A stretch of 64,000 nt of DNA from a virus (taxonomy: Duplodnaviria; Heunggongvirae; Uroviricota; Caudoviricetes; Schitoviridae). Position 1 is the first letter of the stretch; each line of letters starts with the position of its first letter. Below the pieces are notes generated by a model. The model was given only the letters and a program-made list of their open reading frames with translations. It ran no database searches and was not told the origin of the DNA. The translations under genes were made by a program, and so were the position numbers. The stretch is taken from IMG/VR virus record IMGVR_UViG_3300028490_000001, positions 14,677-78,676 of that record; one strand, written 5' to 3'. Shown here piece after piece: positions 1 to 64,000 of the stretch.

Positions 1-1822
1 TTCCTATTGCCTGGTTAAATGACAACATTATTCCTGATGAGCTAGCATCCGCTTTTGTTCTGTAGACAATACTAAATGAGCCGTTATCTTTTCTTATGTT
101 TGATATTGCTTCAATAATCATAAGCTTGTTCCAAGGATTACCCTTGAACTTTATAGGGTGTGTACCTATTTTACCTTTTGCAAGTGCACGCATGAACCCC
201 ATACGCTTTTTGGCATCAACAGTAACTCCTTCTCCAAATAAAGCATTGTATCTTGATATAAGGTAGTCAATATCAGGGTCAAAACCTTCTTCTGTTATCT
301 GTCTCTCACTTAGTCCTTTTTCTCCACCTGTCTCATCATTTATTCCATGAATGATTTGATTCTTTAGATTTTTCCCTAGAGCGGTAGTAGTATCTATAAC
401 TACTGGTTTACCGTTTACCATGTTTCTAGCAAAGTGCTTATCCATTTGCTCGTTTAATACTGTAGATAGATATTCTAAACGAGTGGTTCTGTATAATTGA
501 GTTTCATGTGTAAATGCTTTTGGAGAACCATCTTCATTTATAAAATCATCTATATTCATTATGAGTTGAACCAGAGGGTTCTGTTTTGATATTGATTGCC
601 CTATTGAGCTCTTAAAGTTATCGGATGTAGTCTTTGGGCTCAACGCACCAAATATTTCATTCGCCTCTATATCAGAGAGACCCATCTTTGAATATAAGTT
701 TTTTAGTGTAGCCTCTGCACTGGTAGTACTTATGTCTCCAAGTTCATCTAGTATTTCTCTCATGTACTTGAGCATTGCTATTGAATTTTCGTTGAGGTAT
801 GACTCTTTCTCCTGTAGCTCCACCATTAGTGACATATTGTCTGCAGTGATGTTGTCTCCAGAGTTCGTAAAGCCAAGGTCTTTTACTTTCGGCTTACTGT
901 ATTCCTTGTTTACCTCAGTATGGTCAGTAAGTGGCAGCTTTACATTGGACGGAACCACTAATCTATTTACTGCAGATATACCATTTAATGTTTCAGATAA
1001 TGTATCAAAAACACTAATACTCTTTAGGTCTCCAGCTCTAAGGGCTTCAGAGATTGCAGCTCTAGATTTTTCATCCTTCTTTTGAGAGCCCTCAAGGAAT
1101 GCGTCTGTCACTATAGATATAGTCTTGAACCCGCCTAATGTTAATTCACCTTGCTTACTATAGTCTTTTAAATTAGACTTGTAGTATCCAGGGTTTATAA
1201 TATGGTCGTTCTCTGAGACTCTAACTAGTCCAGCATCGACAAGTCTCTGTATTGCATCTTCACCGAGTTTTTGGTATTTTGCATTATTCATTACTGCATC
1301 ATGGTGGTATTTGAAGCCTAAGTGCTCTGCAATTACTTTACCTATTGTCTGAGCAACTGGTGCAAAGTTTACCTTTCTTGACATGTCATCATTGAACAAC
1401 ACTCTTGATGCAGTTTCACCAGTGAGTCCTATGTTCTCCTGTATGTTTGCTTCATTTGTTATTGCCGCAATAATTTCATGCAGTGCAACACTTTTCTGCA
1501 GTATATCATTTCCTGCTTCTGCCTTTTCAAGGTCTGTTTTTGCTTCAGGAACACTAGCTACGATGAGGTTTGATTCTTTCGAGTTATCGACATTCTTTGA
1601 TATTTTTTTCCATGTTTCAGGATTAAACTTCTCTATAAACTTTAGTTTTGCTTCTGCTCCGACTGAATTACCAGCCTTATGAAGAAGGTTATATATGTCA
1701 GCATGTAATACTCTTGTTATGTCAAATGACATAGGTTTTTTTCTACCTTTGCCATTGTACGTTATAGGTCTTACTTTATCTCTCTTAGCATCAAAAGCAA
1801 TTGGTTTTAAACAGTTTCCCAT
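1..1822 (-). CDS. Partial (N-terminal >=607 aa) large protein with T7-like single-subunit RNA polymerase signatures; ORF starts at ATG 1822..1820 and runs off the window; possibly a virion-associated RNAP
   Basis: Manual minus-strand translation is open from 1822 to position 1 (not in the ORF track because it is open-ended). It contains 'LAKGKIGTHP' (cf. T7 RNAP 'LAKGKPIGKEG') followed about 50 aa later by 'DASSSGIMLSF' (cf. T7 motif A 'DGSCSGIQHFS'). Confidence 0.4.
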   Translation of the reverse strand, partial: MGNCLKPIAFDAKRDKVRPITYNGKGRKKPMSFDITRVLHADIYNLLHKAGNSVGAEAKLKFIEKFNPETWKKISKNVDNSKESNLIVASVPEAKTDLEKAEAGNDILQKSVALHEIIAAITNEANIQENIGLTGETASRVLFNDDMSRKVNFAPVAQTIGKVIAEHLGFKYHHDAVMNNAKYQKLGEDAIQRLVDAGLVRVSENDHIINPGYYKSNLKDYSKQGELTLGGFKTISIVTDAFLEGSQKKDEKSRAAISEALRAGDLKSISVFDTLSETLNGISAVNRLVVPSNVKLPLTDHTEVNKEYSKPKVKDLGFTNSGDNITADNMSLMVELQEKESYLNENSIAMLKYMREILDELGDISTTSAEATLKNLYSKMGLSDIEANEIFGALSPKTTSDNFKSSIGQSISKQNPLVQLIMNIDDFINEDGSPKAFTHETQLYRTTRLEYLSTVLNEQMDKHFARNMVNGKPVVIDTTTALGKNLKNQIIHGINDETGGEKGLSERQITEEGFDPDIDYLISRYNALFGEGVTVDAKKRMGFMRALAKGKIGTHPIKFKGNPWNKLMIIEAISNIRKDNGSFSIVYRTKADASSSGIMLSFNQAIG

Positions 1823-1825
1823 TAA

Positions 1826-4800
1826 TTATCCTTCACATTTCTTATTCATAAAGTCTTCTAGAGACATTTCTTCTCCTAGAGTGTCATCTAGGGACTGAGT
1901 TTGCATACTCTCTTTTATTTCATTAACATTATAGCTCATTTCTTGCCCAAGAAAGCTAGGTTCAGCATTTTCTTTCGTGTCTTCTGTTGCCTCTTCCGTG
2001 GTATCAGTGGGTACATCATCGTTACTTTCAGTCGTATCATCCTCTACACTACTTGTTTCGATATTATCTTCGACTGGATTATTCTTTTCAAAATCTTCAG
2101 CAATAGGCAATTCAGTAATTAGAGATGCCCTTTGCTTAAGAAGGTCTGCTGTGTTAGAACCATCCACCTTTAGTTCTTCTTCAATCTTTGAAATCATACT
2201 TTTTATTTCTACAGAACTTTTGAAGAATGAATGTCCATCAAGGGCGTTTTCTATGTCACTTGATGAGTCTTTAGAAAATGAGTCTAGCCTCTTATTAAAT
2301 ACTTTAGCTTGGTTCTTTGTTATAAAATTTCTGTCAACAAGTGCCTGTATAGCTTCTCTTATTGAACCAACCTCTTCTGATGACGCTATATTCCCTTGTG
2401 ATATCAGCCTTGTAATCTTTTTGTAGTTATTGGCTTTTTCTTTTGGGTCCATAGAAAAAGATGCATCACTTACAACTTCGCTATCTGTTGCATACGGATT
2501 AATAGTAAGCTTACTTCTTGCCGAAGAAGCTCTATCGTTAATCACACTATTTGCTATCTTCTTGAGTCTTGATTTCTTAGGAAGCTCCTGAATCATCTTC
2601 TTTAGTGATGCATTAGAATACTTAGTCATCTTGTTGTATGCTTCTCTTGAGCTCTCTTTCCCTTTGCCGAATAGTGTCTTGATTAGCTCTCCAGGAACTT
2701 CTTTGAGCGTAGGATTAGCAGTAGCGTCATCCTTCATTGAATTGTCTGACATATCAACGCTGTCGTTGCTTCTAGAGCCAGAAATCCCTGCCTTTTTCCC
2801 GTCTGTTCTAGCCTTGTCAAAATATGATATATTTGAAGATACTATTTCAATATTTCTTTCATTTTCTTCATTTATTGAAGATACCCATCCTAGGGCACCA
2901 TTTTTTATACTGTCAAAGTTTTTACTCATAACATCGTTCGTAACCATAGTCGATAGGTTTTTAGACATAGAGGCTTTCCCTATAATAGATACAATTACTT
3001 CCATATCCTCACTTGAATCAATCGCTGCTCCTATGTCAGCACTCGTAGCATCATCCTCTAATCCAAGCTCTGCAATAAGTAAGTCAGATACTTTTTTTCT
3101 TTTTGACGCATTCTTGATTGCTTTGTTCTTTGCCTCCATGAATACTTCACTGCCCTCAACTGACTCTTTTGATAACAGGGCTTTCTTCCCTATTTCTATC
3201 TGTGCATTCAACTCTTCGTTGCCAGTTGCTTCTAATTGTTCCATATTCTCTGCATTCTGGATAGCTTCAGTGGTTCTAACTATTGACTCTCTATTGCCCT
3301 CGTTACCTTTGAGCTCTTGTGTGAATGCATCCCTAGCTAGTTTATAGTCATTATCAGACAGATTTTGTATCTCTCTAGTGTTTAGATTTTTTGCTTTATT
3401 TTCTTTCGCAGATATTCTTGCATTGTTCAATGCTTTTCCAGCTGCTGGAACAGCCTGTACTGAGGCAGAGACTGCAGAACCTGCTACTGTCATACCACCA
3501 CCAGCGAATCCACCAGTAATACCTTGTCTGAGGTTCTTCTCATTCATTGTCTTTAGTGCACGTTTCGCATTCTCTTTACTGAAGATGTCAGATATTGAAC
3601 CGTCTGTGTCCCTTTTCATTGTGTTGAATTGCTCTTCCATTGCCTCTGATGTTTCCTGAATAGTCTCACCAATCTGTGAACCAGCTACAGCTGCAACTCC
3701 AGAAGCAACCTTAGCCTTTATGCCCTTTCCTGTAAAAGTTTTACCTATCTTGTTTAATCCAAATAGCGTAAGTACTTTCTCTATGTATATAGTAGGAACA
3801 ATTGTGCCTATAGCTTGTGCAACTTCTGCATTAGTCATATCTCTATTGTTATTCTTTTTGAATGCATCCATCCGGTCATCTAGGCGTGTACCTGTAGTAA
3901 TCGCTATACCACCTGGAATGATAAGCTGCAACATCTCTCCTGCAGAGTCACCAATTGATTCCGGCACATTTTCAACTGTCTTCTTAACATATGTTAAGTA
4001 GTCTTCGTTGTCCCATGCCTCATTCGCTTCGTGCTCAGTCTTCTGCTTTCTGTCTCTAGCGAGCTTGTTTACACCAGCATATATGTCTGACGCTGTACTG
4101 CTGTCTGCAAATTCTTTTGAGGTCATCCCTGTATCTAGAAATTCAGAACCCGCTCTATCCTTATATGCTTTATCTGTTAGAGCTTTATTTTTAGCCATAT
4201 CCTCTTTGCTTTTTCCAAACAATGGACCAAGAGTGTCTTCTTGCTTGTTGTATAACCACTTCATAAAAGTATCTGTGCTGTCATCAAAATTTGCAAGTGT
4301 TTTGACTGCAGAGCCCTTTGCCATATCTACAACTTCTGCGAACTTACCTTCATATCCTTCTTTATCATGGTACTCTGAGAAGTCCAAATATTGCTCTTCT
4401 TCAGATTCATCTCTAATTTTCGATGGTGGTGTACCTTTCCACCCAAGAGCCTTGGCTCTTTCATCTTCGCTCATTGATTCCATTATTTTCTGCTCTAATA
4501 TACTCAGACCAGTATTATCTTTTTTTATATTTTCCGTTTTGGCATTAAACAGTGGCATACTATTTCCGTCATAGTATTCAGACGCACCACTACCTGTACC
4601 ACGTCTGAAGGCTGCAGATTCGCTTGAACCGTCATCGAAAGACTTTCTTGCCCCTATATTTCCTTCATTACCATGGAATATCTTCTCAGCATTTGCCGCA
4701 ACACCTATCGGTAGTTCCCAATTTGCATATAAGTCCTGCTCATCTATTCCAGTTTTCCCTGAAGCCCATCCATATTGCTTCTCTAAACCATTATTGTCAG

Positions 4801-5296
4801 TGACTATGGTTCCAGGAGTGTACCTCTCTTTTCCTCCGTACTTTGAAAACCCTATCTTTGTCATGTCACGGTCTTCTTTTCCGTGCCCCATATATAAATA
4901 TCCTGTATCGGTACTACTTTCTACGGCAATCTTTCTGCCATTTGAGTCCAATGTATATGGAGTGCCATCTGATTCTCTGTATATTCTCTGGTCGTACACA
5001 TCACTAAGCATTTGCTGTTGCTCTGCACCGGTAGCAGTGTTATATATTTTGTTTCTGTTTTGTACATCATGACCAGCAATGGTTGAGTAACCATCACTTT
5101 CACTATTGAGCTGGTCCAGGAATCCAGATGATACATCTCTATATCCATTGTTGTCCACTATAGCTTTCTTTTCTGCATATTTGCTTTCTACGCTGAGCTT
5201 TTTCTGCTCAGACAATGTTGGTACTGGAGCATATGAGCTCTCCAGTGTATTGTATTTTTGCTGCTCTGCAGCAAGCATATCATCAAACAACGCCAT
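1826..5296 (-). CDS. Large internal virion / ejection protein (gp16-like, 1156 aa) with a Gly/Ala-rich central region and an acidic C-terminal tail
   Basis: Largest ORF in the structural module. Low-complexity Gly/Ala segment and a C-terminal acidic stretch. Position after the tail and internal proteins is typical for podoviral core proteins. Confidence 0.4.
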   Translation of the reverse strand: MALFDDMLAAEQQKYNTLESSYAPVPTLSEQKKLSVESKYAEKKAIVDNNGYRDVSSGFLDQLNSESDGYSTIAGHDVQNRNKIYNTATGAEQQQMLSDVYDQRIYRESDGTPYTLDSNGRKIAVESSTDTGYLYMGHGKEDRDMTKIGFSKYGGKERYTPGTIVTDNNGLEKQYGWASGKTGIDEQDLYANWELPIGVAANAEKIFHGNEGNIGARKSFDDGSSESAAFRRGTGSGASEYYDGNSMPLFNAKTENIKKDNTGLSILEQKIMESMSEDERAKALGWKGTPPSKIRDESEEEQYLDFSEYHDKEGYEGKFAEVVDMAKGSAVKTLANFDDSTDTFMKWLYNKQEDTLGPLFGKSKEDMAKNKALTDKAYKDRAGSEFLDTGMTSKEFADSSTASDIYAGVNKLARDRKQKTEHEANEAWDNEDYLTYVKKTVENVPESIGDSAGEMLQLIIPGGIAITTGTRLDDRMDAFKKNNNRDMTNAEVAQAIGTIVPTIYIEKVLTLFGLNKIGKTFTGKGIKAKVASGVAAVAGSQIGETIQETSEAMEEQFNTMKRDTDGSISDIFSKENAKRALKTMNEKNLRQGITGGFAGGGMTVAGSAVSASVQAVPAAGKALNNARISAKENKAKNLNTREIQNLSDNDYKLARDAFTQELKGNEGNRESIVRTTEAIQNAENMEQLEATGNEELNAQIEIGKKALLSKESVEGSEVFMEAKNKAIKNASKRKKVSDLLIAELGLEDDATSADIGAAIDSSEDMEVIVSIIGKASMSKNLSTMVTNDVMSKNFDSIKNGALGWVSSINEENERNIEIVSSNISYFDKARTDGKKAGISGSRSNDSVDMSDNSMKDDATANPTLKEVPGELIKTLFGKGKESSREAYNKMTKYSNASLKKMIQELPKKSRLKKIANSVINDRASSARSKLTINPYATDSEVVSDASFSMDPKEKANNYKKITRLISQGNIASSEEVGSIREAIQALVDRNFITKNQAKVFNKRLDSFSKDSSSDIENALDGHSFFKSSVEIKSMISKIEEELKVDGSNTADLLKQRASLITELPIAEDFEKNNPVEDNIETSSVEDDTTESNDDVPTDTTEEATEDTKENAEPSFLGQEMSYNVNEIKESMQTQSLDDTLGEEMSLEDFMNKKCEG

Positions 5297-5305
5297 AGAG
5301 TCTCC

Positions 5306-6898
5306 TTATTTTTTCTTTGTTTTATATTTTTTTATCCATCTTTTCAACGCACTTTCTAATTCTTTTGCAGAACCATCTATTCCCGGTCTATCATTCTCTC
5401 CAGGGAATGAATCTTCTGAGTCAAAAACTCCGCTTGCTTCTTCTGACTGGAAGAAGTTTAACAAGTCTTTGTCATCTACTTTCTTGAGATGTTTTTTATT
5501 CTCAGGTAGGTTTGCCCACTTGTTTACAGTTTCAAGTGCTGTAGATAGTTTTCTAGTATCGCCACCATCAAAGTTTCCATAATCATCATTTCCAGAAGAA
5601 TAGTATCCTTTTATTGTCGACACCGCTCCAGTGGTACTAAGGTCTGTATAATCTTTTGACCTTTTTCCACCACTGTTGTCATATGGGACATACTTCCCAC
5701 CCTTCATTCTGCCTTTTCCTGTAGCAACCAGTATCTTAACTTTTTGGGCTATGCTATCTTCGTCAGCCTGCTTCTTGTCTTTTTTCTTCTGCAGTGCATC
5801 TGTTTTCTTCTTTGCTGAATCAAGCATCTCTTTTTCATAGATATTGTTTGTCATCTCAGCGTCATATGCTCTTTTCAATTTAGCTTTTTTAGCCTTTGCC
5901 TCTAGCTTTAGGTTTTCTTTTATGTACTTAGCCTGCTTGCCAAGCCCTTTTGGGTTAGTGGCTGCAACTTTATTTATTCTTGATATCTCTTTTGAAAGCT
6001 CACTATCAATGTCATATACACTATTGTTATAGCTAGTTTCTATTGCTTTCGCCTTCTGAACAATGCTGCCTGAGTTAGGTTTTGCATTTGCTGCAGGTGA
6101 ACTTGCTTGCGCAACTACTTTTTCTAGTGGAGAACCACCACTCATGCGATTTATATTATCAACAGCTATGTTGTTGTTTTTTATCGTTGGTCCAGGTGTA
6201 TTCGTAGGCTTAGGATTAAACATTTCATATCCAGCGTCTTTTGAGCTTCTGTTCATGATTTCAGTCATTGTATCAGCACTTGTTGGTTCTGGCTGTTTAA
6301 ATATGTTTCCTCTACGAGCATCAACTCCTAGTTGCATCATGGCGTCTTCACCTACCTGAGCTGGTGTTCTCTGGGCATCACTGTACATCTTGTCTGCTAT
6401 TGTTTTCTCTAAGTTCCATTTTGAGAGACCATCGTCACCCTGCTCTGGTATCTTAAGGAAACGTTCTGCAGTTGGAATAGCTGGAGTGTTTGCTCCTCCA
6501 TATAACGCGGCTAAGCCTGCAGCACTGGTCTTTGCAGCAGCTCTAGCTCTTGATGCAGATGCTATGCTTCTAGCCTCTGCCCTTTGCTTAAATGCTTGAG
6601 CTGTTCTATATTTCTGGTTCTCGTAACTAGCGTCTGCTATTGCAGCAGCATTATATATTCCTGTACGCTCAGGAGTCTTTCCTGCTCTAATCTGTTCAAT
6701 TATGTTTGCCGTGTTCGCTGCACTTTTAGATTTTGCATTCTGGTCACTATTAGCAGTATGCTGCTTTAGAACACTTGATAGTGCGTCTTCCATCCCGCTG
6801 TTCCCATGTGCCATCATGGAGGATGCGAGTCTTGCTTCAGCTACACCTGCATTTGCATCCCATCTGGATGCAGTCCATTTTGGTAGTTTATTAGCCAT
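5306..6898 (-). CDS. Internal virion protein (530 aa, Ala/Lys-rich, low complexity)
   Basis: ORF track; composition and position between other core proteins. Confidence 0.35.
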   Translation of the reverse strand: MANKLPKWTASRWDANAGVAEARLASSMMAHGNSGMEDALSSVLKQHTANSDQNAKSKSAANTANIIEQIRAGKTPERTGIYNAAAIADASYENQKYRTAQAFKQRAEARSIASASRARAAAKTSAAGLAALYGGANTPAIPTAERFLKIPEQGDDGLSKWNLEKTIADKMYSDAQRTPAQVGEDAMMQLGVDARRGNIFKQPEPTSADTMTEIMNRSSKDAGYEMFNPKPTNTPGPTIKNNNIAVDNINRMSGGSPLEKVVAQASSPAANAKPNSGSIVQKAKAIETSYNNSVYDIDSELSKEISRINKVAATNPKGLGKQAKYIKENLKLEAKAKKAKLKRAYDAEMTNNIYEKEMLDSAKKKTDALQKKKDKKQADEDSIAQKVKILVATGKGRMKGGKYVPYDNSGGKRSKDYTDLSTTGAVSTIKGYYSSGNDDYGNFDGGDTRKLSTALETVNKWANLPENKKHLKKVDDKDLLNFFQSEEASGVFDSEDSFPGENDRPGIDGSAKELESALKRWIKKYKTKKK

Positions 6899-6901
6899 GA
6901 C

Positions 6902-7558
6902 TTATCCTTTTATTTTTTTCTTATTCGCAGGAACCTGTCTTATTGGTTGTGCTGTCTTAGCAAAAGCAGAGCTCATTGTTCCACCATTAACTGGCACAAC
7001 TGGAGCTACCGTATTGGCTTGCTTTCCAGTATTGGCACCATTTGCTCCTGATGAGTATTCGCTTGGTATATCTACGATATTACTCTGTGTTCCATCTGCA
7101 GCAACTATTCCAGAACCAACACCTTCGTATTGGCTACTTATAGCTGCCCTATTCCCAGTACCGCCTGCATTTAAGTCTGCAAACATTGAACGATATGCTG
7201 AGTTTTGGTTGATTTTTCTATTGTAGCCATCTCTCCTCATCGCTAAATCTCTCCAGTAGTTATCTTGAGAAAATTTAAACTTATCTCTTGAGAGCTCATA
7301 CATATCTTCTGCATTCTGTGTTTCATTCCATCCATTAAATGCACTAAGTGCACCTAGACCGTAATCAAGGATACCCATATCTTTAATCATTGAGCCATCT
7401 GCTCCTGCATGTGAGCTGCTCATCCAGTTCATTCCAAGGTTTTTCTTAGCCCATCCATCGCTGCTAGAGCCGACGTTTAATGGAATCTTGTTGTCTGACA
7501 TTATATCTTCCCAGCTCCCATTTCCTCCGCCAAAGTCTTTCATATATTCATAGCTCAT
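6902..7558 (-). CDS. Virion protein (218 aa, Gly/Asn-rich)
   Basis: ORF track; tightly packed with neighbouring structural genes. Confidence 0.3.
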   Translation of the reverse strand: MSYEYMKDFGGGNGSWEDIMSDNKIPLNVGSSSDGWAKKNLGMNWMSSSHAGADGSMIKDMGILDYGLGALSAFNGWNETQNAEDMYELSRDKFKFSQDNYWRDLAMRRDGYNRKINQNSAYRSMFADLNAGGTGNRAAISSQYEGVGSGIVAADGTQSNIVDIPSEYSSGANGANTGKQANTVAPVVPVNGGTMSSAFAKTAQPIRQVPANKKKIKG

Positions 7559-7578
7559 CTTATTATCCTTTTTATATT

Positions 7579-9747
7579 TTATGTTTCTCTCATTAGTCTA
7601 TTGACATCATCACGCCCATTGACACCATCTACAAGTGCCAAATCAAGGTTTAATGTTCTGTTTATAAACTGTTCTTCTGTTTCCGGATTGACTAATGTTG
7701 AAATAAATCCAAGTATAGTTTCAGGACTCTCTAGTGCAATTGTACCAGCTTCTTCCATAAGAGTCTTCATTTCTTCATCATTGGCTCTTACCTTCTTCTC
7801 AAATTCGGCAACCTCATCTTTTAATTCTTCAGCTTTCTTTCTTACTTGAGACATATTGTATGAGTTCACAGCATCCATTGTCTTTATTGCTAGGCCTGCT
7901 AGAACACTTGGGTCTCCAAGTTGTGAGAAATCTTGTGTATATACAGAGTATATAAGCTGAAATACTGCTAGTAGCCATGCTGCATCAATTATGTCGGAGA
8001 GAAAGAGTCCGATGACTTTGAACACCAGCATCTTTATCACCGTGGTAATTGCCGCCGTGGCTAGGGAGTAGAGCGTCAGTGACTGACCACCAGTCCACCA
8101 TGCAACAACGACTGCCACAACGAAGAATACAACCTTGAATATACCAGTCTGATACCACTTTAGTTTTATCCTCTTTACAGAATAAACACAAAGTATTACG
8201 CTCTCTCGCAAGAACCTCTCTCTTCTAAATAGCGGTATATGCTTCGACGCCTTGTACTCAAGTGGGAACAGGACTGCTTCAAGACCCTTATCGTTTGAGC
8301 TTATGTCATCGAACGGGTCATCACCTGATGGATTGTCAGGTTCCCCGTTCGTGTTCTCAATCTCTACTGTAATATATGTGTCTTCATTTACGCCAAGTAT
8401 ATTGTGTTTTATATTTACAACAACATGGTATTTTGATTTCACATTGTACATCAACGGTCCGAGTGAGGAGAGTAAGCCATCACTATTTATCTGAAAAGAA
8501 CCAACGTCTGGTCCAGATATTGAATATGTATAACTTAATCCTCCAGGAGCGTCCTTGTGCATGTCTCGTACATAAGTGGTTCCGTTTGGTACAGTTGTGC
8601 TGTCTTTTACAGTATCCGTACCACCCTTCTGTCCAACAGATGCAAATACTGCTCTGTAGTCTCCACGGGTATCAGTAAACCCATGCAGAGAGCCATATCC
8701 CCATATTCTTATCTCACCATATGTTGTTGCTGTTAGTTGAACTTGTATCTCTAATAGAGATGGCGTATTTTTACCAACAGAGGCTATGTTTGTTGCAGAC
8801 TTTATAACTTGAATTATAGGGTCCCCTACTCCATCGCCTCTGTTTGCTGTTGAACCGTGGTAATATTTATGATTAGCTTTAGCTTTTCTCCACTTAGGTG
8901 CACCAACGTCAAACTCATCCTTTACGACACCACGTCTTATTATGTGTGACCATTCCTTCCATCCACATAATACTGAGAAGTTTCCAGACACAAGCTCCAT
9001 TATGTAGTTTTGGTATGGGAAATCCTTCTTAATCTTAGCATCTACACCATTGAATGTTACTTTTGGGTAAGTCTCTGCACAGGTATGATATAGAGCGATT
9101 GTATTTGTTTCACCAAGCTCAGAACCAATAGCACCTACAGTAGTATATACATCTGATATATCACTAACGTTTTCTCTCTGCTCGTTCAAATCCTTGACCA
9201 TTTGCTCTCTATATGCAGCCAAGGTAGGATATTCTGATTGAAGCTCCTCAGATAGCTCCCAGGCCTTCTTATAGGGCTTAAAGTCTCTATCGGTAAGTGC
9301 TGGAATATCTTCTGGCTCAAGAACGGCAGTATGGAGCGATTCCAGCTCCATATTAAATGACTTCATGAATTTATCTACGTGTTTTCTTCTAGCGTCTGTC
9401 TTTGGCATGTCAAAATACCCATTTGTGCCTGCAGCTACTGAGTAGTCATCCTTTACAGGACATGCTCCATAGAATGTATGGTCATCTATTGTACCGTGGT
9501 TATAGTCTGCTCCATGTGAGCCATTTACCAAGTATGGTCTGAATTCATTAAATCTATTTATTGGGTCTTTGTAGATGCTTCTCATGGTAGCTGTATTGCC
9601 AGACTTTATATCTTCTACCATGAAGTCTGCTATATCTATGTCTGCAGCAGCAGAGAAGGTCGCTGCCTCCCCTATATACTTATCCTTGTGGTCTCTCTTA
9701 GCGAGTATAGTCTGTAGAGATACAGACTTTACATATTCATATGCCAT
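7579..9747 (-). CDS. Large virion structural protein (722 aa) with an internal hydrophobic (TM-like) segment; tail tube/nozzle or ejection protein candidate
   Basis: ORF track; hydrophobic stretch 'VVFFVVAVVVAWW...LAVFQLIY'; position downstream of the MCP block. Confidence 0.35.
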   Translation of the reverse strand: MAYEYVKSVSLQTILAKRDHKDKYIGEAATFSAAADIDIADFMVEDIKSGNTATMRSIYKDPINRFNEFRPYLVNGSHGADYNHGTIDDHTFYGACPVKDDYSVAAGTNGYFDMPKTDARRKHVDKFMKSFNMELESLHTAVLEPEDIPALTDRDFKPYKKAWELSEELQSEYPTLAAYREQMVKDLNEQRENVSDISDVYTTVGAIGSELGETNTIALYHTCAETYPKVTFNGVDAKIKKDFPYQNYIMELVSGNFSVLCGWKEWSHIIRRGVVKDEFDVGAPKWRKAKANHKYYHGSTANRGDGVGDPIIQVIKSATNIASVGKNTPSLLEIQVQLTATTYGEIRIWGYGSLHGFTDTRGDYRAVFASVGQKGGTDTVKDSTTVPNGTTYVRDMHKDAPGGLSYTYSISGPDVGSFQINSDGLLSSLGPLMYNVKSKYHVVVNIKHNILGVNEDTYITVEIENTNGEPDNPSGDDPFDDISSNDKGLEAVLFPLEYKASKHIPLFRRERFLRESVILCVYSVKRIKLKWYQTGIFKVVFFVVAVVVAWWTGGQSLTLYSLATAAITTVIKMLVFKVIGLFLSDIIDAAWLLAVFQLIYSVYTQDFSQLGDPSVLAGLAIKTMDAVNSYNMSQVRKKAEELKDEVAEFEKKVRANDEEMKTLMEEAGTIALESPETILGFISTLVNPETEEQFINRTLNLDLALVDGVNGRDDVNRLMRET

Positions 9748-9753
9748 CTTATA

Positions 9754-10458
9754 TTACACGCCAACACTTGTTCTCACGCTGTTTACTAGTTGGTTCATTC
9801 CTTGTGGTCCATCTGCAGCTAAAACGCTAGGTGTATTACCAACTCCATCATATACTTCTGATATGAAGACTGTCCACATGTTAGATACTGTTTTGAACGT
9901 ATCATTCTTTGATTTGTTTACAAAACTTTTCGTTTGTGCTCTATATAACAATACTTGTTCTTTTGCTGATTCTATCTGAACTGCTTCTAGAGCTCTTTTA
10001 GATTTACCATTTGCTTTCAACTCTTTTTCTTGAGTCTCAATTAATCCTGCCTCTGCACGAAGTTTTCCTCTTTGGACCCTACCTGTGAGTCTCATTTCGT
10101 TTTCTTCTGTACACATTTTTGATACTTCTGCTTGAACCTTTAGTAGTTGAAATTCTGCTATCTTCAATTCGTATCTAGACTTTTCAGCCTCAAGCTTTGC
10201 TGTTACTTCACCTATTACAAACTTATTTGCATTCTCCATCATTGATGGGATTAGCTCTACCATAGCTGCTGCTAAATCAGCACCTTTTATTCTGCCTTCA
10301 TCATATTGTATAGCTAGCTGACTAGCAGATGCTCTCATGTACTTATCAAACTGACCTTGACCTGTTAGAGCATCCTCTTCAGTTACCTTCCTCATTGGTG
10401 TTGATGGAGGTAGATTATCTATAAGTTCTTTATTTACACAAGACATATTACCTGGCAT
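9754..10458 (-). CDS. Coiled-coil structural protein (234 aa)
   Basis: ORF track; heptad-rich sequence. Confidence 0.3.
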   Translation of the reverse strand: MPGNMSCVNKELIDNLPPSTPMRKVTEEDALTGQGQFDKYMRASASQLAIQYDEGRIKGADLAAAMVELIPSMMENANKFVIGEVTAKLEAEKSRYELKIAEFQLLKVQAEVSKMCTEENEMRLTGRVQRGKLRAEAGLIETQEKELKANGKSKRALEAVQIESAKEQVLLYRAQTKSFVNKSKNDTFKTVSNMWTVFISEVYDGVGNTPSVLAADGPQGMNQLVNSVRTSVGV

Positions 10459-10484
10459 TGTTATTCCTTTTAAATTATATTATA

Positions 10485-10504
10485 GAACCACCCATTGGTG
10501 GCTC
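10485..10504 (-). promoter_or_regulatory. Copy 1 of a repeated intergenic hairpin element GAACCACCC-att-GGTGGCTC, followed on the minus strand by TATAAT-like sequence and an RBS
   Basis: Near-identical to the 11217-11236 copy. Lies between two late genes. Confidence 0.3.
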
Positions 10505-10513
10505 TGAATAGAA

Positions 10514-11170
10514 TTAGTCTATAGCCATTCGAGCAGATTGCTCTGCAGCTAGTGCATCTAATTCTTCCTGTGTTAAATCAGGAAGGACTTCTACAGAGTG
10601 AGCTTTGATTATCTTAGCTGTCTGTACATACTTTCCGTCTTTACCTTTTTTGTTTACAAAGATTGTACATTCTCTATCTTTGAGCATGTTGTAGATTATC
10701 TGTGGTATATGATAACCCTCTTCTATATTGAAAGGAACATATTTCTTGATATCACCAATAACATCATTCCCAACAGTTATAATCTCGCCTTCCCAGTTTT
10801 GTTTAGCCGGGTCCTTACATGTAACAATTACACGAACTTGTCTTGTAGCTTCTTTACGAGCTTGCATTTTTGCTTTACCTATGGCAGCATACCCTACAGC
10901 TTTCTCTCCAACATCTTTTACCATGTTTGTTTCAAAGTTGTTTGTTATCTTTTGCTTTTCGACTTCTAGTTTTTCTGCGAACTCTATTTCAAGTTGCTTT
11001 CTGATGTCTTCCTCGCTAAATGTAACTACTGGTTGCTCTGGCAGTTCTATTGTATCTGCTCCATCTAATGCTGCAAGTACTGCTTTTTTAATTACTTCTG
11101 TCTTTGCGTTTGATGCGAACGACAATCCAAGTTTCTCTGCTTCTGCTAATAACTCTTGTCTTTCTGTCAT
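10514..11170 (-). CDS. Hypothetical structural protein (218 aa)
   Basis: ORF track; RBS 'AAGGA' 7 nt upstream of the ATG on the minus strand. Confidence 0.3.
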   Translation of the reverse strand: MTERQELLAEAEKLGLSFASNAKTEVIKKAVLAALDGADTIELPEQPVVTFSEEDIRKQLEIEFAEKLEVEKQKITNNFETNMVKDVGEKAVGYAAIGKAKMQARKEATRQVRVIVTCKDPAKQNWEGEIITVGNDVIGDIKKYVPFNIEEGYHIPQIIYNMLKDRECTIFVNKKGKDGKYVQTAKIIKAHSVEVLPDLTQEELDALAAEQSARMAID

Positions 11171-11216
11171 GTTGAATCCTTTTTTTGTTTGGTTTGGTTT
11201 AAGGCTAGTGCCACAA

Positions 11217-11236
11217 GAACCACCCTTGGGTGGCTC
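11217..11236 (-). promoter_or_regulatory. Copy 2 of the repeated hairpin element GAACCACCC-tt-GGGTGGCTC
   Basis: Same motif as at 10485-10504; intergenic. Confidence 0.3.
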
Positions 11237-11253
11237 AAGTCATACTAGATTAT

Positions 11254-11637
11254 TTATTTGGGTAGGTCGCCTACTGGTGGCCGTGCTCCACATATTTCAT
11301 AGATAGGTTTCTCAATATCATTTGCCCAACTGTAGTCAATACCGTTGTTCTTACCGTCTCCAGCAACTGTATCTTTCATTGTTCCATCGTCAGTCTTAAC
11401 ATCTTCCCATTTAGGGTTGTTTTCGATTACGGTTTCACGTTTTGCTTCTACAGCTTCTGTGAACGCATGTTTATACTTTGCATTGATTACTGTTCCAACA
11501 CACATTCCATCTGGTGTTCCAAGTTGATTTACTATGAATGCAAATCTCTTGTCTACGCCTTCTACTTTTACAAGTACAAAGTCTCTACTAACTGTCCCTT
11601 TAACAAGACCTCTAACTTTCATTTCAACTGTTGCCAT
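11254..11637 (-). CDS. Hypothetical virion protein (127 aa)
   Basis: ORF track. Confidence 0.3.
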   Translation of the reverse strand: MATVEMKVRGLVKGTVSRDFVLVKVEGVDKRFAFIVNQLGTPDGMCVGTVINAKYKHAFTEAVEAKRETVIENNPKWEDVKTDDGTMKDTVAGDGKNNGIDYSWANDIEKPIYEICGARPPVGDLPK

Positions 11638-11649
11638 AACTAATTCCTT

Positions 11650-11976
11650 TTAGCTTAATTTTTTAATAACAGAATCTTTTCCAGAAATTAGAGCATCTAA
11701 GCTACTAACAACCGTTACAGATAAACTATCATTTTTTGTTTTCATAAGTTTGTCGCTTAGTCTATAAATTTCCCCAGTGGAGATATCCATAATTATACTC
11801 GACTTACCTAAAACTGAGTTCATTACCGTCTTTGAATTTTGAACATACATAACTGAAAGCTTACCGCTCTTAGTCAATACAACTTCTTGTACTTTTTCTT
11901 CGACAACAGGTCCTTGAACCAACTCTACTTTAGCTTTTGCTTCTTTTTTCTTAGGTGTAGTTTTTTTCTTTTCCAT
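11650..11976 (-). CDS. Hypothetical protein (108 aa), immediately downstream of the MCP
   Basis: ORF track. Confidence 0.3.
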   Translation of the reverse strand: MEKKKTTPKKKEAKAKVELVQGPVVEEKVQEVVLTKSGKLSVMYVQNSKTVMNSVLGKSSIIMDISTGEIYRLSDKLMKTKNDSLSVTVVSSLDALISGKDSVIKKLS

Positions 11977-11997
11977 AAATAGTTCCTTTATATGGTT

Positions 11998-12025
11998 ATG
12001 TCTCCGACATCTGTGTCGGAGACAT
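11998..12025 (-). terminator. Perfect 11-bp stem hairpin (ATGTCTCCGAC-atctgt-GTCGGAGACAT) 4 nt after the MCP stop codon
   Basis: Inverted repeat seen directly in the sequence, positioned at the 3' end of the putative major capsid gene. Confidence 0.45.
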
Positions 12026-12028
12026 AGA

Positions 12029-13285
12029 TTATACTTCAGCTACAACTTTGTAACAAGAAATCCACTCAGGACGCTGTGCAAGGAAACCGTAGTACCATTT
12101 GATTGAATAGAATCCAGTTTCACCGTATGGGTCAAGAGAGTTCACGTTGTTGCTTGGAGCTCTGTGATTGATTTTCCACTTAACTTTCTTACCAGAAGTC
12201 TGGAATCCAATTTGTGTAAATGAACCAGAACCAACAGTCAACATTGGGAAGATATCATATTTTCCACCAGTTTCTCTGTATCCAGCATTCGCTGCAGTAG
12301 CATCTGCTCCAGCACCTTCCCAGTGTAACATCTCAGGTACAAGGATGAATCTAAACTGGTCAATAGCACCAATCTCACCTTTAGCAAGTGTACCAGCAGC
12401 AGCATAGTGTCTAGCTTCAACAAATGCTTTCTCTCCGTGGAGGTCTTTCATTCTTTTAAGTGTAGGAATCATTTCAGAACCAACATAGATATATCTAGCA
12501 TTATCAATAGTAAGTGTATCAATAAGTCTAGACCCAGTGATTATCTTAGTATTTTTAGGTGCTTTGTTATCATCAAGTGTGATACCTGTCTTCATTAGTC
12601 CTTCATAAGTAGGAACAGAAATAGTAGCCGTAGACTCACCTGTAACTGTAGCGTTTGAAGTTGCGTCTCCACCAAATCTAATTACACCAGCTGCATTTAA
12701 AAGGTCAACCTGAAGTTGTGCTTCAGTGATTTCATTTGCGCCTCTAGTAGACTCACGTCTAATGTGCATTTGTAATTGTGGGTCAGTATCAAAGTCAATT
12801 GATTCTTGGTTGTATTCATCAAAGAATCCAAACTTAGCCATAGTACCTTCGATTTCAACACGCTTGAATCCGACACGGTTCACTCTACCACCATGCTCAG
12901 TAAGAGTAGGAAGTTTACCAACGATTGTACCTATATCTTTAGAAGAACCATAAAGGTTTCCATCTTGAATAGTTGCACCAGTTGCATCAATACCCTGGTC
13001 ATTGATATTTCTATCGTCCAAAAGAGGAAGGTATAAATATTTCTTAATTTTCTTACCCATATGTTTAGGCATAGAAGTTGTATCTGCTAATTGACCGAAG
13101 AACTGTTCTTTAGCAATTTCGATAAGAGCTTTTTTGTCGTAGTAGTATGTATTGATTTGAGCACCAATAGAACTATTTGTACCATCACCATAGATTCTTT
13201 CTGAATCGTTAGTTTCTGTGTTAAATGCACCTGATGCTGCGATAGCAGCGAGGTACGTTGCTGTAGATAATTTAATCGTTTTCAT
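12029..13285 (-). CDS. Major capsid protein (418 aa)
   Basis: Size, position directly downstream of an acidic scaffold-like gene and the portal, and a strong hairpin after the stop. No motif-level proof. Confidence 0.5.
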   Translation of the reverse strand: MKTIKLSTATYLAAIAASGAFNTETNDSERIYGDGTNSSIGAQINTYYYDKKALIEIAKEQFFGQLADTTSMPKHMGKKIKKYLYLPLLDDRNINDQGIDATGATIQDGNLYGSSKDIGTIVGKLPTLTEHGGRVNRVGFKRVEIEGTMAKFGFFDEYNQESIDFDTDPQLQMHIRRESTRGANEITEAQLQVDLLNAAGVIRFGGDATSNATVTGESTATISVPTYEGLMKTGITLDDNKAPKNTKIITGSRLIDTLTIDNARYIYVGSEMIPTLKRMKDLHGEKAFVEARHYAAAGTLAKGEIGAIDQFRFILVPEMLHWEGAGADATAANAGYRETGGKYDIFPMLTVGSGSFTQIGFQTSGKKVKWKINHRAPSNNVNSLDPYGETGFYSIKWYYGFLAQRPEWISCYKVVAEV

Positions 13286-13297
13286 TACTTTTCCTTG

Positions 13298-14503
13298 TTA
13301 TTGTAATGTCCCACCGAACTTCTTGTCGAAGTCAGCGTCTGACATCTCCATGATGTCTAGTGGGTCAAATTCTTTGTTCTGTGGCTTACGAGAAGATTTA
13401 GTTCCAGACATTCTGGCTTTATCGCTCTTGCTAGACACACGTCTCTGTGCTTTCTTTTGTTCTGGAGCACTCTCTTGTTTTTCAACAGTCGAGTTTTCAG
13501 GTTGTGTTGCTAGCTCTCTAGCTGTCTCTATGTATAGTTCCATGTCGCTCATTCCTGTAGGAACCTTACGCATGTCTCTTTTATAGTTCATAGCATCCAT
13601 CACTGCATCATATGCACCTGTCTCCATGTCTCGATTAAGAGCAACTATATAGCTAGGATTATCAGAAATGATTTCCCTCGACTTTTTGTCAAACTCTTTA
13701 GTCATAACATCCAATGTTTTCTCTTTAAAGTCACTGTTTCTGATTGCATCGAGTGCTTCTTCTATCTCGACTTCTCTTTCACTGACAAGGTGGTTCTGTG
13801 GCTGGTAATCTTTACCAACCTTTATAGCCGCCTCATCTGCAAATTCGAGCGGGTCTATATCAGACTCCGCTATAAGTCGCTTCAGAGCATCTTTGTTACC
13901 ATGTTTTACTTCAAGGAGTAGGTTCAATGTTTCTTCATCATCAAGCAGACCTTCTTTTTCAAGAGTCTTTAGTGCTTTAAGATGAGGCTTCATTGATTGC
14001 ATCTTCCTATTGTAATCCATACCCATTTCTATAAAGTTTTTGGCATGTTGAGGATTTCTAATTTGAACTTCTCTTCCGCTTGCTTTTATCGGATTCGCAA
14101 ATAGTAGGTCATATGCCTCTTTCATTTGTTCCGCTGTTGCAGCATCTGTCTGTTCTTCTTCGCTAGGTTGATTATCTTCAGTATTGTCTTCGCTGTCTGC
14201 TTGCTCTGAGTCTTCTGGCACTGCAGTGTCATCGTTCTCATCTTCATTTGCGTCAGGCTCATCCTCTACGACATTATCATCGCCTAAGTTTTCATCCTCT
14301 GTTATTGACTTTTCAAAATCTTCCGGAGATAGATTCTCAAAGTCTTCATCACTAGTGGACATGATTGCGGTTGCAACATCATCCTCTTCGTTTGTTGTTT
14401 CATCTTCATTTACTTCATCTAGTTCATCTGGCTCTTCAGAACCAGCACTAGAAATAGCAAGCAAAGACATTGCAGTTGATACAAACAATTCAATCTTAGG
14501 CAT
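13298..14503 (-). CDS. Scaffolding protein (401 aa, extremely acidic N-terminal half with a helical C-terminal half)
   Basis: D/E-rich composition and location between portal and MCP. Confidence 0.5.
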   Translation of the reverse strand: MPKIELFVSTAMSLLAISSAGSEEPDELDEVNEDETTNEEDDVATAIMSTSDEDFENLSPEDFEKSITEDENLGDDNVVEDEPDANEDENDDTAVPEDSEQADSEDNTEDNQPSEEEQTDAATAEQMKEAYDLLFANPIKASGREVQIRNPQHAKNFIEMGMDYNRKMQSMKPHLKALKTLEKEGLLDDEETLNLLLEVKHGNKDALKRLIAESDIDPLEFADEAAIKVGKDYQPQNHLVSEREVEIEEALDAIRNSDFKEKTLDVMTKEFDKKSREIISDNPSYIVALNRDMETGAYDAVMDAMNYKRDMRKVPTGMSDMELYIETARELATQPENSTVEKQESAPEQKKAQRRVSSKSDKARMSGTKSSRKPQNKEFDPLDIMEMSDADFDKKFGGTLQ

Positions 14504-14504
14504 A

Positions 14505-14858
14505 CTATTCTCCTTCTCTTAGTTGGTCTAGCTCATCTTGTGAACGTGAAATCTGGTTTTCCATTTGTTTACCCATTTGCTTAATGCCAAGGATGAACTG
14601 TCTGAAAGAAGATATGGCACGCATGTCAGCAGCTAACTCAGCTTGCTTTTCTGGAGTCTGCCATTCGTTATCAGCAAGGCAGCTAACTAGTCTAGATGCT
14701 TCCTTCTCCAAATATCCAACTGTGAATATTTTTGCGAAGTCAGGGTTAGAGATTAATCTCTCCATACTGTTTTTTCTTTCCACTATCTCAGTAGCAGCCT
14801 GAATAGATATCTCTATCTCTTGCTCTATTTTTTCTTTCTCTTCTGGCGTAGGTATCAT
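14505..14858 (-). CDS. Hypothetical protein (117 aa) between portal and scaffold
   Basis: ORF track. A sigma70-like extended -10 'TGTGCTATAAT' and an RBS lie upstream on the minus strand. Confidence 0.35.
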   Translation of the reverse strand: MIPTPEEKEKIEQEIEISIQAATEIVERKNSMERLISNPDFAKIFTVGYLEKEASRLVSCLADNEWQTPEKQAELAADMRAISSFRQFILGIKQMGKQMENQISRSQDELDQLREGE

Positions 14859-14896
14859 TGTCGTTCCTTTGTTTGGTTTAGGTTGGTTATGCTGAA

Positions 14897-14919
14897 TTAT
14901 AGCACACTTCTAGCTTAAA
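14897..14919 (-). promoter_or_regulatory. Sigma70-like promoter (extended -10 TGTGCTATAAT) upstream of the 117-aa gene
   Basis: The reverse complement reads 'TTAAGCTAGAAGTGTGCTATAATTCAGCAT' followed by RBS 'AAGGAACGACAATG'. Confidence 0.3.
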
Positions 14920-17245
14920 GACGTCTGTTGACCAAAGAATCTTTCATATTCTCTTCTGGAGTGTCAGTGCCTGGCAACAGATTATCTACCGATTTTTGGT
15001 AGTGATTGTTGGCAGTAAAGACCTTTGGTTTAAGCTTTCCCGATTTTCCCTCTCCTCCTGAAGTTGGAGTTGGTGCATGTGAACCAATGAGCGGGTTATC
15101 TCTGTCTAATGCAGCAGCAACCTGCTTATCATCTATAGCATTCACTGCTCTCTGGTCTTCTGCTTCTTTTGCTCTATTGTGGTCAGCACCTTTAGCTATT
15201 TCACTTCTCATTTCATTTGTGCCATCCTTCTTCTGCACATAGTCAAGGTCTGACATGTCTGCAGTAGAGTTAAGAGCTTTTGCCTTAGCTTGTTCTGTTT
15301 CTGCCTTAGCGTTCTTAAGTAATGTATCAGCTTGATTTTCTGTACCTTTAGCTCTTTCATTTTGAACTTGCGCTTCAAGTAAATCTTTCTGGAGTTGTTT
15401 TATTTCCTCTTCCATTGGGTCTGGCTCTGGCTTGTATTCTTCAATTCTTTTTGCTAGGTCAGGCATCTTCTTAAGTCTGGCTATCTTTCCAAGTATTACT
15501 GACTGAAGACCTGGGTCCATGGATGGTCCAATTGTCTGAAGCATAAATCCAAGGTCCTGAGCCTGCTCTTGGTCGACTTCTGGTGTTGAGATTGTTAATC
15601 TAACATCAAAGTTACCAGCAAGTGCGTCTCTTGATATAGTTACTTCCTCTTCGTCTGTTATTCTAATGACCTCTTCATCATCAAGGTTTACAGCATTCAT
15701 AGACATTATTTTTCTTCCTGCTTCCACCACACCAAAAGACAGTCTTCTAAGAATTCCCATTTCTCTCTTTGATGTTGCATCAGAGGCAGTCTTTACTGCT
15801 GCTGCAGTAGAACCAAGTGCATTACCACCTTGTCCTGACGTGAATGCTCTTACACCTGTAAGTGCTTCTGCACCTTGTTCGTGAAACTGAATCATTTCTA
15901 GTGCTGAACGAGGTATCTCAGGGAATGTAGCCATAAAGAATGCCTTAGATGGGTCAACGTCTGGATTAAATATGTAATCTTTCCCTTGTTCAAATCTAAG
16001 CTTCTGTGCTGGGTCTAGTGCGTTCGCGGATATACCTTGTTGTGCATTCGCTGATTTACCCATAAGGTCTATCATTCCTCTACTTATTGCCCCAATAATG
16101 TCTTGATGTTCCTCAATAAGGACAGCATCTGGTTCACCACCATATACATCATTTCTTTTTGGCAAGTAAACTACTTTAATAAAAGGAGGTTTGTTATCTG
16201 GAAATGGATTCTTTTCTAATCTTATCATCGTAGAACCAACATACGTTGCAACTATTGGTACAAGCAGACCATCTTTGTTTATGTCCCAGTTGCCCCAATA
16301 TTCTATAGCTGTTAGCTTCTTTCTTGGGTCATCCTCGTAATTAAATACCTTTTCCTCATACTCTTCCTGACTTAGTGTCTCATCTGAGTCAGATATTATT
16401 GACTCAACATTTGAGTATTTTGAATCTAGTGCAAGTTCTGCTTTTGATGTTTGGAATTGATATGCAATAAGACCTGCTTTATCTAGGTCTCCACCACATG
16501 TAGGGTCTATTAATACTTTGTCATAGTCACACACTTCAATGGTTGGTCTATTATATAAAGTAACTAGCTCCTTAACCATCTCTGTTTTACCAGATGGGTC
16601 AGGTACAAGTTGAAGCATCCCTTGTGCTTGAGCTTGTAGTTCTTGGAAGTCACCAAGTAGCATTCCTCCCTGCTGTACAGCTTGTTGTGCTTGTCTGAGT
16701 CTATTTGCCACTTCTGGTGGAAGCTGCTGAATCATCACTGGTCTTTCGACCTCTTGCTCTTCTTCTTCGAACTCCCAACCTGTTCTAAGGAATACAACTC
16801 CCTCATCTACAGCAGTACGAACATATCTATCTATAAAATCGACTCTATCTATGTCCTTGTTAAACTGCTTGTTTAGGATTATCCCGTTATCTCTCGCAGC
16901 ATCTGTATCCAGGTGTGTAGTTGGAGTGACATCAAACATGTCATCAGAAGACAGCAGTGATTCGCTTAATGATGAATATCTCCATTCATTTTGCTTTCTA
17001 ACTAGCTTTGGTTGAAATTTACTTCTACCCTTCCCAGTATCAACCTTGATATTACCGTCTCTTACGCTTAACCATTTTTTTATGTTTCCAACGTGAACTG
17101 CAAACTCAGGTTCTGCATCACGTATCTCTTGTTTTAGTTTAGCAACCGAAGGAGGGTTCTTCCATTCTGGTTGAATCTCCTTTTCTATTCTGCGACCATT
17201 GTCGTCATAATTTACTTCGACTCTGTTGTCATCAGTGTTATCCAT
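14915..17245 (-). CDS. Portal protein (776 aa)
   Basis: Size and position upstream of scaffold and MCP. No motif proof. Confidence 0.45.
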   Translation of the reverse strand: MDNTDDNRVEVNYDDNGRRIEKEIQPEWKNPPSVAKLKQEIRDAEPEFAVHVGNIKKWLSVRDGNIKVDTGKGRSKFQPKLVRKQNEWRYSSLSESLLSSDDMFDVTPTTHLDTDAARDNGIILNKQFNKDIDRVDFIDRYVRTAVDEGVVFLRTGWEFEEEEQEVERPVMIQQLPPEVANRLRQAQQAVQQGGMLLGDFQELQAQAQGMLQLVPDPSGKTEMVKELVTLYNRPTIEVCDYDKVLIDPTCGGDLDKAGLIAYQFQTSKAELALDSKYSNVESIISDSDETLSQEEYEEKVFNYEDDPRKKLTAIEYWGNWDINKDGLLVPIVATYVGSTMIRLEKNPFPDNKPPFIKVVYLPKRNDVYGGEPDAVLIEEHQDIIGAISRGMIDLMGKSANAQQGISANALDPAQKLRFEQGKDYIFNPDVDPSKAFFMATFPEIPRSALEMIQFHEQGAEALTGVRAFTSGQGGNALGSTAAAVKTASDATSKREMGILRRLSFGVVEAGRKIMSMNAVNLDDEEVIRITDEEEVTISRDALAGNFDVRLTISTPEVDQEQAQDLGFMLQTIGPSMDPGLQSVILGKIARLKKMPDLAKRIEEYKPEPDPMEEEIKQLQKDLLEAQVQNERAKGTENQADTLLKNAKAETEQAKAKALNSTADMSDLDYVQKKDGTNEMRSEIAKGADHNRAKEAEDQRAVNAIDDKQVAAALDRDNPLIGSHAPTPTSGGEGKSGKLKPKVFTANNHYQKSVDNLLPGTDTPEENMKDSLVNRRL

Positions 17246-17254
17246 TCTGTCTCC

Positions 17255-18550
17255 TTATGATATTGACTGTTCTGGATGACCACCCACAAACAGTTTTCTG
17301 CTGACACGAAGTATATCTAAATCTACCTCTACCAGTTCTCCACTTCTTGAGTTTCCAAAATAGAAGTATCTTCCATCTCTTGAAATCCAGTTAGAGTGAG
17401 TTTGGAACAGTCCATCTTTTGGTGGAAATCCTGCTGGGTCGTTGTTCACATGTATTCTGTAAACGCTCTTTGTTGTATTCATTCTTAATATTGATATATA
17501 GTTATCGAAGTGGTTCGTAATCACTGCATACGGATGCTTTGATGAGAAGTTTACATGACCTCCACCATAACCACTAGGATATTCTTTTATCCACTTCATG
17601 TCAGAGAGTCTGAGCACATGAGTCTTTCTACTTTTGAATGTTGGGACCCACAGTTCTGACCTATCAGGTGACAGGCTGTAATGGTGAACTGTATCATCAA
17701 AAGAACTATGAGGTAGTGGAGTATATGGATAAGAGTGCAATCTTGAACCATCCCATCTGAATTTTTGGATACCTGGAAGCTTACCTGCTCTAGTTACTAC
17801 CTTTGTTCTACTTACTACATCGCCACACTCATTCTTTACAACTTTTATGTACGACAATTCCTTTAGACCTTCTACTGCACCATAAACATATCTTTCACTT
17901 AGTGACACGTCAATCTTGTCATCCTGTATTGTATGTAATGCAGTTTCAGTATCTATTCTTTGAGTATAAATAACCTTCCATTTTCGATTATCAAGAGGAT
18001 ATACTTTGAATATTTTAACTTCACTCTCTATCCTATTTATGTATCCAAAATGGTCTTCATCAAACCAAACTGCGTGCCCAGACGTTGAGCCACCTTGGTT
18101 TCCTTCTGCAGGTCTATCATCTCTCTTTTCCCAGTCTGTAAAAATAACCTTGTCTGTTGTCACGTCAATCAAGGCAACACCCGTATCTGATGTTCCGCTG
18201 ACTAACTGAAGGTTATATTTGTAGTTTTGGTCTCCACATGTTCGTGGTTTAAATGGTAGAGGTATTGACTTTATATACTTCTTTTGAGCCATATCAATGA
18301 CATCGAAGGAATACGAGCTTTGTGTTCTAACATACATCTTATCTGTGAAACATGCTCTATCTACAGAGTGAGGGTTTGTACCACCGCATTCTATCTCAGC
18401 GTCTAGTTCCATAGTTTCTGTATTCCATTGCATAACAGAATTTCGACATATATCTTCATTGACGTAGTATAGATACTTGCTGTCCCACGGGTCGTTCTCG
18501 TCTCGTTCAACAGCTTCTATTGCTACACCTATAACTCCCTTACTTGCCAT
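17255..18550 (-). CDS. Hypothetical protein (431 aa), possibly beta-propeller-like
   Basis: ORF track; Trp/Tyr-rich repetitive beta-type sequence. Confidence 0.25.
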   Translation of the reverse strand: MASKGVIGVAIEAVERDENDPWDSKYLYYVNEDICRNSVMQWNTETMELDAEIECGGTNPHSVDRACFTDKMYVRTQSSYSFDVIDMAQKKYIKSIPLPFKPRTCGDQNYKYNLQLVSGTSDTGVALIDVTTDKVIFTDWEKRDDRPAEGNQGGSTSGHAVWFDEDHFGYINRIESEVKIFKVYPLDNRKWKVIYTQRIDTETALHTIQDDKIDVSLSERYVYGAVEGLKELSYIKVVKNECGDVVSRTKVVTRAGKLPGIQKFRWDGSRLHSYPYTPLPHSSFDDTVHHYSLSPDRSELWVPTFKSRKTHVLRLSDMKWIKEYPSGYGGGHVNFSSKHPYAVITNHFDNYISILRMNTTKSVYRIHVNNDPAGFPPKDGLFQTHSNWISRDGRYFYFGNSRSGELVEVDLDILRVSRKLFVGGHPEQSIS

Positions 18551-18599
18551 GATATCTCTCTTTCATTTATTTTGTTTCACACAGGCTTAACGCCTATGC

Positions 18600-18884
18600 T
18601 TATCGTCCCATGTTTTTCATTTTATTTTCTAACATAATTACTGCAATTTCTATTCCCATATTTATGAAAGTAGAGAAAGATGACGAAAAGAATTTTTTAG
18701 CTTTCTTAAATACTCTGTCTCTCTTTTCAGAACCTGGGATTCTCTCAGTACTAACTATCTCTACTTCATCTTTGATAAAGTCTAGCAAATCGCTACCTAT
18801 CAACCATTTTATTGCTCTATTAGCAAACATCATTTTAAAAGCGTTCATTTTACATCCTTGTGTTTTATTTATTTTGTAGGTCAA
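18600..18884 (-). CDS. Hypothetical protein (94 aa)
   Basis: ORF track. Confidence 0.25.
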   Translation of the reverse strand: MTYKINKTQGCKMNAFKMMFANRAIKWLIGSDLLDFIKDEVEIVSTERIPGSEKRDRVFKKAKKFFSSSFSTFINMGIEIAVIMLENKMKNMGR

Positions 18885-18910
18885 TTATATCAGATAATTC
18901 ATAAATCAAG

Positions 18911-19447
18911 TTACAACTCGTTTATGAATTCCGATAATGATGACAAGAGGTTGTCTCTTTCTATCCCGCCGGGAATGAATAATTTCTGGTGAGAAGCGAA
19001 GAAAGGTTCTATCAGTATACAGACAGAGCGTCCACGACATAAGAACCCTCCTCCTCTTTCTCTACGTCTGACTCTTTTTAGGTTTCTATCGTTGTTGTCA
19101 AGATACTTATCAAACTTACTATCTAGTTTTCCAGCTATTGTTCTTCCAGAGCGGGAACAGTAAAGTATCTCATGTCCATTTACATATTGCTTAGATGATG
19201 CATTAAAGTGGAACGATATAGAAATATCTGCTCCCCAATTATCTATACGTCTATGCATGTCTTTCATTCGTTCTGTATATCCATGAAGACTGTCTTTTCT
19301 AATAAACACTCTAAACTCATTGTCATCAGATAATGACTCAAGTAGCTCAGGAACCAACTCTTTATAGAAGTCGAATTCACTTACTCCTGCATTTCCATAT
19401 GCTCCCCTGCTTCCTTTTCTGTGTCCTATTACTAATGCTATTTTCAT
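18911..19447 (-). CDS. N-acetylmuramoyl-L-alanine amidase (Amidase_3 family) endolysin
   Basis: 'KIALVIGH...GA.G' N-terminus, 'ISISFHFNA' zinc-ligand motif and 'ILIEPFF' glutamate motif are typical of Amidase_3 (CwlV/AmiC-like). Adjacent to holin-like membrane proteins. Confidence 0.65.
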   Translation of the reverse strand: MKIALVIGHRKGSRGAYGNAGVSEFDFYKELVPELLESLSDDNEFRVFIRKDSLHGYTERMKDMHRRIDNWGADISISFHFNASSKQYVNGHEILYCSRSGRTIAGKLDSKFDKYLDNNDRNLKRVRRRERGGGFLCRGRSVCILIEPFFASHQKLFIPGGIERDNLLSSLSEFINEL

Positions 19448-19456
19448 ATTTACTTC

Positions 19457-19798
19457 CTATATTTTACTATTTTTTTCCCATGAATCTATATTATTATGTG
19501 GTATTAATCTCCACACGCCAAGACTCATGACAAACAATATTAGCACTAATGCCAATAAATCCATCTTTATGATAATTAGTCCATACGAGGCAACCATAGT
19601 TGCAAGTACAGTTGTTGTTGATATGGATGCCATAAGACGGTTAGTCTTATATAGCAAGAATAAATAGACTAGTGCTGCCATTACTACTATGTGTAAACCA
19701 GGTATGCTAATTATCATTTTTTTCCTCCTATTAAGTTCTTTACTCTCATATAAATACCATCTGAATTTATGGCAATTATTAAGGTTAAGACCATCCAT
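19457..19798 (-). CDS. Holin-like small membrane protein (113 aa, 2-3 TM)
   Basis: Hydrophobic segments; directly upstream of the amidase. Confidence 0.4.
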   Translation of the reverse strand: MDGLNLNNCHKFRWYLYESKELNRRKKMIISIPGLHIVVMAALVYLFLLYKTNRLMASISTTTVLATMVASYGLIIIKMDLLALVLILFVMSLGVWRLIPHNNIDSWEKNSKI

Positions 19799-20157
19799 AT
19801 AGAAGGAAGAGAGCCTAGAACAATGTCACTATCGAAGAAGTGAGCAATTATGCTTTCACCACTAGATAGCATTAGCGTAAAGGACAATAGTGAGAATATT
19901 AGTCCCACCACGAAAGCCCTTAGCAACTCAAGATGCATTCTTTTTATACATCTCTTACCAGAAGCTTCAACTTGAGCCTTCAGGTTCATAAAGTCGTAAT
20001 ATGCCATTGTCATAGACACAAACCCACCTACGGAGGCAGTAATTATGTATGCTGGGTCATCAAAGATAACCATGCTGCTAAACAATATAGAACTAACTGC
20101 AGCTTTTTTTGTTGCTGCCGCTGTTGCTGTTGCTACTACGATATCTGTCTTATCCAT
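19714..20157 (-). CDS. Membrane protein (147 aa, about 4 TM), holin/antiholin candidate
   Basis: Hydrophobic helices; part of the lysis cassette. Confidence 0.35.
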   Translation of the reverse strand: MDKTDIVVATATAAATKKAAVSSILFSSMVIFDDPAYIITASVGGFVSMTMAYYDFMNLKAQVEASGKRCIKRMHLELLRAFVVGLIFSLLSFTLMLSSGESIIAHFFDSDIVLGSLPSIWMVLTLIIAINSDGIYMRVKNLIGGKK

Positions 20158-20638
20158 TTTTTTTCCTTACATGCTTCATTATATCATTAAATAATGCAGA
20201 AGGTGAATACTTGCATCCTTTTGATAAAAATGAATACGTTTTTGTTTTTCTTATTATGTTTGCGCATACCTCTGAACAGAACACTTTATGCTCTGCCTGT
20301 ATGCAGATTGGCGTAACGCTTGTTATCGCACCAGTGTAGTCATATTTCATTCCCATATACTTCTCTATCTCATCCAGAACTATACATTCTTCATCCTTTG
20401 ACAGGTTGAGGTCTATATAGTCCCATGATTCAGGTCTCGGTTTGATTTTTCTATATTGAGAGGAGTTGGTTCGGGGAGAAACAGAGAACCACTTGTTGCC
20501 GATTACGATTTCCACATGAGAATACTTCCCTACTGAAAGACACGCTATTAGCCAATCAAGCCATAGTCTTCTTATGTAATCAAAGTATTTTTCATCTGCT
20601 CTTCTTTTCTGAAAAGCGACATAGAATGCAAGTCGCAA
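20150..20638 (-). CDS. Putative permuted papain-like (His...Cys) peptidase/hydrolase (162 aa)
   Basis: 'YSHVEIVIG' (His) precedes 'CSEVCANII' (Cys), reminiscent of permuted NlpC/P60-like cysteine peptidases. Location in the lysis region. Confidence 0.25.
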   Translation of the reverse strand: MRLAFYVAFQKRRADEKYFDYIRRLWLDWLIACLSVGKYSHVEIVIGNKWFSVSPRTNSSQYRKIKPRPESWDYIDLNLSKDEECIVLDEIEKYMGMKYDYTGAITSVTPICIQAEHKVFCSEVCANIIRKTKTYSFLSKGCKYSPSALFNDIMKHVRKKNG

Positions 20639-20738
20639 ATTAACTCCTGTAATTAATTGTTTTTTTTTACTGGAGCTGCGACAGCATCGACTCTTATATT
20701 ATTCGTATTTTATCACGTTATTCATAAGATACAAATTC

Positions 20739-21044
20739 TTAAACTAAATATGCCAAGTCCAATGTATCCATTATTTCTGCAGCATACTTCTTTGCGTCAT
20801 CTATATTTATATCTACAATCTCTCTTTTTGAATTTATCCACTTAAAGCTTGTAGCACCTACATTTATTTTTGTGTTTAGTTTTATACAAAACATAGTCGC
20901 TATGTCTTCATTGAACCAGAACTCACCATCTTGAGTGAGTCTTCCTTCGACAAGCAGAGTGTCTCTACTCATTGCCTCTTCTATATTTAGCATTAATCTA
21001 TCTCCTTTATGTATATTGTTGCAAAGTTTTGATTTGATGCCCAC
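20739..21044 (-). CDS. Hypothetical protein (101 aa)
   Basis: ORF track. Confidence 0.25.
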   Translation of the reverse strand: MGIKSKLCNNIHKGDRLMLNIEEAMSRDTLLVEGRLTQDGEFWFNEDIATMFCIKLNTKINVGATSFKWINSKREIVDINIDDAKKYAAEIMDTLDLAYLV

Positions 21045-21895
21045 GTTTGAAGTGCACCCCTCTTGTTGAGGTTTTTTCTCATGCAGTTTATGTCATGGGA
21101 CTGGTTCACGATTGTTTTACCACTGTGTGTTCTAGCCATCAACTCTACGCGCAATTCATAGTCAGCAGTCAATCCTAGCTCATTCACTATGTCTAAAATT
21201 TTATTAGATACGAATGTAGCTATCGTTGATGCATTTGACACCATTGATGCTCCTCCATACCCTTCGTTCCCTAGGTTGTACCATGTGCCATTGACCTCAA
21301 TGTTTGTATTGATATACAATCCACCCCAGTCTTTACCATCATGTCTAGTAGGTATATTTAGTCCCAGTTCTATTTTCTTCTCATGGTTCATTGTGTATGT
21401 ACCTGTTCTCATAAGAAGCTTTGCCGGTCCGTTATCGAACCTTTGGTTTGCTGTCATTGAATATGAGAGCGTTTTGTTTTTCTTTGGCGGGTCTACCAAC
21501 TCAGAGTAGAGTCCACCATCAGAACCACTCTTCAGTGTGTTCTTTTGGTCTGTTGATATCTTAACTGACAGCGGAGTTGCGGCACCGTCACCAGTAATGC
21601 TTGAGTCTGTATTTGACATAAGCAGCTTGTCTAGTGGTATTGATATGTCTGCACCGTCAGTCATTGAGATTACTATACTCTTTGATGCTTCGTCATACAC
21701 TGCTCCGCTCATAAATGAGTCTGCAAGGAATGATGTTACGTCTACATCTATGGTGCCACCATCATCTAGATTGAATGACATTGTGTTGCCAACTATATCT
21801 ATATTCACAATCGTTTTCTTCTCTGCAAGTTGCTCTGCTGTAACACCACCTGAAGATTTTGTCGAGAGGTCAAGAAGAACTGAGCTTGTTTTCAT
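20993..21895 (-). CDS. Tail-associated structural protein (300 aa)
   Basis: ORF track; beta-rich sequence next to the receptor-binding genes. Confidence 0.3.
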   Translation of the reverse strand: MKTSSVLLDLSTKSSGGVTAEQLAEKKTIVNIDIVGNTMSFNLDDGGTIDVDVTSFLADSFMSGAVYDEASKSIVISMTDGADISIPLDKLLMSNTDSSITGDGAATPLSVKISTDQKNTLKSGSDGGLYSELVDPPKKNKTLSYSMTANQRFDNGPAKLLMRTGTYTMNHEKKIELGLNIPTRHDGKDWGGLYINTNIEVNGTWYNLGNEGYGGASMVSNASTIATFVSNKILDIVNELGLTADYELRVELMARTHSGKTIVNQSHDINCMRKNLNKRGALQTWASNQNFATIYIKEID

Positions 21896-21897
21896 AA

Positions 21898-22143
21898 TTA
21901 TGCTCCAATCTCTACTACTGGAAAAACAAATACTGCCCAGCTATTCTGTAGGAAGTACATCTTTTGGTCAAAAGACACAACATCGCCTGATTTTATATTA
22001 ATCCATTTTTTGTTTTTGTCTCCATGAGTTGAAACAAACAATGGGTCGTCTGTTGTACCCATTGTGTTCTGAACCACTATCTTTTTGTCTGCCGGTGGAG
22101 TGACCTCTTTAGGCACTCCAATCTTTAATTCTAATTCATCCAT
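21898..22143 (-). CDS. Hypothetical small protein (81 aa)
   Basis: ORF track. Confidence 0.25.
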   Translation of the reverse strand: MDELELKIGVPKEVTPPADKKIVVQNTMGTTDDPLFVSTHGDKNKKWINIKSGDVVSFDQKMYFLQNSWAVFVFPVVEIGA

Positions 22144-22257
22144 CTTTTCTCCTTTAAGTTGTTTGATAGTATTTGCTATCTCTAGGCTCCGTTGTTATCG
22201 GAATAGCCTCTTCTATCTCTTCGTGTAATGTCTTTGACATACTTTTCCCTTTCTGCC

Positions 22258-24546
22258 CTATACGTTTAAGGGACAATCTTCTTGGTTCACATAGTTTAGA
22301 CCAGCGGTGTTGTCTTTACCAGTTTTTGAGATTTCATCTTGTTCTGCTTTCGTAGGATTCGATAAATCATCACACCCACTGAACATTTCAGAAACAATAA
22401 TATCTGGACTAGTTGTATCTATCTTCTCTATACAGTAAAGGTGGCTACATCCCATGAATATCTGTTCTACTGACACAACGTTGGTTGTATCTAGTCCAAT
22501 TACACTTATTAGGTTCTTGTAGCTATGGAATGCTCCTTTAAAGCTTGTTACGCTTGGTGAACTTATGATTGCAATATTAGAAATCTTTGATTCATCTTCT
22601 GCTCTAGCATCAGGGAATATATCTATTGTGTGTCCAGGTTGTGTCTGAACTATATATTCATTGTATCCGGTTCCAGTTGTTACATCCAGAAGTTGCCCAT
22701 TAAGTCCGTCTCTGTATTCAGGTTTAGCTGATGATGTGACTATCATTTTAAATGTGTTGTCTACTGGTTTACATCCAAGCATCTCACCCATTGCAGTAGT
22801 AGATATTTTTTTATCTCCTATATATGCTGCTTTAGCTAAGTCTTTTCCTATTCTTATACACATGCTTACTGGTGGAGTCCACGTACAGCAATCTTCACCG
22901 TCTGGAATATCAGTAACCCAAGCTATACCTGGAGTTGCTTCTATTGCTGTTCTTTCTGTAGCGTTAGGTCTACATAGAGCAGGTGTGTTGCTAAACATCC
23001 CAGTTGTATTGGTAGCTGATGTTGTGTTTACACCTTTCATACATTTTAGACCAGAACAATAAATCCAAGTGTTACTAAAATTAGTAGCCTTGCTAGTATC
23101 AAGAGCTGGAAAAGATGTCAACTTACCACAACTGTCCCAAGTCTCTACAAATTCGGTACCTTTACTTGTATCCAATGAAGGGAAAGAAGCTAACTTTCCA
23201 CAATGCCTCCAGGCAGCCTCAAAAAAAGTTCCCTCTGAAGTATCTATTAAAGGAAAAGAAGATAGTCCGCCACAACTAGCCCAGGCATAACTAAAATTAG
23301 TACCTTTACTTGTATCTATTAGAGGAAATGATGTCACTGATGAACAACTGTGCCAAGTACTACTAAAATTAGTTCCTGAACTAGTATCTAACAAAGGAAA
23401 AGAAGTCAATGTTGAACAACTAAACCAAGCCCTATAAAAGTTAGTTCCTTTTGAGGTATCTATTATGGGAAATGATATCAATTTTTCACAATTATACCAA
23501 GCTTCACTAAAATCAGTAACTAAACCAAATGCTGTGGAAGATGCTATAAATTCAGTCAGCTTAATACAACCCTTGAATGTACGATTTAACGAAGTCAGCT
23601 CTTCGGTTATAATTTCTATCTTGGTAATCTTATCGTCATTATTGGAAATCATAAAGGTAGAAATTGCATCCATTGAAGTAAGCTGATAGGTTCCGTCACT
23701 ATTATCGGTAACGGTTATAGAACCGCCGGTTACGCCAGCTAAGCCAGGTAATGCTGATGAGGTTACTTTTATATCTAGTTTTAATTGAGTACAACAATCC
23801 ATACCACTTCTAACGTCTGATACCCAATCTATACCAGGGGTAGCCTCTATTTGAGCACGCTCCGTAGCATTTGGTCTACAAATAGTTGTGTTCTCAAACA
23901 TTGATGTAGTATCTGTTGCAGATGTCGTATTTACAGCACCAAGACAATCTAGTGATGAACAGTCCCTCCATGTATGTCTAAAGCTTGTACCACTCTGTGT
24001 GCTTATCACAGGGAAGTGCTTTAGTTGCGTACAGTTGTTCCATGTCGCATTAAAGCTTGTTCCATTAGAGAAGTCGAGACCTGGGAATGAGGTTAGTGCA
24101 TAACACTCTAGCCATGTACCATTAAAGTTCGTTCCTGCAGTCGTTGTAAGCGATGGAAAAGATTTAAGCTTGTTACATCCACCCCACGCATAGCTGAAGT
24201 CGGTTCCGCTTGATGTATCAATCTGCGGAAACGAAACTATCTTAGATGAGTATCCCCATGCATATGAAAAATTCACAACATTAGCAAATGCGGTAGATGG
24301 TGCAATGAATTCTGTCATGTTTATGAAGCTCTTGAAGGTGTCCTCAAGTGATGTAAGTGCCTCATCTATTACTTCTACTTTTGTTATCGCATCTTTTTTA
24401 CTTGTTGCTATAGTAAAGTGTGTAATCCCTTCTGTAGATGTGAGTTGATAAGTACCATCCTGGTTATTGTTTATTGTTATTTCACCACCACTGACTGACG
24501 CTATCTGAGGCCAGTCACTGGAGGTTATTTTTAGTTCAAAAGACAT
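22258..24546 (-). CDS. Receptor-binding / tail fibre protein with tandemly duplicated BspA-type leucine-rich-repeat modules (762 aa)
   Basis: About 22-aa repeats 'IDTS.GTNFS.AW..C..L.SFP' occur at least 12 times. Two roughly 260-aa modules (aa 1-260 and 265-545) are clearly paralogous, and each ends 'CRPNATER..IEATPGI.WV.D...G.DCC'. Confidence 0.55.
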   Translation of the reverse strand: MSFELKITSSDWPQIASVSGGEITINNNQDGTYQLTSTEGITHFTIATSKKDAITKVEVIDEALTSLEDTFKSFINMTEFIAPSTAFANVVNFSYAWGYSSKIVSFPQIDTSSGTDFSYAWGGCNKLKSFPSLTTTAGTNFNGTWLECYALTSFPGLDFSNGTSFNATWNNCTQLKHFPVISTQSGTSFRHTWRDCSSLDCLGAVNTTSATDTTSMFENTTICRPNATERAQIEATPGIDWVSDVRSGMDCCTQLKLDIKVTSSALPGLAGVTGGSITVTDNSDGTYQLTSMDAISTFMISNNDDKITKIEIITEELTSLNRTFKGCIKLTEFIASSTAFGLVTDFSEAWYNCEKLISFPIIDTSKGTNFYRAWFSCSTLTSFPLLDTSSGTNFSSTWHSCSSVTSFPLIDTSKGTNFSYAWASCGGLSSFPLIDTSEGTFFEAAWRHCGKLASFPSLDTSKGTEFVETWDSCGKLTSFPALDTSKATNFSNTWIYCSGLKCMKGVNTTSATNTTGMFSNTPALCRPNATERTAIEATPGIAWVTDIPDGEDCCTWTPPVSMCIRIGKDLAKAAYIGDKKISTTAMGEMLGCKPVDNTFKMIVTSSAKPEYRDGLNGQLLDVTTGTGYNEYIVQTQPGHTIDIFPDARAEDESKISNIAIISSPSVTSFKGAFHSYKNLISVIGLDTTNVVSVEQIFMGCSHLYCIEKIDTTSPDIIVSEMFSGCDDLSNPTKAEQDEISKTGKDNTAGLNYVNQEDCPLNV

Positions 24547-24556
24547 TGCTTTCTCC

Positions 24557-25390
24557 TTATTCTACAATTACATACATTTTATCAGCTTGGTAGTTACCAG
24601 CACCGATAGCGTCATAGTTAGCTTGTGTTATTTTAACTATTTCAGCTATCTTAATTTCATTTCCTGCAGACTTTGATAATACTGCATTGTCCGTAACTTC
24701 TTGCAGTCCAGCTATTTCTGGTATCTTAACGTTATGAGGATTGCCTACAACAACTAAAGAGTGGTCATATGCAGCTTTTCCTCTATCGCCTCTATATGCT
24801 GTAGAAATAGTTTCTCCTAGCACCAAACTAGCTGAAATCTCAACATATGTAGAACCACTCCATCTGAATGTCTTGTTATCATCTAAAGACACGTATATTT
24901 TTCCTCTTTCACCAGTTGCTGGGAACAGTGCAGCTGTATCAAATTCAAGAACGTCATCAACATACGATGGTAGCTGTATTGTAGGTATCTTTCCTTGTAG
25001 GTCTAGTGTTGCTACACCATCCGGTGCTCCCTTTTCTCCAAGAGGTATATACTTATTTAAGTGGTTGTACTGTGACAAATCTATAAGTTTATTCACGTTG
25101 TTTTCATCTTTGTAAATTAAGATGTCACCTGCGAAGTCTAGAGAAGTTATTGTCTCAACTGCAAGACTAGATAGGTCTACTGATATTGAAGAATTATCTT
25201 CTTTTGTCATTATTAAGTCTGTACCAGACAGAGATGCTGATACTATGTGTTTATCATTCACTACGAATGAGTCAACAGAACCATCTTGATGTGTTATTGA
25301 TATAGTATTTGTTGCTGCGTTATATTCAACTTTTACTACACTTTCCGAATTTGAGTTTGCTACTACTACTACTTGATTGCTTTGTGGCAT
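24557..25390 (-). CDS. Tail protein (277 aa)
   Basis: ORF track; beta-rich; flanked by fibre genes. Confidence 0.3.
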   Translation of the reverse strand: MPQSNQVVVVANSNSESVVKVEYNAATNTISITHQDGSVDSFVVNDKHIVSASLSGTDLIMTKEDNSSISVDLSSLAVETITSLDFAGDILIYKDENNVNKLIDLSQYNHLNKYIPLGEKGAPDGVATLDLQGKIPTIQLPSYVDDVLEFDTAALFPATGERGKIYVSLDDNKTFRWSGSTYVEISASLVLGETISTAYRGDRGKAAYDHSLVVVGNPHNVKIPEIAGLQEVTDNAVLSKSAGNEIKIAEIVKITQANYDAIGAGNYQADKMYVIVE

Positions 25391-25400
25391 GTCTTTTTCC

Positions 25401-25757
25401 TTATCCTAATACTATAACTGCTATTTTGCAGTTTTGTTTATGAGTTCTATTTAGTAAATAAATATCTCCCGTCACCTCTAAAAAAGAACCTGGAATCAAT
25501 AGACCCCATAGTCCGTCCTTATCACCATGAAAAGAAAACTCAATAGAGTCATCTTCATTTTCCGACACATTCTGAAATAGTGCCTTCCCTTTGTTTGACA
25601 CAGAATAAATAATACCTTGTGTCATGACAAATCCTTGGTCTATGCTAGACGCAGGGTCTTCTGACAATACAGGTGGAGAAGTCCACTGTTTTGACCTATT
25701 CACGTCTAACTCCGAATTTCCTGAACCTAGGTCCACACTAGAATCTCTAGCCATCAT
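25401..25757 (-). CDS. Hypothetical protein (118 aa)
   Basis: ORF track. Confidence 0.25.
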   Translation of the reverse strand: MMARDSSVDLGSGNSELDVNRSKQWTSPPVLSEDPASSIDQGFVMTQGIIYSVSNKGKALFQNVSENEDDSIEFSFHGDKDGLWGLLIPGSFLEVTGDIYLLNRTHKQNCKIAVIVLG

Positions 25758-26793
25758 CTCTCCTTTTAATATTGTTCAATATATGGGTTGTGATTTCATC
25801 AATATTTATTCCATTGACTATATCTATCCCATTCTCTTCATCACTATAACCTCCGTTGCTAACCCCAAAGGGTTGACCATCTGTCCAGTCATCGAGTGCG
25901 TTGCTCTTGCGAAAGTATATCATAGTTGGTATTTCATCTAGTGATAAGAATGAAATACCAACAGGATATCCGCTATACATATTTCTATCTAGCAGTCTAC
26001 CAAAGTATGACGGTGAGAAGCTAGAGCCATTTCTTCCGGGCTCTCCCTTGTCGCCCTTATATTTGCCTCTTGGTCCAGTCTTGCCACTAGGTATCCCAAG
26101 AACCAACCTATTCGTATCCTGGTCGTAGCTTGAGTATGGAGAGTCGTGTTCTGTAAGGTGCTCAACTGATATCTCCATCGTTCTCGACTTAACAACTAGA
26201 CCTTCTATCTTCTTGAGCTTTTCATCTATTCTTGATTCTGCTTTTGCAATCAATTCATTAGATTTTCTTGCTTCAGTAGCATATGTCTTCGCTTCTGCAT
26301 GCAGCTTCGATACCTTGTATGCTGCCTCTATAGACTTTGGAGAAAGATTAATTACTGCATCCATCTTCTCCTCTATATCAAGCACGGAATCAATCTTTGT
26401 TGTCAGGGCAAGCACTTCTTCAATCATTGGCTTTATCGCTATGACTGCACCAATGTGGTTCTTATATTCTGCAAGATTTGATATGTCATCAATATTGTCT
26501 GAGGCAATAATTATTGAATCTTTGATTTCAAATAATGAATCAATCTGGTTTCGCATGCTTGCTACGCTTGATATGTCTGGCATGCTAGCAAGGGCTAGTT
26601 TTATGTCTTGATATTTAGAGAGTAGCTTGTCTGCTGTAGACTGTGCTACCCTTATCTCATCCATATTGAGAGAATCAACCTTATTGCTGGCTTCTTCTAT
26701 TTTTCCAATAACACCACTGTCGACAACATTTATTACTCTAAGCAAACCATCTAGATTCTCTATTAGCTTGCCTAACGATTTACCGTAATCCAT
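25747..26793 (-). CDS. Tail fibre with a coiled-coil region and collagen-like G-x-y triplets (GPRGKYKGDKGEPGRNGSS)
   Basis: Likely start at ATG 26793..26791, overlapping the upstream stop (TAATG). Collagen-like triplets at the C-terminal end. Confidence 0.45.
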   Translation of the reverse strand: MDYGKSLGKLIENLDGLLRVINVVDSGVIGKIEEASNKVDSLNMDEIRVAQSTADKLLSKYQDIKLALASMPDISSVASMRNQIDSLFEIKDSIIIASDNIDDISNLAEYKNHIGAVIAIKPMIEEVLALTTKIDSVLDIEEKMDAVINLSPKSIEAAYKVSKLHAEAKTYATEARKSNELIAKAESRIDEKLKKIEGLVVKSRTMEISVEHLTEHDSPYSSYDQDTNRLVLGIPSGKTGPRGKYKGDKGEPGRNGSSFSPSYFGRLLDRNMYSGYPVGISFLSLDEIPTMIYFRKSNALDDWTDGQPFGVSNGGYSDEENGIDIVNGINIDEITTHILNNIKRRDDG

Positions 26794-28055
26794 TATGTAA
26801 CTGCTCCCTGAGTATTGCCAGCTCCATCTGCAGCCAGGTTTAGCCAATGCACTTTTCCTGTTACAGCTTTTCCTGCAGGTCCACCTGGAGGTCCACCTCT
26901 TACTCCCCATGTACCACCGTCTGTCCCGTCTGTTCCTCTTGAGCCTCTGTTTCCTCCAGGCAGTGATGGTGCACCACCCATTCCACCAGCTCCACCATCT
27001 CTTCTTGTTGTTTTGAATGATTGTCCTACACCTGCAGTACCAGCAGCACCGCCAGCACCACCTATGGAGATAGTTACTTCAGTCTTTTGTCTCTTGACAC
27101 CCCATCTGTGTCCCTTACTTGCACCTATTGGGTCAACACAATTATATCTCTCTTTTGTTGATGGGTCCCAGAATGCATATCTCCATCCTGGAGGCAATGA
27201 TGATATGTCTGCATCTGTGTACCACACATCGAAATCTGGCCAATCATTCTTTACAGAACTTGTCCATCCATGAGGTCCTCCCCATGCCATGTAGTATTTC
27301 ATAATGTTTGTTCCATTACTTGCTACTTCATGTCCCCATCCAGCGGCATACTTTGGATAACATGCAGAACCTGAAGGTTTATGGTATTGTATTTTGTTCT
27401 TGTAAATCTCTTTATTTGCTCCCTTTCTACCTTTCTTCCCTCTTACACCATTTCCTCCTGCTCCCCTTATGTATCCATTATTGAACAGAGTAAGGTCGCT
27501 TTGGAAATTTATTCCATTCTCACTAGGGTTTGTACCAGTAAACTCACCTTGGTTCAGTAGTGACACCTCACCAAAAATAGATAAATCACCAGTGTTCATT
27601 GTTGGCTGTACTTTTCTATTTAGAATTACTAGCTTTACTCCACTTCCACTTACTCCAAGCTCGTTCAGTTTAGCGTCAATAAATGCACGCAGCGAGAATG
27701 TGTTTGTGTATTGAGGTAGCTCTAGTTTTATTGTGGCATAGAACACAAGAACCCCATTCATGAACATCGCCCTGACATTGCTATGGTTATGTACAATAAC
27801 ACTCATCTGACCGTGGTTCATTATTGTCTTTACGTTTGGAGGTATTGGTGATGGTAGTGTTCTAGCCAGTGGTGTTGAACCATTGTTTGTTAAGAACAGA
27901 AAGTCGCCAACCCGTAAGGTACGAATGACTTGTCTGCTTCTGACAGTATCACAACAGTCATCTATTCTGACGCCCTGTCTTATCAATTCATTAACCTTGT
28001 CCATTATTCTATTGATGGACATAAGGTTTTCGTCACACATTATATTTTGAATCAT
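26793..28055 (-). CDS. Tail fibre with a long collagen-like Gly-rich region (420 aa)
   Basis: 'GGAGGAAGTAGVGQ...GGAGGMGGAPSLPGGNRGSRGTDGTDGGTWGVRGGPPGGPAGK'. The N-terminal approx. 60 aa is paralogous to the neighbouring 91-aa ORF. Confidence 0.45.
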   Translation of the reverse strand: MIQNIMCDENLMSINRIMDKVNELIRQGVRIDDCCDTVRSRQVIRTLRVGDFLFLTNNGSTPLARTLPSPIPPNVKTIMNHGQMSVIVHNHSNVRAMFMNGVLVFYATIKLELPQYTNTFSLRAFIDAKLNELGVSGSGVKLVILNRKVQPTMNTGDLSIFGEVSLLNQGEFTGTNPSENGINFQSDLTLFNNGYIRGAGGNGVRGKKGRKGANKEIYKNKIQYHKPSGSACYPKYAAGWGHEVASNGTNIMKYYMAWGGPHGWTSSVKNDWPDFDVWYTDADISSLPPGWRYAFWDPSTKERYNCVDPIGASKGHRWGVKRQKTEVTISIGGAGGAAGTAGVGQSFKTTRRDGGAGGMGGAPSLPGGNRGSRGTDGTDGGTWGVRGGPPGGPAGKAVTGKVHWLNLAADGAGNTQGAVT

Positions 28056-28064
28056 TTTACAGCC

Positions 28065-28340
28065 TTATGTTTTTGGTGGGGTGCCATCGTCTGTGATATA
28101 TAGAGTATGCCCCTCTCTTAATGTTCTAATATTCTGTCTTCCTCTAATCATATCACAACAGTCCTCAAGGAAATTTCCTTTGTTTATGAGTCTGTTTATT
28201 GTGTTTAATATTAGGCTGACCTCTATTTCTCCATTTGGATTACACATTAATTCTGGAATGTCTGTATGCATAGGACCCTCTGGTCCTTCTGGTATAACTT
28301 CCACCTCGCCAGATTCTTCTCTATTTCCTGAATATGCCAT
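28065..28340 (-). CDS. Small protein (91 aa) paralogous to the N-terminal module of the 26793..28055 fibre
   Basis: 'NRLINKGNFLEDCCDMIRGRQNIRTLREGHTLYITDDGTPPKT' versus 'NELIRQGVRIDDCCDTVRSRQVIRTLRVGDFLFLTNNGSTPLART'. Confidence 0.4.
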   Translation of the reverse strand: MAYSGNREESGEVEVIPEGPEGPMHTDIPELMCNPNGEIEVSLILNTINRLINKGNFLEDCCDMIRGRQNIRTLREGHTLYITDDGTPPKT

Positions 28341-28341
28341 A

Positions 28342-29250
28342 TTATCCTACCTTTATTATTTCTAGAGTTAGGAATACAGACTCTTCGTTAAAAGGAGAGG
28401 CTTTTCCAAGTGTGTCTGTTCCTGTAGCCGCCTCCACTATCGTCTCTACACTTATATTGGTAGATGCTGCAATAGTGAATACGCCTTGAGCTTCTGATGA
28501 GCCAGATGTAGAGCATGTAGTACCAAGTAGCATACCACCACCAAAGTTTAGTCTTGATTGATGCACGCCTTCTGCCATGGCTATCATGTGTACACTATAT
28601 GTTCCTGCAGCTATAGTAACTGACGTTGGACCAACCGTGGCACCCATGGTATTTACAATTGCTACACCAAGAGGTCTAGCTGTCCAGGTCATGTCGACTG
28701 CTGAACCTCCTCCTGTACCACCAGCTACTTTGTGTTCCATCAGTAATGATGCAGTTGATGTTCCAAGTGCTGCTTCCACAGCATCAAGTCTACCCTTAAT
28801 GGTTACTATCTCAGCATCAATTGACATGTCTTTCCCCTGAAGGGCCATCACCATATTGTCTGTAGCCTCAACGTCAATTATAACTGCTTCAACTTTTGTC
28901 TCTGCAGCCATAACTCTTGCATTGAGTGAATTCACATTCATCGTATTTGTTGATATGTTTCCTTCATTTGCTGCAGTTGCCATCTCAGTAGCATTCATTT
29001 CGTTCTCTAGTCCGGACACTCTAGCCTCAAGTGCAGGAATGTCTCCTGGATTGATTGGTGTCTGCGACTCAAGTGCAGCAATCTTGCTCGTATTTACTGC
29101 AGTTTTCTGAATAGTATCCATAACGCGTATATGCGTTTGTGCATCTACAACCTTTAGTGCCTCAATATCATCAATATTGAAGTTTATGCCTTTCATTATT
29201 TTCATAACAGCTATTTGCTGTGACGCATCACATGCTAATTTATCTCTCAT
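28342..29250 (-). CDS. Tail fibre / receptor-binding protein (302 aa; N-terminal coiled coil and C-terminal Gly/Thr-rich beta domain)
   Basis: ORF track; sequence composition. Confidence 0.4.
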   Translation of the reverse strand: MRDKLACDASQQIAVMKIMKGINFNIDDIEALKVVDAQTHIRVMDTIQKTAVNTSKIAALESQTPINPGDIPALEARVSGLENEMNATEMATAANEGNISTNTMNVNSLNARVMAAETKVEAVIIDVEATDNMVMALQGKDMSIDAEIVTIKGRLDAVEAALGTSTASLLMEHKVAGGTGGGSAVDMTWTARPLGVAIVNTMGATVGPTSVTIAAGTYSVHMIAMAEGVHQSRLNFGGGMLLGTTCSTSGSSEAQGVFTIAASTNISVETIVEAATGTDTLGKASPFNEESVFLTLEIIKVG

Positions 29251-29287
29251 TTTACTTCCTTTTTTATATTATACATACTGGTTTGCT

Positions 29288-29698
29288 CTACGGCATTATC
29301 GGTTTTGTCATATCCGTACATAAGGTAGGACCTTCACATAGGACTATCTCATTACAACATATTGTTTCCATACAGTTCAGCTTCCAGCTTCTGGATTCAC
29401 ATGGTCTATTACCAAGGAATGCCTCAACTATCGCTCTGTCCTTCATAGTTAGTAAACATGGACATGCTATATTCAGAGTTATTAGTTCTAGCTCTAGCCA
29501 CAACTCTCTACTTATATTGCTCCTGTTTAGCTTACCCGCAACAAATAGATTCATGAGTGTAAGATAATCTTGGTTCGCCTCACATCTAAAGTTGTCCGGT
29601 TGATATATATTGAACTGAGGGACTCTACCCCAATATCTGTCTATAAACTTCTTCTCTTCATTCTGGTCTAATCCCCAACTAGGTGTAAAAGTTGCCAT
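29288..29698 (-). CDS. Cys-rich hypothetical protein (136 aa)
   Basis: ORF track; multiple Cys in the C-terminal half. Confidence 0.25.
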   Translation of the reverse strand: MATFTPSWGLDQNEEKKFIDRYWGRVPQFNIYQPDNFRCEANQDYLTLMNLFVAGKLNRSNISRELWLELELITLNIACPCLLTMKDRAIVEAFLGNRPCESRSWKLNCMETICCNEIVLCEGPTLCTDMTKPIMP

Positions 29699-30325
29699 CT
29701 ATGCATACCCCCTTTCAGTTAATTTTGTATTTGTAAGCATAGAGTATTGCACTAGTCCTTTTTTGTAGACCTCTTTACATGATGCAATGTATGCTCTCCA
29801 ATGAGAACCTATCTCTGTCTGCTCATCTCCGTTCATTGACTTATATGCCCTATAGGCTATATAGTTCATTAGCGAATCTAAAAACTGTGGTGGAAAAATC
29901 AAGTCTACCTTGTCGATATTCTCTTTAGTTAAATACGGTGGGGTAACTACCTGTATAATTGAATAAACTCTACCTTTTATAGGATTTGGTATATGCAATA
30001 GATATGGCTGTGGTGTAAATATTGATTCATCGCAGTTTGTATCATTCATTGGAATTTCTGTCATTCCATCTCGCCCATTTAGCGGGTTCCGGGATATATC
30101 TCTATAATATGCTTGTAGAACTTTTTGTGAGTTCTCCTGTAGACGGTATCTTGTTCTACCCTCTTCAATCGTTATAGTTTGCTCTTCCTGTAAGATACTA
30201 AATTTCGCGTAAATTTCAATGAGTCCAAGATTCATCAGTGATATAATCTGTTCCTCATTCTCTCCTACGACTATTTGCTTCAATTCTGTATTCTTCAGGA
30301 TATCATAAACTTCTCTTAGTCTCAT
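29699..30325 (-). CDS. Hypothetical protein (208 aa) downstream of the terminase
   Basis: ORF track. Confidence 0.3.
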   Translation of the reverse strand: MRLREVYDILKNTELKQIVVGENEEQIISLMNLGLIEIYAKFSILQEEQTITIEEGRTRYRLQENSQKVLQAYYRDISRNPLNGRDGMTEIPMNDTNCDESIFTPQPYLLHIPNPIKGRVYSIIQVVTPPYLTKENIDKVDLIFPPQFLDSLMNYIAYRAYKSMNGDEQTEIGSHWRAYIASCKEVYKKGLVQYSMLTNTKLTERGYA

Positions 30326-30362
30326 AACATTCCTTTTTATTTTTTAGCTACTGCATTGTATC

Positions 30363-31964
30363 CTATACTATATAAGAACCAATACTCAAACTTTCTTCTT
30401 CAGACTCCGTGTAGAACGGGTCTTCATATATGCTGGTAACTGAGTCACTCATGGCAGTATTCGGCTTCCATGGCTTCATTTCTGCAAGCATTGATACGGT
30501 ATCGACTGCATCATCATGTCTTGACTTGAATCCTGACACAGTTGCCCTCTCTAGCTCATTCTTCATTTCTGTCATAAGTGGCGTTCCTAGCATGCTCTTG
30601 CTGAACCACATCTTACCTTTTCTGAACAATGGCACAACATTGTGAAATCTCTTTAGCTTATCAGATGTTGGTCTGACCTCGACTATAGTGAAGTACACAT
30701 TTCTTCTATGCATTTCTTTCCTTATCCAGGTAACGAACGCTCCCTGCTGCCCAGTGACTTCCACTCCAACAGATTTGACGGCATACCTGACTACCATATC
30801 AAATAATATATCTATATTTTTGTCCATCAGGTTTCTGCCACACTCTCCATCCACTAGCATCCAGTCCTCATTGCTATTATATGCCCACACGGACATAACA
30901 GAATAATCGGCTCTTTGCTTCTCTGATGTTGCAAAGTCTGTAGTTATGTAGAAATTGTAGTTATTCGGTCTCGATATCACGTCATCACCCTCGAACCACA
31001 GCATGTCCTGGTCCCTGACTAGTCTATCTTCGTCAGATGTAATTCTAAGCATAAGCTCCTGCATGAATGAGTCTAGCTTACCTGCCTTCTTCGACTTGTC
31101 ATACTGTCTCTTTACATACGCGAAGTCATGTCTGTCTGGCCATGCTCCCCTGAACGTCTCTTCAGTAGTGTTGTCATCAAAATGCTCACACACAGGATAC
31201 ACTGATACTGCCCAGGCGCCTGATTCTATCGCCTTATATAGCGGGTCATTCTGATTAAACGGAGTACCGTTCCAGATTGTCTTTGATTTTTTAGGATGTA
31301 GTGCGTAATCTATCGCCTTGTAAACGGTATCCTCGATACTAGCAATAATTGTAGCCGAGCGCGCATCTTCATCTGACATGAGGTCATCGAGGAGAGCGAG
31401 GTCAACTCTTTTTCCCATTTCTTTAGCTCCACGTACACCTGTTTTGGCTCCATACCCTTTAACAATGAGCTTTTTTCCCGCAATATTCGTAAATTCATAT
31501 CTGACATCTGTAAACCTTGTGTGTGGAACGTATTTTTGTAGGAATTCAGAGTTCTCCCAGCGATATTCCAGGTTTTTTCTCATGTTTTTTACACCATTCT
31601 CTATTGAATCGGAAACATATATTGCTATATCTACCTTTCCAAATCCTGGAATCTCTCCATATACTGCGATATATAGGAATAAATACTCTCCCATTAGTGT
31701 AGTCTTGGCAGAACCACGGTATAGCATGTTTACTACAGACATATTGGGTCCCGCTATTGCGTCAAGCATCTTATAGTGAAGCACTGGAGTCTTATTTTCC
31801 TCTCCATCTGTTCCATTAACAAGCTTAATGAAGTTTACAAATTCTAATGCGAATACTGAGGGGATATAGTTTGGGTCGTTTTCATAGGCTACTCTGTCCA
31901 ACCATTCGTCAACTGTGAGCTCTTGCTCTACAGCATGTAATTGTTGGGCTGTTACTGCACTCAT
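30363..31964 (-). CDS. terL: Terminase large subunit
   Basis: Walker A 'LYRGSAKTTLMG', Walker B-like 'VDLALLDDL', and C-terminal nuclease-like 'ITTDFATS...DYSV' and 'VDGECGR' motifs. 533 aa. Confidence 0.8.
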   Translation of the reverse strand: MSAVTAQQLHAVEQELTVDEWLDRVAYENDPNYIPSVFALEFVNFIKLVNGTDGEENKTPVLHYKMLDAIAGPNMSVVNMLYRGSAKTTLMGEYLFLYIAVYGEIPGFGKVDIAIYVSDSIENGVKNMRKNLEYRWENSEFLQKYVPHTRFTDVRYEFTNIAGKKLIVKGYGAKTGVRGAKEMGKRVDLALLDDLMSDEDARSATIIASIEDTVYKAIDYALHPKKSKTIWNGTPFNQNDPLYKAIESGAWAVSVYPVCEHFDDNTTEETFRGAWPDRHDFAYVKRQYDKSKKAGKLDSFMQELMLRITSDEDRLVRDQDMLWFEGDDVISRPNNYNFYITTDFATSEKQRADYSVMSVWAYNSNEDWMLVDGECGRNLMDKNIDILFDMVVRYAVKSVGVEVTGQQGAFVTWIRKEMHRRNVYFTIVEVRPTSDKLKRFHNVVPLFRKGKMWFSKSMLGTPLMTEMKNELERATVSGFKSRHDDAVDTVSMLAEMKPWKPNTAMSDSVTSIYEDPFYTESEEESLSIGSYIV

Positions 31965-32059
31965 AAATACACCTTTGTTTTGTTATTTTATCAAAGTATA
32001 TCATATTTATTTTAGGTGGGTGTTTGGTTGTGGAGATTACAAAGAAGGATTGGGTATAG

Positions 32060-32090
32060 CTAAGAACCAACCAAACAAATTCTTAGCTAG
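32060..32090 (-). terminator. 9-bp stem hairpin (AGCTAAGAA...TTCTTAGCT) between the putative terS and terL genes
   Basis: Inverted repeat seen in the sequence. Confidence 0.25.
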
Positions 32091-32119
32091 GAGTGAAGTA
32101 TAGTATATTTTACCTTGTT

Positions 32120-32839
32120 TTACTCCTCTTCTACGATAACAGCCTCTTCAAATAATATTTTTGATTCTGCTATTTCAATACTTGTGTTGGTTCCAGCTTC
32201 TATACCTATTTGTTGCTGTCTGGCTAGTCTTTGCATTTCACTTCTTAACGATGTGATTTCATCAACACCTTTTACTCCTACATCTAGCTCAATCTTCGTT
32301 ATCTCATTAGGTGCAGTATATTTAAGCACGCTTTCTGCTGCAGCAATCCTATCTTGGTCTCTCACTGCATGATACATTCTGTCATACTGTACGTTCAGTG
32401 CATCCTGGAACATTGGCGCATTCAGTATCTTTGACGGCATAAGTGCTTGCTCTGCAAGCTTCTGTACTAGCTCCCCAGTTTTATATGCAGTTACAAATGG
32501 TGATATTTTTTTACCACGAATATCATCCTCTGGTAATCCTTCTGCTAGCCACTTCTCCATTAATCTGCCATATCTATCAGGGAACGTCAGGTGGTAGGCG
32601 TCTATATCTGTGTTGCTTAGCAACTTGTAGGCAACATATTTAACTGCAGACATATAATCCTTTATGCTGTACTGTCCTGTTTTGAGCACTGCACTAAGTG
32701 TTAAGAAATTCTGCTTGTAGTGTTCTGCGAAATCTTCGCCCTCATCCTCTTCAAGCTGATTAAACGAATCCACTATGGACTGAGTTATCAGACTCTGGCT
32801 ATGTCTAGGCGCTATAGCCTTTAGTTCTTCTAGTGTCAT
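32120..32839 (-). CDS. Putative terminase small subunit (239 aa)
   Basis: Placement immediately upstream of terL in the same orientation. No motif-level evidence. Confidence 0.3.
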   Translation of the reverse strand: MTLEELKAIAPRHSQSLITQSIVDSFNQLEEDEGEDFAEHYKQNFLTLSAVLKTGQYSIKDYMSAVKYVAYKLLSNTDIDAYHLTFPDRYGRLMEKWLAEGLPEDDIRGKKISPFVTAYKTGELVQKLAEQALMPSKILNAPMFQDALNVQYDRMYHAVRDQDRIAAAESVLKYTAPNEITKIELDVGVKGVDEITSLRSEMQRLARQQQIGIEAGTNTSIEIAESKILFEEAVIVEEE

Positions 32840-32912
32840 TTCATTATCTCCTTGTATATTCTAATTTGTTTAGCATATTTTCTCTCATCCTCTTCATTCT
32901 GTTCGGCAACTG

Positions 32913-33113
32913 TCATACTATCTCAACCTCAGCATCAAGACTCAACATTCCAACTTTGTGCAGGTTCTTGTAATCCTCTTCAGTCTTAAACGACTGGCAA
33001 TACACAGATGTTCTGTACTCGTCACTCCCTATAAATATAGGCTCTCCTACAATAACTTTACCACCACTCTTAACAACAACTCTCGTTCCTGGTGCACAAT
33101 CTCTAGCTTTCAT
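32913..33113 (-). CDS. Small hypothetical protein (66 aa), first gene of the late module
   Basis: ORF track. Confidence 0.2.
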   Translation of the reverse strand: MKARDCAPGTRVVVKSGGKVIVGEPIFIGSDEYRTSVYCQSFKTEEDYKNLHKVGMLSLDAEVEIV

Positions 33114-33496
33114 ACTATCTCCTTTAGGTTATATTGAGGGTATTGTAGCATATTTTATATATTTTATATTTACAGACTCGTATTTTCTATATAGGGTTTT
33201 TTCATATTTACCTACAAGTACAGTAGGGTTATGGTTTTCACCATCTCGGTTGACTACCCCCCCGGTGTTTAGAGGTTCCTTTTATTCACCTCGCTCTGCC
33301 CACTGTGGCTTACTCACTCATACCTTGGAGGTATCACATGTCACTACTTATCATCGCACTCGTTGCACTCTCTATCTTTATCATCACTGCTCTGTAAGCA
33401 CCCAGCTAGAGCACACATACCTTGTGTGTTTCATGGTGGTTGCTTAACTAACACACCAATGGGCGTAATCCCTAACAACTATAAGAAAGGTCAATC

Positions 33497-34045
33497 ATGA
33501 CAAACAATACTAACAACACTCGTAACAGACAACCAGCTCCTTCGTACTCACTTCAGGGTGATAGCAACTTCGAGACTGCAATTAATACAGCGAACTTTAT
33601 CATAGGTTCGGTAATGACAGGTGTGTGGGGTGCCGGTAGATTAATAACAGTGGGGTGTGAATCAAGTGCAACTCTACTTCCTAAAGATGTAGCTGAAGCA
33701 ATAGTTGAAACTGCTACTGCTCCTGGGATGTTCTCTACATGGGATTCAATTCGTGCTGAGGACTCTACTGATGCAGCTGCTGCAAAACTATCTACCGTGA
33801 AGGATAACCTGCTCGGTGCAAACAATGATAGTATTCAGATATTCACCAGTTACCTAGATAACAAAGCAGTATTTAGAGCTATCATTAAATCTCTATCTTC
33901 TGAAAAGTATCAAGAGGCAACAGCAAAGATTGAGGGACTGTCTGATGACGAGTATGATAACCTCATAGATGCTACCAATACTCAGCTTACTGGTCTATCA
34001 ATCAAAGATACTGCTAAAATCAAAGAGCTTGCTGCTGCTCTTTAG
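33497..34045 (+). CDS. Early hypothetical protein (182 aa, Ala-rich)
   Basis: ORF track; RBS 'AAGAAAGG' upstream. Confidence 0.35.
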   Translation: MTNNTNNTRNRQPAPSYSLQGDSNFETAINTANFIIGSVMTGVWGAGRLITVGCESSATLLPKDVAEAIVETATAPGMFSTWDSIRAEDSTDAAAAKLSTVKDNLLGANNDSIQIFTSYLDNKAVFRAIIKSLSSEKYQEATAKIEGLSDDEYDNLIDATNTQLTGLSIKDTAKIKELAAAL

Positions 34046-34202
34046 AGTACATAGTGCCTTCCTTACCGAGGGTACTGTTGTGTTCTACATTGCTCATTTG
34101 TAATGTCACTCGCTAGACCATTCATTGTGGTGTATTAAGAATTGAACACAAGTATGATTAGGAGAATCCTAAAGGGGACAAGCATTCGAAGCATGACTTA
34201 CT

Positions 34203-34577
34203 TTGGAGAATCAGAAAGAGGACCACCGAGCGATTAGCGAGGTGCTATACAAACTAACTAGCTTTAAGGAGCATAACATGAGACAAGAACAGATAAACCT
34301 TATACACACAATATCAGAGGGAATGATAGTATCAAAGGACGGGAATATTAAACCATTCGATGCAGACTCTTTTCATGATATATGGGACCTATCCAGATTT
34401 ATAAAAGAAGTTGCAGACTCACACGGGGTGAACAGAGAAGATATGCTAGAAGTATGTATCTTTCTAAAATCTAATCCTAACTCCCAATGGGGTGTCGTAC
34501 CTTTAACTCAACCTAAAGAATCAATTACTTCAGACAATAAGAATGTAGGTCATTATGAACTGAAGGAGACAGTATGA
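34203..34577 (+). CDS. Early hypothetical protein (124 aa)
   Basis: ORF track; start/stop overlap (ATGA) with the next ORF. Confidence 0.35.
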   Translation: MENQKEDHRAISEVLYKLTSFKEHNMRQEQINLIHTISEGMIVSKDGNIKPFDADSFHDIWDLSRFIKEVADSHGVNREDMLEVCIFLKSNPNSQWGVVPLTQPKESITSDNKNVGHYELKETV

Positions 34578-34792
34578 CTGTAGCAGAGCTAAGACTATTA
34601 CTGGATACAGTAGAGGATGACACAATAGAGGTAGTGTTTAGAGTAGGTGAGAACCATGGTGCTAATATAGTATCTAGGGTTTCACACTGGGGTGCAATAG
34701 AGAACCCTAATCATACAAATCATACACATGCTGCAGATTTAATTCTGCCAGATAATGGCTATGAGGGCACTGATGTCCTTGTACTAAGCTAG
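34574..34792 (+). CDS. Early hypothetical protein (72 aa)
   Basis: ORF track; translationally coupled. Confidence 0.3.
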   Translation: MTVAELRLLLDTVEDDTIEVVFRVGENHGANIVSRVSHWGAIENPNHTNHTHAADLILPDNGYEGTDVLVLS

Positions 34793-34800
34793 GAGATAAT

Positions 34801-35031
34801 ATGAAAATAGATAATATAAAAGTAACAAGCACACCACAATACAAACATTCTACTATACATGTCCACATATTCACAGATAAGGGAGAAATCCACTATCGGG
34901 GCACATTGTCAAATAGAATGCTACATGTTACTTTCGCTAGGGGCGATGTAACACCAACAATAGAAGAGGGTGACATGATTCAATCTGTGATTCGTGATTA
35001 CTTTAATAACAAAACAAAGGATAGTAAATGA
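34801..35031 (+). CDS. Early hypothetical protein (76 aa)
   Basis: ORF track. Confidence 0.3.
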   Translation: MKIDNIKVTSTPQYKHSTIHVHIFTDKGEIHYRGTLSNRMLHVTFARGDVTPTIEEGDMIQSVIRDYFNNKTKDSK

Positions 35032-35267
35032 AAAAGATATTGCTAATAGCTATGCTATTAACACTAGTCAATGCAGATAGCTGTGATGACGACATAAGAG
35101 AGGCGACTAGATTTATAGTCAAAGCTGACAATGTAAAGTCTAAGGAGCAGTATGTGGCATATATCAATGCCGCTATATCTAACTTGGTCAGTGCAAAATA
35201 CGATTGCCCAAAGGGGCATAAAGAAGCTATTCAACAATCAATAGAAGACACGAAGGAGTTACTATGA
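35028..35267 (+). CDS. Small secreted protein (79 aa) with an N-terminal signal peptide
   Basis: 'MKKILLIAMLLTLVNA' signal-like N-terminus. Confidence 0.35.
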   Translation: MKKILLIAMLLTLVNADSCDDDIREATRFIVKADNVKSKEQYVAYINAAISNLVSAKYDCPKGHKEAIQQSIEDTKELL

Positions 35268-35446
35268 GAAAAGAACCACTTACCCTACTACAGGCAGTCA
35301 TGCTGAAGAGGGTTGAGCCTAAGAAGAAGAGAACACTGATTGGTAAATTAGGGCTAGTAGCAATGATACTGGCATTTATACCTATATTACTTATACTGTC
35401 TCCATTAATGTTATGGGGATATTTCAAACTAGGAGAAAAAAAATGA
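35264..35446 (+). CDS. Small membrane protein (60 aa)
   Basis: One hydrophobic helix; overlapping start/stop chain. Confidence 0.3.
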   Translation: MRKEPLTLLQAVMLKRVEPKKKRTLIGKLGLVAMILAFIPILLILSPLMLWGYFKLGEKK

Positions 35447-35756
35447 AAGTTGCAGAAAACTATACAAAAGAGGAACTAGTAGAGATGTTAGTTCATAACA
35501 ATAATAAGCTCATGGTCATGTTAGATGTTCGCGTTAGGTTTATGCAAAACCCTTCTCTAGGAACTGTTGATGTCTACGATATTAATATCGTAGGTGCATT
35601 GATTTATCGCAATACACTCACATACGACGAATGTATCGAGCAGATAATAGCAAAATAGAACCAACCTCATCCTTCTATCAAGATGTAAAACTGATATTCA
35701 ACACGATGGTCATTCGTCGTATCGTACTTTATACTTATTACAAGGAGTACACTCAA

Positions 35757-37880
35757 ATGAAAACAACTAACTTAAAAACAACAACAACAACAACAGCTAC
35801 TACTACTACTACTACAACAGCAGTTGAAACTGAAACTGATGCTACATATTCTGCACTAAGAGCAGACTGGAGAGACATTCAGGTTACACTTCAAAACGTA
35901 TTTATCCCTAGAGAAGTGGTAACTGCAGATATTGAGGCTGCTAGGTCTCTAATGGCTAAAGACCTTAAAATAGACAAGATGGGGTCTGCTCCATACGTGA
36001 GAGAATCACTAAAGGCCTTCCTAAACAACGATAGTCTCGACCAGAAGTTATGTAACTTCTATAATAATATTAATGGTGAGGTATCTACCTCTGAGTTAGC
36101 AGGTCTATGTAAAAACCTATCTATCTTTAAGGATGTTAGGGAGTACACGTTTAATAGTGTTCCATTCACGGCAGAAGAGTTGACTAGAGGTAGCATATCC
36201 CTAGGATTAACACTTGCTAACTTTCTCGTTTACACTGGTACAGGTCACATGTTTGAGGCTGAGAGAACTAGTATAGACAAAGACGGCAATCCTGAGACTA
36301 GAACATATCTTCATGTTCAGTTCAATGCGAATACTGATGAGCGTTCTAACCTAATGCATGGTATCAATGGGAATCCTGGTGTTATACACCAGAGATTCAT
36401 ATCGTCACCTCCGGGTGGAATGCCTATAAAAGTTAGAGGTAAAATCAAGGAGACCTTGATTAATGCTAGCTCACGTGCACTTCAACTAGTTCCTATGAGT
36501 GACCAATTCTATTACTCTCTCTTAGAGAATAGCAAATGGTACAAGCAGTCACTAGCTAAAAAGATGGAAGTTGGTGCTTCTATTAAACTACGTGTTGATA
36601 AATACATTGATGCTATACGTGAAATTAGAGACATGGACAGAGTTTACTTGTCTATGAAGTTCGACTACAGATACAGATTGTACACTGATATGAAATCGTT
36701 TTTCATTAATCCTCAAGCGAAGGACGGCAAATATCTGTGGCAACTAGCAAACTCTAGAATGCTAGATGATAGAGGTTATGCTCATATGGTGCATAGTGCC
36801 GTAGGTATAGCTCTTAACAAAAGACATAGCCTTGCTAAAGCTATGCAGTATTGGAATAAGCATGAGCTTAGCGTTCGCTCTGCACTATTAAAGATGGGAG
36901 CTAGTATGGACGAACTTGCTGAGTCTGTTTATGCTCGTAGATTATTGGATGCTATTTCTGATTACAGAAATCGCGTTCCAAGCAAGTTCATCTTGCTAAA
37001 AGACTTTACTACTGGTGGACTTATCCACCATTCTATTACATTCCATAATGACATATCTGCTCCAATGTGTAACGTAGCAGGTAGAGCTACTCCTGCTGAT
37101 GCACATGCACTTGTTGCACAGCGTTTTGGTATGGACGGTCTTACTAGAGACCATGCCAAAGAGATTAATATGCAAGTATTACACGGGTCAAGCAATAAGA
37201 CAGCTGCAGATACAATCAATGCGTCTTGTGGAACCTCACTTAGTGCTGGTGGGTTTGGTAAACTCAAGTTGGAGGCATATGGTGCTCCAATTAACAACGT
37301 ATTATCTATCGTTGAATTTGGTAGAAGTATGCATAGCAAATACAATACATCATTATTATTCCGTACTCCGGAAGGGTGGCCTACAATGAGTATTGCATAT
37401 ACACCTAGTGAAGTGTCTAACCCTAGACATGGTGGAACCATGCTAGAGTTCTATATGTTCACTCCCGAAGCTCAAGAGCTAAAGCAGGGGTATAGAAAGA
37501 TACATACTATTACTACAATGCCATTGACTAGCGACAAGAATGGTACTCCTATTCGTGGTGCCAAAGTTAGTGGATTATATGCCAACATAACTCATGTAGT
37601 TGACGGTCATATTCTTCGTAGAATATACGAAGAGAATGCAGTGTCACTATCAATTCATGATAACATCGGAGCTTGTCCTAATGACTTTGATGGTATCGAA
37701 GAGACTGCTGTTAATGTTATGGTCGAGGACTATGATGCTCGCTACTATGAGCGTTGTATCAATGATATTAAGAATAACGCTGCAAAGGATAACTTTGCTT
37801 CTGTGAACTTGCCTGTTCTGTACTACGGTAAGCTAACAAAATCTCAAGTCAAGAAGTCTACAGGCTTCCTCCAAGCCTAG
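35757..37880 (+). CDS. T7-like single-subunit DNA-dependent RNA polymerase (about 707 aa from the RBS-supported ATG at 35757; the ORF track starts at 35631)
   Basis: Motif A 'DFTTGGLIHHS...VAGRATPA' (T7 'DGSCSGIQHFS...VGGRAVNL'), motif B 'RDHAKEINMQVLHGS' (T7 'RSVTKRSVMTLAYGS') and motif C 'SIHDNIGA' (T7 'IHDSFGT'). RBS 'AAGGAG' before 35757. Poly-Thr N-terminal linker. Confidence 0.8.
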   Translation: MKTTNLKTTTTTTATTTTTTTAVETETDATYSALRADWRDIQVTLQNVFIPREVVTADIEAARSLMAKDLKIDKMGSAPYVRESLKAFLNNDSLDQKLCNFYNNINGEVSTSELAGLCKNLSIFKDVREYTFNSVPFTAEELTRGSISLGLTLANFLVYTGTGHMFEAERTSIDKDGNPETRTYLHVQFNANTDERSNLMHGINGNPGVIHQRFISSPPGGMPIKVRGKIKETLINASSRALQLVPMSDQFYYSLLENSKWYKQSLAKKMEVGASIKLRVDKYIDAIREIRDMDRVYLSMKFDYRYRLYTDMKSFFINPQAKDGKYLWQLANSRMLDDRGYAHMVHSAVGIALNKRHSLAKAMQYWNKHELSVRSALLKMGASMDELAESVYARRLLDAISDYRNRVPSKFILLKDFTTGGLIHHSITFHNDISAPMCNVAGRATPADAHALVAQRFGMDGLTRDHAKEINMQVLHGSSNKTAADTINASCGTSLSAGGFGKLKLEAYGAPINNVLSIVEFGRSMHSKYNTSLLFRTPEGWPTMSIAYTPSEVSNPRHGGTMLEFYMFTPEAQELKQGYRKIHTITTMPLTSDKNGTPIRGAKVSGLYANITHVVDGHILRRIYEENAVSLSIHDNIGACPNDFDGIEETAVNVMVEDYDARYYERCINDIKNNAAKDNFASVNLPVLYYGKLTKSQVKKSTGFLQA

Positions 37881-38161
37881 TGCCTTCACCATGTCCCTTT
37901 CGGGGGATATGAGTGAGGGTATTACTCCTACCTGTCGCCACATGCTAGTTCGTGTGGGGCTAAACTGGAACTAATGCTCTCTATTTAACCTAACGGTTCA
38001 TCCGACGGTTTACGCCCGTTGTTTGGTACTAAGGTTCCATCCGTCAAAGTGCCTCAACGGGGCTCGGCTCATGTAGAAAGGTAAGATAATTGCCATTTCC
38101 CAGAAGAAGCGTCATACATTATTGACACAATTCAGGAATCATAAAAAATGAAAGGAAAATC

Positions 38162-38512
38162 ATGAAAAATGGAGCAGCATTAAAGGCAGCTCACCACAAT
38201 CTCAAAGCTAAGTTACGCTTAGTAGACGAGTTTGGCATTACAAAAGACTGGACAACTGAAAACCCAAATTGGGATAAGACAGTTACTGCTCTTGCTGAAG
38301 CCAAAGTGGCGAGAATGTTAGAGTTCAAGGCAGAAGAGCTTGACCTTGCGAAAGCAATGAAGGGTCAAGATAGCTATTTGCGCAATATTGTTAAAGCACT
38401 TAATTATTCTTCAAAAGAAGAAGCAATTGATGCAGAATACGCTGAAGTATTCGCAGACCATGCTAGTGAAGAAGAAATCTACGCAGACATCAAAGATGTT
38501 TGGGCTGAGTAA
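38162..38512 (+). CDS. Acidic early protein (116 aa)
   Basis: ORF track; high D/E content. Confidence 0.35.
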   Translation: MKNGAALKAAHHNLKAKLRLVDEFGITKDWTTENPNWDKTVTALAEAKVARMLEFKAEELDLAKAMKGQDSYLRNIVKALNYSSKEEAIDAEYAEVFADHASEEEIYADIKDVWAE

Positions 38513-38921
38513 TTCTTCATAATCGCCATTCAGAACCACAACACATCCTCCTTGCACGCAAAGTGAAGTAGTGGATGGTATGTGGACTGTATATAGCAAT
38601 TAGTGCACTTATACTCATGTGTGCTAATTGGTGTATATTGATGTAGGTCAAGTTTATAATAGGTTCGTGACATTACCTTTCCCAAGTTCTTGACTTATTC
38701 GGTGTACGCCAACACCCTAAACAATATTATAGGGCGCTTACCCCCTCTTTATTAAGCGTCCTACCGTGTTGTTAGTTACGCGGTTTATTATTTTCTTGTA
38801 TCCGTGATATTATTCGAAGTGATATCATGATATGTATTAATTTGAGTGAGATATCCCATTATCTCATTCATATTAGTTCATTCGAGCTACTCAAAAAAAA
38901 TGACTCAAAAAAGGAAACACA

Positions 38922-39185
38922 ATGTCAGTATTATCAAATATCATCCCAGATGGATTCAAAAAAATAGCAGAAGGAATTTCAGATATCGGTGAATCTCTGA
39001 ACCCTCTTGTATCAGACATGACTGCAGATAACAGAGAGATTGCACTATCTCTTATGGAATTAGGTTATTCAAATCAGCAAATCCAAACATTTGTAGACGT
39101 GTCTAGAAACCAGCTAGATGAATTCCTAGAGCTTGAAAGAGCTGTAGAAAAAAGACTTAGCCAGCAAGAAGAAGCAAAGGACTAG
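38922..39185 (+). CDS. Hypothetical protein (87 aa)
   Basis: ORF track; RBS 'AAGGAAAC'. Confidence 0.3.
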   Translation: MSVLSNIIPDGFKKIAEGISDIGESLNPLVSDMTADNREIALSLMELGYSNQQIQTFVDVSRNQLDEFLELERAVEKRLSQQEEAKD

Positions 39186-39186
39186 C

Positions 39187-39495
39187 ATGATTGGAACCAT
39201 CCCTATGATTTTCATGGGTTTGGCCGTAGCAATCAACTTTATTGTAATCAAGTGGAAGCTTGAGCACGATAGAAATGCAGATGCTATACTTGATGCAGCA
39301 ATATTGTTTATTATTGCCTGGGGCTTTAGCGGCTCAATCAGTGGGCTAATGATAGGTACAATTGCATCTATGTTCGTAAGTATGTACTTAATAGTCTCAC
39401 CTCCTGATGCATTAATTGCCAAATTTGAGAAAAAATCAAAAAGCAGAAGACAGTCCAGGAATAAAAGAAATGTTCAACAACCCAAAGAAAGTTGA
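39187..39495 (+). CDS. Membrane protein (102 aa, 2-3 TM)
   Basis: Hydrophobic helices. Confidence 0.3.
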   Translation: MIGTIPMIFMGLAVAINFIVIKWKLEHDRNADAILDAAILFIIAWGFSGSISGLMIGTIASMFVSMYLIVSPPDALIAKFEKKSKSRRQSRNKRNVQQPKES

Positions 39496-40028
39496 CCAAA
39501 CAGGCACTCTTGTATTTGTTGAAGCAAAAATAAGAAGAGCCGGTCACACATCAATAAAGATAATAGAATTGCTTTCATCAAGAAAGGAAAGATTAGCTAT
39601 TGAAGTACCAATGAATTATGAAACAGAGCATATAAGCAATATGGTAAGTGATTTCAATAAATCACTAAGAAGTTTCACATTTCTAAATCAAACAATACCA
39701 AGATACTAAAACTACAACAACCTAAAAACGCAACATCAGTAAGTGTTGTACTTTACCCTCAAAATACCCTTAAGGAAAAACATGTCATTTTTTAGCAAAA
39801 TAAAAAAGTTCAGAATCAAGAAATATAAAAATACTCATCTTCTTCAGAAGAAGGGTTTATTTTATTGGCACGACTTCACAGATGTACACGAAAACTATAT
39901 ATTTCTAAGCAAGAACTATACAGTCTCAATAAATATGGCTAAACAATACTTAGCATTAAATGAAGGTGTTCCTGAAAACTTTTTAAATAAAGATTGGATA
40001 CTCATAAAGTAATACAAGGGGAACCACC

Positions 40029-40340
40029 ATGAACACTAAACACGTAAGAATTACTCCTGGAGTAGAACTACAAGATAGACTATTTGAACTTTTCGGAAAC
40101 AGAAAGGTTCTGTATGTCATGTGCGAAATGAACCGTATGGATGAGCTGAAAATAAAAGGTCAGATAAAAGAAGCAGCTACTAAACGCTGTAAGCCTATAT
40201 TTTGCGATACAAACGGAAAACAGTATGAAAGTATAAAGCAAGCTAGCATCGAGCTTATATTGGACCCTGGAGCTATCAGTAGGGTACTAAGCGGAAAACA
40301 ATCCACAACAAAAGGTTATACCTTTTCACATAAAATATAA
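40029..40340 (+). CDS. Small DNA-binding protein with a homing-endonuclease-associated (NUMOD/IENR-type) HTH domain
   Basis: 'KPIFCDTNGKQYESIKQASIELILDPGAISRVLSGKQSTTKGYTF' matches the '...V.D.NG..F.SI.EAA..L......I...L.GK..T..GY.F' DNA-binding module of GIY-YIG/HNH homing endonucleases. No nuclease domain is present. Confidence 0.45.
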   Translation: MNTKHVRITPGVELQDRLFELFGNRKVLYVMCEMNRMDELKIKGQIKEAATKRCKPIFCDTNGKQYESIKQASIELILDPGAISRVLSGKQSTTKGYTFSHKI

Positions 40341-40544
40341 GGAATACAAAATGGCATTAAAATATTTTCCACCATTTATTAACCTAAGAAAAAAAAAGAA
40401 ACCTGAACCTTTAGCAGTAATAACACTTATGGCAAAAAGTTTTAGACTCTCAAGCACCAACGAGAATCTAATTAAAACAATTTCTCAAGAACCATCACCT
40501 AACTTTATCTATAAGATAACGATAGAAACTATAAAGGAAGACAA

Positions 40545-40946
40545 ATGACAGAATCAGCATTGCTATTATTGATAGTGTTCCAATTTAAACACCTCATCGC
40601 AGATTATTATTTACAGTTTCCATATATGTATGAAAATAAAGGTAATGAACACCATTGGATGGAACCACTAATTCATCATTCACTTGTTCATGGTGTATTC
40701 ACATTGTTTATCTCTGCATCCTTTCTTGCATATACAGGAGCAGAAGAAACATCGTTCAATAAATCACTATTCCTCGGAGTAGTACTGTTTGATATGATTA
40801 CTCATTTTATTACGGATAGATGGAAAGCAACCAGAGGTAGAGGTCCGAACGAATCAAAGTTTTGGACAGACTTAGGTATAGACCAAATGATACATCATAT
40901 TGTTGGAATCATTATTGTGTATATATTAGTAAGCCAAGCACAATGA
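40545..40946 (+). CDS. Membrane protein (133 aa)
   Basis: Several hydrophobic helices. Confidence 0.3.
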   Translation: MTESALLLLIVFQFKHLIADYYLQFPYMYENKGNEHHWMEPLIHHSLVHGVFTLFISASFLAYTGAEETSFNKSLFLGVVLFDMITHFITDRWKATRGRGPNESKFWTDLGIDQMIHHIVGIIIVYILVSQAQ

Positions 40947-41408
40947 GTAAGTTAATACTCACTGCAAAAGAAGCTAAAGCAGAGAGAAAATTACTTGAAG
41001 AAAAATACTGGTCAACTCCTTGGGGTAGGGCAGAATTAAAAGAGAAAAAAAAGAAGGATAAGAAATGAAAGTATTATTACTACTATTTATGTCATTAACT
41101 CTGTGGACGAAGGATTTACAGTGATACTTGCAAGTATTATATTTAACAGTATTATCATACTCGGTATCATTGGTATATTTATTGTTCAAGTTGACATAAT
41201 CAAAAAAAATGAACAAATGGAAAAAACCATCAAACTGTTACATAAAAACACAAATGCAAACATAAGAGTACTGAACGATGGTCTGCAAACTATATTTGAT
41301 TCTGTAAAAGAATTAAAAAAGAACAAAAAGAGCAGTAGTAAAAAAATAACTACCAACATTTAATAAAAAATATAACATAGCTAGGCTATGTAAAAAGAAG
41401 GATAAAAA

Positions 41409-41828
41409 ATGAAAAAACTAGACGAAGTATTAGAAAATTTCAAACCGAACACTATAGATAATAGAGATGCACATAGACTTGCAGATTTCACTCCAGAAGA
41501 TAAATTACCATTGCTTGGTGTTAAATTACTTGAGAAAAATATAGGGACGCATGTTCCTATTGCTTGGAACGAAGAAAACATACTTGCACAGCTTAAAAAA
41601 GATGTAGCGTTTGGTTTCGAAAAAGCTCTTGACCAAAGAGGATTATCTGCAGGAATGATGTATCAAGTTGTAGGTATGTGGAATGAAATACTTGAAAACA
41701 ATCTGAATAAATCAGATGAAGATTATTCAATGTATGGACTTCCTAGATTAAAAACAACAGCATTGCACTATGGATGGGAAAATCCTATCGGAGAAGATGA
41801 AGGTTCTGAGGAGTCTTACAATGAGTAA
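41409..41828 (+). CDS. Hypothetical protein (139 aa)
   Basis: ORF track; RBS 'AAGGA'. Confidence 0.3.
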   Translation: MKKLDEVLENFKPNTIDNRDAHRLADFTPEDKLPLLGVKLLEKNIGTHVPIAWNEENILAQLKKDVAFGFEKALDQRGLSAGMMYQVVGMWNEILENNLNKSDEDYSMYGLPRLKTTALHYGWENPIGEDEGSEESYNE

Positions 41829-42462
41829 TAAAACTAAAACCAGTGAAGAACTGATAGCAGAAATTAAAAAGTTATCAAAAAAAAGAAAGAAACATCAACC
41901 TTTCTCTGATACGTTAATTAACCTCGTTATGAAACTACACTACACAGGGATGAATGCATCTGCAATCGAAAGAGCTACAGGCATTTCAAATCAACAAGTT
42001 TCAAAATGGAAAAGAGAGTTTGGTACAGAAATGACTCACGTAGCATACGGAACCACTACTCGTAATGATGTGAGAACAAAGTGTCTAGCAGTAAGAGAAT
42101 TCCTTGTCGACAACAAAACATCTGATTATCTGTCTAAGAAATATCATGTTGGTACAGTTACGATTATAGCGTGGGTAAAGAAGTATGAAGATGACTATGA
42201 ACAATGGCTTGATGCTCCAGATGGAATCACAACAGTAGCTAAAAAAGATAGACTTATCTATGGTAATGCAAACATCACCGAAATCAGAGAAAAGCTAATA
42301 GACCATGGAAATGAAATCAAAGAAATGATTCAGAGTATGCAAAAAAATGGAATAATGGTAAATGCGGTTGCACAAGCTGAAAACCTCAGCAAAAAAACAC
42401 AAGAAGAAATCAAAACTCTTGATGCAGCAGAACAAATAATTAAAAAAGGGGTACAAAAATGA
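41821..42462 (+). CDS. Helix-turn-helix DNA-binding protein (about 213 aa from ATG 41821)
   Basis: 'MNASAIERATGISNQQVSKWKREFG' HTH motif; RBS 'GAGGAG' before 41821. Confidence 0.4.
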   Translation: MSNKTKTSEELIAEIKKLSKKRKKHQPFSDTLINLVMKLHYTGMNASAIERATGISNQQVSKWKREFGTEMTHVAYGTTTRNDVRTKCLAVREFLVDNKTSDYLSKKYHVGTVTIIAWVKKYEDDYEQWLDAPDGITTVAKKDRLIYGNANITEIREKLIDHGNEIKEMIQSMQKNGIMVNAVAQAENLSKKTQEEIKTLDAAEQIIKKGVQK

Positions 42463-42770
42463 TTAAGCAAAATGGACAAACACTAGAAACAGAAGGCTCA
42501 ATAAACATGGTAATCAGCGAAGCTGCTGCATTACTTAACTACATCCCTAAAGCTTTTGCAAAGCAAATTATGGAGAAAGGCTCTCCTGGAAACAAGACAG
42601 AAGATGAGATAGAAAACGAAATCAGAAGAAACATTATTTCTGGAGCTGAATTGTATTGTCTTGTAGACAAAGGCATGTCACCCGAAGAGGCAATGAAGGT
42701 TCTTGATATTGACGGAACCATCATGAGAGTGGATGGCGAAGAAGAAAAAGATGAAGAAAAAACTAAATAA
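42459..42770 (+). CDS. Hypothetical protein (103 aa)
   Basis: ORF track; ATGA overlap. Confidence 0.3.
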   Translation: MIKQNGQTLETEGSINMVISEAAALLNYIPKAFAKQIMEKGSPGNKTEDEIENEIRRNIISGAELYCLVDKGMSPEEAMKVLDIDGTIMRVDGEEEKDEEKTK

Positions 42771-42906
42771 AGTTTTTCTTTTGGTAATCATATTATCATC
42801 AATCGCTTATGCAGAATACTTCTATGTGACTTTACCAGACGGCTCAACAATGGAATGCTACAGATGGAGCAATGGCGACATCGACTGTAACTAAAAAGGA
42901 TATTAC

Positions 42907-43449
42907 ATGGCAATAGGAGACCTAGACACAATAGAAAGAAGAGACAGAATGGAATTAGCTGAGTTAATTCGTGCGGATAGAACTCAAAAAGTAAACACTG
43001 GAGCAGGATATCAAATACACAATCCTCCAACTGCAGAATTTCCGTTTGGTAGACCCGATGTAATACCTGATGTCATAAACAATCCATTCAGAGGATTAGA
43101 TGATGGAATATACGAAGACACTACTAGCCCATATGAATTTCAAGAGATAATGACAAGAAGAATGCAGAATGAATTCCATAGAGAAAACACTAGGAGTGTA
43201 GATAGCTTAAATTACTCTACAAGAAACCATAATATTCTAAGAGAACTTCTATCCTATATAAGAAGAGAACATCCAAATGTAGATGCATATGTGAAGCATA
43301 TATGTTTCAATGAAAACAAACAACCATTAACGGTAATCATAGAAAGTCTTTCAATGAGAATGGATGCAGACAGCACAGAAAGACCAAACTCTGCAATAAC
43401 TAAAATAAACAGAGAACTGGCAAGCTTAGAGAGGAACAAAGGAAAATGA
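42907..43449 (+). CDS. Hypothetical protein (180 aa)
   Basis: ORF track. Confidence 0.3.
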   Translation: MAIGDLDTIERRDRMELAELIRADRTQKVNTGAGYQIHNPPTAEFPFGRPDVIPDVINNPFRGLDDGIYEDTTSPYEFQEIMTRRMQNEFHRENTRSVDSLNYSTRNHNILRELLSYIRREHPNVDAYVKHICFNENKQPLTVIIESLSMRMDADSTERPNSAITKINRELASLERNKGK

Positions 43450-44108
43450 AAAAGCTTTGGCAAAATGAAGGGTTAGAAGGGATAAATGATTTCCTACATG
43501 ACATTGAAATGTCAAAAAAGAGAGAAGAAAAAAAAAGAAAGCTAGAGCATGAAACTCTTCAACTTAATCCAAAAAGATATAGTTCTCTTGAACAATCAAG
43601 AATATGGAATAGAACAAAAAAAGAAAACAAGTATCTTCAAGAGTTCAGCATACAACTGAATGGGTATAAACCTATGCACGAAATACAAAGAAGAGTCATA
43701 TCTTTTGCCGACTTGAGATACAACAAATATATTATCTTGTCATCACATAGCGAAGATGTAGATAATTATATCGGCAAATCTACATATTGGGAAAAGAAAA
43801 GCGTAATTGTAAAAAGTATTCATACTAAACATGATGTCAAAATAGTTTTCGCAGAAAACAAACAAATGTTATCTATTGTATTCCAATACTTAGGATACTT
43901 CATTGTAACAACAAAATCAAGTTTCGAAAACTTCCTCTCAGAAATAGAAGGAAATGATTATGAAACTAAATTTATTGCGGATAAAATAAAATCAAATCTT
44001 GAAAAGTTTGAAGTAACGACACCTATTGTTGATTCATTATCTAAAGAGATAAAAGACAACGTTCAAATTATGGCAGAATGGCTAAAAGACAGGTCGGAAG
44101 GATTGTAG
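43446..44108 (+). CDS. Hypothetical protein (220 aa)
   Basis: ORF track; ATGA overlap. Confidence 0.3.
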   Translation: MKKLWQNEGLEGINDFLHDIEMSKKREEKKRKLEHETLQLNPKRYSSLEQSRIWNRTKKENKYLQEFSIQLNGYKPMHEIQRRVISFADLRYNKYIILSSHSEDVDNYIGKSTYWEKKSVIVKSIHTKHDVKIVFAENKQMLSIVFQYLGYFIVTTKSSFENFLSEIEGNDYETKFIADKIKSNLEKFEVTTPIVDSLSKEIKDNVQIMAEWLKDRSEGL

Positions 44109-44111
44109 AAT

Positions 44112-44330
44112 ATGAACATAGTTATAGAGCAATTAATGTACATGATTAAATTCAGACTAATGAGTGGCACTAAAACACAAGAAATGTTTGATTTACTAAA
44201 AGAGTTAGAGTTAGAACTTGAAGAACTGAAAGACACTGAACCAACTATCGAAGGTATAGAGTTAATCATTTCATCACTGGAATCCATGAACGGTAGACTA
44301 AGAAAACAAAACGAAGAGGATAAAAAATGA
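44112..44330 (+). CDS. Hypothetical protein (72 aa)
   Basis: ORF track. Confidence 0.25.
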   Translation: MNIVIEQLMYMIKFRLMSGTKTQEMFDLLKELELELEELKDTEPTIEGIELIISSLESMNGRLRKQNEEDKK

Positions 44331-44439
44331 GTGGTAAAATTAAAAAATGTAATGTCAACGGCTGTAGTAAAGTAGCTATAGGAAAGAGGTCTTATTTTTT
44401 CCCATTCCATAGATGCAATGAACACAAAAGGAAAAGAAA

Positions 44440-44646
44440 ATGATTTGCTATAAAGATACAACATTTTGCTCGGAAGATAAATGTGGAAACATAGATTGTA
44501 ATAGAAATGTTACAGCTGATGTAGTTGCTGCTTCACAAGCATGGTGGAATAAAGGTGTTGATATTTCAGAATGGACACCTGCTCCTATAGCAGTACAAGA
44601 TTTAAAAGATACATTTGAGTGCCCAGGATATGTCATGCGTCCATAG
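44440..44646 (+). CDS. Small Cys-rich protein (68 aa)
   Basis: ORF track. Preceded by an unlisted 37-aa Cys/His-rich ORF (44329..44442). Confidence 0.25.
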   Translation: MICYKDTTFCSEDKCGNIDCNRNVTADVVAASQAWWNKGVDISEWTPAPIAVQDLKDTFECPGYVMRP

Positions 44647-44649
44647 AGT

Positions 44650-45300
44650 TATCATTGGATAATTTTATTGGCCGTAGGGCATGTCTGCGGACAAGAAAAT
44701 ACTAACCGTAAAACGAGAGATTATGCACGGTCAATAATCACACCTCTCACCATGGGTCCACAACATCCAACTGGACGTTGATGGACCCCCGTATTATGTG
44801 CCATTCGTCTAAATGTAGGACCTCCGCCTTAATAGCCGGATAATGCTGGTTAGAGTCCAGCATGGTAACACCGTAAAACGGGCAGGTTGTATCCACGGAA
44901 GAAATACCGACTACCTGTCAGTATAAACGGTTTTCCTGAGATGTCCCGTAGACTGCTTTAATGTCGAAAGAAATCATCCGTGATTGGTCTCCACACGTAA
45001 AAGTGGGACCGCCAAAAGAAAACTATTCCACAGAACCATCTCTATGTAGATGTTTGTATGGAGTCGTTGGGGTCAGACTCGTCGCAAAAATATCCTAGGC
45101 AGCATGCCTTAATCAACAAAACCGGGTTTACCGGATGAAGTTTGTTATTTAAATAATGTATTCTAAATGTCACCAATGTAGAAGAAAAACTCACGCAGTG
45201 ACCTGGAGCATGGCTTGGAACTCGCCTTCTTTTCAACATCCAGTTAAAGACGATTAGTAAAGACAGCGGTAGATTTTCTTGATTGACAGATTCTTACAAC
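44650..45300. ncRNA. About 650-nt GC-enriched, ORF-free, highly structured region immediately upstream of the tRNA cluster; candidate large structured non-coding RNA
   Basis: No ORF over 60 aa on either strand. Many local helices, e.g. GGGTCCA...TGGACCC, GCTGG...CCAGC and GGTCTCC...GGACC. Sits next to tRNA genes. Confidence 0.3.
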
Positions 45301-45363
45301 CATAGCTAGGAAAGCGTCATGGAGTACCGTCTCAGCTGGAAAGAAGCAGAGACAACTGATTAT

Positions 45364-45440
45364 GGACGCGAAAGCTTAAATGGATATAAAGCTACTCACT
45401 GAGAGTGAGGAGATATTGGGTTCGATTCCCTGCAAGTCCA
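45364..45440 (+). tRNA. tRNA-like gene (imperfect acceptor and T stems; possible anticodon loop cUGAGag) ending in an encoded CCA
   Basis: T-arm 'TTGGG-TTCGATT-CCCTG', 3' end 'CAAGTCC-A-CCA', D-arm GCTT/AAGC; needs tRNAscan-SE. Confidence 0.3.
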
Positions 45441-45450
45441 CAAATATTAT

Positions 45451-45525
45451 GTCATGTTAGCTCAGTTTGGTAGAGCACTCCCACTGATAAGGGAGAGGTC
45501 AATGGTTCAAATCCATTATGTGACA
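45451..45525 (+). tRNA. tRNA (75 nt) with a canonical cloverleaf but an apparent 8-nt anticodon loop (ACUGAUAA); identity unresolved (GAU/UGA-type)
   Basis: Acceptor GTCATGT/ATGTGAC, D-arm GCTC-AGTTTGGTA-GAGC, anticodon stem CTCCC/GGGAG, T-arm AATGG-TTCAAAT-CCATT. Confidence 0.55.
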
Positions 45526-45677
45526 CACAAATAGTCATGAAGGTAACAGACCATGCAAGGGTGTCGTGAGCATCCTAGAAAAATTCATTGCTGGAATGAT
45601 AACCAAAAGCAAGAGTGTTTTGAAATAGATTCACAAACTTATCAGAGAGTCTACTGTTGGACTCTCGAACTATATAT

Positions 45678-45752
45678 GTCGATGTAAGTTTCAGTCCGGT
45701 AGAACTGGGGGCCTTTTGCCCCTGTGCGTTGGTTCAAATCCAATCATTGTCT
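45678..45752 (+). tRNA. tRNA-like gene (T-arm GTTGG-TTCAAAT-CCAAT; anticodon stem GGGGC/GCCCC with a U-rich loop, possibly Lys-UUU)
   Basis: Partial cloverleaf identified by eye with one acceptor mismatch; needs tRNAscan-SE. Confidence 0.35.
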
Positions 45753-46096
45753 ATCTTGGGTGCTGAGGATAAATGCATCTGGTCTAATGGATGTCGACCT
45801 AAAATATCCTTACGAGCAAAGGAACATGCTTTCAATAAACCTCACAATCGGAAAATACTACTTTAGTAGAACGCGAAAGCGTCATCGGTGTAACCCCGGA
45901 TATTTTTCTCATGTAGAGGACAGCTGCATATCTTTACAAACCATACTGTTTTACCTAGTACCAAAGGTAAGAAAAATCCTATAGTTTAGGTGAACCACAC
46001 AAGAGGGATTGATACCGTGGGTGGCAATGCGTCTACTCCTTTCATTTTAAAAGCACTCAGTGCGGTTCAAACAATATATACAAAAAAGGAAATAAT

Positions 46097-46294
46097 ATGT
46101 TCACACTAATAAGTGTAAATAACAAAGATTCGGTAGGATACAGATTTATCGGAGTCGATGCATCATTCTATTTTGATGGAGAAGGATTTACATTCTCATC
46201 AATCACTAGCAGTAGAGTTAAATCTATTTCAATGGATGAAGATATTATGACCGTAATAACAAAAAATACAGAATATAAATTCAGAAAGCACTAG
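46097..46294 (+). CDS. Hypothetical protein (65 aa)
   Basis: ORF track; RBS 'AAGGAAA'. Confidence 0.3.
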   Translation: MFTLISVNNKDSVGYRFIGVDASFYFDGEGFTFSSITSSRVKSISMDEDIMTVITKNTEYKFRKH

Positions 46295-46426
46295 CACTAG
46301 CATCAATGGTTTACTAAATGTAGAAAAGTGGGAGAGGAAACTCCATTACCACATATATATACAGAATACCATGAAGCTTGGTGTCTAACATCAAAATTAA
46401 AATTACAATTTAAGGAAGTACAAAAA

Positions 46427-47191
46427 ATGGCAAAAGATACAGCATTACACGAATTACTGGCAGTAGAGTCAACACTATCAGAGACAGCAAACAGAGTTCA
46501 AAAAGACACAACAAAGACACTTTCAACCAAAGAAACAATCTTCTCAGGTATGGTAAAAGCACATGTACTTTTCGATGAGTCACTACAACACCTTACTCAG
46601 GCAGTAGAATCAAAAGAAGTACAGTCAACAGTAACTGAGCAGCTTGATTATGCTGCAGGAGAAATTTCTAGATACTGGGATGTAACTCTTCAAAAAGAAG
46701 ATGCAAATCAAAAAGCAAAAGCAGATATTGTCATTGGAGACACGGTAATTGCAAAAGACATTCCATCAATTGTATTACTTTCAATGGAAAAGAAACTAAG
46801 TTCATTACTTGCACTATATAATGCAATCCCTACACTTGATGCTGCAAAATCTTGGATTATCGCAGAAGGATACTCGGTTGCAAATGTGTTTGTTACTAAA
46901 AACCAAAGAGAGAACCAACAGTCTGTAGTTGAAAAACTATGGGTTGAGGTATCTCCGGCTACAAAAGAATTCAAAGCTCAACTTGTTCAGCAAGAAAAAA
47001 CAACTGTTGTTGGTAAATTCGTAATTGATGAATTCTCTGGAGCACTTACATCACTAGATAAGGCAGAGAAGATTCAACGTCTTACGAACCTTATTCGTGC
47101 AGTTAAAACTGCCAGACAAAGAGCAAATACTCAGATTGTGGATACTGAAAAAACATTCGCTACTGCACTATTTAGCTACATCAACGGATAG
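46427..47191 (+). CDS. Hypothetical protein (about 254 aa from ATG 46427)
   Basis: ORF track; RBS 'AAGGAAG' precedes 46427. Confidence 0.35.
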   Translation: MAKDTALHELLAVESTLSETANRVQKDTTKTLSTKETIFSGMVKAHVLFDESLQHLTQAVESKEVQSTVTEQLDYAAGEISRYWDVTLQKEDANQKAKADIVIGDTVIAKDIPSIVLLSMEKKLSSLLALYNAIPTLDAAKSWIIAEGYSVANVFVTKNQRENQQSVVEKLWVEVSPATKEFKAQLVQQEKTTVVGKFVIDEFSGALTSLDKAEKIQRLTNLIRAVKTARQRANTQIVDTEKTFATALFSYING

Positions 47192-47199
47192 GAATTATC

Positions 47200-47538
47200 A
47201 TGGAAATGACAATAGCCTGGTTCCCAATGATAAAACTATTACTCACCGCAGTAATGATATACATAGGATACTACTTCTACAAAAAAGGAAAGATGAAAAC
47301 ATCTGCATTCTATGCTATTGCCTTGATTGTATTCTGGAGTCTTTCACCTATTAAATATGACGGAACCAACTCAACACAACACAAACTACAGTCAGTAAAA
47401 GCAAAAACAATTCAATACAGAAATGTAGATGCCACCATAGTCGAAACAAAGAAATTAACTTTTGATGAGAGAATGGCGGCAGAAGATGCTCGCTCTAAAG
47501 CAGCAAATAAAAAGGTTCATGATGAAATCGTTAAGTAG
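47200..47538 (+). CDS. Membrane protein (112 aa, 2 TM)
   Basis: Hydrophobic helices. Confidence 0.35.
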   Translation: MEMTIAWFPMIKLLLTAVMIYIGYYFYKKGKMKTSAFYAIALIVFWSLSPIKYDGTNSTQHKLQSVKAKTIQYRNVDATIVETKKLTFDERMAAEDARSKAANKKVHDEIVK

Positions 47539-47695
47539 AGGGTTTACCCTAATTGAACTCATATTTGTAGTGATTATTGTCTTTATACTTGCATCAATTG
47601 CAGTACCAAAGATAATGTCAGACAATAAAAATAATGTGCAGCAGAGCCAACAACATAAACAAACAAAACAAATCGAAGGAACGACATGGGAATGA
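47519..47695 (+). CDS. Type IV pilin/pseudopilin-like small protein (58 aa) with a class III (prepilin) signal
   Basis: 'MMKSLSRGFTLIELIFVVIIVFILASIAVP': the G-F-T-L-I-E-L prepilin-peptidase cleavage/methylation motif followed by a hydrophobic helix. Confidence 0.5.
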   Translation: MMKSLSRGFTLIELIFVVIIVFILASIAVPKIMSDNKNNVQQSQQHKQTKQIEGTTWE

Positions 47696-48567
47696 AAAAA
47701 ACATTAATCACAATTGGATTACTTGCAGCAATGCTACTTACTACAGGATGTAATCATAAGGTAGTAGGACAGGGAGAAAAAGGGAAGATTCTTGATAGAG
47801 GAGGATTTCAACCGGAAATCTATCCACCATCAAGAGTAAACACTGGATGGCATGGAGACCTGGTTCTTATTGAAACAGTAACTCACACAGTAAATGAAAC
47901 AATTACTGTTCGTATGAAAGATGACATGAACCTTGTTGTTCAAGTTAGATTTCAACTGAGAATGGGAGAAAAAGAAACTTCACTTAATGCTGTATTTAAT
48001 GACATTAAACCTGAATCAGGAAACCTTATTACTCTTGGTCAAGTCTACAATGTATATGGAAAAATGCTTGTAAACAAAATCACAAGAGAGGTACTCTCAA
48101 AATATAATATTGGTGATGTGAATGATAACTTCAATCATATTTCAGCAGATATTTACGAGAAAACACTTAAAGGTTTCAAGCCTACTCCACTAATCATTAC
48201 AGATGTAGCACTAGGAAAACTGGATTATCCAGAAATCATAGATAATGCTATCATGGGTGCTGCAAAACGTGAGCTTGAAATTAAACAAGCTGAAGCAGAT
48301 GTACAAGTTAGACTTACTGAACTAAAAGGTAAAGAGAAAGTAGCAGAAGGTGAGTACAGAATCAAGATGCAAGAAGCAAAACGTATCAAAGATTACAATG
48401 CTGCTATTGCAGAGGGAATCACACCTGAACTATTGGAACTTAGAAAACTAGAAGTACAGCAAGAGCTCGTACAAGCAATTGGAAAAGGTGATACTACAAC
48501 CATCTTCGTCCCATACTCTGCTCTCGGAACCACAGGTTTACAGAACAGAGTAATGCTCACAAAGTAG
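47686..48567 (+). CDS. SPFH (band-7/HflKC/prohibitin-like) domain lipoprotein (293 aa)
   Basis: Lipobox 'LLTTGC' after the signal. SPFH-like core with an Ala/Glu-rich coiled coil and a C-terminal 'LELRKLEVQQELVQAIGKGDTTTIFVP' resembling HflK/HflC/stomatin C-termini. Confidence 0.5.
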   Translation: MGMKKTLITIGLLAAMLLTTGCNHKVVGQGEKGKILDRGGFQPEIYPPSRVNTGWHGDLVLIETVTHTVNETITVRMKDDMNLVVQVRFQLRMGEKETSLNAVFNDIKPESGNLITLGQVYNVYGKMLVNKITREVLSKYNIGDVNDNFNHISADIYEKTLKGFKPTPLIITDVALGKLDYPEIIDNAIMGAAKRELEIKQAEADVQVRLTELKGKEKVAEGEYRIKMQEAKRIKDYNAAIAEGITPELLELRKLEVQQELVQAIGKGDTTTIFVPYSALGTTGLQNRVMLTK

Positions 48568-48569
48568 GA

Positions 48570-49005
48570 AAACTGTGGGCCCCTAAAAGCTGGGGTTGAA
48601 CCGGATAAGTGTGCAATAAAAGCCTATCTATGAAATGCATACCGACCCACAGACTAAACAGTTCTTGAATAGCTACCCTTACCTCATGGGGGTAGGCAAT
48701 GCGTAAACGTATTTTACGTGTCATTGACAAATAGAACTGTTTGTAGTAAACCTGAAGAGGTTTGCCCCTAGAGCCAACAAGAACGGTATATATAGGTAGC
48801 TCCTGTATGAGCTTATGCTCACTTCAGTACTGTTGGTTCTCTGGGCAAACTTATTCTAATGTTTTACCCTGCACTGGTCAGATTGACCATAAACTCCCAG
48901 ATTCTATTTCCGGGGGAGTGTAGTTATTATCAAGCTTATTTTATTATCCCACATAAGCTTAGCACTATAGACTTTTAACACCTGTCAGTCCTAGACAATT
49001 TTTAG
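48570..49005. ncRNA. About 435-nt ORF-free structured region preceding the tRNA-like elements; candidate structured ncRNA or extended tRNA-precursor region
   Basis: Multiple helices, e.g. CTGTGGG...CCCACAG and CTACCC...GGGTAG. Confidence 0.25.
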
Positions 49006-49080
49006 AATGCTACGAGGGTTCGACCCCCTCTCTCGCCTCCATAAATATATGGCGAGATGGTAGAGTGGTTATACAGCATT
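49006..49080 (+). ncRNA. Circularly permuted tRNA-like element: [anticodon-stem 3' strand, T-arm, acceptor 3' strand, CCA], 9-nt linker, [acceptor 5' strand, D-arm, anticodon-stem 5' strand]
   Basis: AATGC-tac-GAGGG-TTCGACC-CCCTC-TCTCGCC-t-CCA-taaatatat-GGCGAGA-tg-GTA-gagtggtta-TAC-a-GCATT. Four of four helices are perfectly complementary: acceptor 7 bp, T 5 bp, D 3 bp, anticodon 5 bp. Confidence 0.35.
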
Positions 49081-49140
49081 CACAACTTATCTTAAAAAAG
49101 GGAACTAGACATAAAACCGGGTCGTGCAACAATTACAGAT

Positions 49141-49234
49141 ATTTCGAGGTTCGAGTCCTTGAGGGCCCACCATTACTACTATTAGTATTTGGGCCCTTGG
49201 CGGAATTGGTAGACGCACTGATTGTTTAAATCAG
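49141..49234 (+). ncRNA. Second permuted tRNA-like element: T-arm, acceptor 3' strand AGGGCCC-a-CCA, 18-nt linker, then acceptor 5' strand GGGCCCT with a class-II (Leu-like) D-arm and a complete anticodon stem-loop
   Basis: CGAGG-TTCGAGT-CCTTG-AGGGCCC-A-CCA...GGGCCCT-tg-GCG-gaattggtaga-CGC-a-CTGAT-tgtttaa-ATCAG. The acceptor is a perfect 7 bp. No T-arm lies downstream of the 5' half. Confidence 0.3.
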
Positions 49235-49320
49235 CCATCAAAACAAATTGATAGAGTCCACAAGAAGGAATAGCTAGTGGGCTCGCTTGAGTTTGTTATA
49301 AAAAATATAAAGGAGAAGAC

Positions 49321-49908
49321 ATGGCAGGAGAAAAGAGTACCCTAATTAAGGTTGGAGAAACAGTAAAATTAACTGGTGTATCATCAGACAGTAAATACTA
49401 TGGATGGGCACCACAATTAGTTGGCAATCCCTATATTGTAACAGCCATCGACTACTCTTCATATGACAAAAAATGGGTAGATGCAATACTGAGTCCAATA
49501 AATGATTCAGAAATATCACAGTTTGGAAGAACCATAACCGTAGGAAAGTGTCTTCTGGAAAAATTAACTACAGAACTTCAGGTGATACAAAACCTTGACA
49601 TAAACTTTTCAAGAAAAGAACGAAAAATTAAACAAATAAATACTTTATTTTCAAAATTTCTAGAAACAGGAAAAGTAGCTACACATATACTTGTGGAAGC
49701 AAATGACCAAGAAAGCTGGAAAGAATTACATGAGCAAGGATATGATGTATTGTGGCAAAATCTACAAAATGTTAGTCCAAAATGGACTAAAATACAATCA
49801 AATTTCCCATTTGACCCAAAGAATACACTTATTATATTTAAGCACAGCAGAGCAGATATGACAAACTTTTTAAGATTTAGAAAAGACTACATGGAAGGTG
49901 GATATTAA
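49321..49908 (+). CDS. Hypothetical protein (195 aa)
   Basis: ORF track; RBS 'AAGGAG'. Confidence 0.35.
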   Translation: MAGEKSTLIKVGETVKLTGVSSDSKYYGWAPQLVGNPYIVTAIDYSSYDKKWVDAILSPINDSEISQFGRTITVGKCLLEKLTTELQVIQNLDINFSRKERKIKQINTLFSKFLETGKVATHILVEANDQESWKELHEQGYDVLWQNLQNVSPKWTKIQSNFPFDPKNTLIIFKHSRADMTNFLRFRKDYMEGGY

Positions 49909-50390
49909 TGACAAAAGGACAAGCAAACTTAATGAATAGATTGATGCTAGCCCAAGCATATCTATGGATAAAACAAGTATCTGATAGTGGATTAGAGATG
50001 CCACCAATTGCATACAAAATAAGACTAGCTGGACACAATTCATTTCATATAAATAGATTTGATGATGCAGAAAGAGAACTTATACAGGGTATTGCAACAG
50101 ACGAGCGTATGGTAAAAATAGCCGAAAGACAAACATCTCCAATCATACAAGCACTACATCTCATGAAGATATGGGTAGAAGATATAGACAAAAAAGACAG
50201 ACCCAATATCTACATTGCTGATGCAAAACTGAAAACAGGGAAAATAGCATATATGAAAAGCATGCTAGCACTTAAAAAGAACAACCCAGAAGACCATGCA
50301 GAAAAAACATCTGTAATAAATGATAGCTGTAAAAGCACGGAGGAATGGTATAATATCTGTAAAGAAATTATTTTAACAAAGGATATTTAA
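49908..50390 (+). CDS. Hypothetical protein (160 aa)
   Basis: ORF track; overlapping start/stop. Confidence 0.35.
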   Translation: MTKGQANLMNRLMLAQAYLWIKQVSDSGLEMPPIAYKIRLAGHNSFHINRFDDAERELIQGIATDERMVKIAERQTSPIIQALHLMKIWVEDIDKKDRPNIYIADAKLKTGKIAYMKSMLALKKNNPEDHAEKTSVINDSCKSTEEWYNICKEIILTKDI

Positions 50391-50635
50391 TGGACGAAAT
50401 ATTAACGCTTGTAATTCTAATCTTCCTACTAGAAGGAATGTTTAGAATATTGAAATCTACTTTTACTGATATAAAGAATAAGAAAGAACTCAAGCAAGCG
50501 AACATCGAACTTAACGAAGAGTTTGGACTATCAGATAAACAAAGTATAGCACCGCTGAAAAAGCAGTACCCAAGTATTGAAATTAAAGATTCAACCACCA
50601 GAACCACCTCAACAGGAGATAATGATGCTAAGTAA
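50390..50635 (+). CDS. Hypothetical protein (81 aa)
   Basis: ORF track. Confidence 0.3.
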   Translation: MDEILTLVILIFLLEGMFRILKSTFTDIKNKKELKQANIELNEEFGLSDKQSIAPLKKQYPSIEIKDSTTRTTSTGDNDAK

Positions 50636-50831
50636 TCAAGAATTATATGGAACAGATGACGTACCCAAGGTACCAGAAGACGTTTGTAATGAGAGAATAG
50701 CTCTATTACAAAACAGACTAAAAGAAGAAGCAGACAAACACTTCATGCTCCAAAGCAATGACATGCTGAATAAATTACAATCAGGAATTAAATTTTGGCA
50801 AAGGCTAAGAGACGGTGAAGAAGAACACTAA
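50577..50831 (+). CDS. Hypothetical protein (84 aa)
   Basis: ORF track. Confidence 0.25.
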   Translation: MKLKIQPPEPPQQEIMMLSNQELYGTDDVPKVPEDVCNERIALLQNRLKEEADKHFMLQSNDMLNKLQSGIKFWQRLRDGEEEH

Positions 50832-51190
50832 TCAGGAGAAACAATGACAAAAGAAAACAAAGAAGAAACAAAATACATCATAGATAAAAAAACCATAACA
50901 GCAAAGACACTAAAACTTGCTCTTGCTAAATACATGAGCATATGGGGTTCATCAGGAGCAGCATATATTCCACAAAAAGGATAGAAGCATGGAAGAACAA
51001 GAAGAAAAAACAAAGAGAAAATGGAAGAGGATGGGCTTAAGTCCAGACGACCAGAAACCTACAGTCGAAGTACCAAAAAAAATAAATAGTAACGGATTAA
51101 ATACATACTTCCTCGAAAGAGGGGACCCTTTCAAGAATGGTTCATCAAGTGGAATGACTCCGTTTAACCAAACATAAGAAGGACTACAGC

Positions 51191-51964
51191 ATGGATATTA
51201 CAAAAGAGGAAGAAGAGGGATACATGATTTCTCTTACATTTAAAAGAATATATGAAATTATGTTCATTAAAAAGTTTGATGAGATAAGTAGTGATGTAGA
51301 TAAAGATACAAGAACAAGAAGAGCCAACATATACGCAGTCAAAATTACACCTGTAGTGTGGAAAAGAAAGCTTGCTGGAAATCTTAAAAATTTATTTTCA
51401 CCTGAGCACTGGGACAACGTAGACAGAGAGGAGAAAATTATGAATAACAGTTCAGTAGAAGACCTTAGCGAGATGCAATCAGACGAACAGAGCAACGAAT
51501 CATATTATGAATTGGATGGTCTAAAAAATCAATTTATTGCTGAAGTCGTTGAGAGTATCAACCAGATAAGAGAACGAAGCAAAGGTGCATTCGGAGAATA
51601 TGACAGAATGTGGCTAATCGCACTTCAACAAATTATAGACTCAGAACCAGAGGGAGAAGCTCATCCTCAGTATCCTGGGCAATATAGAAAACACACCGTC
51701 AAGCCAGAAGCATCGCTTGATTCAGACTATGAACACGTAAATGAACCAACACATTATGACTGGTTTGGAGAGCAAGCTATAGATGTTATTGAGAAGCAAT
51801 TATCAACTGAAGCTTATCTTGGATTCCTAAAAGGAAATTCTCTAAAGTACAGAATAAGATTAGGCTCAAAGCCGAACCAACCTCTATATCAAGACTTCAA
51901 GAAAGCAAGATGGTATGAAAAGAGATATGACTTGTTTGTAAAACAAAACACACCAGAAGGATAA
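51191..51964 (+). CDS. Hypothetical protein (257 aa)
   Basis: ORF track. Confidence 0.35.
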   Translation: MDITKEEEEGYMISLTFKRIYEIMFIKKFDEISSDVDKDTRTRRANIYAVKITPVVWKRKLAGNLKNLFSPEHWDNVDREEKIMNNSSVEDLSEMQSDEQSNESYYELDGLKNQFIAEVVESINQIRERSKGAFGEYDRMWLIALQQIIDSEPEGEAHPQYPGQYRKHTVKPEASLDSDYEHVNEPTHYDWFGEQAIDVIEKQLSTEAYLGFLKGNSLKYRIRLGSKPNQPLYQDFKKARWYEKRYDLFVKQNTPEG

Positions 51965-51967
51965 AAG

Positions 51968-52300
51968 ATGCCATGTTACGACCCACGCCCTAACTATGAC
52001 CATGCAGAAAATGCACACCTGAGAGACGAATCAAGACAGAGGGAACTTTATGTTCGCCAACTTGAATCAATGCTTTGTGCAATGTGTAACGAGGTTATAA
52101 ACCTAGACACAACAGAAAAGAGAAAAGAAGAAATTCTAGACAGAGCAACAAGCAATGGAAAATCTTTAGATATTCATGCATGGTTTAAGCTGCATCTAGA
52201 GGCAGATGTCAAGAGGCTTGTTGTTACTGGAGTCAATAGAGATTCATCTATCCACGAAATTCTTCTATACAGAAGAATGGAAGAACTAAAAACAAAATAA
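51968..52300 (+). CDS. Hypothetical protein (110 aa)
   Basis: ORF track. Confidence 0.3.
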   Translation: MPCYDPRPNYDHAENAHLRDESRQRELYVRQLESMLCAMCNEVINLDTTEKRKEEILDRATSNGKSLDIHAWFKLHLEADVKRLVVTGVNRDSSIHEILLYRRMEELKTK

Positions 52301-52444
52301 AAACTATTTCGGTTTCACTTCTTAGAAAGGAAGTTGTGTAATTTTATAGGGTCACTACTTTAGTGACTTATCCCGATGTAGCTACTTAGGATATGAGCGG
52401 ATACGTTCATTCAACCAAAAAATATAAAACACAAAGGAGCCACT

Positions 52445-52888
52445 ATGGCTATGGGAATCAAAGACGTTGCTAACGTACTGTTAGACGGAAATAAGGCAGC
52501 ATTCAAAGCGAATGCATCAAGAAGAGCAGGTTCAATGTTCAACGAAAGAGTTGCAGAAGCAATCACACCAAGACTACCTGCAATGGTAAGAATGAGTGGA
52601 GCAACTGAGCAACCTTGGTTTAAGTTTGTACTTGCAAATGCAGTAGCTGGAGCAATTATCAAATTTGGTTACACAAATGAGAAATTACTTCTTCTTGCAG
52701 ATGCAGGTGTAAATGCAGCAAATGATGACTTTCTTGGAAGCTTCGACTTCGAGGGGATGGTTAATGGCCTTATTGATGGCATTGACGTATCGGGTCTTAC
52801 TGAGGCAAGTGATTCAGTTAGAGAAACAGCGTCCGCAGGACTTAAAAAAGCTAGCGAAATGGTAGACCCTGACGCTAAAACAGCATAA
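52445..52888 (+). CDS. Ala/Gly-rich hypothetical protein (147 aa) immediately upstream of the peptide/E1/JAB cassette
   Basis: ORF track; strong RBS 'AAAGGAG'. Confidence 0.4.
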   Translation: MAMGIKDVANVLLDGNKAAFKANASRRAGSMFNERVAEAITPRLPAMVRMSGATEQPWFKFVLANAVAGAIIKFGYTNEKLLLLADAGVNAANDDFLGSFDFEGMVNGLIDGIDVSGLTEASDSVRETASAGLKKASEMVDPDAKTA

Positions 52889-52898
52889 AGGATAAATC

Positions 52899-53024
52899 AT
52901 GGCATCAATGGCAGATTTAGTAAAAAAAGCGGCAGCATCAGCTAACCCGACAACACCAGCACCAAGCGTTCAAGTAGCAGACACATCGTCTCTTACAGCG
53001 AACAGCTCAAGTGGTAGAGCATAG
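52899..53024 (+). CDS. Small peptide gene (41 aa: MASMADLVKKAAASANPTTPAPSVQVADTSSLTANSSSGRA), not in the ORF track because it is under 60 aa
   Basis: RBS 'AAGGATAAATC' followed by ATG. Followed by an 8-bp stem inverted repeat (53058-53081). Lies directly upstream of the E1-like gene. Confidence 0.35.
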   Translation: MASMADLVKKAAASANPTTPAPSVQVADTSSLTANSSSGRA

Positions 53025-53116
53025 CGAAAGCATAATCTACTAAATAAAAGTAGTTAGACACAATGCATCGCAAGGTGCATTGTAATGTAACTACTAAAAA
53101 AAATAAGGACAATAAA

Positions 53117-54181
53117 ATGCAAAAAGCAATACCGATTAACAATCTAATCTTTGAAAAAATAAAGTTTAGATATGACTTTTATAACGCAGATAGAGCAGTT
53201 GGAAACGCAGGTGGAGGAAAATTGTTGCTTGACACATTTTATCCATTCATTCTCGCAACACAAATATTAGGACACGCTCGAAATACAGCAGCAGGAAGAA
53301 CCAACGCTCCAGCAATAGCCAGAAGCACTGGAAATATGAGAACAGGATATGCAATCTCAGAGAGAATTTCTAATGAACTAGGATGTAAAAAACTACACAT
53401 ATCTGAACTCATTACAATGCTAGGATACACCAAAACTGATATCTCAAAACTACTACAACATGTGAAAAATAAATCTTTCAACTTGGTTCTTGTAGGTCTT
53501 GGTGGTACAGGCTCCAACTTCCTACACTGGACATACGAAATGTCTCAATGGGTAGGTAAAGATTTGATTTTCAATACTATGTTCTCATATGATGATGATG
53601 ACTTTGATATTCCAAACATGTTGAGAATACCATTTGAGCCTAACTTTGTTGGCGAACAAACATCATCAAAGAAGGTAGATTGTATTCCTCCGAAATTCAA
53701 ACAAATTGCAAACAACTTCAGACTTAAAGATATGAGACTTACTGCTTATGATGTAGACAATACAAGACTTGGTTCACACCAGACTACATTAATTTATGGT
53801 GCACCCGACATAGCAACAAGAAAATGGTTGTCTGATTCAGAATATACATTCATCGCTGCAACACACAGAGACTCTGAGTTCTCACTGGTAGAGAATCCTG
53901 CCGTAGACGACGAGTTAATGATGGAAACGTATGGAAAAATAAACGTATCCAAGTTTATGCTGAACCACCTAACTATGACTATTAAATTCCTGGAGCACCT
54001 AAGAGACAGAGACAGAGTACTCGGGGGTTCAACTGAGACACAAATATTGAGAGAAGATTTTGATACTCTATATGCTAACCAGCTAGCTTTTGGCTTCAAA
54101 GCTGGGGCAAAAAGACTATCAATCCATAGCTCTAACGACACACAAAACATAGACTTACCAGAGGAGAACGGAAATGAGTAA
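53117..54181 (+). CDS. ThiF/MoeB-family E1-like adenylyltransferase (about 354 aa from the RBS-supported ATG 53117)
   Basis: Rossmann 'LVLVGLGGTGS' (MoeB 'VLIVGLGGLGC'), then 'SYDDDDFDIPNMLRIP' (MoeB 'LLDFDVVSLSNLQRQ'), then 'YDVDNTRLGS' (MoeB 'DCTDNVATRQQLN'). Confidence 0.7.
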   Translation: MQKAIPINNLIFEKIKFRYDFYNADRAVGNAGGGKLLLDTFYPFILATQILGHARNTAAGRTNAPAIARSTGNMRTGYAISERISNELGCKKLHISELITMLGYTKTDISKLLQHVKNKSFNLVLVGLGGTGSNFLHWTYEMSQWVGKDLIFNTMFSYDDDDFDIPNMLRIPFEPNFVGEQTSSKKVDCIPPKFKQIANNFRLKDMRLTAYDVDNTRLGSHQTTLIYGAPDIATRKWLSDSEYTFIAATHRDSEFSLVENPAVDDELMMETYGKINVSKFMLNHLTMTIKFLEHLRDRDRVLGGSTETQILREDFDTLYANQLAFGFKAGAKRLSIHSSNDTQNIDLPEENGNE

Positions 54182-55766
54182 TATGCTTAGCTTAAAACCA
54201 ACACCTATGCAAAAAATATATGAAAATACATGTCTTGAATTAGTAAGAGAACTAAGTAAAGACCTTGTTAAAGATGTGCCTACTGCAGATTCATTTACAT
54301 CAGTAAATGGATTAGGTAATGCCGTTGAAGAAATAAATTTCACAGACGCAACACAGACTCTTATGTCTAAATATCATAACCCTTATATGCACAGAAATAA
54401 AGATGGAAGCTTTAGAGCATGGGCAATGTTTAGAGATTTTTTCGACATAACAAAAGTAGGTGACGCAAACCTATCAATAAATCAAGCGAAAGAAATGCTT
54501 GCTGGAATCTATAAGGAATCAAAAGATTCACTATATGGTGTACTTCTCATGGATGCAAAGAGAGGAAAAAAGAAACAAATAGTAAATCTTCTTCATCCTG
54601 TAGTTGTGCACAACCTAAACCAGGAAGAATTAGATTTCAAATTAGATGAACAAATATGGACAATGGCTATTTACTCATTTAAAGATAATAAAAAAGATGT
54701 ACTCAAGGCTGATTTCCCACAAATATATGACAAAGAAAACTATACACTTGAAATTGCAAACATACTTGCATCTATTGATATTCCATCACTGTACTACACG
54801 GAGAATAAAGATTTTGAAGTCGACATCATAGATGATATGTTTGTGCTCAAGTATCAAGAGATAAAAACATTAAAAGAGTCTGGTGAAGTACTGAAAGATT
54901 CAAAAGGTGGAAGAAGCTATATTGTTCCTTGTCAAGTAATAAATGTTGGAGGAGTAGCGTTCCCATACTATGGAAGTATCTACTCAACCAAAGGTCTAGC
55001 ATGGAACATTACACCACTAATGTCAGCAAACATCTCTCATCCTGAAGGACAAAGCACAAATAAGGGAATGAATGGTGGTTCTAGAATCTGTACTCACAGT
55101 GGAAACAGTAAAACAAGAGCAGGGGTATCGTCACTGAACCACTGTAATATTACATCTCCTCTAAACAGTGACTGTATGGCTCCAGGCTCAATGAGCTACT
55201 CTGAAGCTTGTATAACTGCTTCCGTAGAGTTACTACTAGGAGAAGAGTTCGAGTCAGCAGCAAACAAAGCAGACAAGGCATTAACGTTTCAGGAATTTGT
55301 GGAGACGAATGACGGGGCTAGTAAAAAGCAATACCTAAAGTACATCAAAGATAGAATCGCACACAAAATGAATGAAGCAGAGGCTCCAGAACCAGAAGAA
55401 GTACCGATGGAAGAAAGATTTCCTGAAGTATACGATACATCAAAATGGACAAACTATGATGAGAATCAATTAAGAGGATACCTTAATGGTGACGTCACCT
55501 ATGTAGGAGATTTCGAAGAGCCAAAGATATGGATTGATTCAGTATGGCGTAACTTAAATTCGAAAAAAGCACTTGAATGGTTAGAGAACAGAGAAGAAAA
55601 TGAAAGAATAGAAGTTGACAATCCCGTACCTCCTGTTCCTAATGTACTAACAACAAATTCACCAACAGAATTAGCTGAAATGACGGAAGAAGACTTTCAG
55701 GATGCTATTGATGGATTAATTGGAGACGCAGATGCAGAACCAACACAACCTGACGGAGAAAGATAA
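54174..55766 (+). CDS. Large protein (530 aa) co-transcribed between the E1-like and JAB genes; weak E2/UBC-like 'HPEG...G..RIC' signature; function unknown
   Basis: Overlapping start/stop with both neighbours. 'ISHPEGQSTNKGMNGGSRICTHS' loosely resembles the E2 HPN...C active-site loop. Confidence 0.3.
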   Translation: MSNMLSLKPTPMQKIYENTCLELVRELSKDLVKDVPTADSFTSVNGLGNAVEEINFTDATQTLMSKYHNPYMHRNKDGSFRAWAMFRDFFDITKVGDANLSINQAKEMLAGIYKESKDSLYGVLLMDAKRGKKKQIVNLLHPVVVHNLNQEELDFKLDEQIWTMAIYSFKDNKKDVLKADFPQIYDKENYTLEIANILASIDIPSLYYTENKDFEVDIIDDMFVLKYQEIKTLKESGEVLKDSKGGRSYIVPCQVINVGGVAFPYYGSIYSTKGLAWNITPLMSANISHPEGQSTNKGMNGGSRICTHSGNSKTRAGVSSLNHCNITSPLNSDCMAPGSMSYSEACITASVELLLGEEFESAANKADKALTFQEFVETNDGASKKQYLKYIKDRIAHKMNEAEAPEPEEVPMEERFPEVYDTSKWTNYDENQLRGYLNGDVTYVGDFEEPKIWIDSVWRNLNSKKALEWLENREENERIEVDNPVPPVPNVLTTNSPTELAEMTEEDFQDAIDGLIGDADAEPTQPDGER

Positions 55767-57577
55767 TGAATAAAAAAATACAGAAACCAGCAGTAATAGT
55801 AGAAAGAATAACAGACGGAGTAGACACTAACAACTTTGGTGTAATGTTTCACTCAACAAAATCAATTGAATCATTTCAGCAACGCTCAGGCATGTCTGGT
55901 GCATACACTACTGAATATCAACATCATTATATTGCATTGATTGCAAGACTTAATGCTGGTGCACAAACACTAGACCTATGTATCCCACTTTGTATGTTTA
56001 ATTATCATCAAGAGGTAGCAGGAGCATCCGTAGAGTTTAATCTTGCTGAAGTATCAACTGCAAATGCTGATGCTCAAGAATTAGCTATGAAGAAATTTAA
56101 AGAGTTCGAACAGACTGAAATGTACAAGACAATACTTTCTATGGGCTTTACTGAATTCATCATAGAAGGAATGCATTCAATACATGCTCACCCAAATGGT
56201 ATAAATAGATTCTCAGGGACAGACCTCAGAGAAAATATAAACCATCCTGGAGTAAACTTTCCATTAAATACTGGGACCAATGTTGCAAACTTTGCATCAA
56301 TCATCCAGCATAAAGAAGGCTTTGCTCAAATCATTCACACAGAATACAGAATGTTTAACGGCGTAGAGCTTGGAGAAAGAGAATATAAGAAGGGCAGAAC
56401 ATTATCAGTAGTTAGAGGATACGATGTGCCAGAGCCTGAACCTTACGTGATTCCTGAACCTGGACTCATTGATGCACTATTTGGAACAAAGCCTGTAGCC
56501 CCACCAAAGCCTCTACCTGAAAAGAAGAGAGCAAACTACTGTCTACGCGATGGATTCATCGGAGCAGAAGAAGCGACAATCTCTAAGCTAGAAAAAGAAA
56601 TGATGGACATGTGGGTTAATTGTCCTTTCGAAATAGACACAAGTCTCGTACTTAAAACAAATGTACTTAAGGGGAGAGGACGTCTACTTGCACCTGTTAC
56701 AAAATTTAAAAATGAGCAGGTAAATGGCAAGGGAAAAAAGAAAGCCGAAGAGATAAACGCAGGACTCTTCGGCACTTGGGGAAAAACAGATGGTAAAACT
56801 GAACCATCGTTCAATCAGAAAAAAGAGTTTTTAAAAACAAGAGGTTTCACTGAAAAAGATTTCCTGGTTCTAAGAATCGAAGAAGTGTGTGATGAATATA
56901 CTTATGAAATTCATGCAAAAGAACAGGAAGAACAGGCTGGTACAGAACCAACACTTAATAGTATGAAACAATATCTTGTAGATAGTGAAGCATTTACATG
57001 GCTAGATTTCCAAAATATTGAAGATGAAGAGATTAAAAATTTCTACTGGCTTGAAAGACTCGATGAAATCGAAGATGAACAGGCAGGTATCGAATACGAA
57101 GAAGCAGAAACAAGCCAAGAAGATATGATTTCATATTTAATAAACACAGGGTTCACAGTATTCGAACTTAAAAATATGGATGAATCTGAAATTAAAGAAG
57201 CATATGAATTAAATTTTAGATTCGAAATGGAAATAGAAACTCAACTTCCAGCTACAGAAAAAGAAGAAACAATTGAGTTACCCTCTGAGGCAAAAATGAA
57301 AGAATACTTATGTAACATAGGTATGTCCGAAGCAAGAGTAAACAGTATGTATCCGGATGTATTACTAGATACATACCTAATAAACAGAAGTAAAGCCGGA
57401 CTTGAACCAAGTGATGATGAACAAGACAATCACTTCTCTAGAGCTCAAATGGAAAACCTCCTTGTAGGAGATAATATAGTTTCAGATGCAAAACTTAAAA
57501 CATTAAGTAATGAAAAAGTATTGTTAATGTTCAATGACGTATACGAATTAACAGACGAGGATTATAAGAATGCCTAA
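55766..57577 (+). CDS. JAB/JAMM (MPN+) metallopeptidase-domain protein (603 aa) with a long acidic repeat-rich C-terminal region
   Basis: Exact JAMM motif 'E...H-A-H-PNGINRF-S-GT-D' (HxHx7Sx2D) at about aa 125-160 ('FTEFIIEGMHSIHAHPNGINRFSGTDL'). Confidence 0.65.
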   Translation: MNKKIQKPAVIVERITDGVDTNNFGVMFHSTKSIESFQQRSGMSGAYTTEYQHHYIALIARLNAGAQTLDLCIPLCMFNYHQEVAGASVEFNLAEVSTANADAQELAMKKFKEFEQTEMYKTILSMGFTEFIIEGMHSIHAHPNGINRFSGTDLRENINHPGVNFPLNTGTNVANFASIIQHKEGFAQIIHTEYRMFNGVELGEREYKKGRTLSVVRGYDVPEPEPYVIPEPGLIDALFGTKPVAPPKPLPEKKRANYCLRDGFIGAEEATISKLEKEMMDMWVNCPFEIDTSLVLKTNVLKGRGRLLAPVTKFKNEQVNGKGKKKAEEINAGLFGTWGKTDGKTEPSFNQKKEFLKTRGFTEKDFLVLRIEEVCDEYTYEIHAKEQEEQAGTEPTLNSMKQYLVDSEAFTWLDFQNIEDEEIKNFYWLERLDEIEDEQAGIEYEEAETSQEDMISYLINTGFTVFELKNMDESEIKEAYELNFRFEMEIETQLPATEKEETIELPSEAKMKEYLCNIGMSEARVNSMYPDVLLDTYLINRSKAGLEPSDDEQDNHFSRAQMENLLVGDNIVSDAKLKTLSNEKVLLMFNDVYELTDEDYKNA

Positions 57578-58427
57578 TTTAGAACAAGAGACACAAGAGA
57601 CAAAATTCAACTTAAAAAGAGAGATAATAGCTGGAACACAATATGTATCTGGATATGAAAATACAGAAGACAAATATGTAATTTCTGCATCAATGGTCGG
57701 AAACGACCCTTTGCAAAACTACTTAACAATCATACATGGAAAACAAGTAGATGTAGAAATATCTGATGCAACGCTTGGGACAATATTTCATTTAGGTATG
57801 GAAGAATTGATGGTTAGAAGAGTAAGAGAGGCGAATTCCCCTGTAATTGGTGTTGAAAAATCAATGCACATGGAATTACCTAATGGATGGATAATGTCAG
57901 GTACTGCAGACTTAGTTACTAAACAAGATGCAGCTACACTAAACATTCACGATTATAAACTTACAAAAACCTACGCACTAAAAATGCTTAAGTCATCTCT
58001 TTCATCTCATAATTATTCAAAACAAATGAGAGTATTAAAAACATTATTGAAGAATGAAGTTGATAATTCAGTAATAAAAAAATATAAAAATATAAATATG
58101 AAAATAGAAATATTTGTAAAAGACAGCAAGGCTGTAAATTTTGAGCCTGTTCTTACAACGGTTGATGTACCAAACGCAAATGGAGCAGATGATGCAGCAG
58201 CATCAGAAGTATTAATCGCAGAAGTAGTTCAAATTACAGACTCGCTACAGTCATATATTGAAGGTGGAACAATTCCTCCAATCTGTGAAGACAGATGGCC
58301 TAGAAAAGTAAAAGACAAAGTAATACCTACAAGATGTGCATTTTACTGTTCACATGGTAAAGCCGGATTGTGTCCACACTATAATCCATCAACAAGACAA
58401 GAAGCTACTAGATTAGCAAACTGGTAA
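57570..58427 (+). CDS. Cas4/RecB-family PD-(D/E)xK nuclease with a C-terminal Cys cluster
   Basis: Motif II 'GTADLV', motif III 'IHDYKLTK', and C-terminal 'C-x15-C-x3-C-x7-C' (CEDRWP...RCAFYCSHGKAGLC). Confidence 0.6.
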   Translation: MPNLEQETQETKFNLKREIIAGTQYVSGYENTEDKYVISASMVGNDPLQNYLTIIHGKQVDVEISDATLGTIFHLGMEELMVRRVREANSPVIGVEKSMHMELPNGWIMSGTADLVTKQDAATLNIHDYKLTKTYALKMLKSSLSSHNYSKQMRVLKTLLKNEVDNSVIKKYKNINMKIEIFVKDSKAVNFEPVLTTVDVPNANGADDAAASEVLIAEVVQITDSLQSYIEGGTIPPICEDRWPRKVKDKVIPTRCAFYCSHGKAGLCPHYNPSTRQEATRLANW

Positions 58428-58434
58428 AGAAATT

Positions 58435-58896
58435 ATGACACTATTTGAAGCATTTATGTCAGACTATAGAACACAAAAAAAGACATATATATTCATAAAA
58501 TCACTTGATGTGTCAGAACCACATCGAGTACGAATATATAATATGGCAAAACTTCGTGGGGTAAAGTCTGTTTCTGCATTCAAAAATAGAATAGTGATAA
58601 TGGATAAAATAGACAATAGGAATATTGAACTATTTATGGATAAAAAACTTATTGGATTAGATAGACTCTTTTGGGTATTGTCAGGATTCACAATTGCACA
58701 GCAAATAAGATACCATGACATAATAAAAAGAACTCAAGAAAAAGTAGAACTAGGCGAGCCAATTGGAGTTAAGACAGAACAAGCGAAAAGATACTGGAGT
58801 CAAAATTATCTTATTGGCAGAAATCTATCCGTAGAACAAATGGCTGCAGCAAATATGGATTATAATCCAGACAACCCATATTACGATAACATATAA
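58435..58896 (+). CDS. Hypothetical protein (153 aa)
   Basis: ORF track. Confidence 0.35.
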   Translation: MTLFEAFMSDYRTQKKTYIFIKSLDVSEPHRVRIYNMAKLRGVKSVSAFKNRIVIMDKIDNRNIELFMDKKLIGLDRLFWVLSGFTIAQQIRYHDIIKRTQEKVELGEPIGVKTEQAKRYWSQNYLIGRNLSVEQMAAANMDYNPDNPYYDNI

Positions 58897-59136
58897 AGGA
58901 AAACACTATGAATAAATATATCAATTATGCACTTTCAATTGCATTGGCATCATTTTTTACAGATAAAATTATGAAATTTTTAAATAAAGAAGACAAGTAA
59001 AATGGAAAATAATCTAACAATAGCAGAAGGAATGATTAGAGTAGCAGAAATTCAGGCACAGTCTACAAGCGACATAGTAACAGCAGTAGTTGTTGTCTTA
59101 GATATAGGCTTATTCCTTTTTACGGCATAATGCAGC

Positions 59137-59358
59137 ATGAACATATCTGACATACATTCAATAGAACTTGACCGCTCCAAACCATTTAATCATATGATTC
59201 TATTTAAAGACTCAAATGATAAAATTATAGATAAAATAAAAGTAAAAGAATCTGCAGGATTTGAACAATTTAAGGTAGTTTACGAAGCATGGTGTAATCA
59301 CCCAGACTTCTCACCCGAACCACCGACTGTTGACGACCTGTACAAAAAAAGGAACTAG
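59137..59358 (+). CDS. Hypothetical protein (73 aa)
   Basis: ORF track. Confidence 0.3.
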   Translation: MNISDIHSIELDRSKPFNHMILFKDSNDKIIDKIKVKESAGFEQFKVVYEAWCNHPDFSPEPPTVDDLYKKRN

Positions 59359-59533
59359 TATGGAAAGAGTAGGACTAGAAGCTGTCTACCTTGGAGAGCT
59401 ATGTGATAAATGCAATAGAAAACATGGAGAATCAACAACTCTAAATATCGAAGGACATATTCATCACAAGCTTGGTTTTGTATGTATGGATAACAAATCA
59501 TGCAGAAGAGCACAAAGAAGGATTAAAAAATGA
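59330..59533 (+). CDS. Small Cys/His-rich (zinc-finger-like) protein (67 aa)
   Basis: 'CDKCNRKHGE...HHKLGFVCMDNKSC'. Confidence 0.3.
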   Translation: MTTCTKKGTSMERVGLEAVYLGELCDKCNRKHGESTTLNIEGHIHHKLGFVCMDNKSCRRAQRRIKK

Positions 59534-61104
59534 AACTACATAAGTTAAGAGAATATCAATCTGAAGCAGTAGTACAAATAGAAGGCGCGATTGTATTTGG
59601 AGCAAAAGAAATATCGCTGAATGGACCAACCTCATTCGGTAAGACAATTACAATGGCTCAATTTATTAAAACACAAGTTGACGAAGGAAAATCTGTTGTG
59701 TTCATGATGAACCTTACAGACCTAGTTAAACAAACCATGGAGACTCTAAAGGCAATGAATGTAGACTTTAGAGTAGTCGCTGCAGAATTTGATGGCTATG
59801 AATTTAATCATCAATCAAAAGTAACAATTGCTATGCAACAAACATTATTTGCAAGACTCAATAAAGTAGATATAGATTGTGATGTACTAGTAATTGATGA
59901 ATTTCATAGAAGTTTTCGCACAGAAACAATGGAAGCAGTGAAGGCAAAATTAAATCCTGATGTTGTAGTTGGAATCTCCGGAACCAACTACGATGAAAAG
60001 GGATACGCACTTCCTAATGTAGAAATAATCGAAACAAAAACTATATCAGAATTAACAAAAGAAAAATACCTTACGCCATTGAAGACGCTGAGTGTCACAT
60101 TTGCAGAAGATATGGACTACTCAGAATCAGGTTCTGGAGAATACTCAGAAAACTTCCTAAATAGTGTAATAAATAATCACGAATATAATTCAAAAGTAGT
60201 ATCTGCTTGGTATTCAGTAGCAAAGAACATGAAGACAATTGTGTTCTCTACTGGTATAGACCATTCAGAGGCTCTAGCTGCCGAATTTAGAGCGATTGGA
60301 ATAGAAGCCGAAGCTTATCATAGCAAGCTAACTAAAGTTCAATCTAGAGCAGTTATGGATAGATTTAAAAAGAACAAACTACAAGTGATGGTTTCTGTCA
60401 ATAAAGTACTTGTTGGATTCGATGACCCATCAATTGAGTGTGGTGTAGCATGTAGACCAACAAAGACAAGAAGAGTATGGCAACAAGCATGTGGAAGAAT
60501 GATTAGACTCTTTGAGGGGAAAAAGAACGCTATTCTACTTGACTGTGCACAATGGACTGCAGAACACGGGTTCTATGATGAAAATTACCATCCTCCGGAA
60601 TTAAATGATAAAGAAGCATTGAAAAAAGAAAAAGCAAGACTAGAAGTAAAAGTAATGAAATTGATAGCAGGGGAGAAACCTACTGAAGTTACAAGAAAGA
60701 TAGTTGATTACAAAATAGAAGAACTAGACAAAAAGAAAGCAAGAATACCTGAGCTTTCAGTAAAAGACCTTCTTGCAATATACGAGACATCACAGAGACC
60801 ACTGGAGATACTAAGAGTTGCATTCGAAATGAATAGAAGAAAGGTTGGTACAACATATACTAAGCCAAACGTTCAGTTTATCTCAAAAGAATGGGACTAT
60901 ATGATTAGTGAATATCCACAATTCAAAACTAGATTATTAAAAACTCTAAGAACAATGGCTAAAAATAAAGTATCTCAAGGAAAAAAACTTGCAGCACTTC
61001 ACTATACACCAGCATGGTTACGAGAGCAGGTTCCGTATCTAATAGATAACCCAAAAATTGTAAACTATGACTTTGACATAGAAGATGATGATATACCATT
61101 TTAA
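59530..61104 (+). CDS. Superfamily 2 DEAD/DEAH-box-type DNA helicase (524 aa)
   Basis: Walker A 'GPTSFGKT', motif II 'VIDEFHR', motif III 'ISGT', motif VI 'QACGRMIR'. Confidence 0.7.
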   Translation: MKLHKLREYQSEAVVQIEGAIVFGAKEISLNGPTSFGKTITMAQFIKTQVDEGKSVVFMMNLTDLVKQTMETLKAMNVDFRVVAAEFDGYEFNHQSKVTIAMQQTLFARLNKVDIDCDVLVIDEFHRSFRTETMEAVKAKLNPDVVVGISGTNYDEKGYALPNVEIIETKTISELTKEKYLTPLKTLSVTFAEDMDYSESGSGEYSENFLNSVINNHEYNSKVVSAWYSVAKNMKTIVFSTGIDHSEALAAEFRAIGIEAEAYHSKLTKVQSRAVMDRFKKNKLQVMVSVNKVLVGFDDPSIECGVACRPTKTRRVWQQACGRMIRLFEGKKNAILLDCAQWTAEHGFYDENYHPPELNDKEALKKEKARLEVKVMKLIAGEKPTEVTRKIVDYKIEELDKKKARIPELSVKDLLAIYETSQRPLEILRVAFEMNRRKVGTTYTKPNVQFISKEWDYMISEYPQFKTRLLKTLRTMAKNKVSQGKKLAALHYTPAWLREQVPYLIDNPKIVNYDFDIEDDDIPF

Positions 61105-61115
61105 AGGAAAAACAG

Positions 61116-61364
61116 ATGATTACCGATAAGGAATTAGCACAAAGAATAAATTTTTACCGACATTCATATCACGAATTGTCAGCAATACATGGAGTCTCAC
61201 CATCTTATTCAGAGATGGTAATGTATGTTGCACTAATGCTAAAAGAAGACCCCATAGAACTCTCAATAAAATTACTAGAATTATCTCAAGAAGATAGAAA
61301 GCAGGAAAGATATGCGCAACACCTTGACGCTATCGGAGAAACAGTGGGACCGGTTCCTTTCTGA
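61116..61364 (+). CDS. Hypothetical protein (82 aa)
   Basis: ORF track. Confidence 0.3.
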   Translation: MITDKELAQRINFYRHSYHELSAIHGVSPSYSEMVMYVALMLKEDPIELSIKLLELSQEDRKQERYAQHLDAIGETVGPVPF

Positions 61365-61551
61365 TTATGAAGAAGCAGTAAAAGAAAACAAAACTACATT
61401 TATGTTTCTAGATTCAGAAATACTAGTAGCATATGCAAAATACTTAATAGAATGGAAGGAACAATCAGATGAAACTAGGCACACTGACTATAGGGACGTG
61501 GTTCATGTACAAAAAGGCATGGTACAAGATAGTGACAACATCAAAAAATAA
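61312..61551 (+). CDS. Hypothetical protein (79 aa), overlapping the previous ORF by 53 nt in the +1 frame
   Basis: ORF track. Confidence 0.25.
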   Translation: MRNTLTLSEKQWDRFLSDYEEAVKENKTTFMFLDSEILVAYAKYLIEWKEQSDETRHTDYRDVVHVQKGMVQDSDNIKK

Positions 61552-61554
61552 CAT

Positions 61555-61625
61555 AGGTGCAACACAAATAGGTGCACAAAAGGTACACATATTTAGTGTG
61601 GACACAGAAGTTCACACACAATAAT
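61555..61625. repeat. Five tandem iteron-like GTGCAC/GTACACA/GTTCACA-core repeats (about 13-15 bp period) in a 600-nt non-coding gap next to the helicase/replication genes
   Basis: AGGTGCAACACAAA / TAGGTGCACAAAA / GGTACACATATTT / AGTGTGGACACAGAA / GTTCACACACAAT. Confidence 0.35.
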
Positions 61626-62148
61626 GTGGTGGCATCAGGACTGAATGTAATATTTTAGTACTCAATCTTTCTTAGTGGGTTATATTGACGAAAAATAAAC
61701 AGATACTGTATAAGTCCACCCAGCGTTTATACCGCGCTGAGAATAAAGAATCTTTTCTTAGACGATTTTATATCTTTGTTCTACTATCCTTTCATGAACC
61801 GCTGTCTTTTAATGCATTTTTTGGCAGCGGGGATTATATTGAAAACTTAATTTAATCTTAAGAGGCATTGAACCAATATACTAGCTTCCATACACCCTTT
61901 ATTTAAAAAAAAAGAAATAGAATAGTATAGAAGAGTGTAGAAGGTCACCTAAACTAGCTAGGAATGGCCATTCCTTGATGTTAAGTTTGGTAAAAGAACC
62001 AACAATGTATAATTCTACTGTAACTTTAGAAGGTGTCCAGCCTATAATGTTCACACCACTCGGTGTGGATATCTTCTAAGGTTTCAAAGGAAAGTAATCT
62101 GGACACCTACAATCCAACACCTTAAATAACATTGTTCCGAAAGACATT

Positions 62149-62448
62149 ATGAAGAAAAAGCTTAAGCCTATAATTCTCTCACAAATCCTATCTCAAGGTT
62201 TTGATAAACAGAAAATAAACAGCTATTCGTTGAATAGAAAAGGTAATGGAATATATCAAATGATTATATTCTTTGGTGGCAAAAAAACCGCAAGCGGAGA
62301 TAAGAGATATCCCGACCTACCAATAGGTAAGGATAAAGAAGTTGCTTTTGCAGTAATGGAAATAATAGATGATATTATGACAGAAAATGAAACAGTAGAC
62401 ATAACAAGAGGAGTCCTAATGACAGACAAGAAAGATTCAGAATGGTAG
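62149..62448 (+). CDS. Hypothetical protein (99 aa)
   Basis: ORF track. Confidence 0.3.
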   Translation: MKKKLKPIILSQILSQGFDKQKINSYSLNRKGNGIYQMIIFFGGKKTASGDKRYPDLPIGKDKEVAFAVMEIIDDIMTENETVDITRGVLMTDKKDSEW

Positions 62449-64000
62449 AAGAAGAACCAAGATTAGAAGATGAGATATTCAACTATATAAACGCACGCTC
62501 TGACCGAACATTAGACCCACACATGGTGAATACACTGATATATTGGTTTCTATCTGTAGTAGTTAATAAGAAAAAAAGAAAAATGGTAATTGGTCATAAT
62601 GACATGTTATTGAATTACTATGGCCTAGTGTTTGCAAAATCAAACTCAGGTAAATCATACATACTTAGTTTGATACTAAAGATGTTTGATGATAAAAATT
62701 ATGAAGCAATGCTTGTATCACTATTCGAACAGAGAACAGGAGATTTGCCGACAGGAGACAAAATTGATACAGCACTACAAAGAAAGTTCATTAAAGCTTT
62801 TCCTCCTATCAAGAAAGATTCAACGACACAGGCGATACATAAGGCAGCTGAAGCTATCGGGACGGCAGCACATACAAACGGAAGCTTTAATATCTATTCA
62901 GATGAATTTTTTGCGAACGCTAGCGAGCCAATACTCGACATGTTGGTGGAAGGTCACGATGGGATATATAAAGCCCCAATGATTAAGGGTAAAAAAGATG
63001 AAGAGTTTTTAGAATACCATGATATTAGTGGATTAACAACAAACGTCTTAGGACTATCATCTGTCGCTGCAATAATGAAAGACCAAAAGAAACTATCGAC
63101 ATTCATAGGTGAAATGGAAAGAGCTTGGTTTAAAAGAAGCTTTATTTATTTCAATGATGCATTTACTCCAAAAGCTAGAAGTCAAAGTGAAATAACATTA
63201 CCAGAACTCAGTGCAGAACTAAAACATCTACTAGACATGACGAGGGACGCAGTAGGTGAATGTCCAGAAGAAATAGTACTAAGTGAAGAAGTAATGGAAT
63301 TATTTGACGAAAAGAGAAAGGAATACATAAATGGAACCAATACTTCAAGATTTGCAGGACTGCTTGACATATATAAGACCGCTAAACTCGCAGGAATACT
63401 TGCAGCTTCAAACTTCAGGGCAACAGTTAGTACGACAGACTGGAAGCGGGCAGTGGCATTTGATGCCGTCTCATTTAAACATTCAGAAGACTTCTGCTCC
63501 CTTGAGCACCCACATATCAGAGTCTTTGCAGAAATTAGCAAAGGTGCACAGAACGAACATGAGCTTGTCGAGAGCGGAATCATGCCTGCAGCCAAAAACA
63601 AAAGAACAGACATTATCGAACTCGTCAACCAGCTTGCATACAGAAGAAACAAAAGATTTGTTATCGCAGGTGAGAAGGTCCGTAAATTTTCCATCACAGA
63701 CCTTGAGATTAACAATCTAGACAAAATGATACTATCTACCTCATCGAAGGTATCTACAAAACCAGAAATGGAAATAGACTTCCGCTCACAGGAGGTTCCA
63801 TTCTTTGGTGGAGATATGAGCGTTGAGGGACTATTAAAGTCCAAGGTGCAGTCTTTCTGTCTTAACCACTTCGAAGCCACTGATAAGGCTCCCAATGGGC
63901 ATAGGAAGAAAGAATATGTAATACCCGGACAGAATATGATTGCATTTGATATTGATGAAGGTATGACTATCGAAGAAATGGTAGCAATACTAGAACCATA
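62442..64000 (+). CDS. Partial (>=519 aa, runs off the window) P-loop NTPase replication protein; Walker A 'AKSNSGKSY'; an exonuclease-I-like 'MIAFDIDEG' motif near the window end (primase/helicase or polymerase-associated)
   Basis: Manual translation is open from ATG 62442 to 64000. Not in the ORF track because no stop lies within the window. Confidence 0.4.
   Translation, partial: MVEEEPRLEDEIFNYINARSDRTLDPHMVNTLIYWFLSVVVNKKKRKMVIGHNDMLLNYYGLVFAKSNSGKSYILSLILKMFDDKNYEAMLVSLFEQRTGDLPTGDKIDTALQRKFIKAFPPIKKDSTTQAIHKAAEAIGTAAHTNGSFNIYSDEFFANASEPILDMLVEGHDGIYKAPMIKGKKDEEFLEYHDISGLTTNVLGLSSVAAIMKDQKKLSTFIGEMERAWFKRSFIYFNDAFTPKARSQSEITLPELSAELKHLLDMTRDAVGECPEEIVLSEEVMELFDEKRKEYINGTNTSRFAGLLDIYKTAKLAGILAASNFRATVSTTDWKRAVAFDAVSFKHSEDFCSLEHPHIRVFAEISKGAQNEHELVESGIMPAAKNKRTDIIELVNQLAYRRNKRFVIAGEKVRKFSITDLEINNLDKMILSTSSKVSTKPEMEIDFRSQEVPFFGGDMSVEGLLKSKVQSFCLNHFEATDKAPNGHRKKEYVIPGQNMIAFDIDEGMTIEEMVAILEP

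Follow-up and report, generated by a model that had tools for sequence, protein, structure and literature searches.

What kind of RNA polymerase is encoded by the gene that runs off the start of the window (the whole 64,000-nucleotide stretch of phage DNA analyzed here), and is it made as one chain? A sequence-only reading had noticed that this minus-strand ORF carries the motifs LAKGK and DASSSGIMLSF, and had proposed a second, T7-sized single-subunit RNA polymerase (ssRNAP) resembling the virion-packaged polymerase of phage N4. We located both motifs in the 607 codons inside the window (Table 1). DASSSGIMLSF corresponds to motif A: D592, S596 and G597 are unchanged in an alignment of 55 homologues that share merely 17–47% identity, and the match lies far beyond chance expectation. 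LAKGK fared less well, as it precedes the motif A aspartate by 45 residues, whereas the corresponding gap in T7 RNAP is ~69 residues, and the consensus of the wider family at this site reads 'x'. This part of the sequence-only reading is probably coincidental.

Table 1. Features of the polymerase locus and of other window genes; positions are those of the window unless a contig is given.
Feature	Position	Strand	Remarks
RNAP+CTD chain, first 607 codons	1..1822	-	start ATG at 1822-1820; truncated by window start
Complete RNAP+CTD gene	L002:13080-20102		contig ENA ERZ27262695 k141_733695; encodes 2340 aa
Motif A, DASSSGIMLSF	17..49	-	aa 592-602; catalytic D592; aligns with N4 D1556
LAKGK	170..184	-	aa 547-551; conserved in the three closest homologues only
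YRTTR, counterpart of T/DxxGR motif	479..493	-	R448 invariant; aligns with N4 TRVGR, R1421
Cys4 codon	1811..1813	-	sole cysteine of the 2340-aa protein
vRNAP NTD + linker, 1156 aa	1826..5296	-	stop TAA 1826-1828
SD-like AAGGA	1829..1833	-	6 nt 5' of RNAP+CTD ATG; inside final codons of upstream gene
Acidic low-complexity tail of NTD protein	1829..2119	-	aa ~1060-1156
Cys1154 codon	1835..1837	-	sole cysteine of the 1156-aa NTD protein; 2 residues from C-terminus
gp51 position (periplasmic tunnel ejection protein), 530 aa	5306..6898	-	by position and Cys absence only
gp52 position (outer-membrane ejection protein), 218 aa	6902..7558	-	by position and Cys absence only
gp53-like virion protein	7579..9747	-	phrog_2220
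Major head protein (MCP), gp56-like	12029..13285	-	phrog_1357, E 1.4e-127
Portal protein, gp59-like	14915..17245	-	PF23899, E 1.4e-116
Single-chain N4 RNAPII homologue, 749 aa	35631..37880	+	phrog_414, E 8.5e-13

The complete gene, taken from the source contig, encodes a protein of 2340 amino acids. Motif B (R680-x3-K684-x7-Y692) is present in it, as is motif C (IHDS, D952), and with both in place the assignment to the ssRNAPs, which their absence would have refuted, stood. Residues R448, D592, R680, K684, Y692, H897 and D900 are invariant in the 55-homologue alignment, with H951 and D952 almost so, and motifs B and C are separated by 260 residues, compared with 273 in N4. The protein consists of an ssRNAP domain (residues 1 to ~1045), a variable linker, and the C-terminal domain (CTD) of an N4-type virion RNA polymerase (vRNAP), itself made of a C1 part containing HExxH (HEITH, residues 1249–1253) and a large helical C2 part. 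Some homologues also carry an insertion that looks like a DEDDh exonuclease, for which Pfam gave no support.

The relationship to N4 emerged from profiles and from the predicted fold. A local family HMM aligned with residues 1362–1703 of N4 gp50 (E = 1.6e-18), and the alignment kept TxxGR and motifs A and B in register. When the whole PDB was searched with an RNAP+CTD profile, the matches were N4 vRNAP entries only (11fw_A, E = 3.2e-31; 11gp, 9pnq and 9pnr), and the alignment was colinear across the RNAP motifs, HExxH and the end of the CTD. The C-terminus of the 2340-aa protein matched phrog_2206, 'virion RNA polymerase' (E = 4e-18), and, by BLASTP, the C-terminus of the CB4 vRNAP (E = 9e-12). 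An earlier AF2 model built on three sequences was unusable (pLDDT 45.8); the model used here has a pLDDT of 90.7 and a pTM of 0.91. In Foldseek its ranks 1–8 were N4 mini-vRNAP or N4 vRNAP (E = 3e-12, probability 1.00, TM ~0.4 across ~1100 columns), with mitochondrial and T7 RNAPs ranking below them (T7, E = 3.5e-9). Single-sequence searches were less informative. Pfam returned no RNA polymerase family for the 607-aa fragment or the full protein; the fragment alone found nothing in Pfam, PHROGs, the PDB (phmmer), a word-index search of 5.8 billion proteins, tblastn against phages or an IMG/VR scan; neither the full protein nor a profile of three sequences found a match in the PDB; and the identity of the RNAP domain to N4 was too low for a phmmer or BLAST match. 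Based on the profiles, the confident fold model and synteny, we conclude that the gene at the window start is the RNAP+CTD part of the N4-type vRNAP of a divergent schitovirus.

The surrounding genes follow the order annotated in CB4 and N4, namely portal, gp57, MCP, gp55 to gp51 and vRNAP, and the portal is 44% identical to portals of Schitoviridae phages, which places the phage beside this family. For the 530-aa protein in the gp51 position, Pfam and PHROGs gave no profile match. The polymerase gene closes a co-oriented operon of virion and ejection proteins, as had been noticed, and is homologous to the injected polymerase of N4; the sequence-only reading saw only a resemblance to the N4 strategy where the portal identity and the gp59-to-gp50 gene order point to the N4-type vRNAP itself. 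Nor are two RNAPs in one phage unusual, as that reading supposed: a phage of the Schitoviridae characteristically encodes two or three RNAPs and injects one of them, a defining trait of the family. The second polymerase of the window, described earlier as a clear T7-like RNAP at 35757–37880, corresponds to a slightly longer ORF, but its signal is weak, consisting of the phrog_414 match and of faint though colinear alignments with N4 gp15 and gp16, with no match in Pfam. A repeat scan of positions 32800–35700 for N4-style hairpin early promoters found no convincing repeated hairpin, and the early region may be elsewhere.

The 1156-aa ORF directly upstream had been listed as an internal virion protein, and its relation to the polymerase was missed. 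In phmmer searches its matches fell in the N-terminal portion of proteins that fuse NTD and RNAP (P0078, E = 1.5e-23; P0073, 7e-21; P0071, 2e-19; AD45 ORF127, 1.6e-5), and jackhmmer started from it extended to the N-terminal domain (NTD) of the CB4 vRNAP. BLASTP comparisons with the CB4 vRNAP and with PT11-V19 gp28 were not significant, and the homology emerged solely via the fused intermediates. Its acidic tail is the counterpart of the low-complexity linker between NTD and RNAP in N4, residues 907–1006 (domain borders from PMC13434306). By homology, then, the ORF is the vRNAP NTD followed by a low-complexity linker, which means that the vRNAP is cut at the NTD/RNAP linker. The RNAP+CTD ORF begins 3 nt 3' of the NTD gene, co-oriented and in the same frame, with the TAA and one codon between them, and the two pieces sum to 1156 + 2340 = 3496 aa, compared with 3500 aa for N4 gp50. 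We found the same split in three further loci at 18–50% identity, one of which has an overlapping TGATG in a different frame, and it recurs, with differing junction frames, in independent contigs as well as cultured Alteromonas phages. Most other junctions that were read also have an SD-like sequence and an ATG, and 57 of the 66 N-termini carry A, S, G, P or T as their second residue, a pattern expected of genuine translation starts. Together, sequence, fold and synteny demonstrate both the identity of the vRNAP and its division into two polypeptides.

Compared with N4 gp50 (PDB 2PO4, 3C2P, 9PNQ/9PNR, 11FW), the window phage has the same order of RNAP, HExxH-containing C1 and C2 and catalytic motifs in register at residue offsets of 964–996, and the gene likewise closes the late operon (portal, MCP, gp54–gp51). 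The window phage differs in that N4 gp50 is one Cys-free chain whereas its own two pieces have one junction Cys each, and in that its motifs A and C look more like those of T7. The right-hand ssRNAP fold and the catalytic motifs are shared with T7 and mitochondrial RNAPs, but the window protein is ~3 times larger, has a non-catalytic CTD and belongs to a virion operon. Closer parallels come from cultured Alteromonas phages. AltAD45-P1 has a split vRNAP (ORF127/ORF126), both polypeptides of which were seen in virions by SDS-PAGE (PMC3821669). Like the window phage it has a single Cys per piece at the cut (upstream end ..SKHCKQ, downstream start MTICTNP..), but the cut lies behind the RNAP domain (NTD+RNAP and CTD), not in front of it (NTD and RNAP+CTD). 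The split of the window phage is found in vB_AmeP_PT11-V19 (gp28 and gp29) and in vB_AmeP-R22Y, for which a 2083-aa 'vRNAP' has been described (PMC11705849). These two phages have the same junction cysteines and one additional phage RNAP gene, and their CTD aligns end to end with that of the window phage (E = 1e-68), whereas the match of the RNAP domain is weak (E = 6e-8). They differ from it in sequence (~25% identity); their upstream gene is listed as hypothetical, and the split and the Cys pair are unmentioned.

The cysteines themselves follow a strict rule. In the window phage the upstream chain ends ..KKC1154EG and the downstream chain starts MGNC4.., its N-terminal peptide after Met being (M)GNCLKPIAFDAK. 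C4 is invariant in 55–56 homologues and falls within residues 1–10, which are disordered in the AF2 model; both junction cysteines are predicted to sit on short flexible tails. Given a window background of 0.83% Cys, the probability of two or fewer in 3496 aa is ~1e-10. The rule holds in ~90 homologues and at three kinds of domain border. All eight junctions read on both sides have one Cys per piece, located at the junction. The upstream Cys is followed by only 0–4 residues, and 2–6 come before the downstream one. Every complete RNAP+CTD protein has a Cys at residues 3–7 (34/34), with just two internal Cys in 76,956 residues (0.003%); RNAP-only pieces have one at both ends (9/9); and fused-NTD pieces have a C-terminal Cys in 8/9 cases, the exception, P0059, having none and being apparently unsplit. 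In P0093, the only protein added by the word-index search with the 1156-aa-ORF alignment, the sole Cys is the last residue. Unsplit relatives have no Cys. Cysteines always come in pairs across a cut, and the native ends of the vRNAP (N-terminus of the NTD, C-terminus of the CTD) never carry one. Comparison of the junction flanks revealed no motif besides the Cys itself.

A lone Cys on either side of the cut suggests that a disulfide bond links the two pieces again. The best overall explanation, to which we assign a probability of about 0.85, is an N4-type vRNAP made as two chains cut at the NTD/RNAP border, with re-joining by a disulfide that we infer. By analogy with N4, the capsid would contain both pieces, which would leave it behind the gp52-like and gp51-like proteins; the NTD would anchor at the inner membrane, and the RNAP domain would transcribe the early genes. 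The likeliest role of the cysteines is a head-to-tail Cys1154–Cys4 bond between the chains, formed in the released virion, which would make the chain continuous again so that it can thread N-to-C through the tail, and whose reduction in the cytoplasm would free RNAP-CTD from the membrane-bound NTD. We lean, on balance, towards extending this to all schitovirus vRNAPs encoded by two or three genes, whose pieces would be stitched head to tail by terminal-Cys disulfides and pass the tail as a single string, the bonds then being reduced in the cytoplasm. Their cuts (NTD/RNAP, RNAP/C1 or C1/C2) fall at domain borders of the N4 cryo-EM structure, and in lineages cut after the RNAP domain reduction would also free the polymerase from its autoinhibitory CTD. 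Because the capsid is assembled in the reducing cytoplasm, oxidation would have to occur only after release, or be catalyzed; among the Cys-rich late proteins checked, none had a thiol-oxidase-like annotation. A further difficulty for a disulfide is that, with several copies of the vRNAP in one capsid, the wrong ends could be joined, and three-way splits would need extra non-covalent specificity for order.

Other readings of the locus concern the enzyme, the split and the cysteines. An independent T7-sized second paralogue that merely imitates the N4 strategy is barely credible to us. DASSSG and IHDS are indeed closer to T7 (DGSCSG in motif A, HDS in motif C) than to N4 (DGVTNG, FDG), and T7 structures are among the Foldseek matches, but the gene lacks a Pfam RNA polymerase match, its PDB profile returns N4 vRNAP alone, including the non-catalytic CTD, N4 structures come first by fold, the gene order is that of Schitoviridae, and the length of the gene together with the CTD homology refutes a T7-sized enzyme. 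Split vRNAPs have elsewhere been attributed to sequencing or assembly error or to stop read-through (PMC10654107), which here would leave a single 3496-aa chain. The shared frame and the short gap between the window ORFs would, on sequence alone, be compatible with read-through at this locus, and the pSb-1 record shows by example that artefactual splits exist. We consider it highly improbable nonetheless, given the recurrence of the split in divergent loci and in another frame, the SD-like sequences, ATGs and start-like second residues, and the fact that the stop in AD45 was re-sequenced and two virion bands were observed (PMC3821669); pSb-1, a likely artefact, has no junction Cys. Programmed translational bypassing of the T4 gene 60 type, from Cys codon to Cys codon, would likewise fuse the chains and would account for Cys being confined to junctions, as matched TGT or TGC take-off and landing codons flank every one of them (24–33 nt apart at the four NTD/RNAP junctions). 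Little credence can be given to it, since the take-off codon abuts the stop at only 1 of 8 junctions, with 1–4 sense codons intervening at the others, since there would be no need to conserve an ATG, an SD and a small second residue, and since AD45 virions hold two separate polypeptides (PMC3821669).

If the pieces are real and packaged, they might still associate non-covalently, with the terminal cysteines serving in joint metal coordination, attachment to a virion component or a thiol-based sensor. The lack of any flanking motif and the reducing cytoplasm in which assembly takes place are compatible with such a role. We regard it as unlikely, though deserving of real weight: the cysteines are always paired across a cut, a typical Zn site needs more ligands than two thiols, the tails that bear them are short and flexible, and the remaining ejection operon is Cys-free, an absence generally read as disulfide avoidance (PMC11445570). 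The AD45 authors argued instead that a cysteine-bearing protein cannot pass the tail or periplasm, so that such a piece would not be injected at all, yet both AD45 polypeptides are virion components (PMC3821669). Were a Cys-free constraint merely lifted, a single junction Cys in every piece would be unexpected, and so would internal Cys at 0.003% against a 0.83% background. The CTD is also retained, and Kazmierczak is said to have found in 2002 that it is needed for encapsidation in N4; non-injection thus appears very unlikely. Stop-codon reassignment was likewise rejected, since the stop is a TAA, termination of the other genes is normal and a search for a suppressor tRNA came up empty; so were a split intein (only 0–4 and 2–6 residues flank the Cys at the junction, and there are no Pfam domains) and a lipobox (no signal peptide).

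A vRNAP of the N4 family is in itself ordinary for this phage family; the unexpected part is the cysteine rule, which is absent from the literature searched, where split vRNAPs are put down to error or read-through (PMC10654107) or considered non-injected (PMC3821669). The two closest homologues have no annotation, and pipelines that require a vRNAP of >2500 aa lose the whole clade, of which 90 cluster representatives were found here. The proposed disulfide bond can be tested in the cultured phages AltAD45-P1 to P4, PT11-V19 and R22Y. If true, it would provide natural genetic evidence on an open problem of N4, implying that covalent N-to-C continuity is required for delivery and supporting 'beads on a string' ejection, and it would add a redox-triggered release step.

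The target gene begins with an ATG at position 1822 on the minus strand, 3 nt past the TAA that ends an ORF of 1156 aa on the same strand (1826-5296), and remains open for 607 codons to the start of the window. This 607-aa fragment alone found no relatives in Pfam, PHROGs, the PDB, phage tblastn or IMG/VR, and no match in a word index of 5.8 billion proteins. We completed the gene by searching for proteins identical to the product of the 1156-aa ORF, which led to an 89.5 kb contig (ENA ERZ27262695 k141_733695). The sequence-only reading had taken this ORF, from LAKGK and DASSSGIMLSF, for a T7-sized second RNA polymerase that might be injected. Both motifs are present, and the completed protein also carries motif B, RDMAKAMTMVTNYQAG (R680, K684, Y692), and motif C, MIHDS (D952), the two elements on which a polymerase assignment hinged. 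An HExxH spans residues 1249-1253, and AIHGIDAA is present and conserved. The enzyme is not T7-sized, however, because the complete gene encodes 2340 aa.

Several lines of evidence place this protein in the N4 virion RNA polymerase (vRNAP) family. The window gene order (portal, gp57-like, major head protein, gp55/54/53-like, two small/medium ORFs, the 1156-aa ORF, target) is the gp59-to-gp50 order of Pectobacterium phage CB4 and N4, in which the final gene encodes a 3500-3700-aa vRNAP. A word-index search returned only two homologues, each with a 1200-1330-aa ORF ahead; when a profile built on aa 1-1050 was run exhaustively with HMMER, 90 cluster representatives were retrieved. A local HMM built from 60 segments of the RNAP domain aligned N4 gp50 residues 1362-1703 (E 1.6e-18), with TxxGR (R1421), motif A (D1556) and motif B (R1663/K1667/Y1675) in register. 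Among all PDB sequences, a 55-sequence profile of RNAP plus C-terminal domain (CTD) matched only the N4 'Virion DNA-directed RNA polymerase' (best 11fw_A, E 3.2e-31), colinearly at the RNAP motifs, HExxH and the C-terminal end. The last 140 residues match phrog_2206 'virion RNA polymerase' (E 4e-18), and residues 1963-2303 match the CB4 vRNAP C-terminus (BLASTP E 9e-12). An AlphaFold2 model with a deeper alignment (pLDDT 90.7, pTM 0.91) retrieved N4 mini-vRNAP or N4 vRNAP as its top eight Foldseek matches (E 3e-12 to 1e-10), with yeast mitochondrial, T7 and human mitochondrial RNAPs ranking below. Thus the catalytic motifs, the profile matches, the fold, the CTD and the gene order all make the target an N4 vRNAP rather than an unusual second paralogue. 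As first stated the finding is an ordinary one, and the idea of an injected polymerase was right insofar as packaging and ejection would follow N4.

Locations of features in the window (minus-strand features marked -) and in compared loci (L-numbers)
Feature	Location	Strand	Details
DASSSGIMLSF	17-49	-	aa 592-602 of target
LAKGK	170-184	-	aa 547-551 of target
Portal	14915-17245		minus strand; PF23899 match; 44% identity to Schitoviridae (N4-like) phage portals
162-aa ORF	20150-20638	-	phrog_1128 'enoyl-CoA hydratase/carnithine racemase-like', E 4e-27
Cys-rich late-operon protein	22258-24546	-	762 aa, 26 Cys
Cys-rich late-operon protein	29288-29698	-	136 aa, 9 Cys
Second RNAP	35631-37880	+	single 749-aa ORF
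tRNA-like gene (ARAGORN)	45451-45526	+	ambiguous two-base anticodon '(ga)'
Complete target gene	L002:13080-20102
Homologue P0003	L004:4190-12031		insertion at aa ~1180-1370
AltAD45-P1 vRNAP	L009:10624-22348		RefSeq misc_feature 'potential frameshift', no CDS
pSb-1 (Shigella phage) vRNAP	L010:30194-40982		NC_023589; annotated as three CDS

The second window RNAP had no Pfam match but matched phrog_414 (E 8.5e-13), with aa 338-365 matching the C-terminal TxxGR region of N4 gp15 (RNAP1) and aa 645-684 the motifs of gp16 (RNAP2). These similarities hint at a single-chain counterpart of N4 RNAPII with gp15-like and gp16-like parts fused, whereas N4 RNAPII has two subunits. The phrog_1128-type ORF lies in the structural/late region, an unexpected position for an auxiliary-metabolism-type gene. 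Several RNAP+CTD homologues (P0003, P0005, P0006, P0007, P0009, P0015, P0018, P0026, P0029, P0031) carry a ~200-300-aa insertion between RNAP domain and CTD with DEDDh-exonuclease-like motifs (e.g. FAYDTETLG ... AYNAGFD; FDVETNG ... YNAKFD ... HGAEYD) and no Pfam match at E 0.001; the window protein lacks it.

The 1156-aa ORF is the N-terminal domain (NTD) of the same vRNAP. In single-sequence phmmer searches it matched proteins that carry this region fused to the RNAP domain, the matches covering their N-terminal 50-260(-550) residues (P0078, E 1.5e-23; P0073, 7e-21; P0071, 2e-19; also P0076, P0068 and AltAD45 ORF127, 1.6e-5), and an iterated search arrived at CB4 vRNAP residues 131-697, with no shuffled decoy included in any round. 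Together the two proteins total 3496 aa (1156 + 2340), compared with 3500 for N4 gp50. At four motifs the target and N4 numbering differ by 964-996 residues, which puts the first target residue near N4 position 1000, where mini-vRNAP starts and where, in the cryo-EM structure (PMC13434306), the RNAP domain begins (1007). The final ~95 residues of the NTD protein are acidic and low-complexity, resembling the 100-residue NTD-RNAP linker of N4, so the cut in the vRNAP falls at the linker's end. Two of the features we tested set this vRNAP apart from the N4 family definition: it is neither one chain nor strictly Cys-free.

At the window junction both ORFs share a frame (GGA TAA TTA ATG), with an AAGGA Shine-Dalgarno 6 nt ahead of the target ATG. 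The same split occurs in L003 (overlapping TGATG, different frame), in L004 (12-nt spacer), in the cultured Alteromonas phage PT11-V19 (gp28 + gp29) and in its relative R22Y, a phage assigned to Schitoviridae whose 2083-aa protein was named vRNAP (PMC11705849). In AltAD45 phages, cut at another site, the vRNAP stop codon was confirmed by re-sequencing and virion gels show both polypeptides (PMC3821669). Despite that verification RefSeq labels the AltAD45-P1 locus a potential frameshift without a CDS, and both pieces are therefore absent from protein databases.

N4 gp50 and CB4 vRNAP contain no cysteine, a known family trait (0.00075% in vRNAPs vs 0.865% in proteomes; PMC11445570). The other window ORFs average 0.83%, and the gp51-like and gp52-like proteins also have none; these Cys-free ejection proteins contrast with two Cys-rich late proteins, whose PHROG matches are function-unknown families only. 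The NTD protein has a single Cys at position 1154 of 1156, and the RNAP+CTD protein a single Cys at residue 4 (P ~1e-10 for ≤2 Cys in 3496 aa). The Cys at residue 4 equals the catalytic residues in invariance across a 55-sequence alignment, and it has its equivalent at residues 3-7 in 34/34 complete RNAP+CTD proteins, which hold 2 internal Cys in a total of 76,956 residues. All nine RNAP-only pieces (1011-1326 aa) have one Cys at each end, and in 8/9 fused-NTD pieces a Cys lies within 0-3 residues of the C-terminal end. The exception, P0059, seems not to be split and, like the apparently unsplit P0063 and P0085, is without Cys. Cysteines flank 8/8 junctions read (L002-L005, two in L007, L008, AltAD45-P1), at three cut sites (NTD|RNAP, right after the RNAP domain, ~150-220 residues past HExxH) matching the NTD/RNAP, RNAP/C1 and C1/C2 borders in the N4 structure. 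The pSb-1 vRNAP, annotated in three pieces, has no Cys at any junction; RNAP2 and SSB are likewise each broken in two in that record, a pattern more in line with frameshift errors in the deposit than with biology, and pSb-1 is likely a negative control for the rule.

These data establish what the two proteins are, that their split is conserved and how the cysteines are placed. By analogy with N4 (PMC13434306), both pieces would be packaged in the capsid and ejected after the gp52-like and gp51-like proteins, whereupon the NTD would anchor in the membrane and the RNAP domain transcribe early genes. The cysteine pattern suggests that a disulfide could join the C-terminal tail of one piece to the N-terminal tail of the next, rebuilding a continuous chain to be threaded through the phage tail; the bond would then be reduced in the cytoplasm. 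Residues 1-10 are disordered in the model, so Cys4 is predicted to sit on a flexible tail. Cytoplasm-assembled capsids can gain inter-subunit disulfides after release (Q-beta, PP7), making such chemistry plausible.

Read-through or sequencing error, with no true split, is disfavoured, as the split is conserved across different frames. We also disfavour a hop of the ribosome from one Cys codon to its match across the junction, since start codons and SD sites are conserved, the second residue is small in 57/66, the Cys codon lies at varying distances from the stop and AD45 virions yield two bands. With a true split, the thiols may still have a role other than the disulfide. Within the literature that could be searched, the junction-cysteine rule is unreported, and it is amenable to experiment.

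Follow-up and report, generated by a model that had tools for sequence, protein, structure and literature searches.

To our knowledge, permuted tRNA mimics were previously known in bacteria and phages only from the Ro60 system. The tRNA genes of phages tend to be interpreted solely as spare parts, either for codon usage or against nucleases. A bacterial precedent for one step considered below exists in the two-piece tmRNA of alpha- and betaproteobacteria and some cyanobacteria, whose CCA end is freed by excision of the loop separating it from the acceptor 5' strand. Bacterial Y RNAs of the YrlA type (Rfam RF02553) have been described as 'circularly permuted tRNA mimics' and were reported adjoining Ro60 genes in 22 phages (PMC4201824; bioRxiv 10.1101/312249). 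In M. smegmatis, YrlA (7-bp acceptor stem) is cut by RNase P, its ends are nibbled and CCA is added (PMC4201824). Circularly permuted tRNA genes are found in Cyanidioschyzon merolae, some green algae and one archaeon (Soma 2007, Maruyama 2010 and Chan 2011, as cited in 10.1101/312249); no splicing endonuclease is known in bacteria (10.1101/312249). Finally, an engineered, closed-acceptor circularly permuted tRNA-Leu folds and mimics a nicked tRNA (Chen & Wolin 2023, PMC10159003); it binds the RtcR sensor and is circularised by RtcB, and cells read it as damaged tRNA (PMC10159003).

We examined a window (the whole stretch of DNA analyzed, 64,000 nucleotides) from an N4-like phage genome of about 78.5 kb. 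A sequence-only reading had proposed two tRNA-like elements there, each with a CCA-bearing 3' half upstream of its cognate 5' half, and had considered both true permuted tRNA genes, as in algae and archaea, and tRNA-mimicking structural RNAs; the latter fit the evidence best. Our main conclusion, to which we give a probability of roughly 55%, is that positions 48925-49300 of the window (hereafter the block) form a conserved structured non-coding RNA locus of an N4-like phage clade, made of two tRNA-derived modules in permuted gene order, E1 and E2, that are mimics. The parts of the block are as follows.

48932-48960, + strand: hairpin at the 5' edge of the block, AAGCTTA / TAAGCTT with a 15-nt loop
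48962-48995, + strand: 5' strand of the long, irregular basal stem enclosing E1; 93% identity across lineages
48996-49004, + strand: 5' side of the E1 internal loop, at the anticodon-loop position, CAATTTTTA
49005-49010, + strand: E1 'anticodon-stem' 3' strand GAATGC, pairing with 49076-49081
49014-49030, + strand: E1 T-arm GAGGG-TTCGACC-CCCTC, with a canonical T-loop; three pairs covary
49031-49037, + strand: E1 acceptor 3' strand TCTCGCC, 7/7 Watson-Crick with 49051-49057 in all 7 lineages
49038-49041, + strand: E1 discriminator U73 and CCA; CCA invariant in all 7 lineages
49042-49050, + strand: E1 linker TAAATATAT, 9 nt, the loop closing the acceptor stem; sequence and length variable
49051-49081, + strand: E1 5' part, with GGCGAGA, U8 G9, D-arm GTA-GAGTGGTTA-TAC, A26 and GCATTC
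49082-49089, + strand: 3' side of the E1 internal loop, ACAACTTA; motif NNAACTYA partly conserved
49090-49127, + strand: 3' strand of the basal stem; sequence nearly invariant, 88% identity
49128-49144, + strand: joiner between E1 and E2; 72% identity
49145-49161, + strand: E2 T-arm CGAGG-TTCGAGT-CCTTG; stem covaries
49162-49172, + strand: E2 acceptor 3' strand AGGGCCC and A73-CCA; pairs with 49191-49197
49173-49190, + strand: E2 linker, 18 nt; 14-25 nt by lineage, 42% identity
49191-49216, + strand: E2 5' part, with acceptor GGGCCCT, U8 G9 and Leu-type D-arm GCG-GAATTGGTAGA-CGC
49218-49234, + strand: E2 anticodon arm, stem CTGAT/ATCAG, loop UGUUUAA
49235-49254, + strand: E2 variable-arm region ATCAA-AACAAA-TTGAT; hairpin invariant, arm at 49237-49252
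49255-49283, + strand: conserved hairpin HP3, with the invariant loop motif AAGGAATAG
49284-49300, + strand: conserved tail CGCTTGAGTTTGTTATA; 84% identity, preceding the ribosome-binding site of the next gene

Both modules are circularly permuted cloverleaves on the + strand (E1 at 49005-49081, E2 at 49145-49252), in which the 3' part with its CCA comes first and the matching 5' part follows. When un-permuted in silico, each is called a tRNA by ARAGORN, the body being of Cys type in E1 and of Leu type, class II, in E2, and on paper both predicted folds are tRNA cloverleaves with intact elbow nucleotides. In native order, ARAGORN called nothing at either element, Rfam gave no tRNA match there even at E<=10, and no contiguous cloverleaf (ARAGORN or RF00005) was called at any of the five loci described below. 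The earlier statement that neither element can be read as an ordinary tRNA is thus upheld, as the only candidate upstream 5' strands, GGGGGAG at 48912 for E1 and GGGTCGT at 49119 for E2, are mismatched and do not covary. A group I intron, a permuted intron-exon arrangement and flanking self-cleaving ribozymes were also considered and set aside, with no Rfam match at E<=10. As a test against chance, a strict detector, which asked for a T-stem of 5 bp carrying a T[TG]C[AG]A loop, acceptor strands pairing 7/7 on either side of a linker of 1-45 nt, and a D-arm with GG in it, found two matches in the window versus a total of two in 100 dinucleotide shuffles of it (0.02 per shuffle), and in 361 kb of other fetched loci it found nothing except homologous elements. 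A relaxed detector did not discriminate, with 257 matches versus 279 in shuffles.

In E1, the layout predicted at 49006-49080 was confirmed part by part, 9-nt linker included: the acceptor 5' strand GGCGAGA occupies 49051-49057, the D-arm has 3 bp and GCATT lies at 49076-49080. An extra pair, G49005-C49081, extends the stem to 6 bp in total, and a variable TAC separates 49010 from the T-arm. The 17-nt stretch from U8 through the D-arm is 100% conserved, and ordinary tRNA-Cys(GCA) genes of phages have an identical D-arm. Four to five acceptor pairs covary; the 'anticodon' stem shows compensatory changes at three pairs, with 100% of cells paired. This stem opens into an internal loop of 9 x 8 nt followed by the long irregular stem, and an anticodon loop is absent. 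The 5' strand of the internal loop is poorly conserved (54% identity) and has no constant anticodon-like triplet. RNAalifold pairs 48962-48995 with 49090-49127 (22 pairs), and in the most divergent homologue one pair of this basal stem has a compensatory change, five have changed on one side and still pair, and two are broken. A sigma70-like match, TAGACA-16-AACAAT, lies within 49090-49127; it is a consensus match only.

E2 was said to have the same arrangement as E1. Its CCA-bearing 3' part does stand upstream of the cognate 5' part, but the break is elsewhere: in E2 the anticodon stem-loop (49218-49234) is whole and is followed by a variable arm (49237-49252), which places its permutation point between the variable arm and the T-arm. 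Four acceptor pairs covary and ACCA is invariant; three pairs of the anticodon stem covary, and pair 2 of the T-stem is G-U, G-C, C-G or U-A depending on the lineage. The acceptor and D-arm are also found in an alphaproteobacterial tRNA-Leu(UAA). The anticodon loop differs in every lineage (homologue loops ATTCTAA, TTTTTGGAA and TTTTAGG), giving the anticodons UUU (with G33, in the window copy), UCU, UUG and UUA, all with U34. HP3 sits where a normal tRNA would carry its T-arm; six of its seven pairs covary, and in contig L051 the stem is entirely replaced. Near the 3' end, an alternative helix of the variable-arm region (49242-49251 x 49288-49297) has one compensatory pair, while at the other edge the stem of the 48932-48960 hairpin is invariant in five homologues (92% identity across lineages).

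Using the invariant D-arm as a search pattern together with the neighbouring DUF7873 gene, we found the block in four other metagenomic N4-like contigs, L041 and L044 from the same sample, and L049 and L051 from other samples. In the resulting five-sequence alignment, compensatory changes on both sides occur in 24 of 60 pairs and 98.3% of cells are paired. None of 500 shuffles reached the observed covariation, slid controls gave at most 5, and RNAalifold independently recovered the same helices. The placement of each 3' part upstream of its cognate 5' part is therefore backed by covariation, and helices kept paired by evolution indicate working tRNA look-alikes rather than debris. Conservation varies by region: N73-CCA is 100% identical and the D-arms 90-100%, the stems are only 45-70% identical yet still paired, and the linkers are 42-66% identical. 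The block DNA is 80-84% identical, versus only 23-28% for the protein encoded downstream. The block is non-coding and read from the + strand, since its indels are not multiples of three and its G-U pairs occur only in the + reading. An independent ENA contig is identical to the window over the region; this, with the presence of the block in the four other contigs and in cultured phages, rules out an assembly artefact.

The surroundings are less constant. The gene upstream of the block is either SPFH or DUF7873; the downstream gene (start codon at 49321 in the window) belongs to the same weakly conserved family in four of the five metagenomic loci and is unrelated in L051. The closest SPFH-neighbour relatives, with 85-87% identical neighbouring genes, lack the block, which must then be dispensable for this phage type as a whole. 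A blastn search of the block against INPHARED phages gave no match, searches of IMG/VR and JGI metagenomes with exact junction patterns returned only chance hairpins in coding DNA or terminators, and in the literature we found nothing on tRNA-like elements in N4-like phages.

Cultured Vibrio phages, 29 of them, nevertheless carry an E1-type module; it again lies downstream of DUF7873, and GenBank annotates it as small hypothetical CDSs. Phages D491, D497 and K479 belong to this group, and in OZ196387.1 the module occupies roughly 61190-61290 of the minus strand. Its acceptor, T, D and anticodon stems are kept through different sequences, and it carries the same T-arm as E1; N73, which is U in the window's clade, is G or A. 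The linker, 7-9 nt long in the window's clade, measures 25-26 nt and forms its own conserved hairpin, and a TGG or TTGG just 5' of G+1 can pair with the CCA. A tRNA-Lys(UUU) gene follows the module. The DUF7873 protein is only 46% identical between the two clades that share the E1 architecture.

Judged by these alignments, E1 and E2 are conserved tRNA mimics and not relics. They are probably not decoding tRNAs, because E1 has no conserved anticodon and stands on a long conserved stem, and the E2 loop varies with the lineage. We propose that they offer a tRNA-recognising factor the 'top half' of a tRNA, namely its elbow, acceptor helix and CCA, and that they probably act as decoys or scaffolds for a tRNA-binding protein of the host or the phage. 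By analogy with M. smegmatis YrlA, RNase P would most likely cleave 5' of G49051 and G49191, with 3' trimming to the CCA afterwards; the predicted products are tRNA mimics, nicked or in two pieces, whose CCA end is free. Pairing of the CCA with nucleotides 5' of G+1 is reported to hinder RNase P (PMC9433436), so that the Vibrio phage copies, with their TGG/TTGG-CCA pairing and linker hairpin, may stay closed. Pfam scans and precomputed lists revealed no RNA ligase, RtcB or Ro60 among the ORFs scanned. Three large ORFs (372, 530 and 603 aa) have no Pfam, PHROG or PDB match, which leaves room for a dedicated processing enzyme. Most simply, the modules would go back to a dimer of tandem tRNAs that kept its inner halves.

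It is conceivable, although we regard it as rather unlikely, that N4-like phages make such 'pre-nicked' or two-piece tRNAs as baits or inhibitors for host immunity that targets tRNAs, or for the sensing of tRNA damage. RNase P would open the CCA-linker-acceptor junction to give tRNA-shaped complexes whose CCA is free, and the break would lie in the anticodon loop for E1 and before the T-arm for E2. Candidate targets would be anticodon nucleases of the PrrC or PARIS type, or RtcR/RtcB; the fast-changing E2 anticodon loop, always with U34, might then track the specificity of host nucleases, and the neighbouring tRNA-Lys(UUU) gene of the Vibrio phages might be a companion replacement tRNA.

The broader reading as conserved mimics has to be weighed against three alternatives, each of which we consider improbable. 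The first is that E1 and E2 are genuine permuted or split tRNA genes giving translation-active tRNAs. E1 would be processed at its ends and ligated by way of a circular intermediate, as happens in Cyanidioschyzon; E2, once cut by RNase P, would work as two pieces joined through the acceptor stem, in the manner of two-piece tmRNA. In both elements the tRNA body is indeed complete, the acceptor stem has 7 bp and the encoded N73-CCA never varies. E2 moreover combines an intact anticodon arm with A73 and a Leu-type D-arm, features that LeuRS recognises independently of the anticodon; in L041 and L044 its loop is canonical (AUUCUAA, with U33 and A37). The layout is also that of a functional two-piece RNA, as the Rfam permuted-tmRNA models RF04321 and RF01850 match locally and exactly on the junction, if weakly and far below their gathering thresholds (12.8 versus 47 bits and 25 versus 84 bits, respectively). 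Against this stands the permutation point of E1, which has neither a constant anticodon nor U33: the flanking loop strands are 54-75% identical and their triplets lineage-specific. By eye, these flanks form the 9 x 8 nt internal loop and irregular long stem instead of a 3-4-3 bulge-helix-bulge (BHB) motif, Rfam gave no self-cleaving ribozyme match, and the ORFs scanned yielded neither an RNA ligase nor an RtcB family. In E2 the anticodon stem covaries while the loop drifts, with G33 in the window; an anticodon that varies by lineage on an unchanged Leu-type body would cause mistranslation if E2 were a decoder. The proposal of true permuted tRNA genes comparable to those of algae and archaea is, on these grounds, unsupported.

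A second alternative, to which we likewise give little credence, makes the elements YrlA-type Y RNAs, in which the E1 basal stem binds host Ro60 (Rsr) and the tRNA-like head tethers an effector such as PNPase. E1 shares the YrlA architecture, with a T-arm, a closed acceptor stem-loop and a D-arm inside a 5'/3' stem, YrlA-like RNAs are known in phages, and a dimeric-tRNA origin has already been proposed for YrlA (10.1101/312249; PMC4201824). The sequence-only statement that no permuted or split tRNA genes are known in bacteriophages has to be qualified to that extent. The basal-stem strands are also the most conserved part of the block (88-93%), as expected of a protein-binding site. The specific marks of the family are nonetheless missing. 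The Ro60-binding motif GNCGAAN0-1G does not occur on the + strand of 48568-49320, nor by eye in the aligned homologues. YrlA genes lie within about 4 kb of rsr and on its strand, and Pfam scans of large ORFs with precomputed Pfam lists for the rest revealed no TROVE/Ro60 gene among the ORFs scanned in the ~78.5-kb genome. Even at E<=10, RF02553 (gathering score 69 bits) matches neither of the two elements nor their Vibrio phage counterparts; its only matches (19-24 bits) fall on ordinary tRNA junctions elsewhere. Finally, an invariant CCA has no role in the closed YrlA model. Without these marks, E1 and E2 are not simply members of the YrlA family.

The third is a cis-acting mRNA element that recruits RNase P or other tRNA-processing enzymes to cut and stabilise a polycistronic transcript, or forms a structured 5' leader. 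Punctuation of transcripts by tRNA-like structures is an established principle (mascRNA, mitochondrial transcripts). The conserved block reaches the ribosome-binding site of the next gene, which is of one family in four of five metagenomic loci, and alternative pairings exist near the block's 3' end. This explanation nevertheless seems doubtful to us, because the downstream gene of L051 is unrelated, the upstream neighbour varies between SPFH and DUF7873, and the Vibrio phage module precedes a tRNA-Lys gene instead of that protein gene; an ordinary tRNA would, moreover, serve equally, leaving the permuted order unexplained. Least credible, and effectively refuted by covariation, is a non-functional relic, whether left from the inner junction of a tandem tRNA duplication that has decayed or produced incidentally by homing endonucleases in tRNA genes: the phage's own tRNA cluster does have encoded CCA and 5-10 nt AT-rich spacers resembling the E1 linker, elsewhere in the genome a tRNA-Arg-like gene is interrupted by an HNH endonuclease gene, and close relatives lack the block, but 24 compensatory pairs with 98% pairing across lineages, an E1 architecture kept between clades despite the divergence of DUF7873, and an invariant CCA beside freely drifting linkers all speak against decay, as do the many substitutions, which exclude recent copies of one sequence, and a tblastn search with 79 HNH homologues that found no HNH remnants adjoining the elements.

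As conserved mimics, E1 and E2 would represent a tRNA body rearranged so as to be unusable as an ordinary tRNA, in which every helix, the elbow and the CCA appear to be selected across divergent phages. This suggests that phages have a so far unrecognised class of non-coding RNA that works by mimicking tRNAs, independently of Ro60. Since the elements are missed by ARAGORN and Rfam and annotated as tiny hypothetical proteins, similar RNAs may be widely overlooked. The E1-type module of the 29 cultured Vibrio phages makes processing, opening by RNase P and the host partner directly testable.

Compared with known systems, E1 and E2 resemble the permuted tRNA genes of algae and archaea in that the 3' part lies upstream of its cognate 5' part with complementary acceptor strands and a short linker across the acceptor end, which needs opening by RNase P or RNase Z. 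Those genes, however, are matured into decoding tRNAs by way of a circular intermediate and a splicing endonuclease that depends on a BHB, whereas our elements have no BHB motif, no conserved anticodon can be rebuilt in E1, and that of E2 is not conserved. Two-piece tmRNA (RF04321, RF01850) has the same junction as the elements, running from the T-arm through the acceptor 3' strand, NCCA and a loop to the acceptor 5' strand; the tmRNA loop is AU-rich and about 10-30 nt long. The elements differ from it in having a true D-arm and neither tag reading frame nor pseudoknots; the G3-U70 alanine identity pair is absent, pair 3-70 being C-G, A-U or G-C, and ARAGORN, which detects permuted tmRNA, reported none. 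The engineered permuted tRNA-Leu shares with E1 a closed acceptor end and molecular ends in the anticodon region; it is artificial and needs ribozyme-made 5'-OH and 2',3'-cyclic phosphate ends, while in E1 the stem continues into the long basal helix.

The closest known kind is the YrlA bacterial Y RNAs. The phage elements differ from these in lacking a Ro60 motif, a Ro60 gene found in the phage and an Rfam model match, in their encoded and invariant N73-CCA, in the 3-bp Cys-type D-arm of E1, and in forming two tandem modules, of which E2 is permuted at a different point, keeps the whole anticodon arm and, without an enclosing stem, is only partly YrlA-like. The likenesses are extensive: E1 and YrlA show the same succession of stem strand, V, T-arm, loop-closed acceptor stem, D-arm and stem strand on a long stem of the 5' and 3' regions, the elbow nucleotides of tRNA persist in E1 and E2 as in YrlA, both kinds occur in phages, YrlA in bacteria as well, with a dimeric tRNA origin proposed, and M. 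smegmatis YrlA, for which opening by RNase P has been shown, has the same 7-bp acceptor stem as E1 and E2.

The permuted tRNA-like order proposed in the sequence-only reading was confirmed part by part at 49005-49081, in an element with a Cys-type body that we call E1:

49005, +: extra stem pair, G side
49006-49010, +: stem 3' strand, AATGC
49011-49013, +: variable TAC
49014-49030, +: T-arm, GAGGG-TTCGACC-CCCTC
49031-49037, +: acceptor 3' strand, TCTCGCC
49038-49041, +: discriminator T and CCA
49042-49050, +: linker, TAAATATAT
49051-49057, +: acceptor 5' strand, GGCGAGA
49058-49059, +: positions 8-9, TG
49060-49074, +: D-arm, GTA-GAGTGGTTA-TAC
49075, +: position 26, A
49076-49080, +: stem 5' strand, GCATT
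49081, +: extra stem pair, C side
48962-48995 with 49090-49127, +: long basal stem, continuing past the internal loop

The permutation point of E1 falls at the anticodon loop, which the element lacks: its stem of 6-7 bp leads into an internal loop with weakly conserved strands, from which neither a constant U33 nor an anticodon can be obtained. Both basal-stem strands are among the best-conserved parts of the block, the non-coding RNA locus (48925-49300) that holds E1 and a second element, E2, and this head on a long stem is the layout of a YrlA-type Y RNA. The discriminator, U73, matches tRNA-Cys, and over the 17 nt spanning U8 through the D-arm E1 is identical to ordinary tRNA-Cys(GCA) genes of other viral contigs. 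As for E2 (49145-49252), the CCA-linker-acceptor junction and the Leu-like D-arm initially described both stood; left unstated had been its continuation into an anticodon arm and a variable-arm hairpin. In order, its parts are:

T-arm, CGAGG-TTCGAGT-CCTTG
acceptor 3' strand, AGGGCCC, then A73 and CCA
linker, 18 nt, between CCA and the acceptor 5' strand
acceptor 5' strand, GGGCCCT, then TG
D-arm, GCG-GAATTGGTAGA-CGC, then A26
complete anticodon arm, CTGAT-TGTTTAA-ATCAG, then CC
variable-arm hairpin, ATCAA-AACAAA-TTGAT

The permutation point of E2 thus lies between variable arm and T-arm, as opposed to the anticodon loop in E1. Its acceptor stem, A73 and D-arm are also those of a bacterial tRNA-Leu(UAA), and its long variable arm is that of class-II tRNAs.

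That no ordinary tRNA reading exists was upheld, as ARAGORN in native order calls a single tRNA (45451-45526) anywhere in the window; Rfam, searched down to E<=10, matched no tRNA in the E1/E2 region. Placing the 5' part first makes ARAGORN call both E1 and E2 as tRNAs, and folding the native sequence to minimum free energy, a check suggested at the outset, gives back the permuted cloverleaf of E1. A strict detector, requiring a T-arm with canonical loop, 7/7 acceptor pairing across the linker and a GG-containing D-arm, found two matches in the window and two in 100 dinucleotide shuffles.

Searches with the block sequence and with exact junction patterns returned nothing real, and the block is absent from the closest relatives, found by their SPFH gene. 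An IMG/VR search with the E1 D-arm yielded two metagenomic contigs from the same sample (L041, L044), both with the whole block, and following the neighboring DUF7873 gene led to two more loci in other samples (L049, L051). Block DNA in the four is 80-84% identical to the window; the protein encoded downstream reaches only 23-28% identity, and flanking genes differ. In L051 (547-1350 and 4267-5117), a reverse-transcriptase (RVT_1) gene lies 1.6 kb upstream of DUF7873 and the SPFH gene is in two ORFs of 147 and 128 aa.

Eleven helices were followed in the five-sequence alignment (E1 AC, T, acceptor and D; E2 T, acceptor, D, AC and V; the hairpin HP3; and the upstream hairpin). Standard pairs occupy 98.3% of cells, four of the five unpaired cells trace to one misaligned 9-nt loop, and 24 of 60 pairs changed on both sides. 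None of 500 column shuffles matched these pairing and double-change values; sliding partners by 1-3 columns lowered pairing to 32-46% and double changes to at most 5. RNAalifold, given no input structure, finds the same helices. We regard this covariation among homologues as decisive, and the indel pattern and G-U pairs show that the block is read on the + strand as a non-coding RNA. Identity across lineages is distributed as follows:

N73-CCA of E1 and E2: 100%
D-arms: 90-100%
T-loops: 86-93%
helix strands, still paired: 43-83%
linkers: 42-66%, with lengths of 7-9 and 14-25 nt
E2 anticodon loop: 52%

The E2 anticodon stem is retained through compensatory changes while its loop differs among four lineages (UGUUUAA, AUUCUAA, UUUUUGGAA and UUUUAGG, labeled by ARAGORN Lys or Leu, Arg, Gln and ochre suppressor). 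The 'anticodon' (window 49223-49229 and homologues) reads UUU (with G33), UCU, UUG and UUA by lineage, and position 34 is always U. Lys, Arg and Gln tRNAs have three of these four triplets as anticodons; their U34 is modified, and anticodon nucleases typically target them. HP3 (49255-49283) occupies the position of a normal tRNA's T-arm; six of its seven stem pairs covary, and none of the five homologues departs from its loop motif AAGGAATAG. RNAalifold favors a helix of 49242-49251 with 49288-49297, one pair of which is double-changed in L051 (C-G to U-A), over the E2 variable-arm hairpin; two alternative conformations are possible just 5' of the next gene's ribosome-binding site. Just 5' of the block, an imperfect long hairpin (48754-48856; 26-nt arms, 81% complementary), of which L049 has a shorter version with compensating differences, could be the upstream gene's terminator or part of the RNA.

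Homologues of DUF7873 (46% identity) occur in Vibrio phages of the N4-like type, about 78 kb in size, from seawater and oysters. In phage D491 an E1-type module directly follows this gene, with T-arm GAGGG-TTCAAAT-CCTTC, acceptor 3' strand CTCATCC, G73 and CCA, a linker of 25 nt that contains a hairpin, acceptor 5' strand GGATGAG, D-arm GCA-GAGCGGTTA-TGC and closing stem GGAAC/GTTTC. The module is present, in three sequence variants, in 29 cultured Vibrio phages; the family as currently sampled comprises five metagenomic loci and 29 closely related isolates, or about seven lineages for E1 and four for E2. The acceptor stem is 7/7 Watson-Crick in all seven lineages though five of its seven pairs vary; T, D and closing stems covary too, CCA is constant and the discriminator varies (U, G, A). 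An ordinary tRNA-Lys(UUU) gene takes E2's place after the Vibrio phage module. Short 'hypothetical protein' CDSs annotated over the module in GenBank (D491, L052 6042-6137; D497, L053 413-508; K479, L054 397-552) are probably mis-annotated non-coding RNA. Upstream of DUF7873 in D491, non-coding DNA holds two more orphan T-arm-like motifs, GAGGTTCGATTCCTC (L052 4230-4246 and 4615-4631), which are not called as tRNAs and may be further unconventional tRNA-like elements.

The window is from a metagenomic phage and codes for a terminase and a portal protein (44% identity to the portal of N4-like, Schitoviridae-type phages); several large ORFs of the phage have no detectable homology. It matches ENA contig ERZ27262695:k141_733695 with zero mismatches across the compared parts. 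Beyond the window this contig encodes a 2340-aa protein, which by size and position alone would be an N4-type virion RNA polymerase, and then returns to the window's first gene; the unit genome is therefore about 78.5 kb, a typical N4-like size. The 89.5-kb contig has a terminal overlap of about 11 kb (window 1-3915 versus contig ends). The block sits in a 750-nt non-coding gap, and a second large non-coding island of 1.45 kb (44646-46097), parts of which are kept in L041 and L049, contains odd tRNA-like genes:

47686-48567, +: SPFH-domain gene, upstream of the gap
49321-49908, +: 195-aa ORF, downstream of the gap
44798-44870: tRNA-like gene, Rfam 31.6 bits, loop CUUAAUA
45418-45430: orphan T-arm-like motif, GGGTTCGATTCCC
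45451-45526: tRNA-like gene, Rfam 56.5 bits, 8-nt anticodon loop ACUGAUAA
45680-45749: tRNA-like gene, Rfam 23.5 bits, below threshold

About 6.4 kb past the window end in this genome, a tRNA-Arg(CCU)-like gene (L036 9919-10438), with two U-U mismatches in its acceptor stem, is split after position 37/38 by about 430 nt containing a 126-aa HNH endonuclease ORF; Rfam shows no sign of a group I intron there. In an unrelated phage contig (L037, ~2925-3430), a tRNA-Lys(CUU)-like gene carries at the equivalent site an HNH gene of 65% identity; either homing has repeatedly hit the anticodon region of tRNA genes, or a type of tRNA intron has gone unrecognised.

The phage's canonical tRNA cluster, just outside the window (Gln, Phe, Asn, Ser, Ile, Met, Met), has encoded CCA and AT-rich spacers of 5-10 nt, and the elements' junction of CCA, short AT-rich linker and next 5' end therefore looks like the interior of two identical tRNA genes in tandem. 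Given the drifting E2 loops, the lack of an E1 anticodon and the conserved top half, we hold with high confidence that E1 and E2 are selected tRNA-shaped RNAs rather than relics, and with fair confidence that they are not ordinary decoders; changing loops on an unchanged Leu-type body would be incoherent for a decoder. What is conserved is the 'top half' of a tRNA (elbow, 12-bp acceptor/T stack, NCCA), on which RNase P, the CCA-adding enzyme, EF-Tu and numerous further tRNA-binding proteins recognise their substrate. The 7-bp acceptor helix, invariant NCCA, unconstrained linker and, in the window's clade, U(-1) of E1 are hallmarks of bacterial RNase P substrates. A 7-bp acceptor stem occurs in a single YrlA, that of Mycobacterium smegmatis, which RNase P cleaves in vitro; in vivo this RNA is cut, nibbled and given CCA (PMC4201824). 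By analogy, RNase P would cleave 5' of G49051 and G49191, trimming to CCA would follow, and E1 would become a nicked tRNA mimic and E2 a two-piece one, each with its CCA free. An engineered RNA built to exactly the E1 design acts like a tRNA with a nick: the damage sensor RtcR binds it and RtcB seals it (PMC10159003), which makes a decoy or sensor-directed role conceivable, though speculative. Against uniform opening by RNase P, Vibrio phage linkers have a conserved hairpin and their last bases are able to pair with CCA, a kind of pairing reported to impede the enzyme (PMC9433436).

Three known families come close. YrlA (Rfam RF02553) shares the architecture of E1, but the block lacks the Ro60 motif, no Ro60 gene was found among the scanned ORFs of the phage genome, nearby ones included, and the YrlA Rfam model matches neither E1/E2 nor the Vibrio phage copies. 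Algal and archaeal permuted tRNA genes have the same gene order, whereas the elements have no BHB motif and no restorable conserved anticodon. Two-piece tmRNA has an identical junction (with weak Rfam matches), but the elements are without G3-U70, tag and pseudoknots. The elements hence lie outside all three families, yet they would work like a YrlA-type or permuted tRNA mimic.

What the first reader, a model, noticed from the sequence alone, without database searches (positions are those of the whole stretch)
52899..57577. Phage-encoded ubiquitin-like conjugation cassette: small peptide + ThiF/MoeB E1-like + large unknown (E2-like?) + JAB/JAMM peptidase
Four tightly coupled genes with overlapping stops and starts. 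The first is a 41-aa peptide. The second is an E1-like protein carrying the Rossmann GxGxxG 'LVLVGLGGTGS', the 'DxDxh..SNLxRQ'-like 'DDDDFDIPNMLRIP', and 'DNTR'. The third is a 530-aa protein with a weak HP(N/E)...C E2-like loop. The fourth is a 603-aa protein with an exact HxHx7Sx2D JAMM motif. E1 and JAB together are the hallmark of prokaryotic Ub-like conjugation/deconjugation modules (CBASS Cap2/Cap3, Bil-type systems, ThiS/MoaD-JAB operons). Finding it in a lytic-phage replication region, with no CD-NTase nearby, suggests a phage-owned protein-tagging or de-tagging system. It could be counter-defence against host Ub-like/CBASS conjugation, or modification of virion proteins. The N-terminal approx. 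130 aa of the E1-like protein (with Cys in 'NELGCKKLHI') could also be a minimal E2 fused to E1, as in Cap2. The Ala/Gly-rich 147-aa protein upstream (52445-52888) is a possible target.
Basis: partly seen in the sequence, partly recalled or inferred. Interest (0 to 1): 0.85.

Follow-up and report, generated by a model that had tools for sequence, protein, structure and literature searches.

The report
Phage-encoded peptide-tagging enzyme cassette
An uncultured N4-like phage carries a conserved gene set (a 41-residue peptide ending in a buried glycine, an E1-type activating enzyme, an unknown protein with one invariant cysteine, and a JAMM metallopeptidase) that looks like a stripped-down ubiquitin-style system using a short linear peptide instead of a folded ubiquitin; nothing like it is annotated in any cultured phage.

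The parts
52445..52888 (+). 147-aa protein with a DUF7566 C-terminal-type domain. It is an accessory gene and a candidate target or partner, co-transcribed with the peptide gene upstream of the hairpin.
   Evidence: Pfam DUF7566 at E 1.4e-13, matching profile positions 226-334 of 336. PHROGs 4263 and 16673 are of unknown function. The gene sits directly upstream of the peptide gene in the window and in L001-L008, L011-L015 and L026. In L016 it lies downstream (E 1e-15). It was not found within the flanks held for L017-L024. Homologues occur in T5-like phages without E1 or JAB.
52899..53024 (+). Gene for the 41-aa precursor peptide MASMADLVKKAAASANPTTPAPSVQVADTSSLTANSSSG|RA. It has an N-terminal amphipathic helix-like segment, a T/S/A/P-rich linker and a conserved core ending in Gly39 (codon 53013-53015). 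A two-residue tail follows, which I predict is removed.
   Evidence: An AAGGA Shine-Dalgarno sequence lies 8 nt upstream. A homologous small ORF with a Shine-Dalgarno sequence lies upstream of the E1 gene in all 19 loci read. All end in [S/K/A]-G plus 1-8 variable residues. Codon differences are 18 synonymous against 7 non-synonymous versus L012, and 10 against 1 in the core.
53049..53095 (+). Stem-loop in the 92-nt gap between the peptide gene and the E1 gene. It is a probable attenuator or an mRNA 3'-end stabiliser that sets a high peptide-to-enzyme ratio (inferred).
   Evidence: MFE -24.7 kcal/mol, z -6.0 against dinucleotide shuffles. An unrelated but equally placed hairpin occurs in 13 of 13 loci folded, with z from -2.5 to -6.1. 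It has the strongest z of the four gaps of at least 35 nt on this strand between 46 and 61 kb. Most are followed by an A-tract rather than a U-tract, so they are not canonical intrinsic terminators.
53117..54181 (+). E1/ThiF-like adenylating enzyme (354 aa from the likely start; the ORF opens at 53063). An N-terminal helix carries the invariant Arg36-Tyr37. A family-specific helical insert of about 90 aa follows, then a Rossmann domain with GxGGxG (53489-53521) and D/E..N..R (53588-53632). There is no conserved Cys.
   Evidence: AlphaFold model with pLDDT 87. Foldseek top hits are ThiF 1zkm, MccB 3h9g, AclA 9egb, Uba4, UBA5, PaaA and Cap2. The profile against PDB finds UBA5 at E 0.05, aligned on the nucleotide motif. 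Pfam ThiF hits 24 of 40 members. Invariant residues are R36, Y37, D57, G145, G147, G148, N185 and R188.
54174..55766 (+). 530-aa protein of an unannotated family. It has an N-terminal alpha/beta domain with N138-x-x-H141-P (54585-54599). A helix plus four-strand meander follows, and then a loop with invariant N286 and C306 (GGSRIC, 55074-55100) and LNHxN (55128-55166). The C-terminal part is variable and includes a degenerate CBM5/12-like hairpin (55479-55556). I propose it as the cysteine acceptor or transferase for the activated peptide.
   Evidence: 34 close homologues and 246 clusters at E <= 1e-3 among 1.84 billion representatives. Invariant residues over 76 diverse members are G122, N138, P264, Y266, N286, C306 and S328. 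H141 is also invariant in 12 deep cassettes. No known fold or family matches. The gene always lies between E1 and JAB.
55766..57577 (+). 603-aa JAMM/MPN+ metallopeptidase. The catalytic domain spans about aa 1-215, with Glu50 and HAHPNGINRFSGTD (56183-56224). A Pro-rich linker follows (56429-56527), then a conserved middle domain (about 56537-56689), then five acidic helical repeats of about 32 aa each (56819-57547).
   Evidence: H140, H142, S150, D153 and E50 are invariant in 27 homologues and in 10 deep cassettes. Pfam Prok-JAB hits 21 of 27 members, best 0.0046. The C-terminal length varies from 368 to 603 aa among homologues.

Best explanation
This is a phage-encoded system for activating the C-terminus of a small peptide and conjugating it. 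It is built on ubiquitin-like logic but from non-canonical parts. The steps below are marked as shown or inferred.

(1) The short peptide is made in excess. It shares a two-gene unit with the DUF7566 protein and is separated from the enzyme genes by a hairpin. The anatomy is shown; the effect on expression is inferred.

(2) The JAMM peptidase removes the 1-8 unconserved residues after the invariant Gly, exposing a C-terminal glycine. This is inferred, by analogy with QbsD/QbsE, CxnF/CxnE and BubC.

(3) The E1-like enzyme binds the peptide and adenylates the Gly carboxylate with ATP. It probably grips the peptide's conserved N-terminal helix with its family-specific N-terminal insert. The fold and the intact ATP-binding residues are shown; the substrate is inferred.

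(4) The E1 has no conserved cysteine. The acyl-adenylate is therefore attacked by the only invariant cysteine in the system, Cys306 of the 530-aa protein, which is flanked by invariant Asn286 and paired with invariant His141. This gives a thioester (inferred).

(5) The peptide is passed to an amine, most likely a lysine, on a phage or host protein. This leaves a roughly 38-residue flexible tag with a free N-terminal helix, more like Pup than like folded ubiquitin. The JAMM enzyme may also reverse the tag. The target is unknown; the co-expressed DUF7566 protein is one candidate.

I consider steps 2-3 likely (about 0.7). Steps 4-5 are the favoured but unproven continuation (about 0.45).
For: - E1 fold with intact nucleotide-binding residues.
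- Complete and invariant JAMM motif plus the upstream Glu.
- All 19 peptides read have an invariant Gly followed by a tail that varies in length and sequence even between close relatives (GRA, GK, GH, GLK, GVSYK), while the preceding core is under strong purifying selection.
- JAMM trimming of residues after the C-terminal GG, before E1 adenylation, is documented or proposed for QbsE/QbsD and CxnE/CxnF (PMC5925218). A peptidase-E1 fusion does the same job in Bub (PMC11601596).
- The core gene order peptide, E1, Cys-protein, JAMM is kept wherever the contig is long enough to show it, down to 27% E1 identity.
- E1, Cys-protein and JAMM are translationally coupled.
- Cys306 is the only invariant Cys in any of the three enzymes.
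- A hairpin follows the peptide gene in 13 of 13 loci. The mccA/mccB terminator is a precedent for control of the substrate-to-enzyme ratio (PMC4231749).
- CBM5/12-like modules appear on the C-termini of both Cys-protein and JAMM homologues, which hints at a shared binding target.
Against: - There is no biochemical evidence and no identified target.
- The peptide is far too short for a beta-grasp fold, so it is not a Ubl in the structural sense.
- The 530-aa protein shows no significant similarity to E2 or to any solved structure. Its role as a thioester carrier rests only on the invariant Cys and on gene order.
- E1-like enzymes that act on short linear peptides (MccB, PaaA) make natural products, not protein tags, and they are among the top structural hits.
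- DUF7566 was not found in the flanks held for the most distant cassettes, and it exists without the system in T5-like phages.
Confidence: 0.5

Rival explanations
1. RiPP-like pathway. The small peptide is a precursor, with an N-terminal leader helix and a C-terminal core. The E1-like enzyme activates its C-terminus, as MccB or PaaA do. The peptide is then converted into a free modified peptide or peptide-nucleotide that acts inside the infected cell or after lysis. The JAMM enzyme and the Cys-protein serve as tailoring or processing enzymes.
For: - MccB, PaaA and AclA, E1-like enzymes solved with short peptide substrates, are among the best structural matches.
- The peptide has a leader/core-like layout and is not a beta-grasp.
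- The hairpin between the precursor and enzyme genes mirrors mccA/mccB (PMC4231749).
- The E1 has a family-specific N-terminal insert that could act as a peptide clamp.
Against: - There is no invariant C-terminal Asn, which MccB chemistry requires. The invariant residue is Gly, and it is followed by a disposable tail.
- No exporter, immunity gene or typical RiPP tailoring gene is in the cassette or among its conserved neighbours.
- JAMM peptidases are typical of Ubl and sulfur-carrier systems, not of RiPP clusters (my own knowledge).
- Foldseek aligns only about 240 columns, the adenylation domain, and not MccB's clamp. TM normalised by target is 0.36 for MccB against 0.52 for ThiF.
Confidence: 0.2
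2. Sulfur-carrier peptide. After trimming and adenylation, the C-terminal Gly is converted to a thiocarboxylate. Cys306 of the 530-aa protein would act as a persulfide relay or a sulfur-inserting enzyme. The peptide then donates sulfur to a phage-specific thio-modification of a nucleotide, DNA or cofactor.
For: - JAMM plus E1 plus a small carrier with a masked C-terminal Gly is exactly the layout of the QbsCDE and CxnE/F sulfur-carrier pathways.
- The E1 lacks a catalytic Cys, like ThiF and MoeB.
- The cassette always sits among nucleotide and DNA-metabolism genes: DUF3310, ThyX, helicase, nuclease and polymerase.
Against: - All known sulfur carriers are beta-grasp proteins ending in GG. This one is a 38-residue linear peptide ending in S-G.
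- No rhodanese, cysteine desulfurase, PP-loop or radical-SAM partner is in or next to the cassette.
- The 530-aa protein matches no known sulfurtransferase.
Confidence: 0.1
3. A counter-defence device aimed at host Ubl-type immunity (type II CBASS, Bil, Bub). The JAMM enzyme strips host conjugates. The E1, peptide and Cys-protein act as a decoy or competitor. This concerns the biological role and could coexist with the best explanation.
For: - The known bacterial E1/JAB conjugation systems are antiphage systems (PMC11601596; PMC10097602, listed).
- The gene at the end of locus L006, from a related phage, carries a precomputed Pfam Acb2_Tad1_hairpin hit about 7 kb downstream of its cassette. 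This suggests pressure from nucleotide-signalling defences.
Against: - PADLOC models, including Cap2/Cap3-type proteins, do not match any cassette protein at E <= 1.
- A pure de-conjugase would not need a co-conserved peptide, an E1 and a Cys-protein.
- No host is known, so nothing can be said about its defences.
Confidence: 0.1
4. The genes are neighbours only because early and middle phage genes are tightly packed. There is no common pathway.
For: Phage genes routinely overlap. The next gene, a PD-(D/E)XK nuclease, also overlaps the JAB gene by 8 nt but is not conserved in that position.
Against: The four core genes stay together, in the same order, in otherwise different genomic surroundings down to 27% identity. 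The combination of E1, JAMM and a Gly-terminated small product is a recognised functional triad.
Confidence: 0.03

Closest known systems
JAMM-trimmed sulfur-carrier pathways (QbsC/QbsD/QbsE of thioquinolobactin; CxnE/CxnF of chuangxinmycin; CysO/Mec+)
   Same: A small gene product carries its reactive C-terminal Gly masked by a few extra residues. A dedicated JAMM peptidase is predicted to remove them. An E1/ThiF-type enzyme without a catalytic Cys then adenylates the exposed Gly (PMC5925218).
   Different: The carriers in those pathways are 66-100-aa beta-grasp proteins ending in GG. Their E1 is usually fused to or paired with a rhodanese, and the pathways are bacterial and make thio-metabolites. 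Here the carrier is a linear peptide of about 38 residues ending in S/K/A-G. There is no rhodanese or desulfurase. A novel Cys-protein is obligatory. The owner is a lytic-type phage.
Bacterial antiphage conjugation systems: type II CBASS (Cap2/Cap3), Bil (BilABCD), Bub
   Same: E1-type activation plus a dedicated peptidase, in one compact operon tied to phage-host conflict. Cap2 is among the structural matches of the E1. In Bub, a peptidase fused to the E1 first cleaves a precursor to release the modifier, and that E1 lacks a catalytic cysteine.
   Different: Those systems have a recognisable UBC-fold E2, fused or separate, and either a beta-grasp Ubl or the CD-NTase C-terminus as modifier. 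They are encoded by bacteria. Here no E2 fold is detectable, the modifier is an unstructured peptide, PADLOC models do not match, and the cassette is phage-borne.
MccB / PaaA-type E1-like RiPP enzymes
   Same: An E1-like adenylation domain acts on a short, ribosomally made linear peptide encoded just upstream. An intergenic hairpin raises the precursor-to-enzyme ratio. Extra N-terminal sequence on the E1 may hold the peptide.
   Different: MccB needs a C-terminal Asn and makes a peptidyl-nucleotide. PaaA cyclises Glu-Glu. Neither system has a JAMM peptidase or a conserved Cys-protein, and both have export or immunity genes. Here the invariant residue is a penultimate-region Gly with a disposable tail.
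Pup (prokaryotic ubiquitin-like protein) tagging in actinobacteria
   Same: This is a functional analogy only. The modifier is a short, intrinsically disordered polypeptide with a Gly-containing C-terminus that must be processed before ligation, and its N-terminal part is left free on the target (my own knowledge, not tested here).
   Different: Pup is activated by glutamine-synthetase-like PafA/Dop through a Glu side chain, not by an E1. There is no JAMM and no Cys intermediate. No sequence relationship was seen.
PRTRC cassette (ParB-related, ThiF-related) and the PRK06153 ThiF family
   Same: These gave the best NCBIfam hits for the E1 (NF004804 at E 0.003; TIGR03736 at E 0.0085), limited to the nucleotide-binding motif. 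They are mobile-element-borne ThiF-like genes of unknown function.
   Different: The scores are far below the cut-offs (15-17 bits against 145-340). None of the other PRTRC protein models matched the peptide, the Cys-protein, the JAMM or the DUF7566 protein at E <= 1. There is no ParB.
Lambda/T1 tail-assembly TAPI (Ub-like) and TAPK (JAB + NlpC/P60)
   Same: This is the only phage-borne JAB/Ub-like association in the 2006 census of prokaryotic Ub-related systems. It also has a conserved C-terminal Gly predicted to be the JAB cleavage point (PMC1779556).
   Different: It has no E1, it lies in the tail module, and its Ub-like domain is a beta-grasp. The present cassette lies in the replication and early-middle region on the strand opposite the structural genes.

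Membership tests
E1 / ThiF / MoeB adenylating-enzyme superfamily (372-aa protein) | Rossmann-type adenylation fold shared by ThiF, MoeB, MccB and the Uba enzymes | tested here: met
   AlphaFold model with pLDDT 87. Foldseek against PDB gives 170 hits at E <= 1e-3, and all of the 50 listed are E1-superfamily members (ThiF 1.7e-7, MccB, AclA, Uba4, UBA5, PaaA, Cap2, UBA6/7).
E1 / ThiF / MoeB adenylating-enzyme superfamily (372-aa protein) | Gly-rich loop GxGxxG, an acidic residue at the end of beta-2, the N..R phosphate-binding motif and an N-terminal Arg finger | tested here: met
   G145, G147, G148, N185, R188, R36 and Y37 are invariant. Position 177 is D or E in 12 deeply diverged cassettes. 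The region aligns to the UBA5 nucleotide motif.
E1 / ThiF / MoeB adenylating-enzyme superfamily (372-aa protein) | Score above Pfam ThiF (PF00899) gathering threshold | tested here: not met
   The window protein scores 14.6 bits against a cut-off of 28.1 (E 0.018). 24 of 40 family members match at E <= 0.1, best 2.4e-6. It is a divergent branch: a superfamily member, but not a member of the curated family model.
Canonical ubiquitin-type E1 (Uba1, Cap2, BilD) | Catalytic cysteine that forms an E1~modifier thioester | tested here: not met
   There is no invariant or near-invariant Cys in 40 homologues or in 12 deep cassettes.
JAMM / MPN+ metallopeptidases (603-aa protein) | E...HxHx(7)Sx(2)D zinc-binding and catalytic motif | tested here: met
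   E50, H140, H142, S150 and D153 are invariant in 27 homologues and in 10 deep cassettes. One distant member (L024) has a spacer of 9 instead of 7.
JAMM / MPN+ metallopeptidases (603-aa protein) | MPN fold, or a score above the Pfam Prok-JAB threshold | tested here: inconclusive
   Prok-JAB matches 21 of 27 members, but only at E 0.0046 to 0.5, over about 20-30 residues around the motif. The profile against PDB sequences finds no JAMM entry.
E2 / UBC ubiquitin-conjugating enzymes (530-aa protein) | UBC fold | tested here: not met
E2 / UBC ubiquitin-conjugating enzymes (530-aa protein) | Sequence-profile relationship to UBC or Prok-E2 families, and an HPN motif before the catalytic Cys | tested here: not met
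   hhalign of 76 diverse members against a PDB-validated canonical E2 profile gives probability 1.1%. No UQ_con or Prok-E2 hit appears in Pfam scans of 27 and 76 members. His289 is lost in distant members. Asn286 and Cys306 are invariant but lie 20 residues apart. Bacterial E2-like profiles could not be compared directly.
E2 fused to the N-terminus of E1 (Cap2-like architecture) | Conserved catalytic Cys in the N-terminal domain | tested here: not met
   Cys108 of NELGCKKLHI is replaced by S, A, V or T in homologues. The N-terminal insert is mainly helical.
Ubiquitin-like (beta-grasp) modifiers and sulfur carriers (41-aa peptide) | Beta-grasp fold of about 65 residues or more | tested here: not met
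   The peptides are 39-52 aa, of low complexity (A/S/T/P-rich) and without hydrophobic-core periodicity beyond the first 12 or so residues. This is a judgement from length and composition; no fold prediction was run.
Ubiquitin-like (beta-grasp) modifiers and sulfur carriers (41-aa peptide) | Conserved C-terminal Gly used for adenylation, often masked by extra residues | tested here: met
   Gly is invariant in all 19 peptides read and is followed by 1-8 non-conserved residues. The consensus is [S/K/A]-G rather than G-G.
MccB-type peptide-nucleotide RiPP systems | Precursor peptide ending in Asn | tested here: not met
   No peptide ends in Asn, and no Asn is invariant in the core.
Type II CBASS / Bil / other catalogued defence systems | Match to PADLOC models; presence of a CD-NTase or beta-grasp Ubl gene | tested here: not met
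   There are no relevant PADLOC hits at E <= 1 for any of the six proteins. No CD-NTase or Ubl domain appears in the neighbours scanned in the window and in five long related loci.
PRTRC cassette | Set of PRTRC A-F proteins plus ParB | tested here: not met
   Only a sub-threshold hit of the E1 to TIGR03736 was found (15.4 bits against a cut-off of 144.75). No other PRTRC model matched.
Enzymatic activities (adenylation, Gly-X cleavage, thioester on Cys306, isopeptide formation) | Direct biochemical demonstration | not testable with these tools
   This needs purified proteins or infected cells.

The most novel reading that the evidence does not exclude
Phages of several lineages encode their own protein-tagging system, one that evolved in parallel with ubiquitin and Pup. 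The modifier is an unstructured peptide of about 38 residues, matured by a JAMM peptidase and activated by a Cys-less E1. It is transferred through a previously unknown type of cysteine enzyme, not an E2, onto host or phage proteins. It might mark them for host proteases or re-programme them during takeover. This would be the first virus-owned E1-dependent conjugation system in the prokaryotic world and would define a new class of conjugating enzyme.
Probability: 0.35. Interest if true: 0.92.

Novelty: new variant of a known kind. Interest (0 to 1): 0.8.

Why it matters
E1-dependent conjugation in prokaryotes is currently known from cellular sulfur-carrier pathways and from three bacterial antiphage systems (CBASS type II, Bil, Bub). 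This cassette would put the same chemistry in the hands of the phage.

Two features have no precedent. The modifier is a short linear peptide rather than a beta-grasp protein. The obligatory third enzyme has one invariant cysteine and no detectable relationship to E2s or to any solved fold. That family has at least 246 clusters at 50% identity and no Pfam or PHROG entry.

The system is compact (four genes, about 4.7 kb) and its predictions are easy to test in vitro: cleavage after Gly39, adenylation of the trimmed peptide, and a thioester on Cys306. If it tags proteins, it opens a new chapter in phage takeover or counter-defence and offers a minimal, orthogonal peptide-ligation tool. If it instead makes a free modified peptide or a thiocarboxylate, it is a new phage-borne biosynthetic pathway.

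The cassette is missing from all 50,697 GenBank phage records searched. Among 185,579 species genomes it appears on a single short MAG contig. It would therefore not be found by work on isolates.

Tried and rejected
- Searches of GenBank phages with the cassette DNA (megablast) and with the E1 and JAB proteins (tblastn) found nothing.
- PHROGs, NCBIfam and PADLOC gave nothing usable for the peptide, E1, Cys-protein or JAB.
- PDB sequence searches with single proteins and with profiles gave only a marginal UBA5 hit for the E1 and nothing for the Cys-protein or JAB.
- E2 fused to the E1 N-terminus: rejected, because the Cys is not conserved.
- N- and C-terminal extensions of distant E1s and upstream proteins of distant cassettes have no Pfam domains.
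- A group I intron as the cause of the split JAB gene in L017/L018: there is no Rfam match.
- Literature searches for DUF7566, AclA, and a phage E1/JAB/peptide system found no description of this cassette.

Full report
OBSERVATION

The four ORFs exist exactly as listed: 52899-53024 (41 aa), 53063-54181 (372 aa), 54174-55766 (530 aa) and 55766-57577 (603 aa). The last three overlap by 8 and 1 nt. The next gene, a PD-(D/E)XK nuclease at 57570-58427, overlaps the JAB gene by 8 nt.

Four details need correcting.
- The E1 gene most probably starts at ATG 53117. It has an AAGGA ribosome-binding site there, and homologues begin at that point.
- 'DNTR' lies in a variable segment. The conserved equivalent is YGAPDIxTR at aa 245-253.
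- In the 530-aa protein, His289 of 'HPE' is conserved only among close relatives. Asn286 and Cys306 are the invariant residues.
- The peptide gene is not tightly coupled to the E1 gene. A 92-nt gap separates them.

CONTEXT

The window is phage DNA. A major head protein, a portal and a large terminase lie on the minus strand. The portal is about 44% identical to those of N4-like podoviruses. The cassette lies on the plus-strand early/middle arm, among DUF3310, a PD-(D/E)XK nuclease and a helicase.

Neither the cassette DNA nor the E1 and JAB proteins match any of 50,697 GenBank phage records. PHROGs has no family for the E1, the 530-aa protein or the JAB. In 185,579 species genomes the E1 was found once, on a 7.8-kb contig of a Guaymas 'Spirochaetes' MAG that also carries the DUF7566 gene. 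I take this to be a mis-binned phage fragment.

THE CASSETTE IS CONSERVED

The large protein collection holds 81, 34 and 39 relatives of the E1, the 530-aa protein and the JAB, often on the same contigs. I fetched 24 related loci. Wherever the contig is long enough, the order is small ORF, then E1, then Cys-protein, then JAB. This holds even where the E1 is only 27-30% identical and the surrounding genes differ, for example ThyX upstream, or DNA polymerase, a nucleotidyltransferase or a reverse transcriptase downstream.

A DUF7566-domain protein immediately precedes the peptide gene in the window's clade, which comprises L001-L008, L011-L015 and L026. In L016 it lies downstream. It was not found within the flanks held for L017-L024, where an unrelated protein of about 90-95 aa takes its place in L017/L018, L020 and L024. 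DUF7566 homologues also occur, without any E1 or JAB, in T5-like phages in or near the terminal-repeat early region. The core is therefore four genes, and DUF7566 is a clade-specific associate.

THE E1-LIKE PROTEIN

On its own the window protein is sub-threshold for Pfam ThiF (E 0.018), PRTRC_ThiF (0.0085) and PRK06153 (0.003). However, 24 of 40 family members hit ThiF, with a best E of 2.4e-6. The family profile finds UBA5 in the PDB, aligned on the nucleotide motif, at E 0.05. An AlphaFold model with pLDDT 87 retrieves only E1-superfamily structures: ThiF, MccB, AclA, Uba4, UBA5, PaaA, Cap2 and UBA6/7, at E 1e-7 to 1e-5.

Across 12 deeply diverged cassettes the following are invariant: the Arg36-Tyr37 pair, G145xG147G148, an acidic residue at position 177, and N185..R188. 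These are the ATP-binding elements of ThiF and MoeB (established knowledge). I therefore expect an active adenylase.

No cysteine is conserved anywhere in the family. An E1~thioester is thus unlikely. The Cys in NELGCKKLHI, proposed as a fused E2, is variable. A mostly helical insert of about 90 residues, specific to this family, sits between the Arg-finger helix and the Rossmann domain. It may hold the peptide. Foldseek did not align it to MccB's clamp.

THE JAMM PROTEIN

E50 and H140-x-H142-x7-S150-x2-D153 are invariant in 27 homologues and in 10 deep cassettes. 21 of 27 members touch Pfam Prok-JAB, but only weakly and locally. Profile searches of PDB sequences found no JAMM entry, and no model could be made. 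Membership therefore rests on the motif.

After the catalytic domain come a Pro-rich linker, a conserved middle domain, and, in the window protein, five acidic helical repeats of about 32 residues. The number of repeats varies among homologues.

THE SMALL PEPTIDE

All 19 peptides read carry a Shine-Dalgarno sequence and encode 39-52 residues with the same plan:
- a short amphipathic N-terminal segment (for example ADLVKKAAA or VQEAIAAALAA);
- a T/S/A/P/Q-rich linker;
- a conserved core such as ..SLxAxSxSG;
- 1-8 residues that are not conserved even between close relatives (RA, K, H, LK, VSYK, Y, Q, AK, C, LLA, DNSDRLDC).

Against L012 the ORF shows 18 synonymous and 7 non-synonymous codon differences. 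In the 13-codon core the figures are 10 and 1. It is therefore a protein-coding gene under selection.

A conserved Gly followed by a disposable tail is the signature of modifier or carrier precursors that a JAMM enzyme trims before E1 adenylation. This has been described or proposed for QbsE/QbsD and CxnE/CxnF (PMC5925218). In Bub systems, a peptidase fused to the E1 does the same job (PMC11601596).

The gap between the peptide gene and the E1 gene holds a strong stem-loop in 13 of 13 loci folded, with z from -2.5 to -6.1 and unrelated sequences. It is the most structured of the four sizeable plus-strand gaps between 46 and 61 kb. Most of these hairpins are followed by an A-tract and the E1 ribosome-binding site rather than by a U-tract. 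I therefore read them as an attenuator or a 3'-end stabilising element that keeps the peptide (and DUF7566) in excess over the enzymes. The mccA/mccB terminator is a precedent (PMC4231749). This reading is inferred.

THE 530-aa PROTEIN

This is the real unknown. A profile search of 1.84 billion cluster representatives found 246 relatives at E <= 1e-3. A distant one that I looked up (L024) sits in the same cassette. Over 76 diverse members only G122, N138, P264, Y266, N286, C306 and S328 are invariant. H141, Q254, T307, H323 and N325 are conserved at 90% or more, and H141 is invariant in the 12 deep cassettes.

MECHANISM

The best-supported chain is as follows.
1. The JAMM enzyme trims the tail after Gly39.
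2. The E1 adenylates the Gly.
3. Cys306 of the 530-aa protein takes the acyl group, helped by Asn286 and/or His141.
4. The peptide is transferred to an amine on a target, with the JAMM enzyme possibly reversing the modification.

I hold steps 1-2 at about 0.7 and steps 3-4 at about 0.45. The product would be a flexible peptide tag with a free N-terminal helix. In function this is closer to Pup than to ubiquitin, but that is an analogy only.

The rivals are as follows.
- A RiPP-like fate of the activated peptide (0.2). MccB and PaaA are top structural hits, but there is no terminal Asn, no exporter or immunity gene, and a JAMM peptidase is atypical for such clusters.
- A sulfur-carrier role (0.1). 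The gene triad is the same as in QbsCDE, but there is no beta-grasp, no GG and no sulfur-mobilising partner.
- A counter-defence role against host Ubl-type immunity (0.1). This concerns purpose and is compatible with the main mechanism.
- Mere adjacency (0.03).

COMPARISON AND NOVELTY

The E1 is a divergent member of the ThiF/E1 superfamily. The JAB carries the defining JAMM motif. The peptide meets the 'masked C-terminal Gly' criterion of Ubl and sulfur carriers but not the beta-grasp criterion. The third protein fails every E2 test available here.

The cassette is not PRTRC, because only a sub-threshold ThiF hit was found. It is not CBASS-II, Bil or Bub, because there is no PADLOC match, no E2, no Ubl and no CD-NTase. 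The 2006 census of prokaryotic Ub-related systems lists only the lambda/T1 tail-assembly TAPI/TAPK pair for phages, and my literature searches found no later description.

I class it as a new variant of a known kind: E1/JAMM-based C-terminal activation with a novel modifier type, a novel third enzyme and a viral owner.

LIMITS

- No structure was obtained for the JAMM protein or for any complex.
- The afdb50 library was unavailable.
- Bacterial E2-like profiles could not be compared directly.
- The host is unknown.
- There is no experimental evidence of any kind.

Noticed in passing
L017 8056-9772 (identical arrangement in L018): In this distant cassette the JAB gene is split exactly inside the JAMM motif. 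The first ORF ends ...SIHKHP*. A 109-aa ORF with its own Shine-Dalgarno sequence follows. The next ORF begins MRISKSTQRFSGIDL.... It looks like an intervening element, or a genuinely split enzyme, at the active site. Rfam finds no group I or group II intron there, and the inserted ORF has no Pfam domain.
   Followed up: partly
L022 5889-5964 (same layout in L023): A tRNA-Gln (anticodon TTG) gene sits in the gap between the peptide gene and the E1 gene, where other loci have a simple hairpin.
   Followed up: partly
L024 10896-11645; L020 9433-10182: In one sub-clade a reverse-transcriptase gene (Pfam RVT_1 in L024; an RT-like N-terminal sequence in L020) directly follows the JAB gene.
   Followed up: no
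window 45451-45526 and 44798-44870: There are two tRNA-like genes. Rfam scores the first at 56.5 bits, but ARAGORN reports an undetermined identity with an aberrant, two-base anticodon call. The second is just above the Rfam threshold at 31.6 bits and ARAGORN does not call it.
   Followed up: no
window 55479-55556; homologues P0137, P0146, P0153 (Cys-protein) and P0105 (JAB): CBM_5_12-type (chitin-binding-like) modules are appended to the C-termini of 7 of 27 Cys-protein homologues and inserted in one JAB homologue. The window protein has a degenerate copy (YLNGDVTYVGD...W). Two different enzymes of the cassette share this accessory module, which suggests a common binding partner.
   Followed up: partly
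C-termini of Cys-protein homologues (alignment A3, columns about 780-805): Many homologues end with an acidic/Gln-rich stretch followed by a short conserved tail...EQVVA...EGVA...EQITA...EMTA or ...ERTA. This may be a docking or degradation signal. The window protein lacks it.
   Followed up: no
window 56819-57547: The JAB protein carries five tandem acidic helical repeats of about 32 residues, with the pattern M-x-x-[YFL]-L-x3-G-[FM]-x(12-16)-Y. Their number varies among homologues. Weak single-member Pfam hits to UBA, RecX_HTH and Mnd1-HTH-type small helical domains appear.
   Followed up: partly
L009 5572-6357 (Erwinia phage KEY); also Pectobacterium My1 and Serratia Slocum terminal repeats: The DUF7566 domain of the 147-aa protein forms the C-terminal third of a protein of about 260 aa in T5-like phages. 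That protein is encoded in or next to the terminal-repeat pre-early region, near A1, A2 and dmp, and it is unannotated there.
   Followed up: partly
L006 13825-13832 (gene runs off the locus end): A related phage has a gene, cut by the end of the locus, with a precomputed Pfam Acb2_Tad1_hairpin hit (the anti-CBASS/Thoeris sponge family). It lies about 7 kb downstream of that phage's cassette.
   Followed up: no
window 52300-52445: The 144-nt gap upstream of the DUF7566 gene also folds into several hairpins (z -3.1). The DUF7566 and peptide genes are therefore bracketed by structured gaps and may form a separate two-gene expression unit.
   Followed up: partly
window 1-33000 (minus strand): The structural genes resemble those of N4-like (Schitoviridae-type) phages, with a portal 44% identical. 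Cultured N4-like phages have no homologue of the cassette. The window has no ORF of virion-RNA-polymerase size (the longest is 1156 aa), but the source contig is 89.5 kb.
   Followed up: partly
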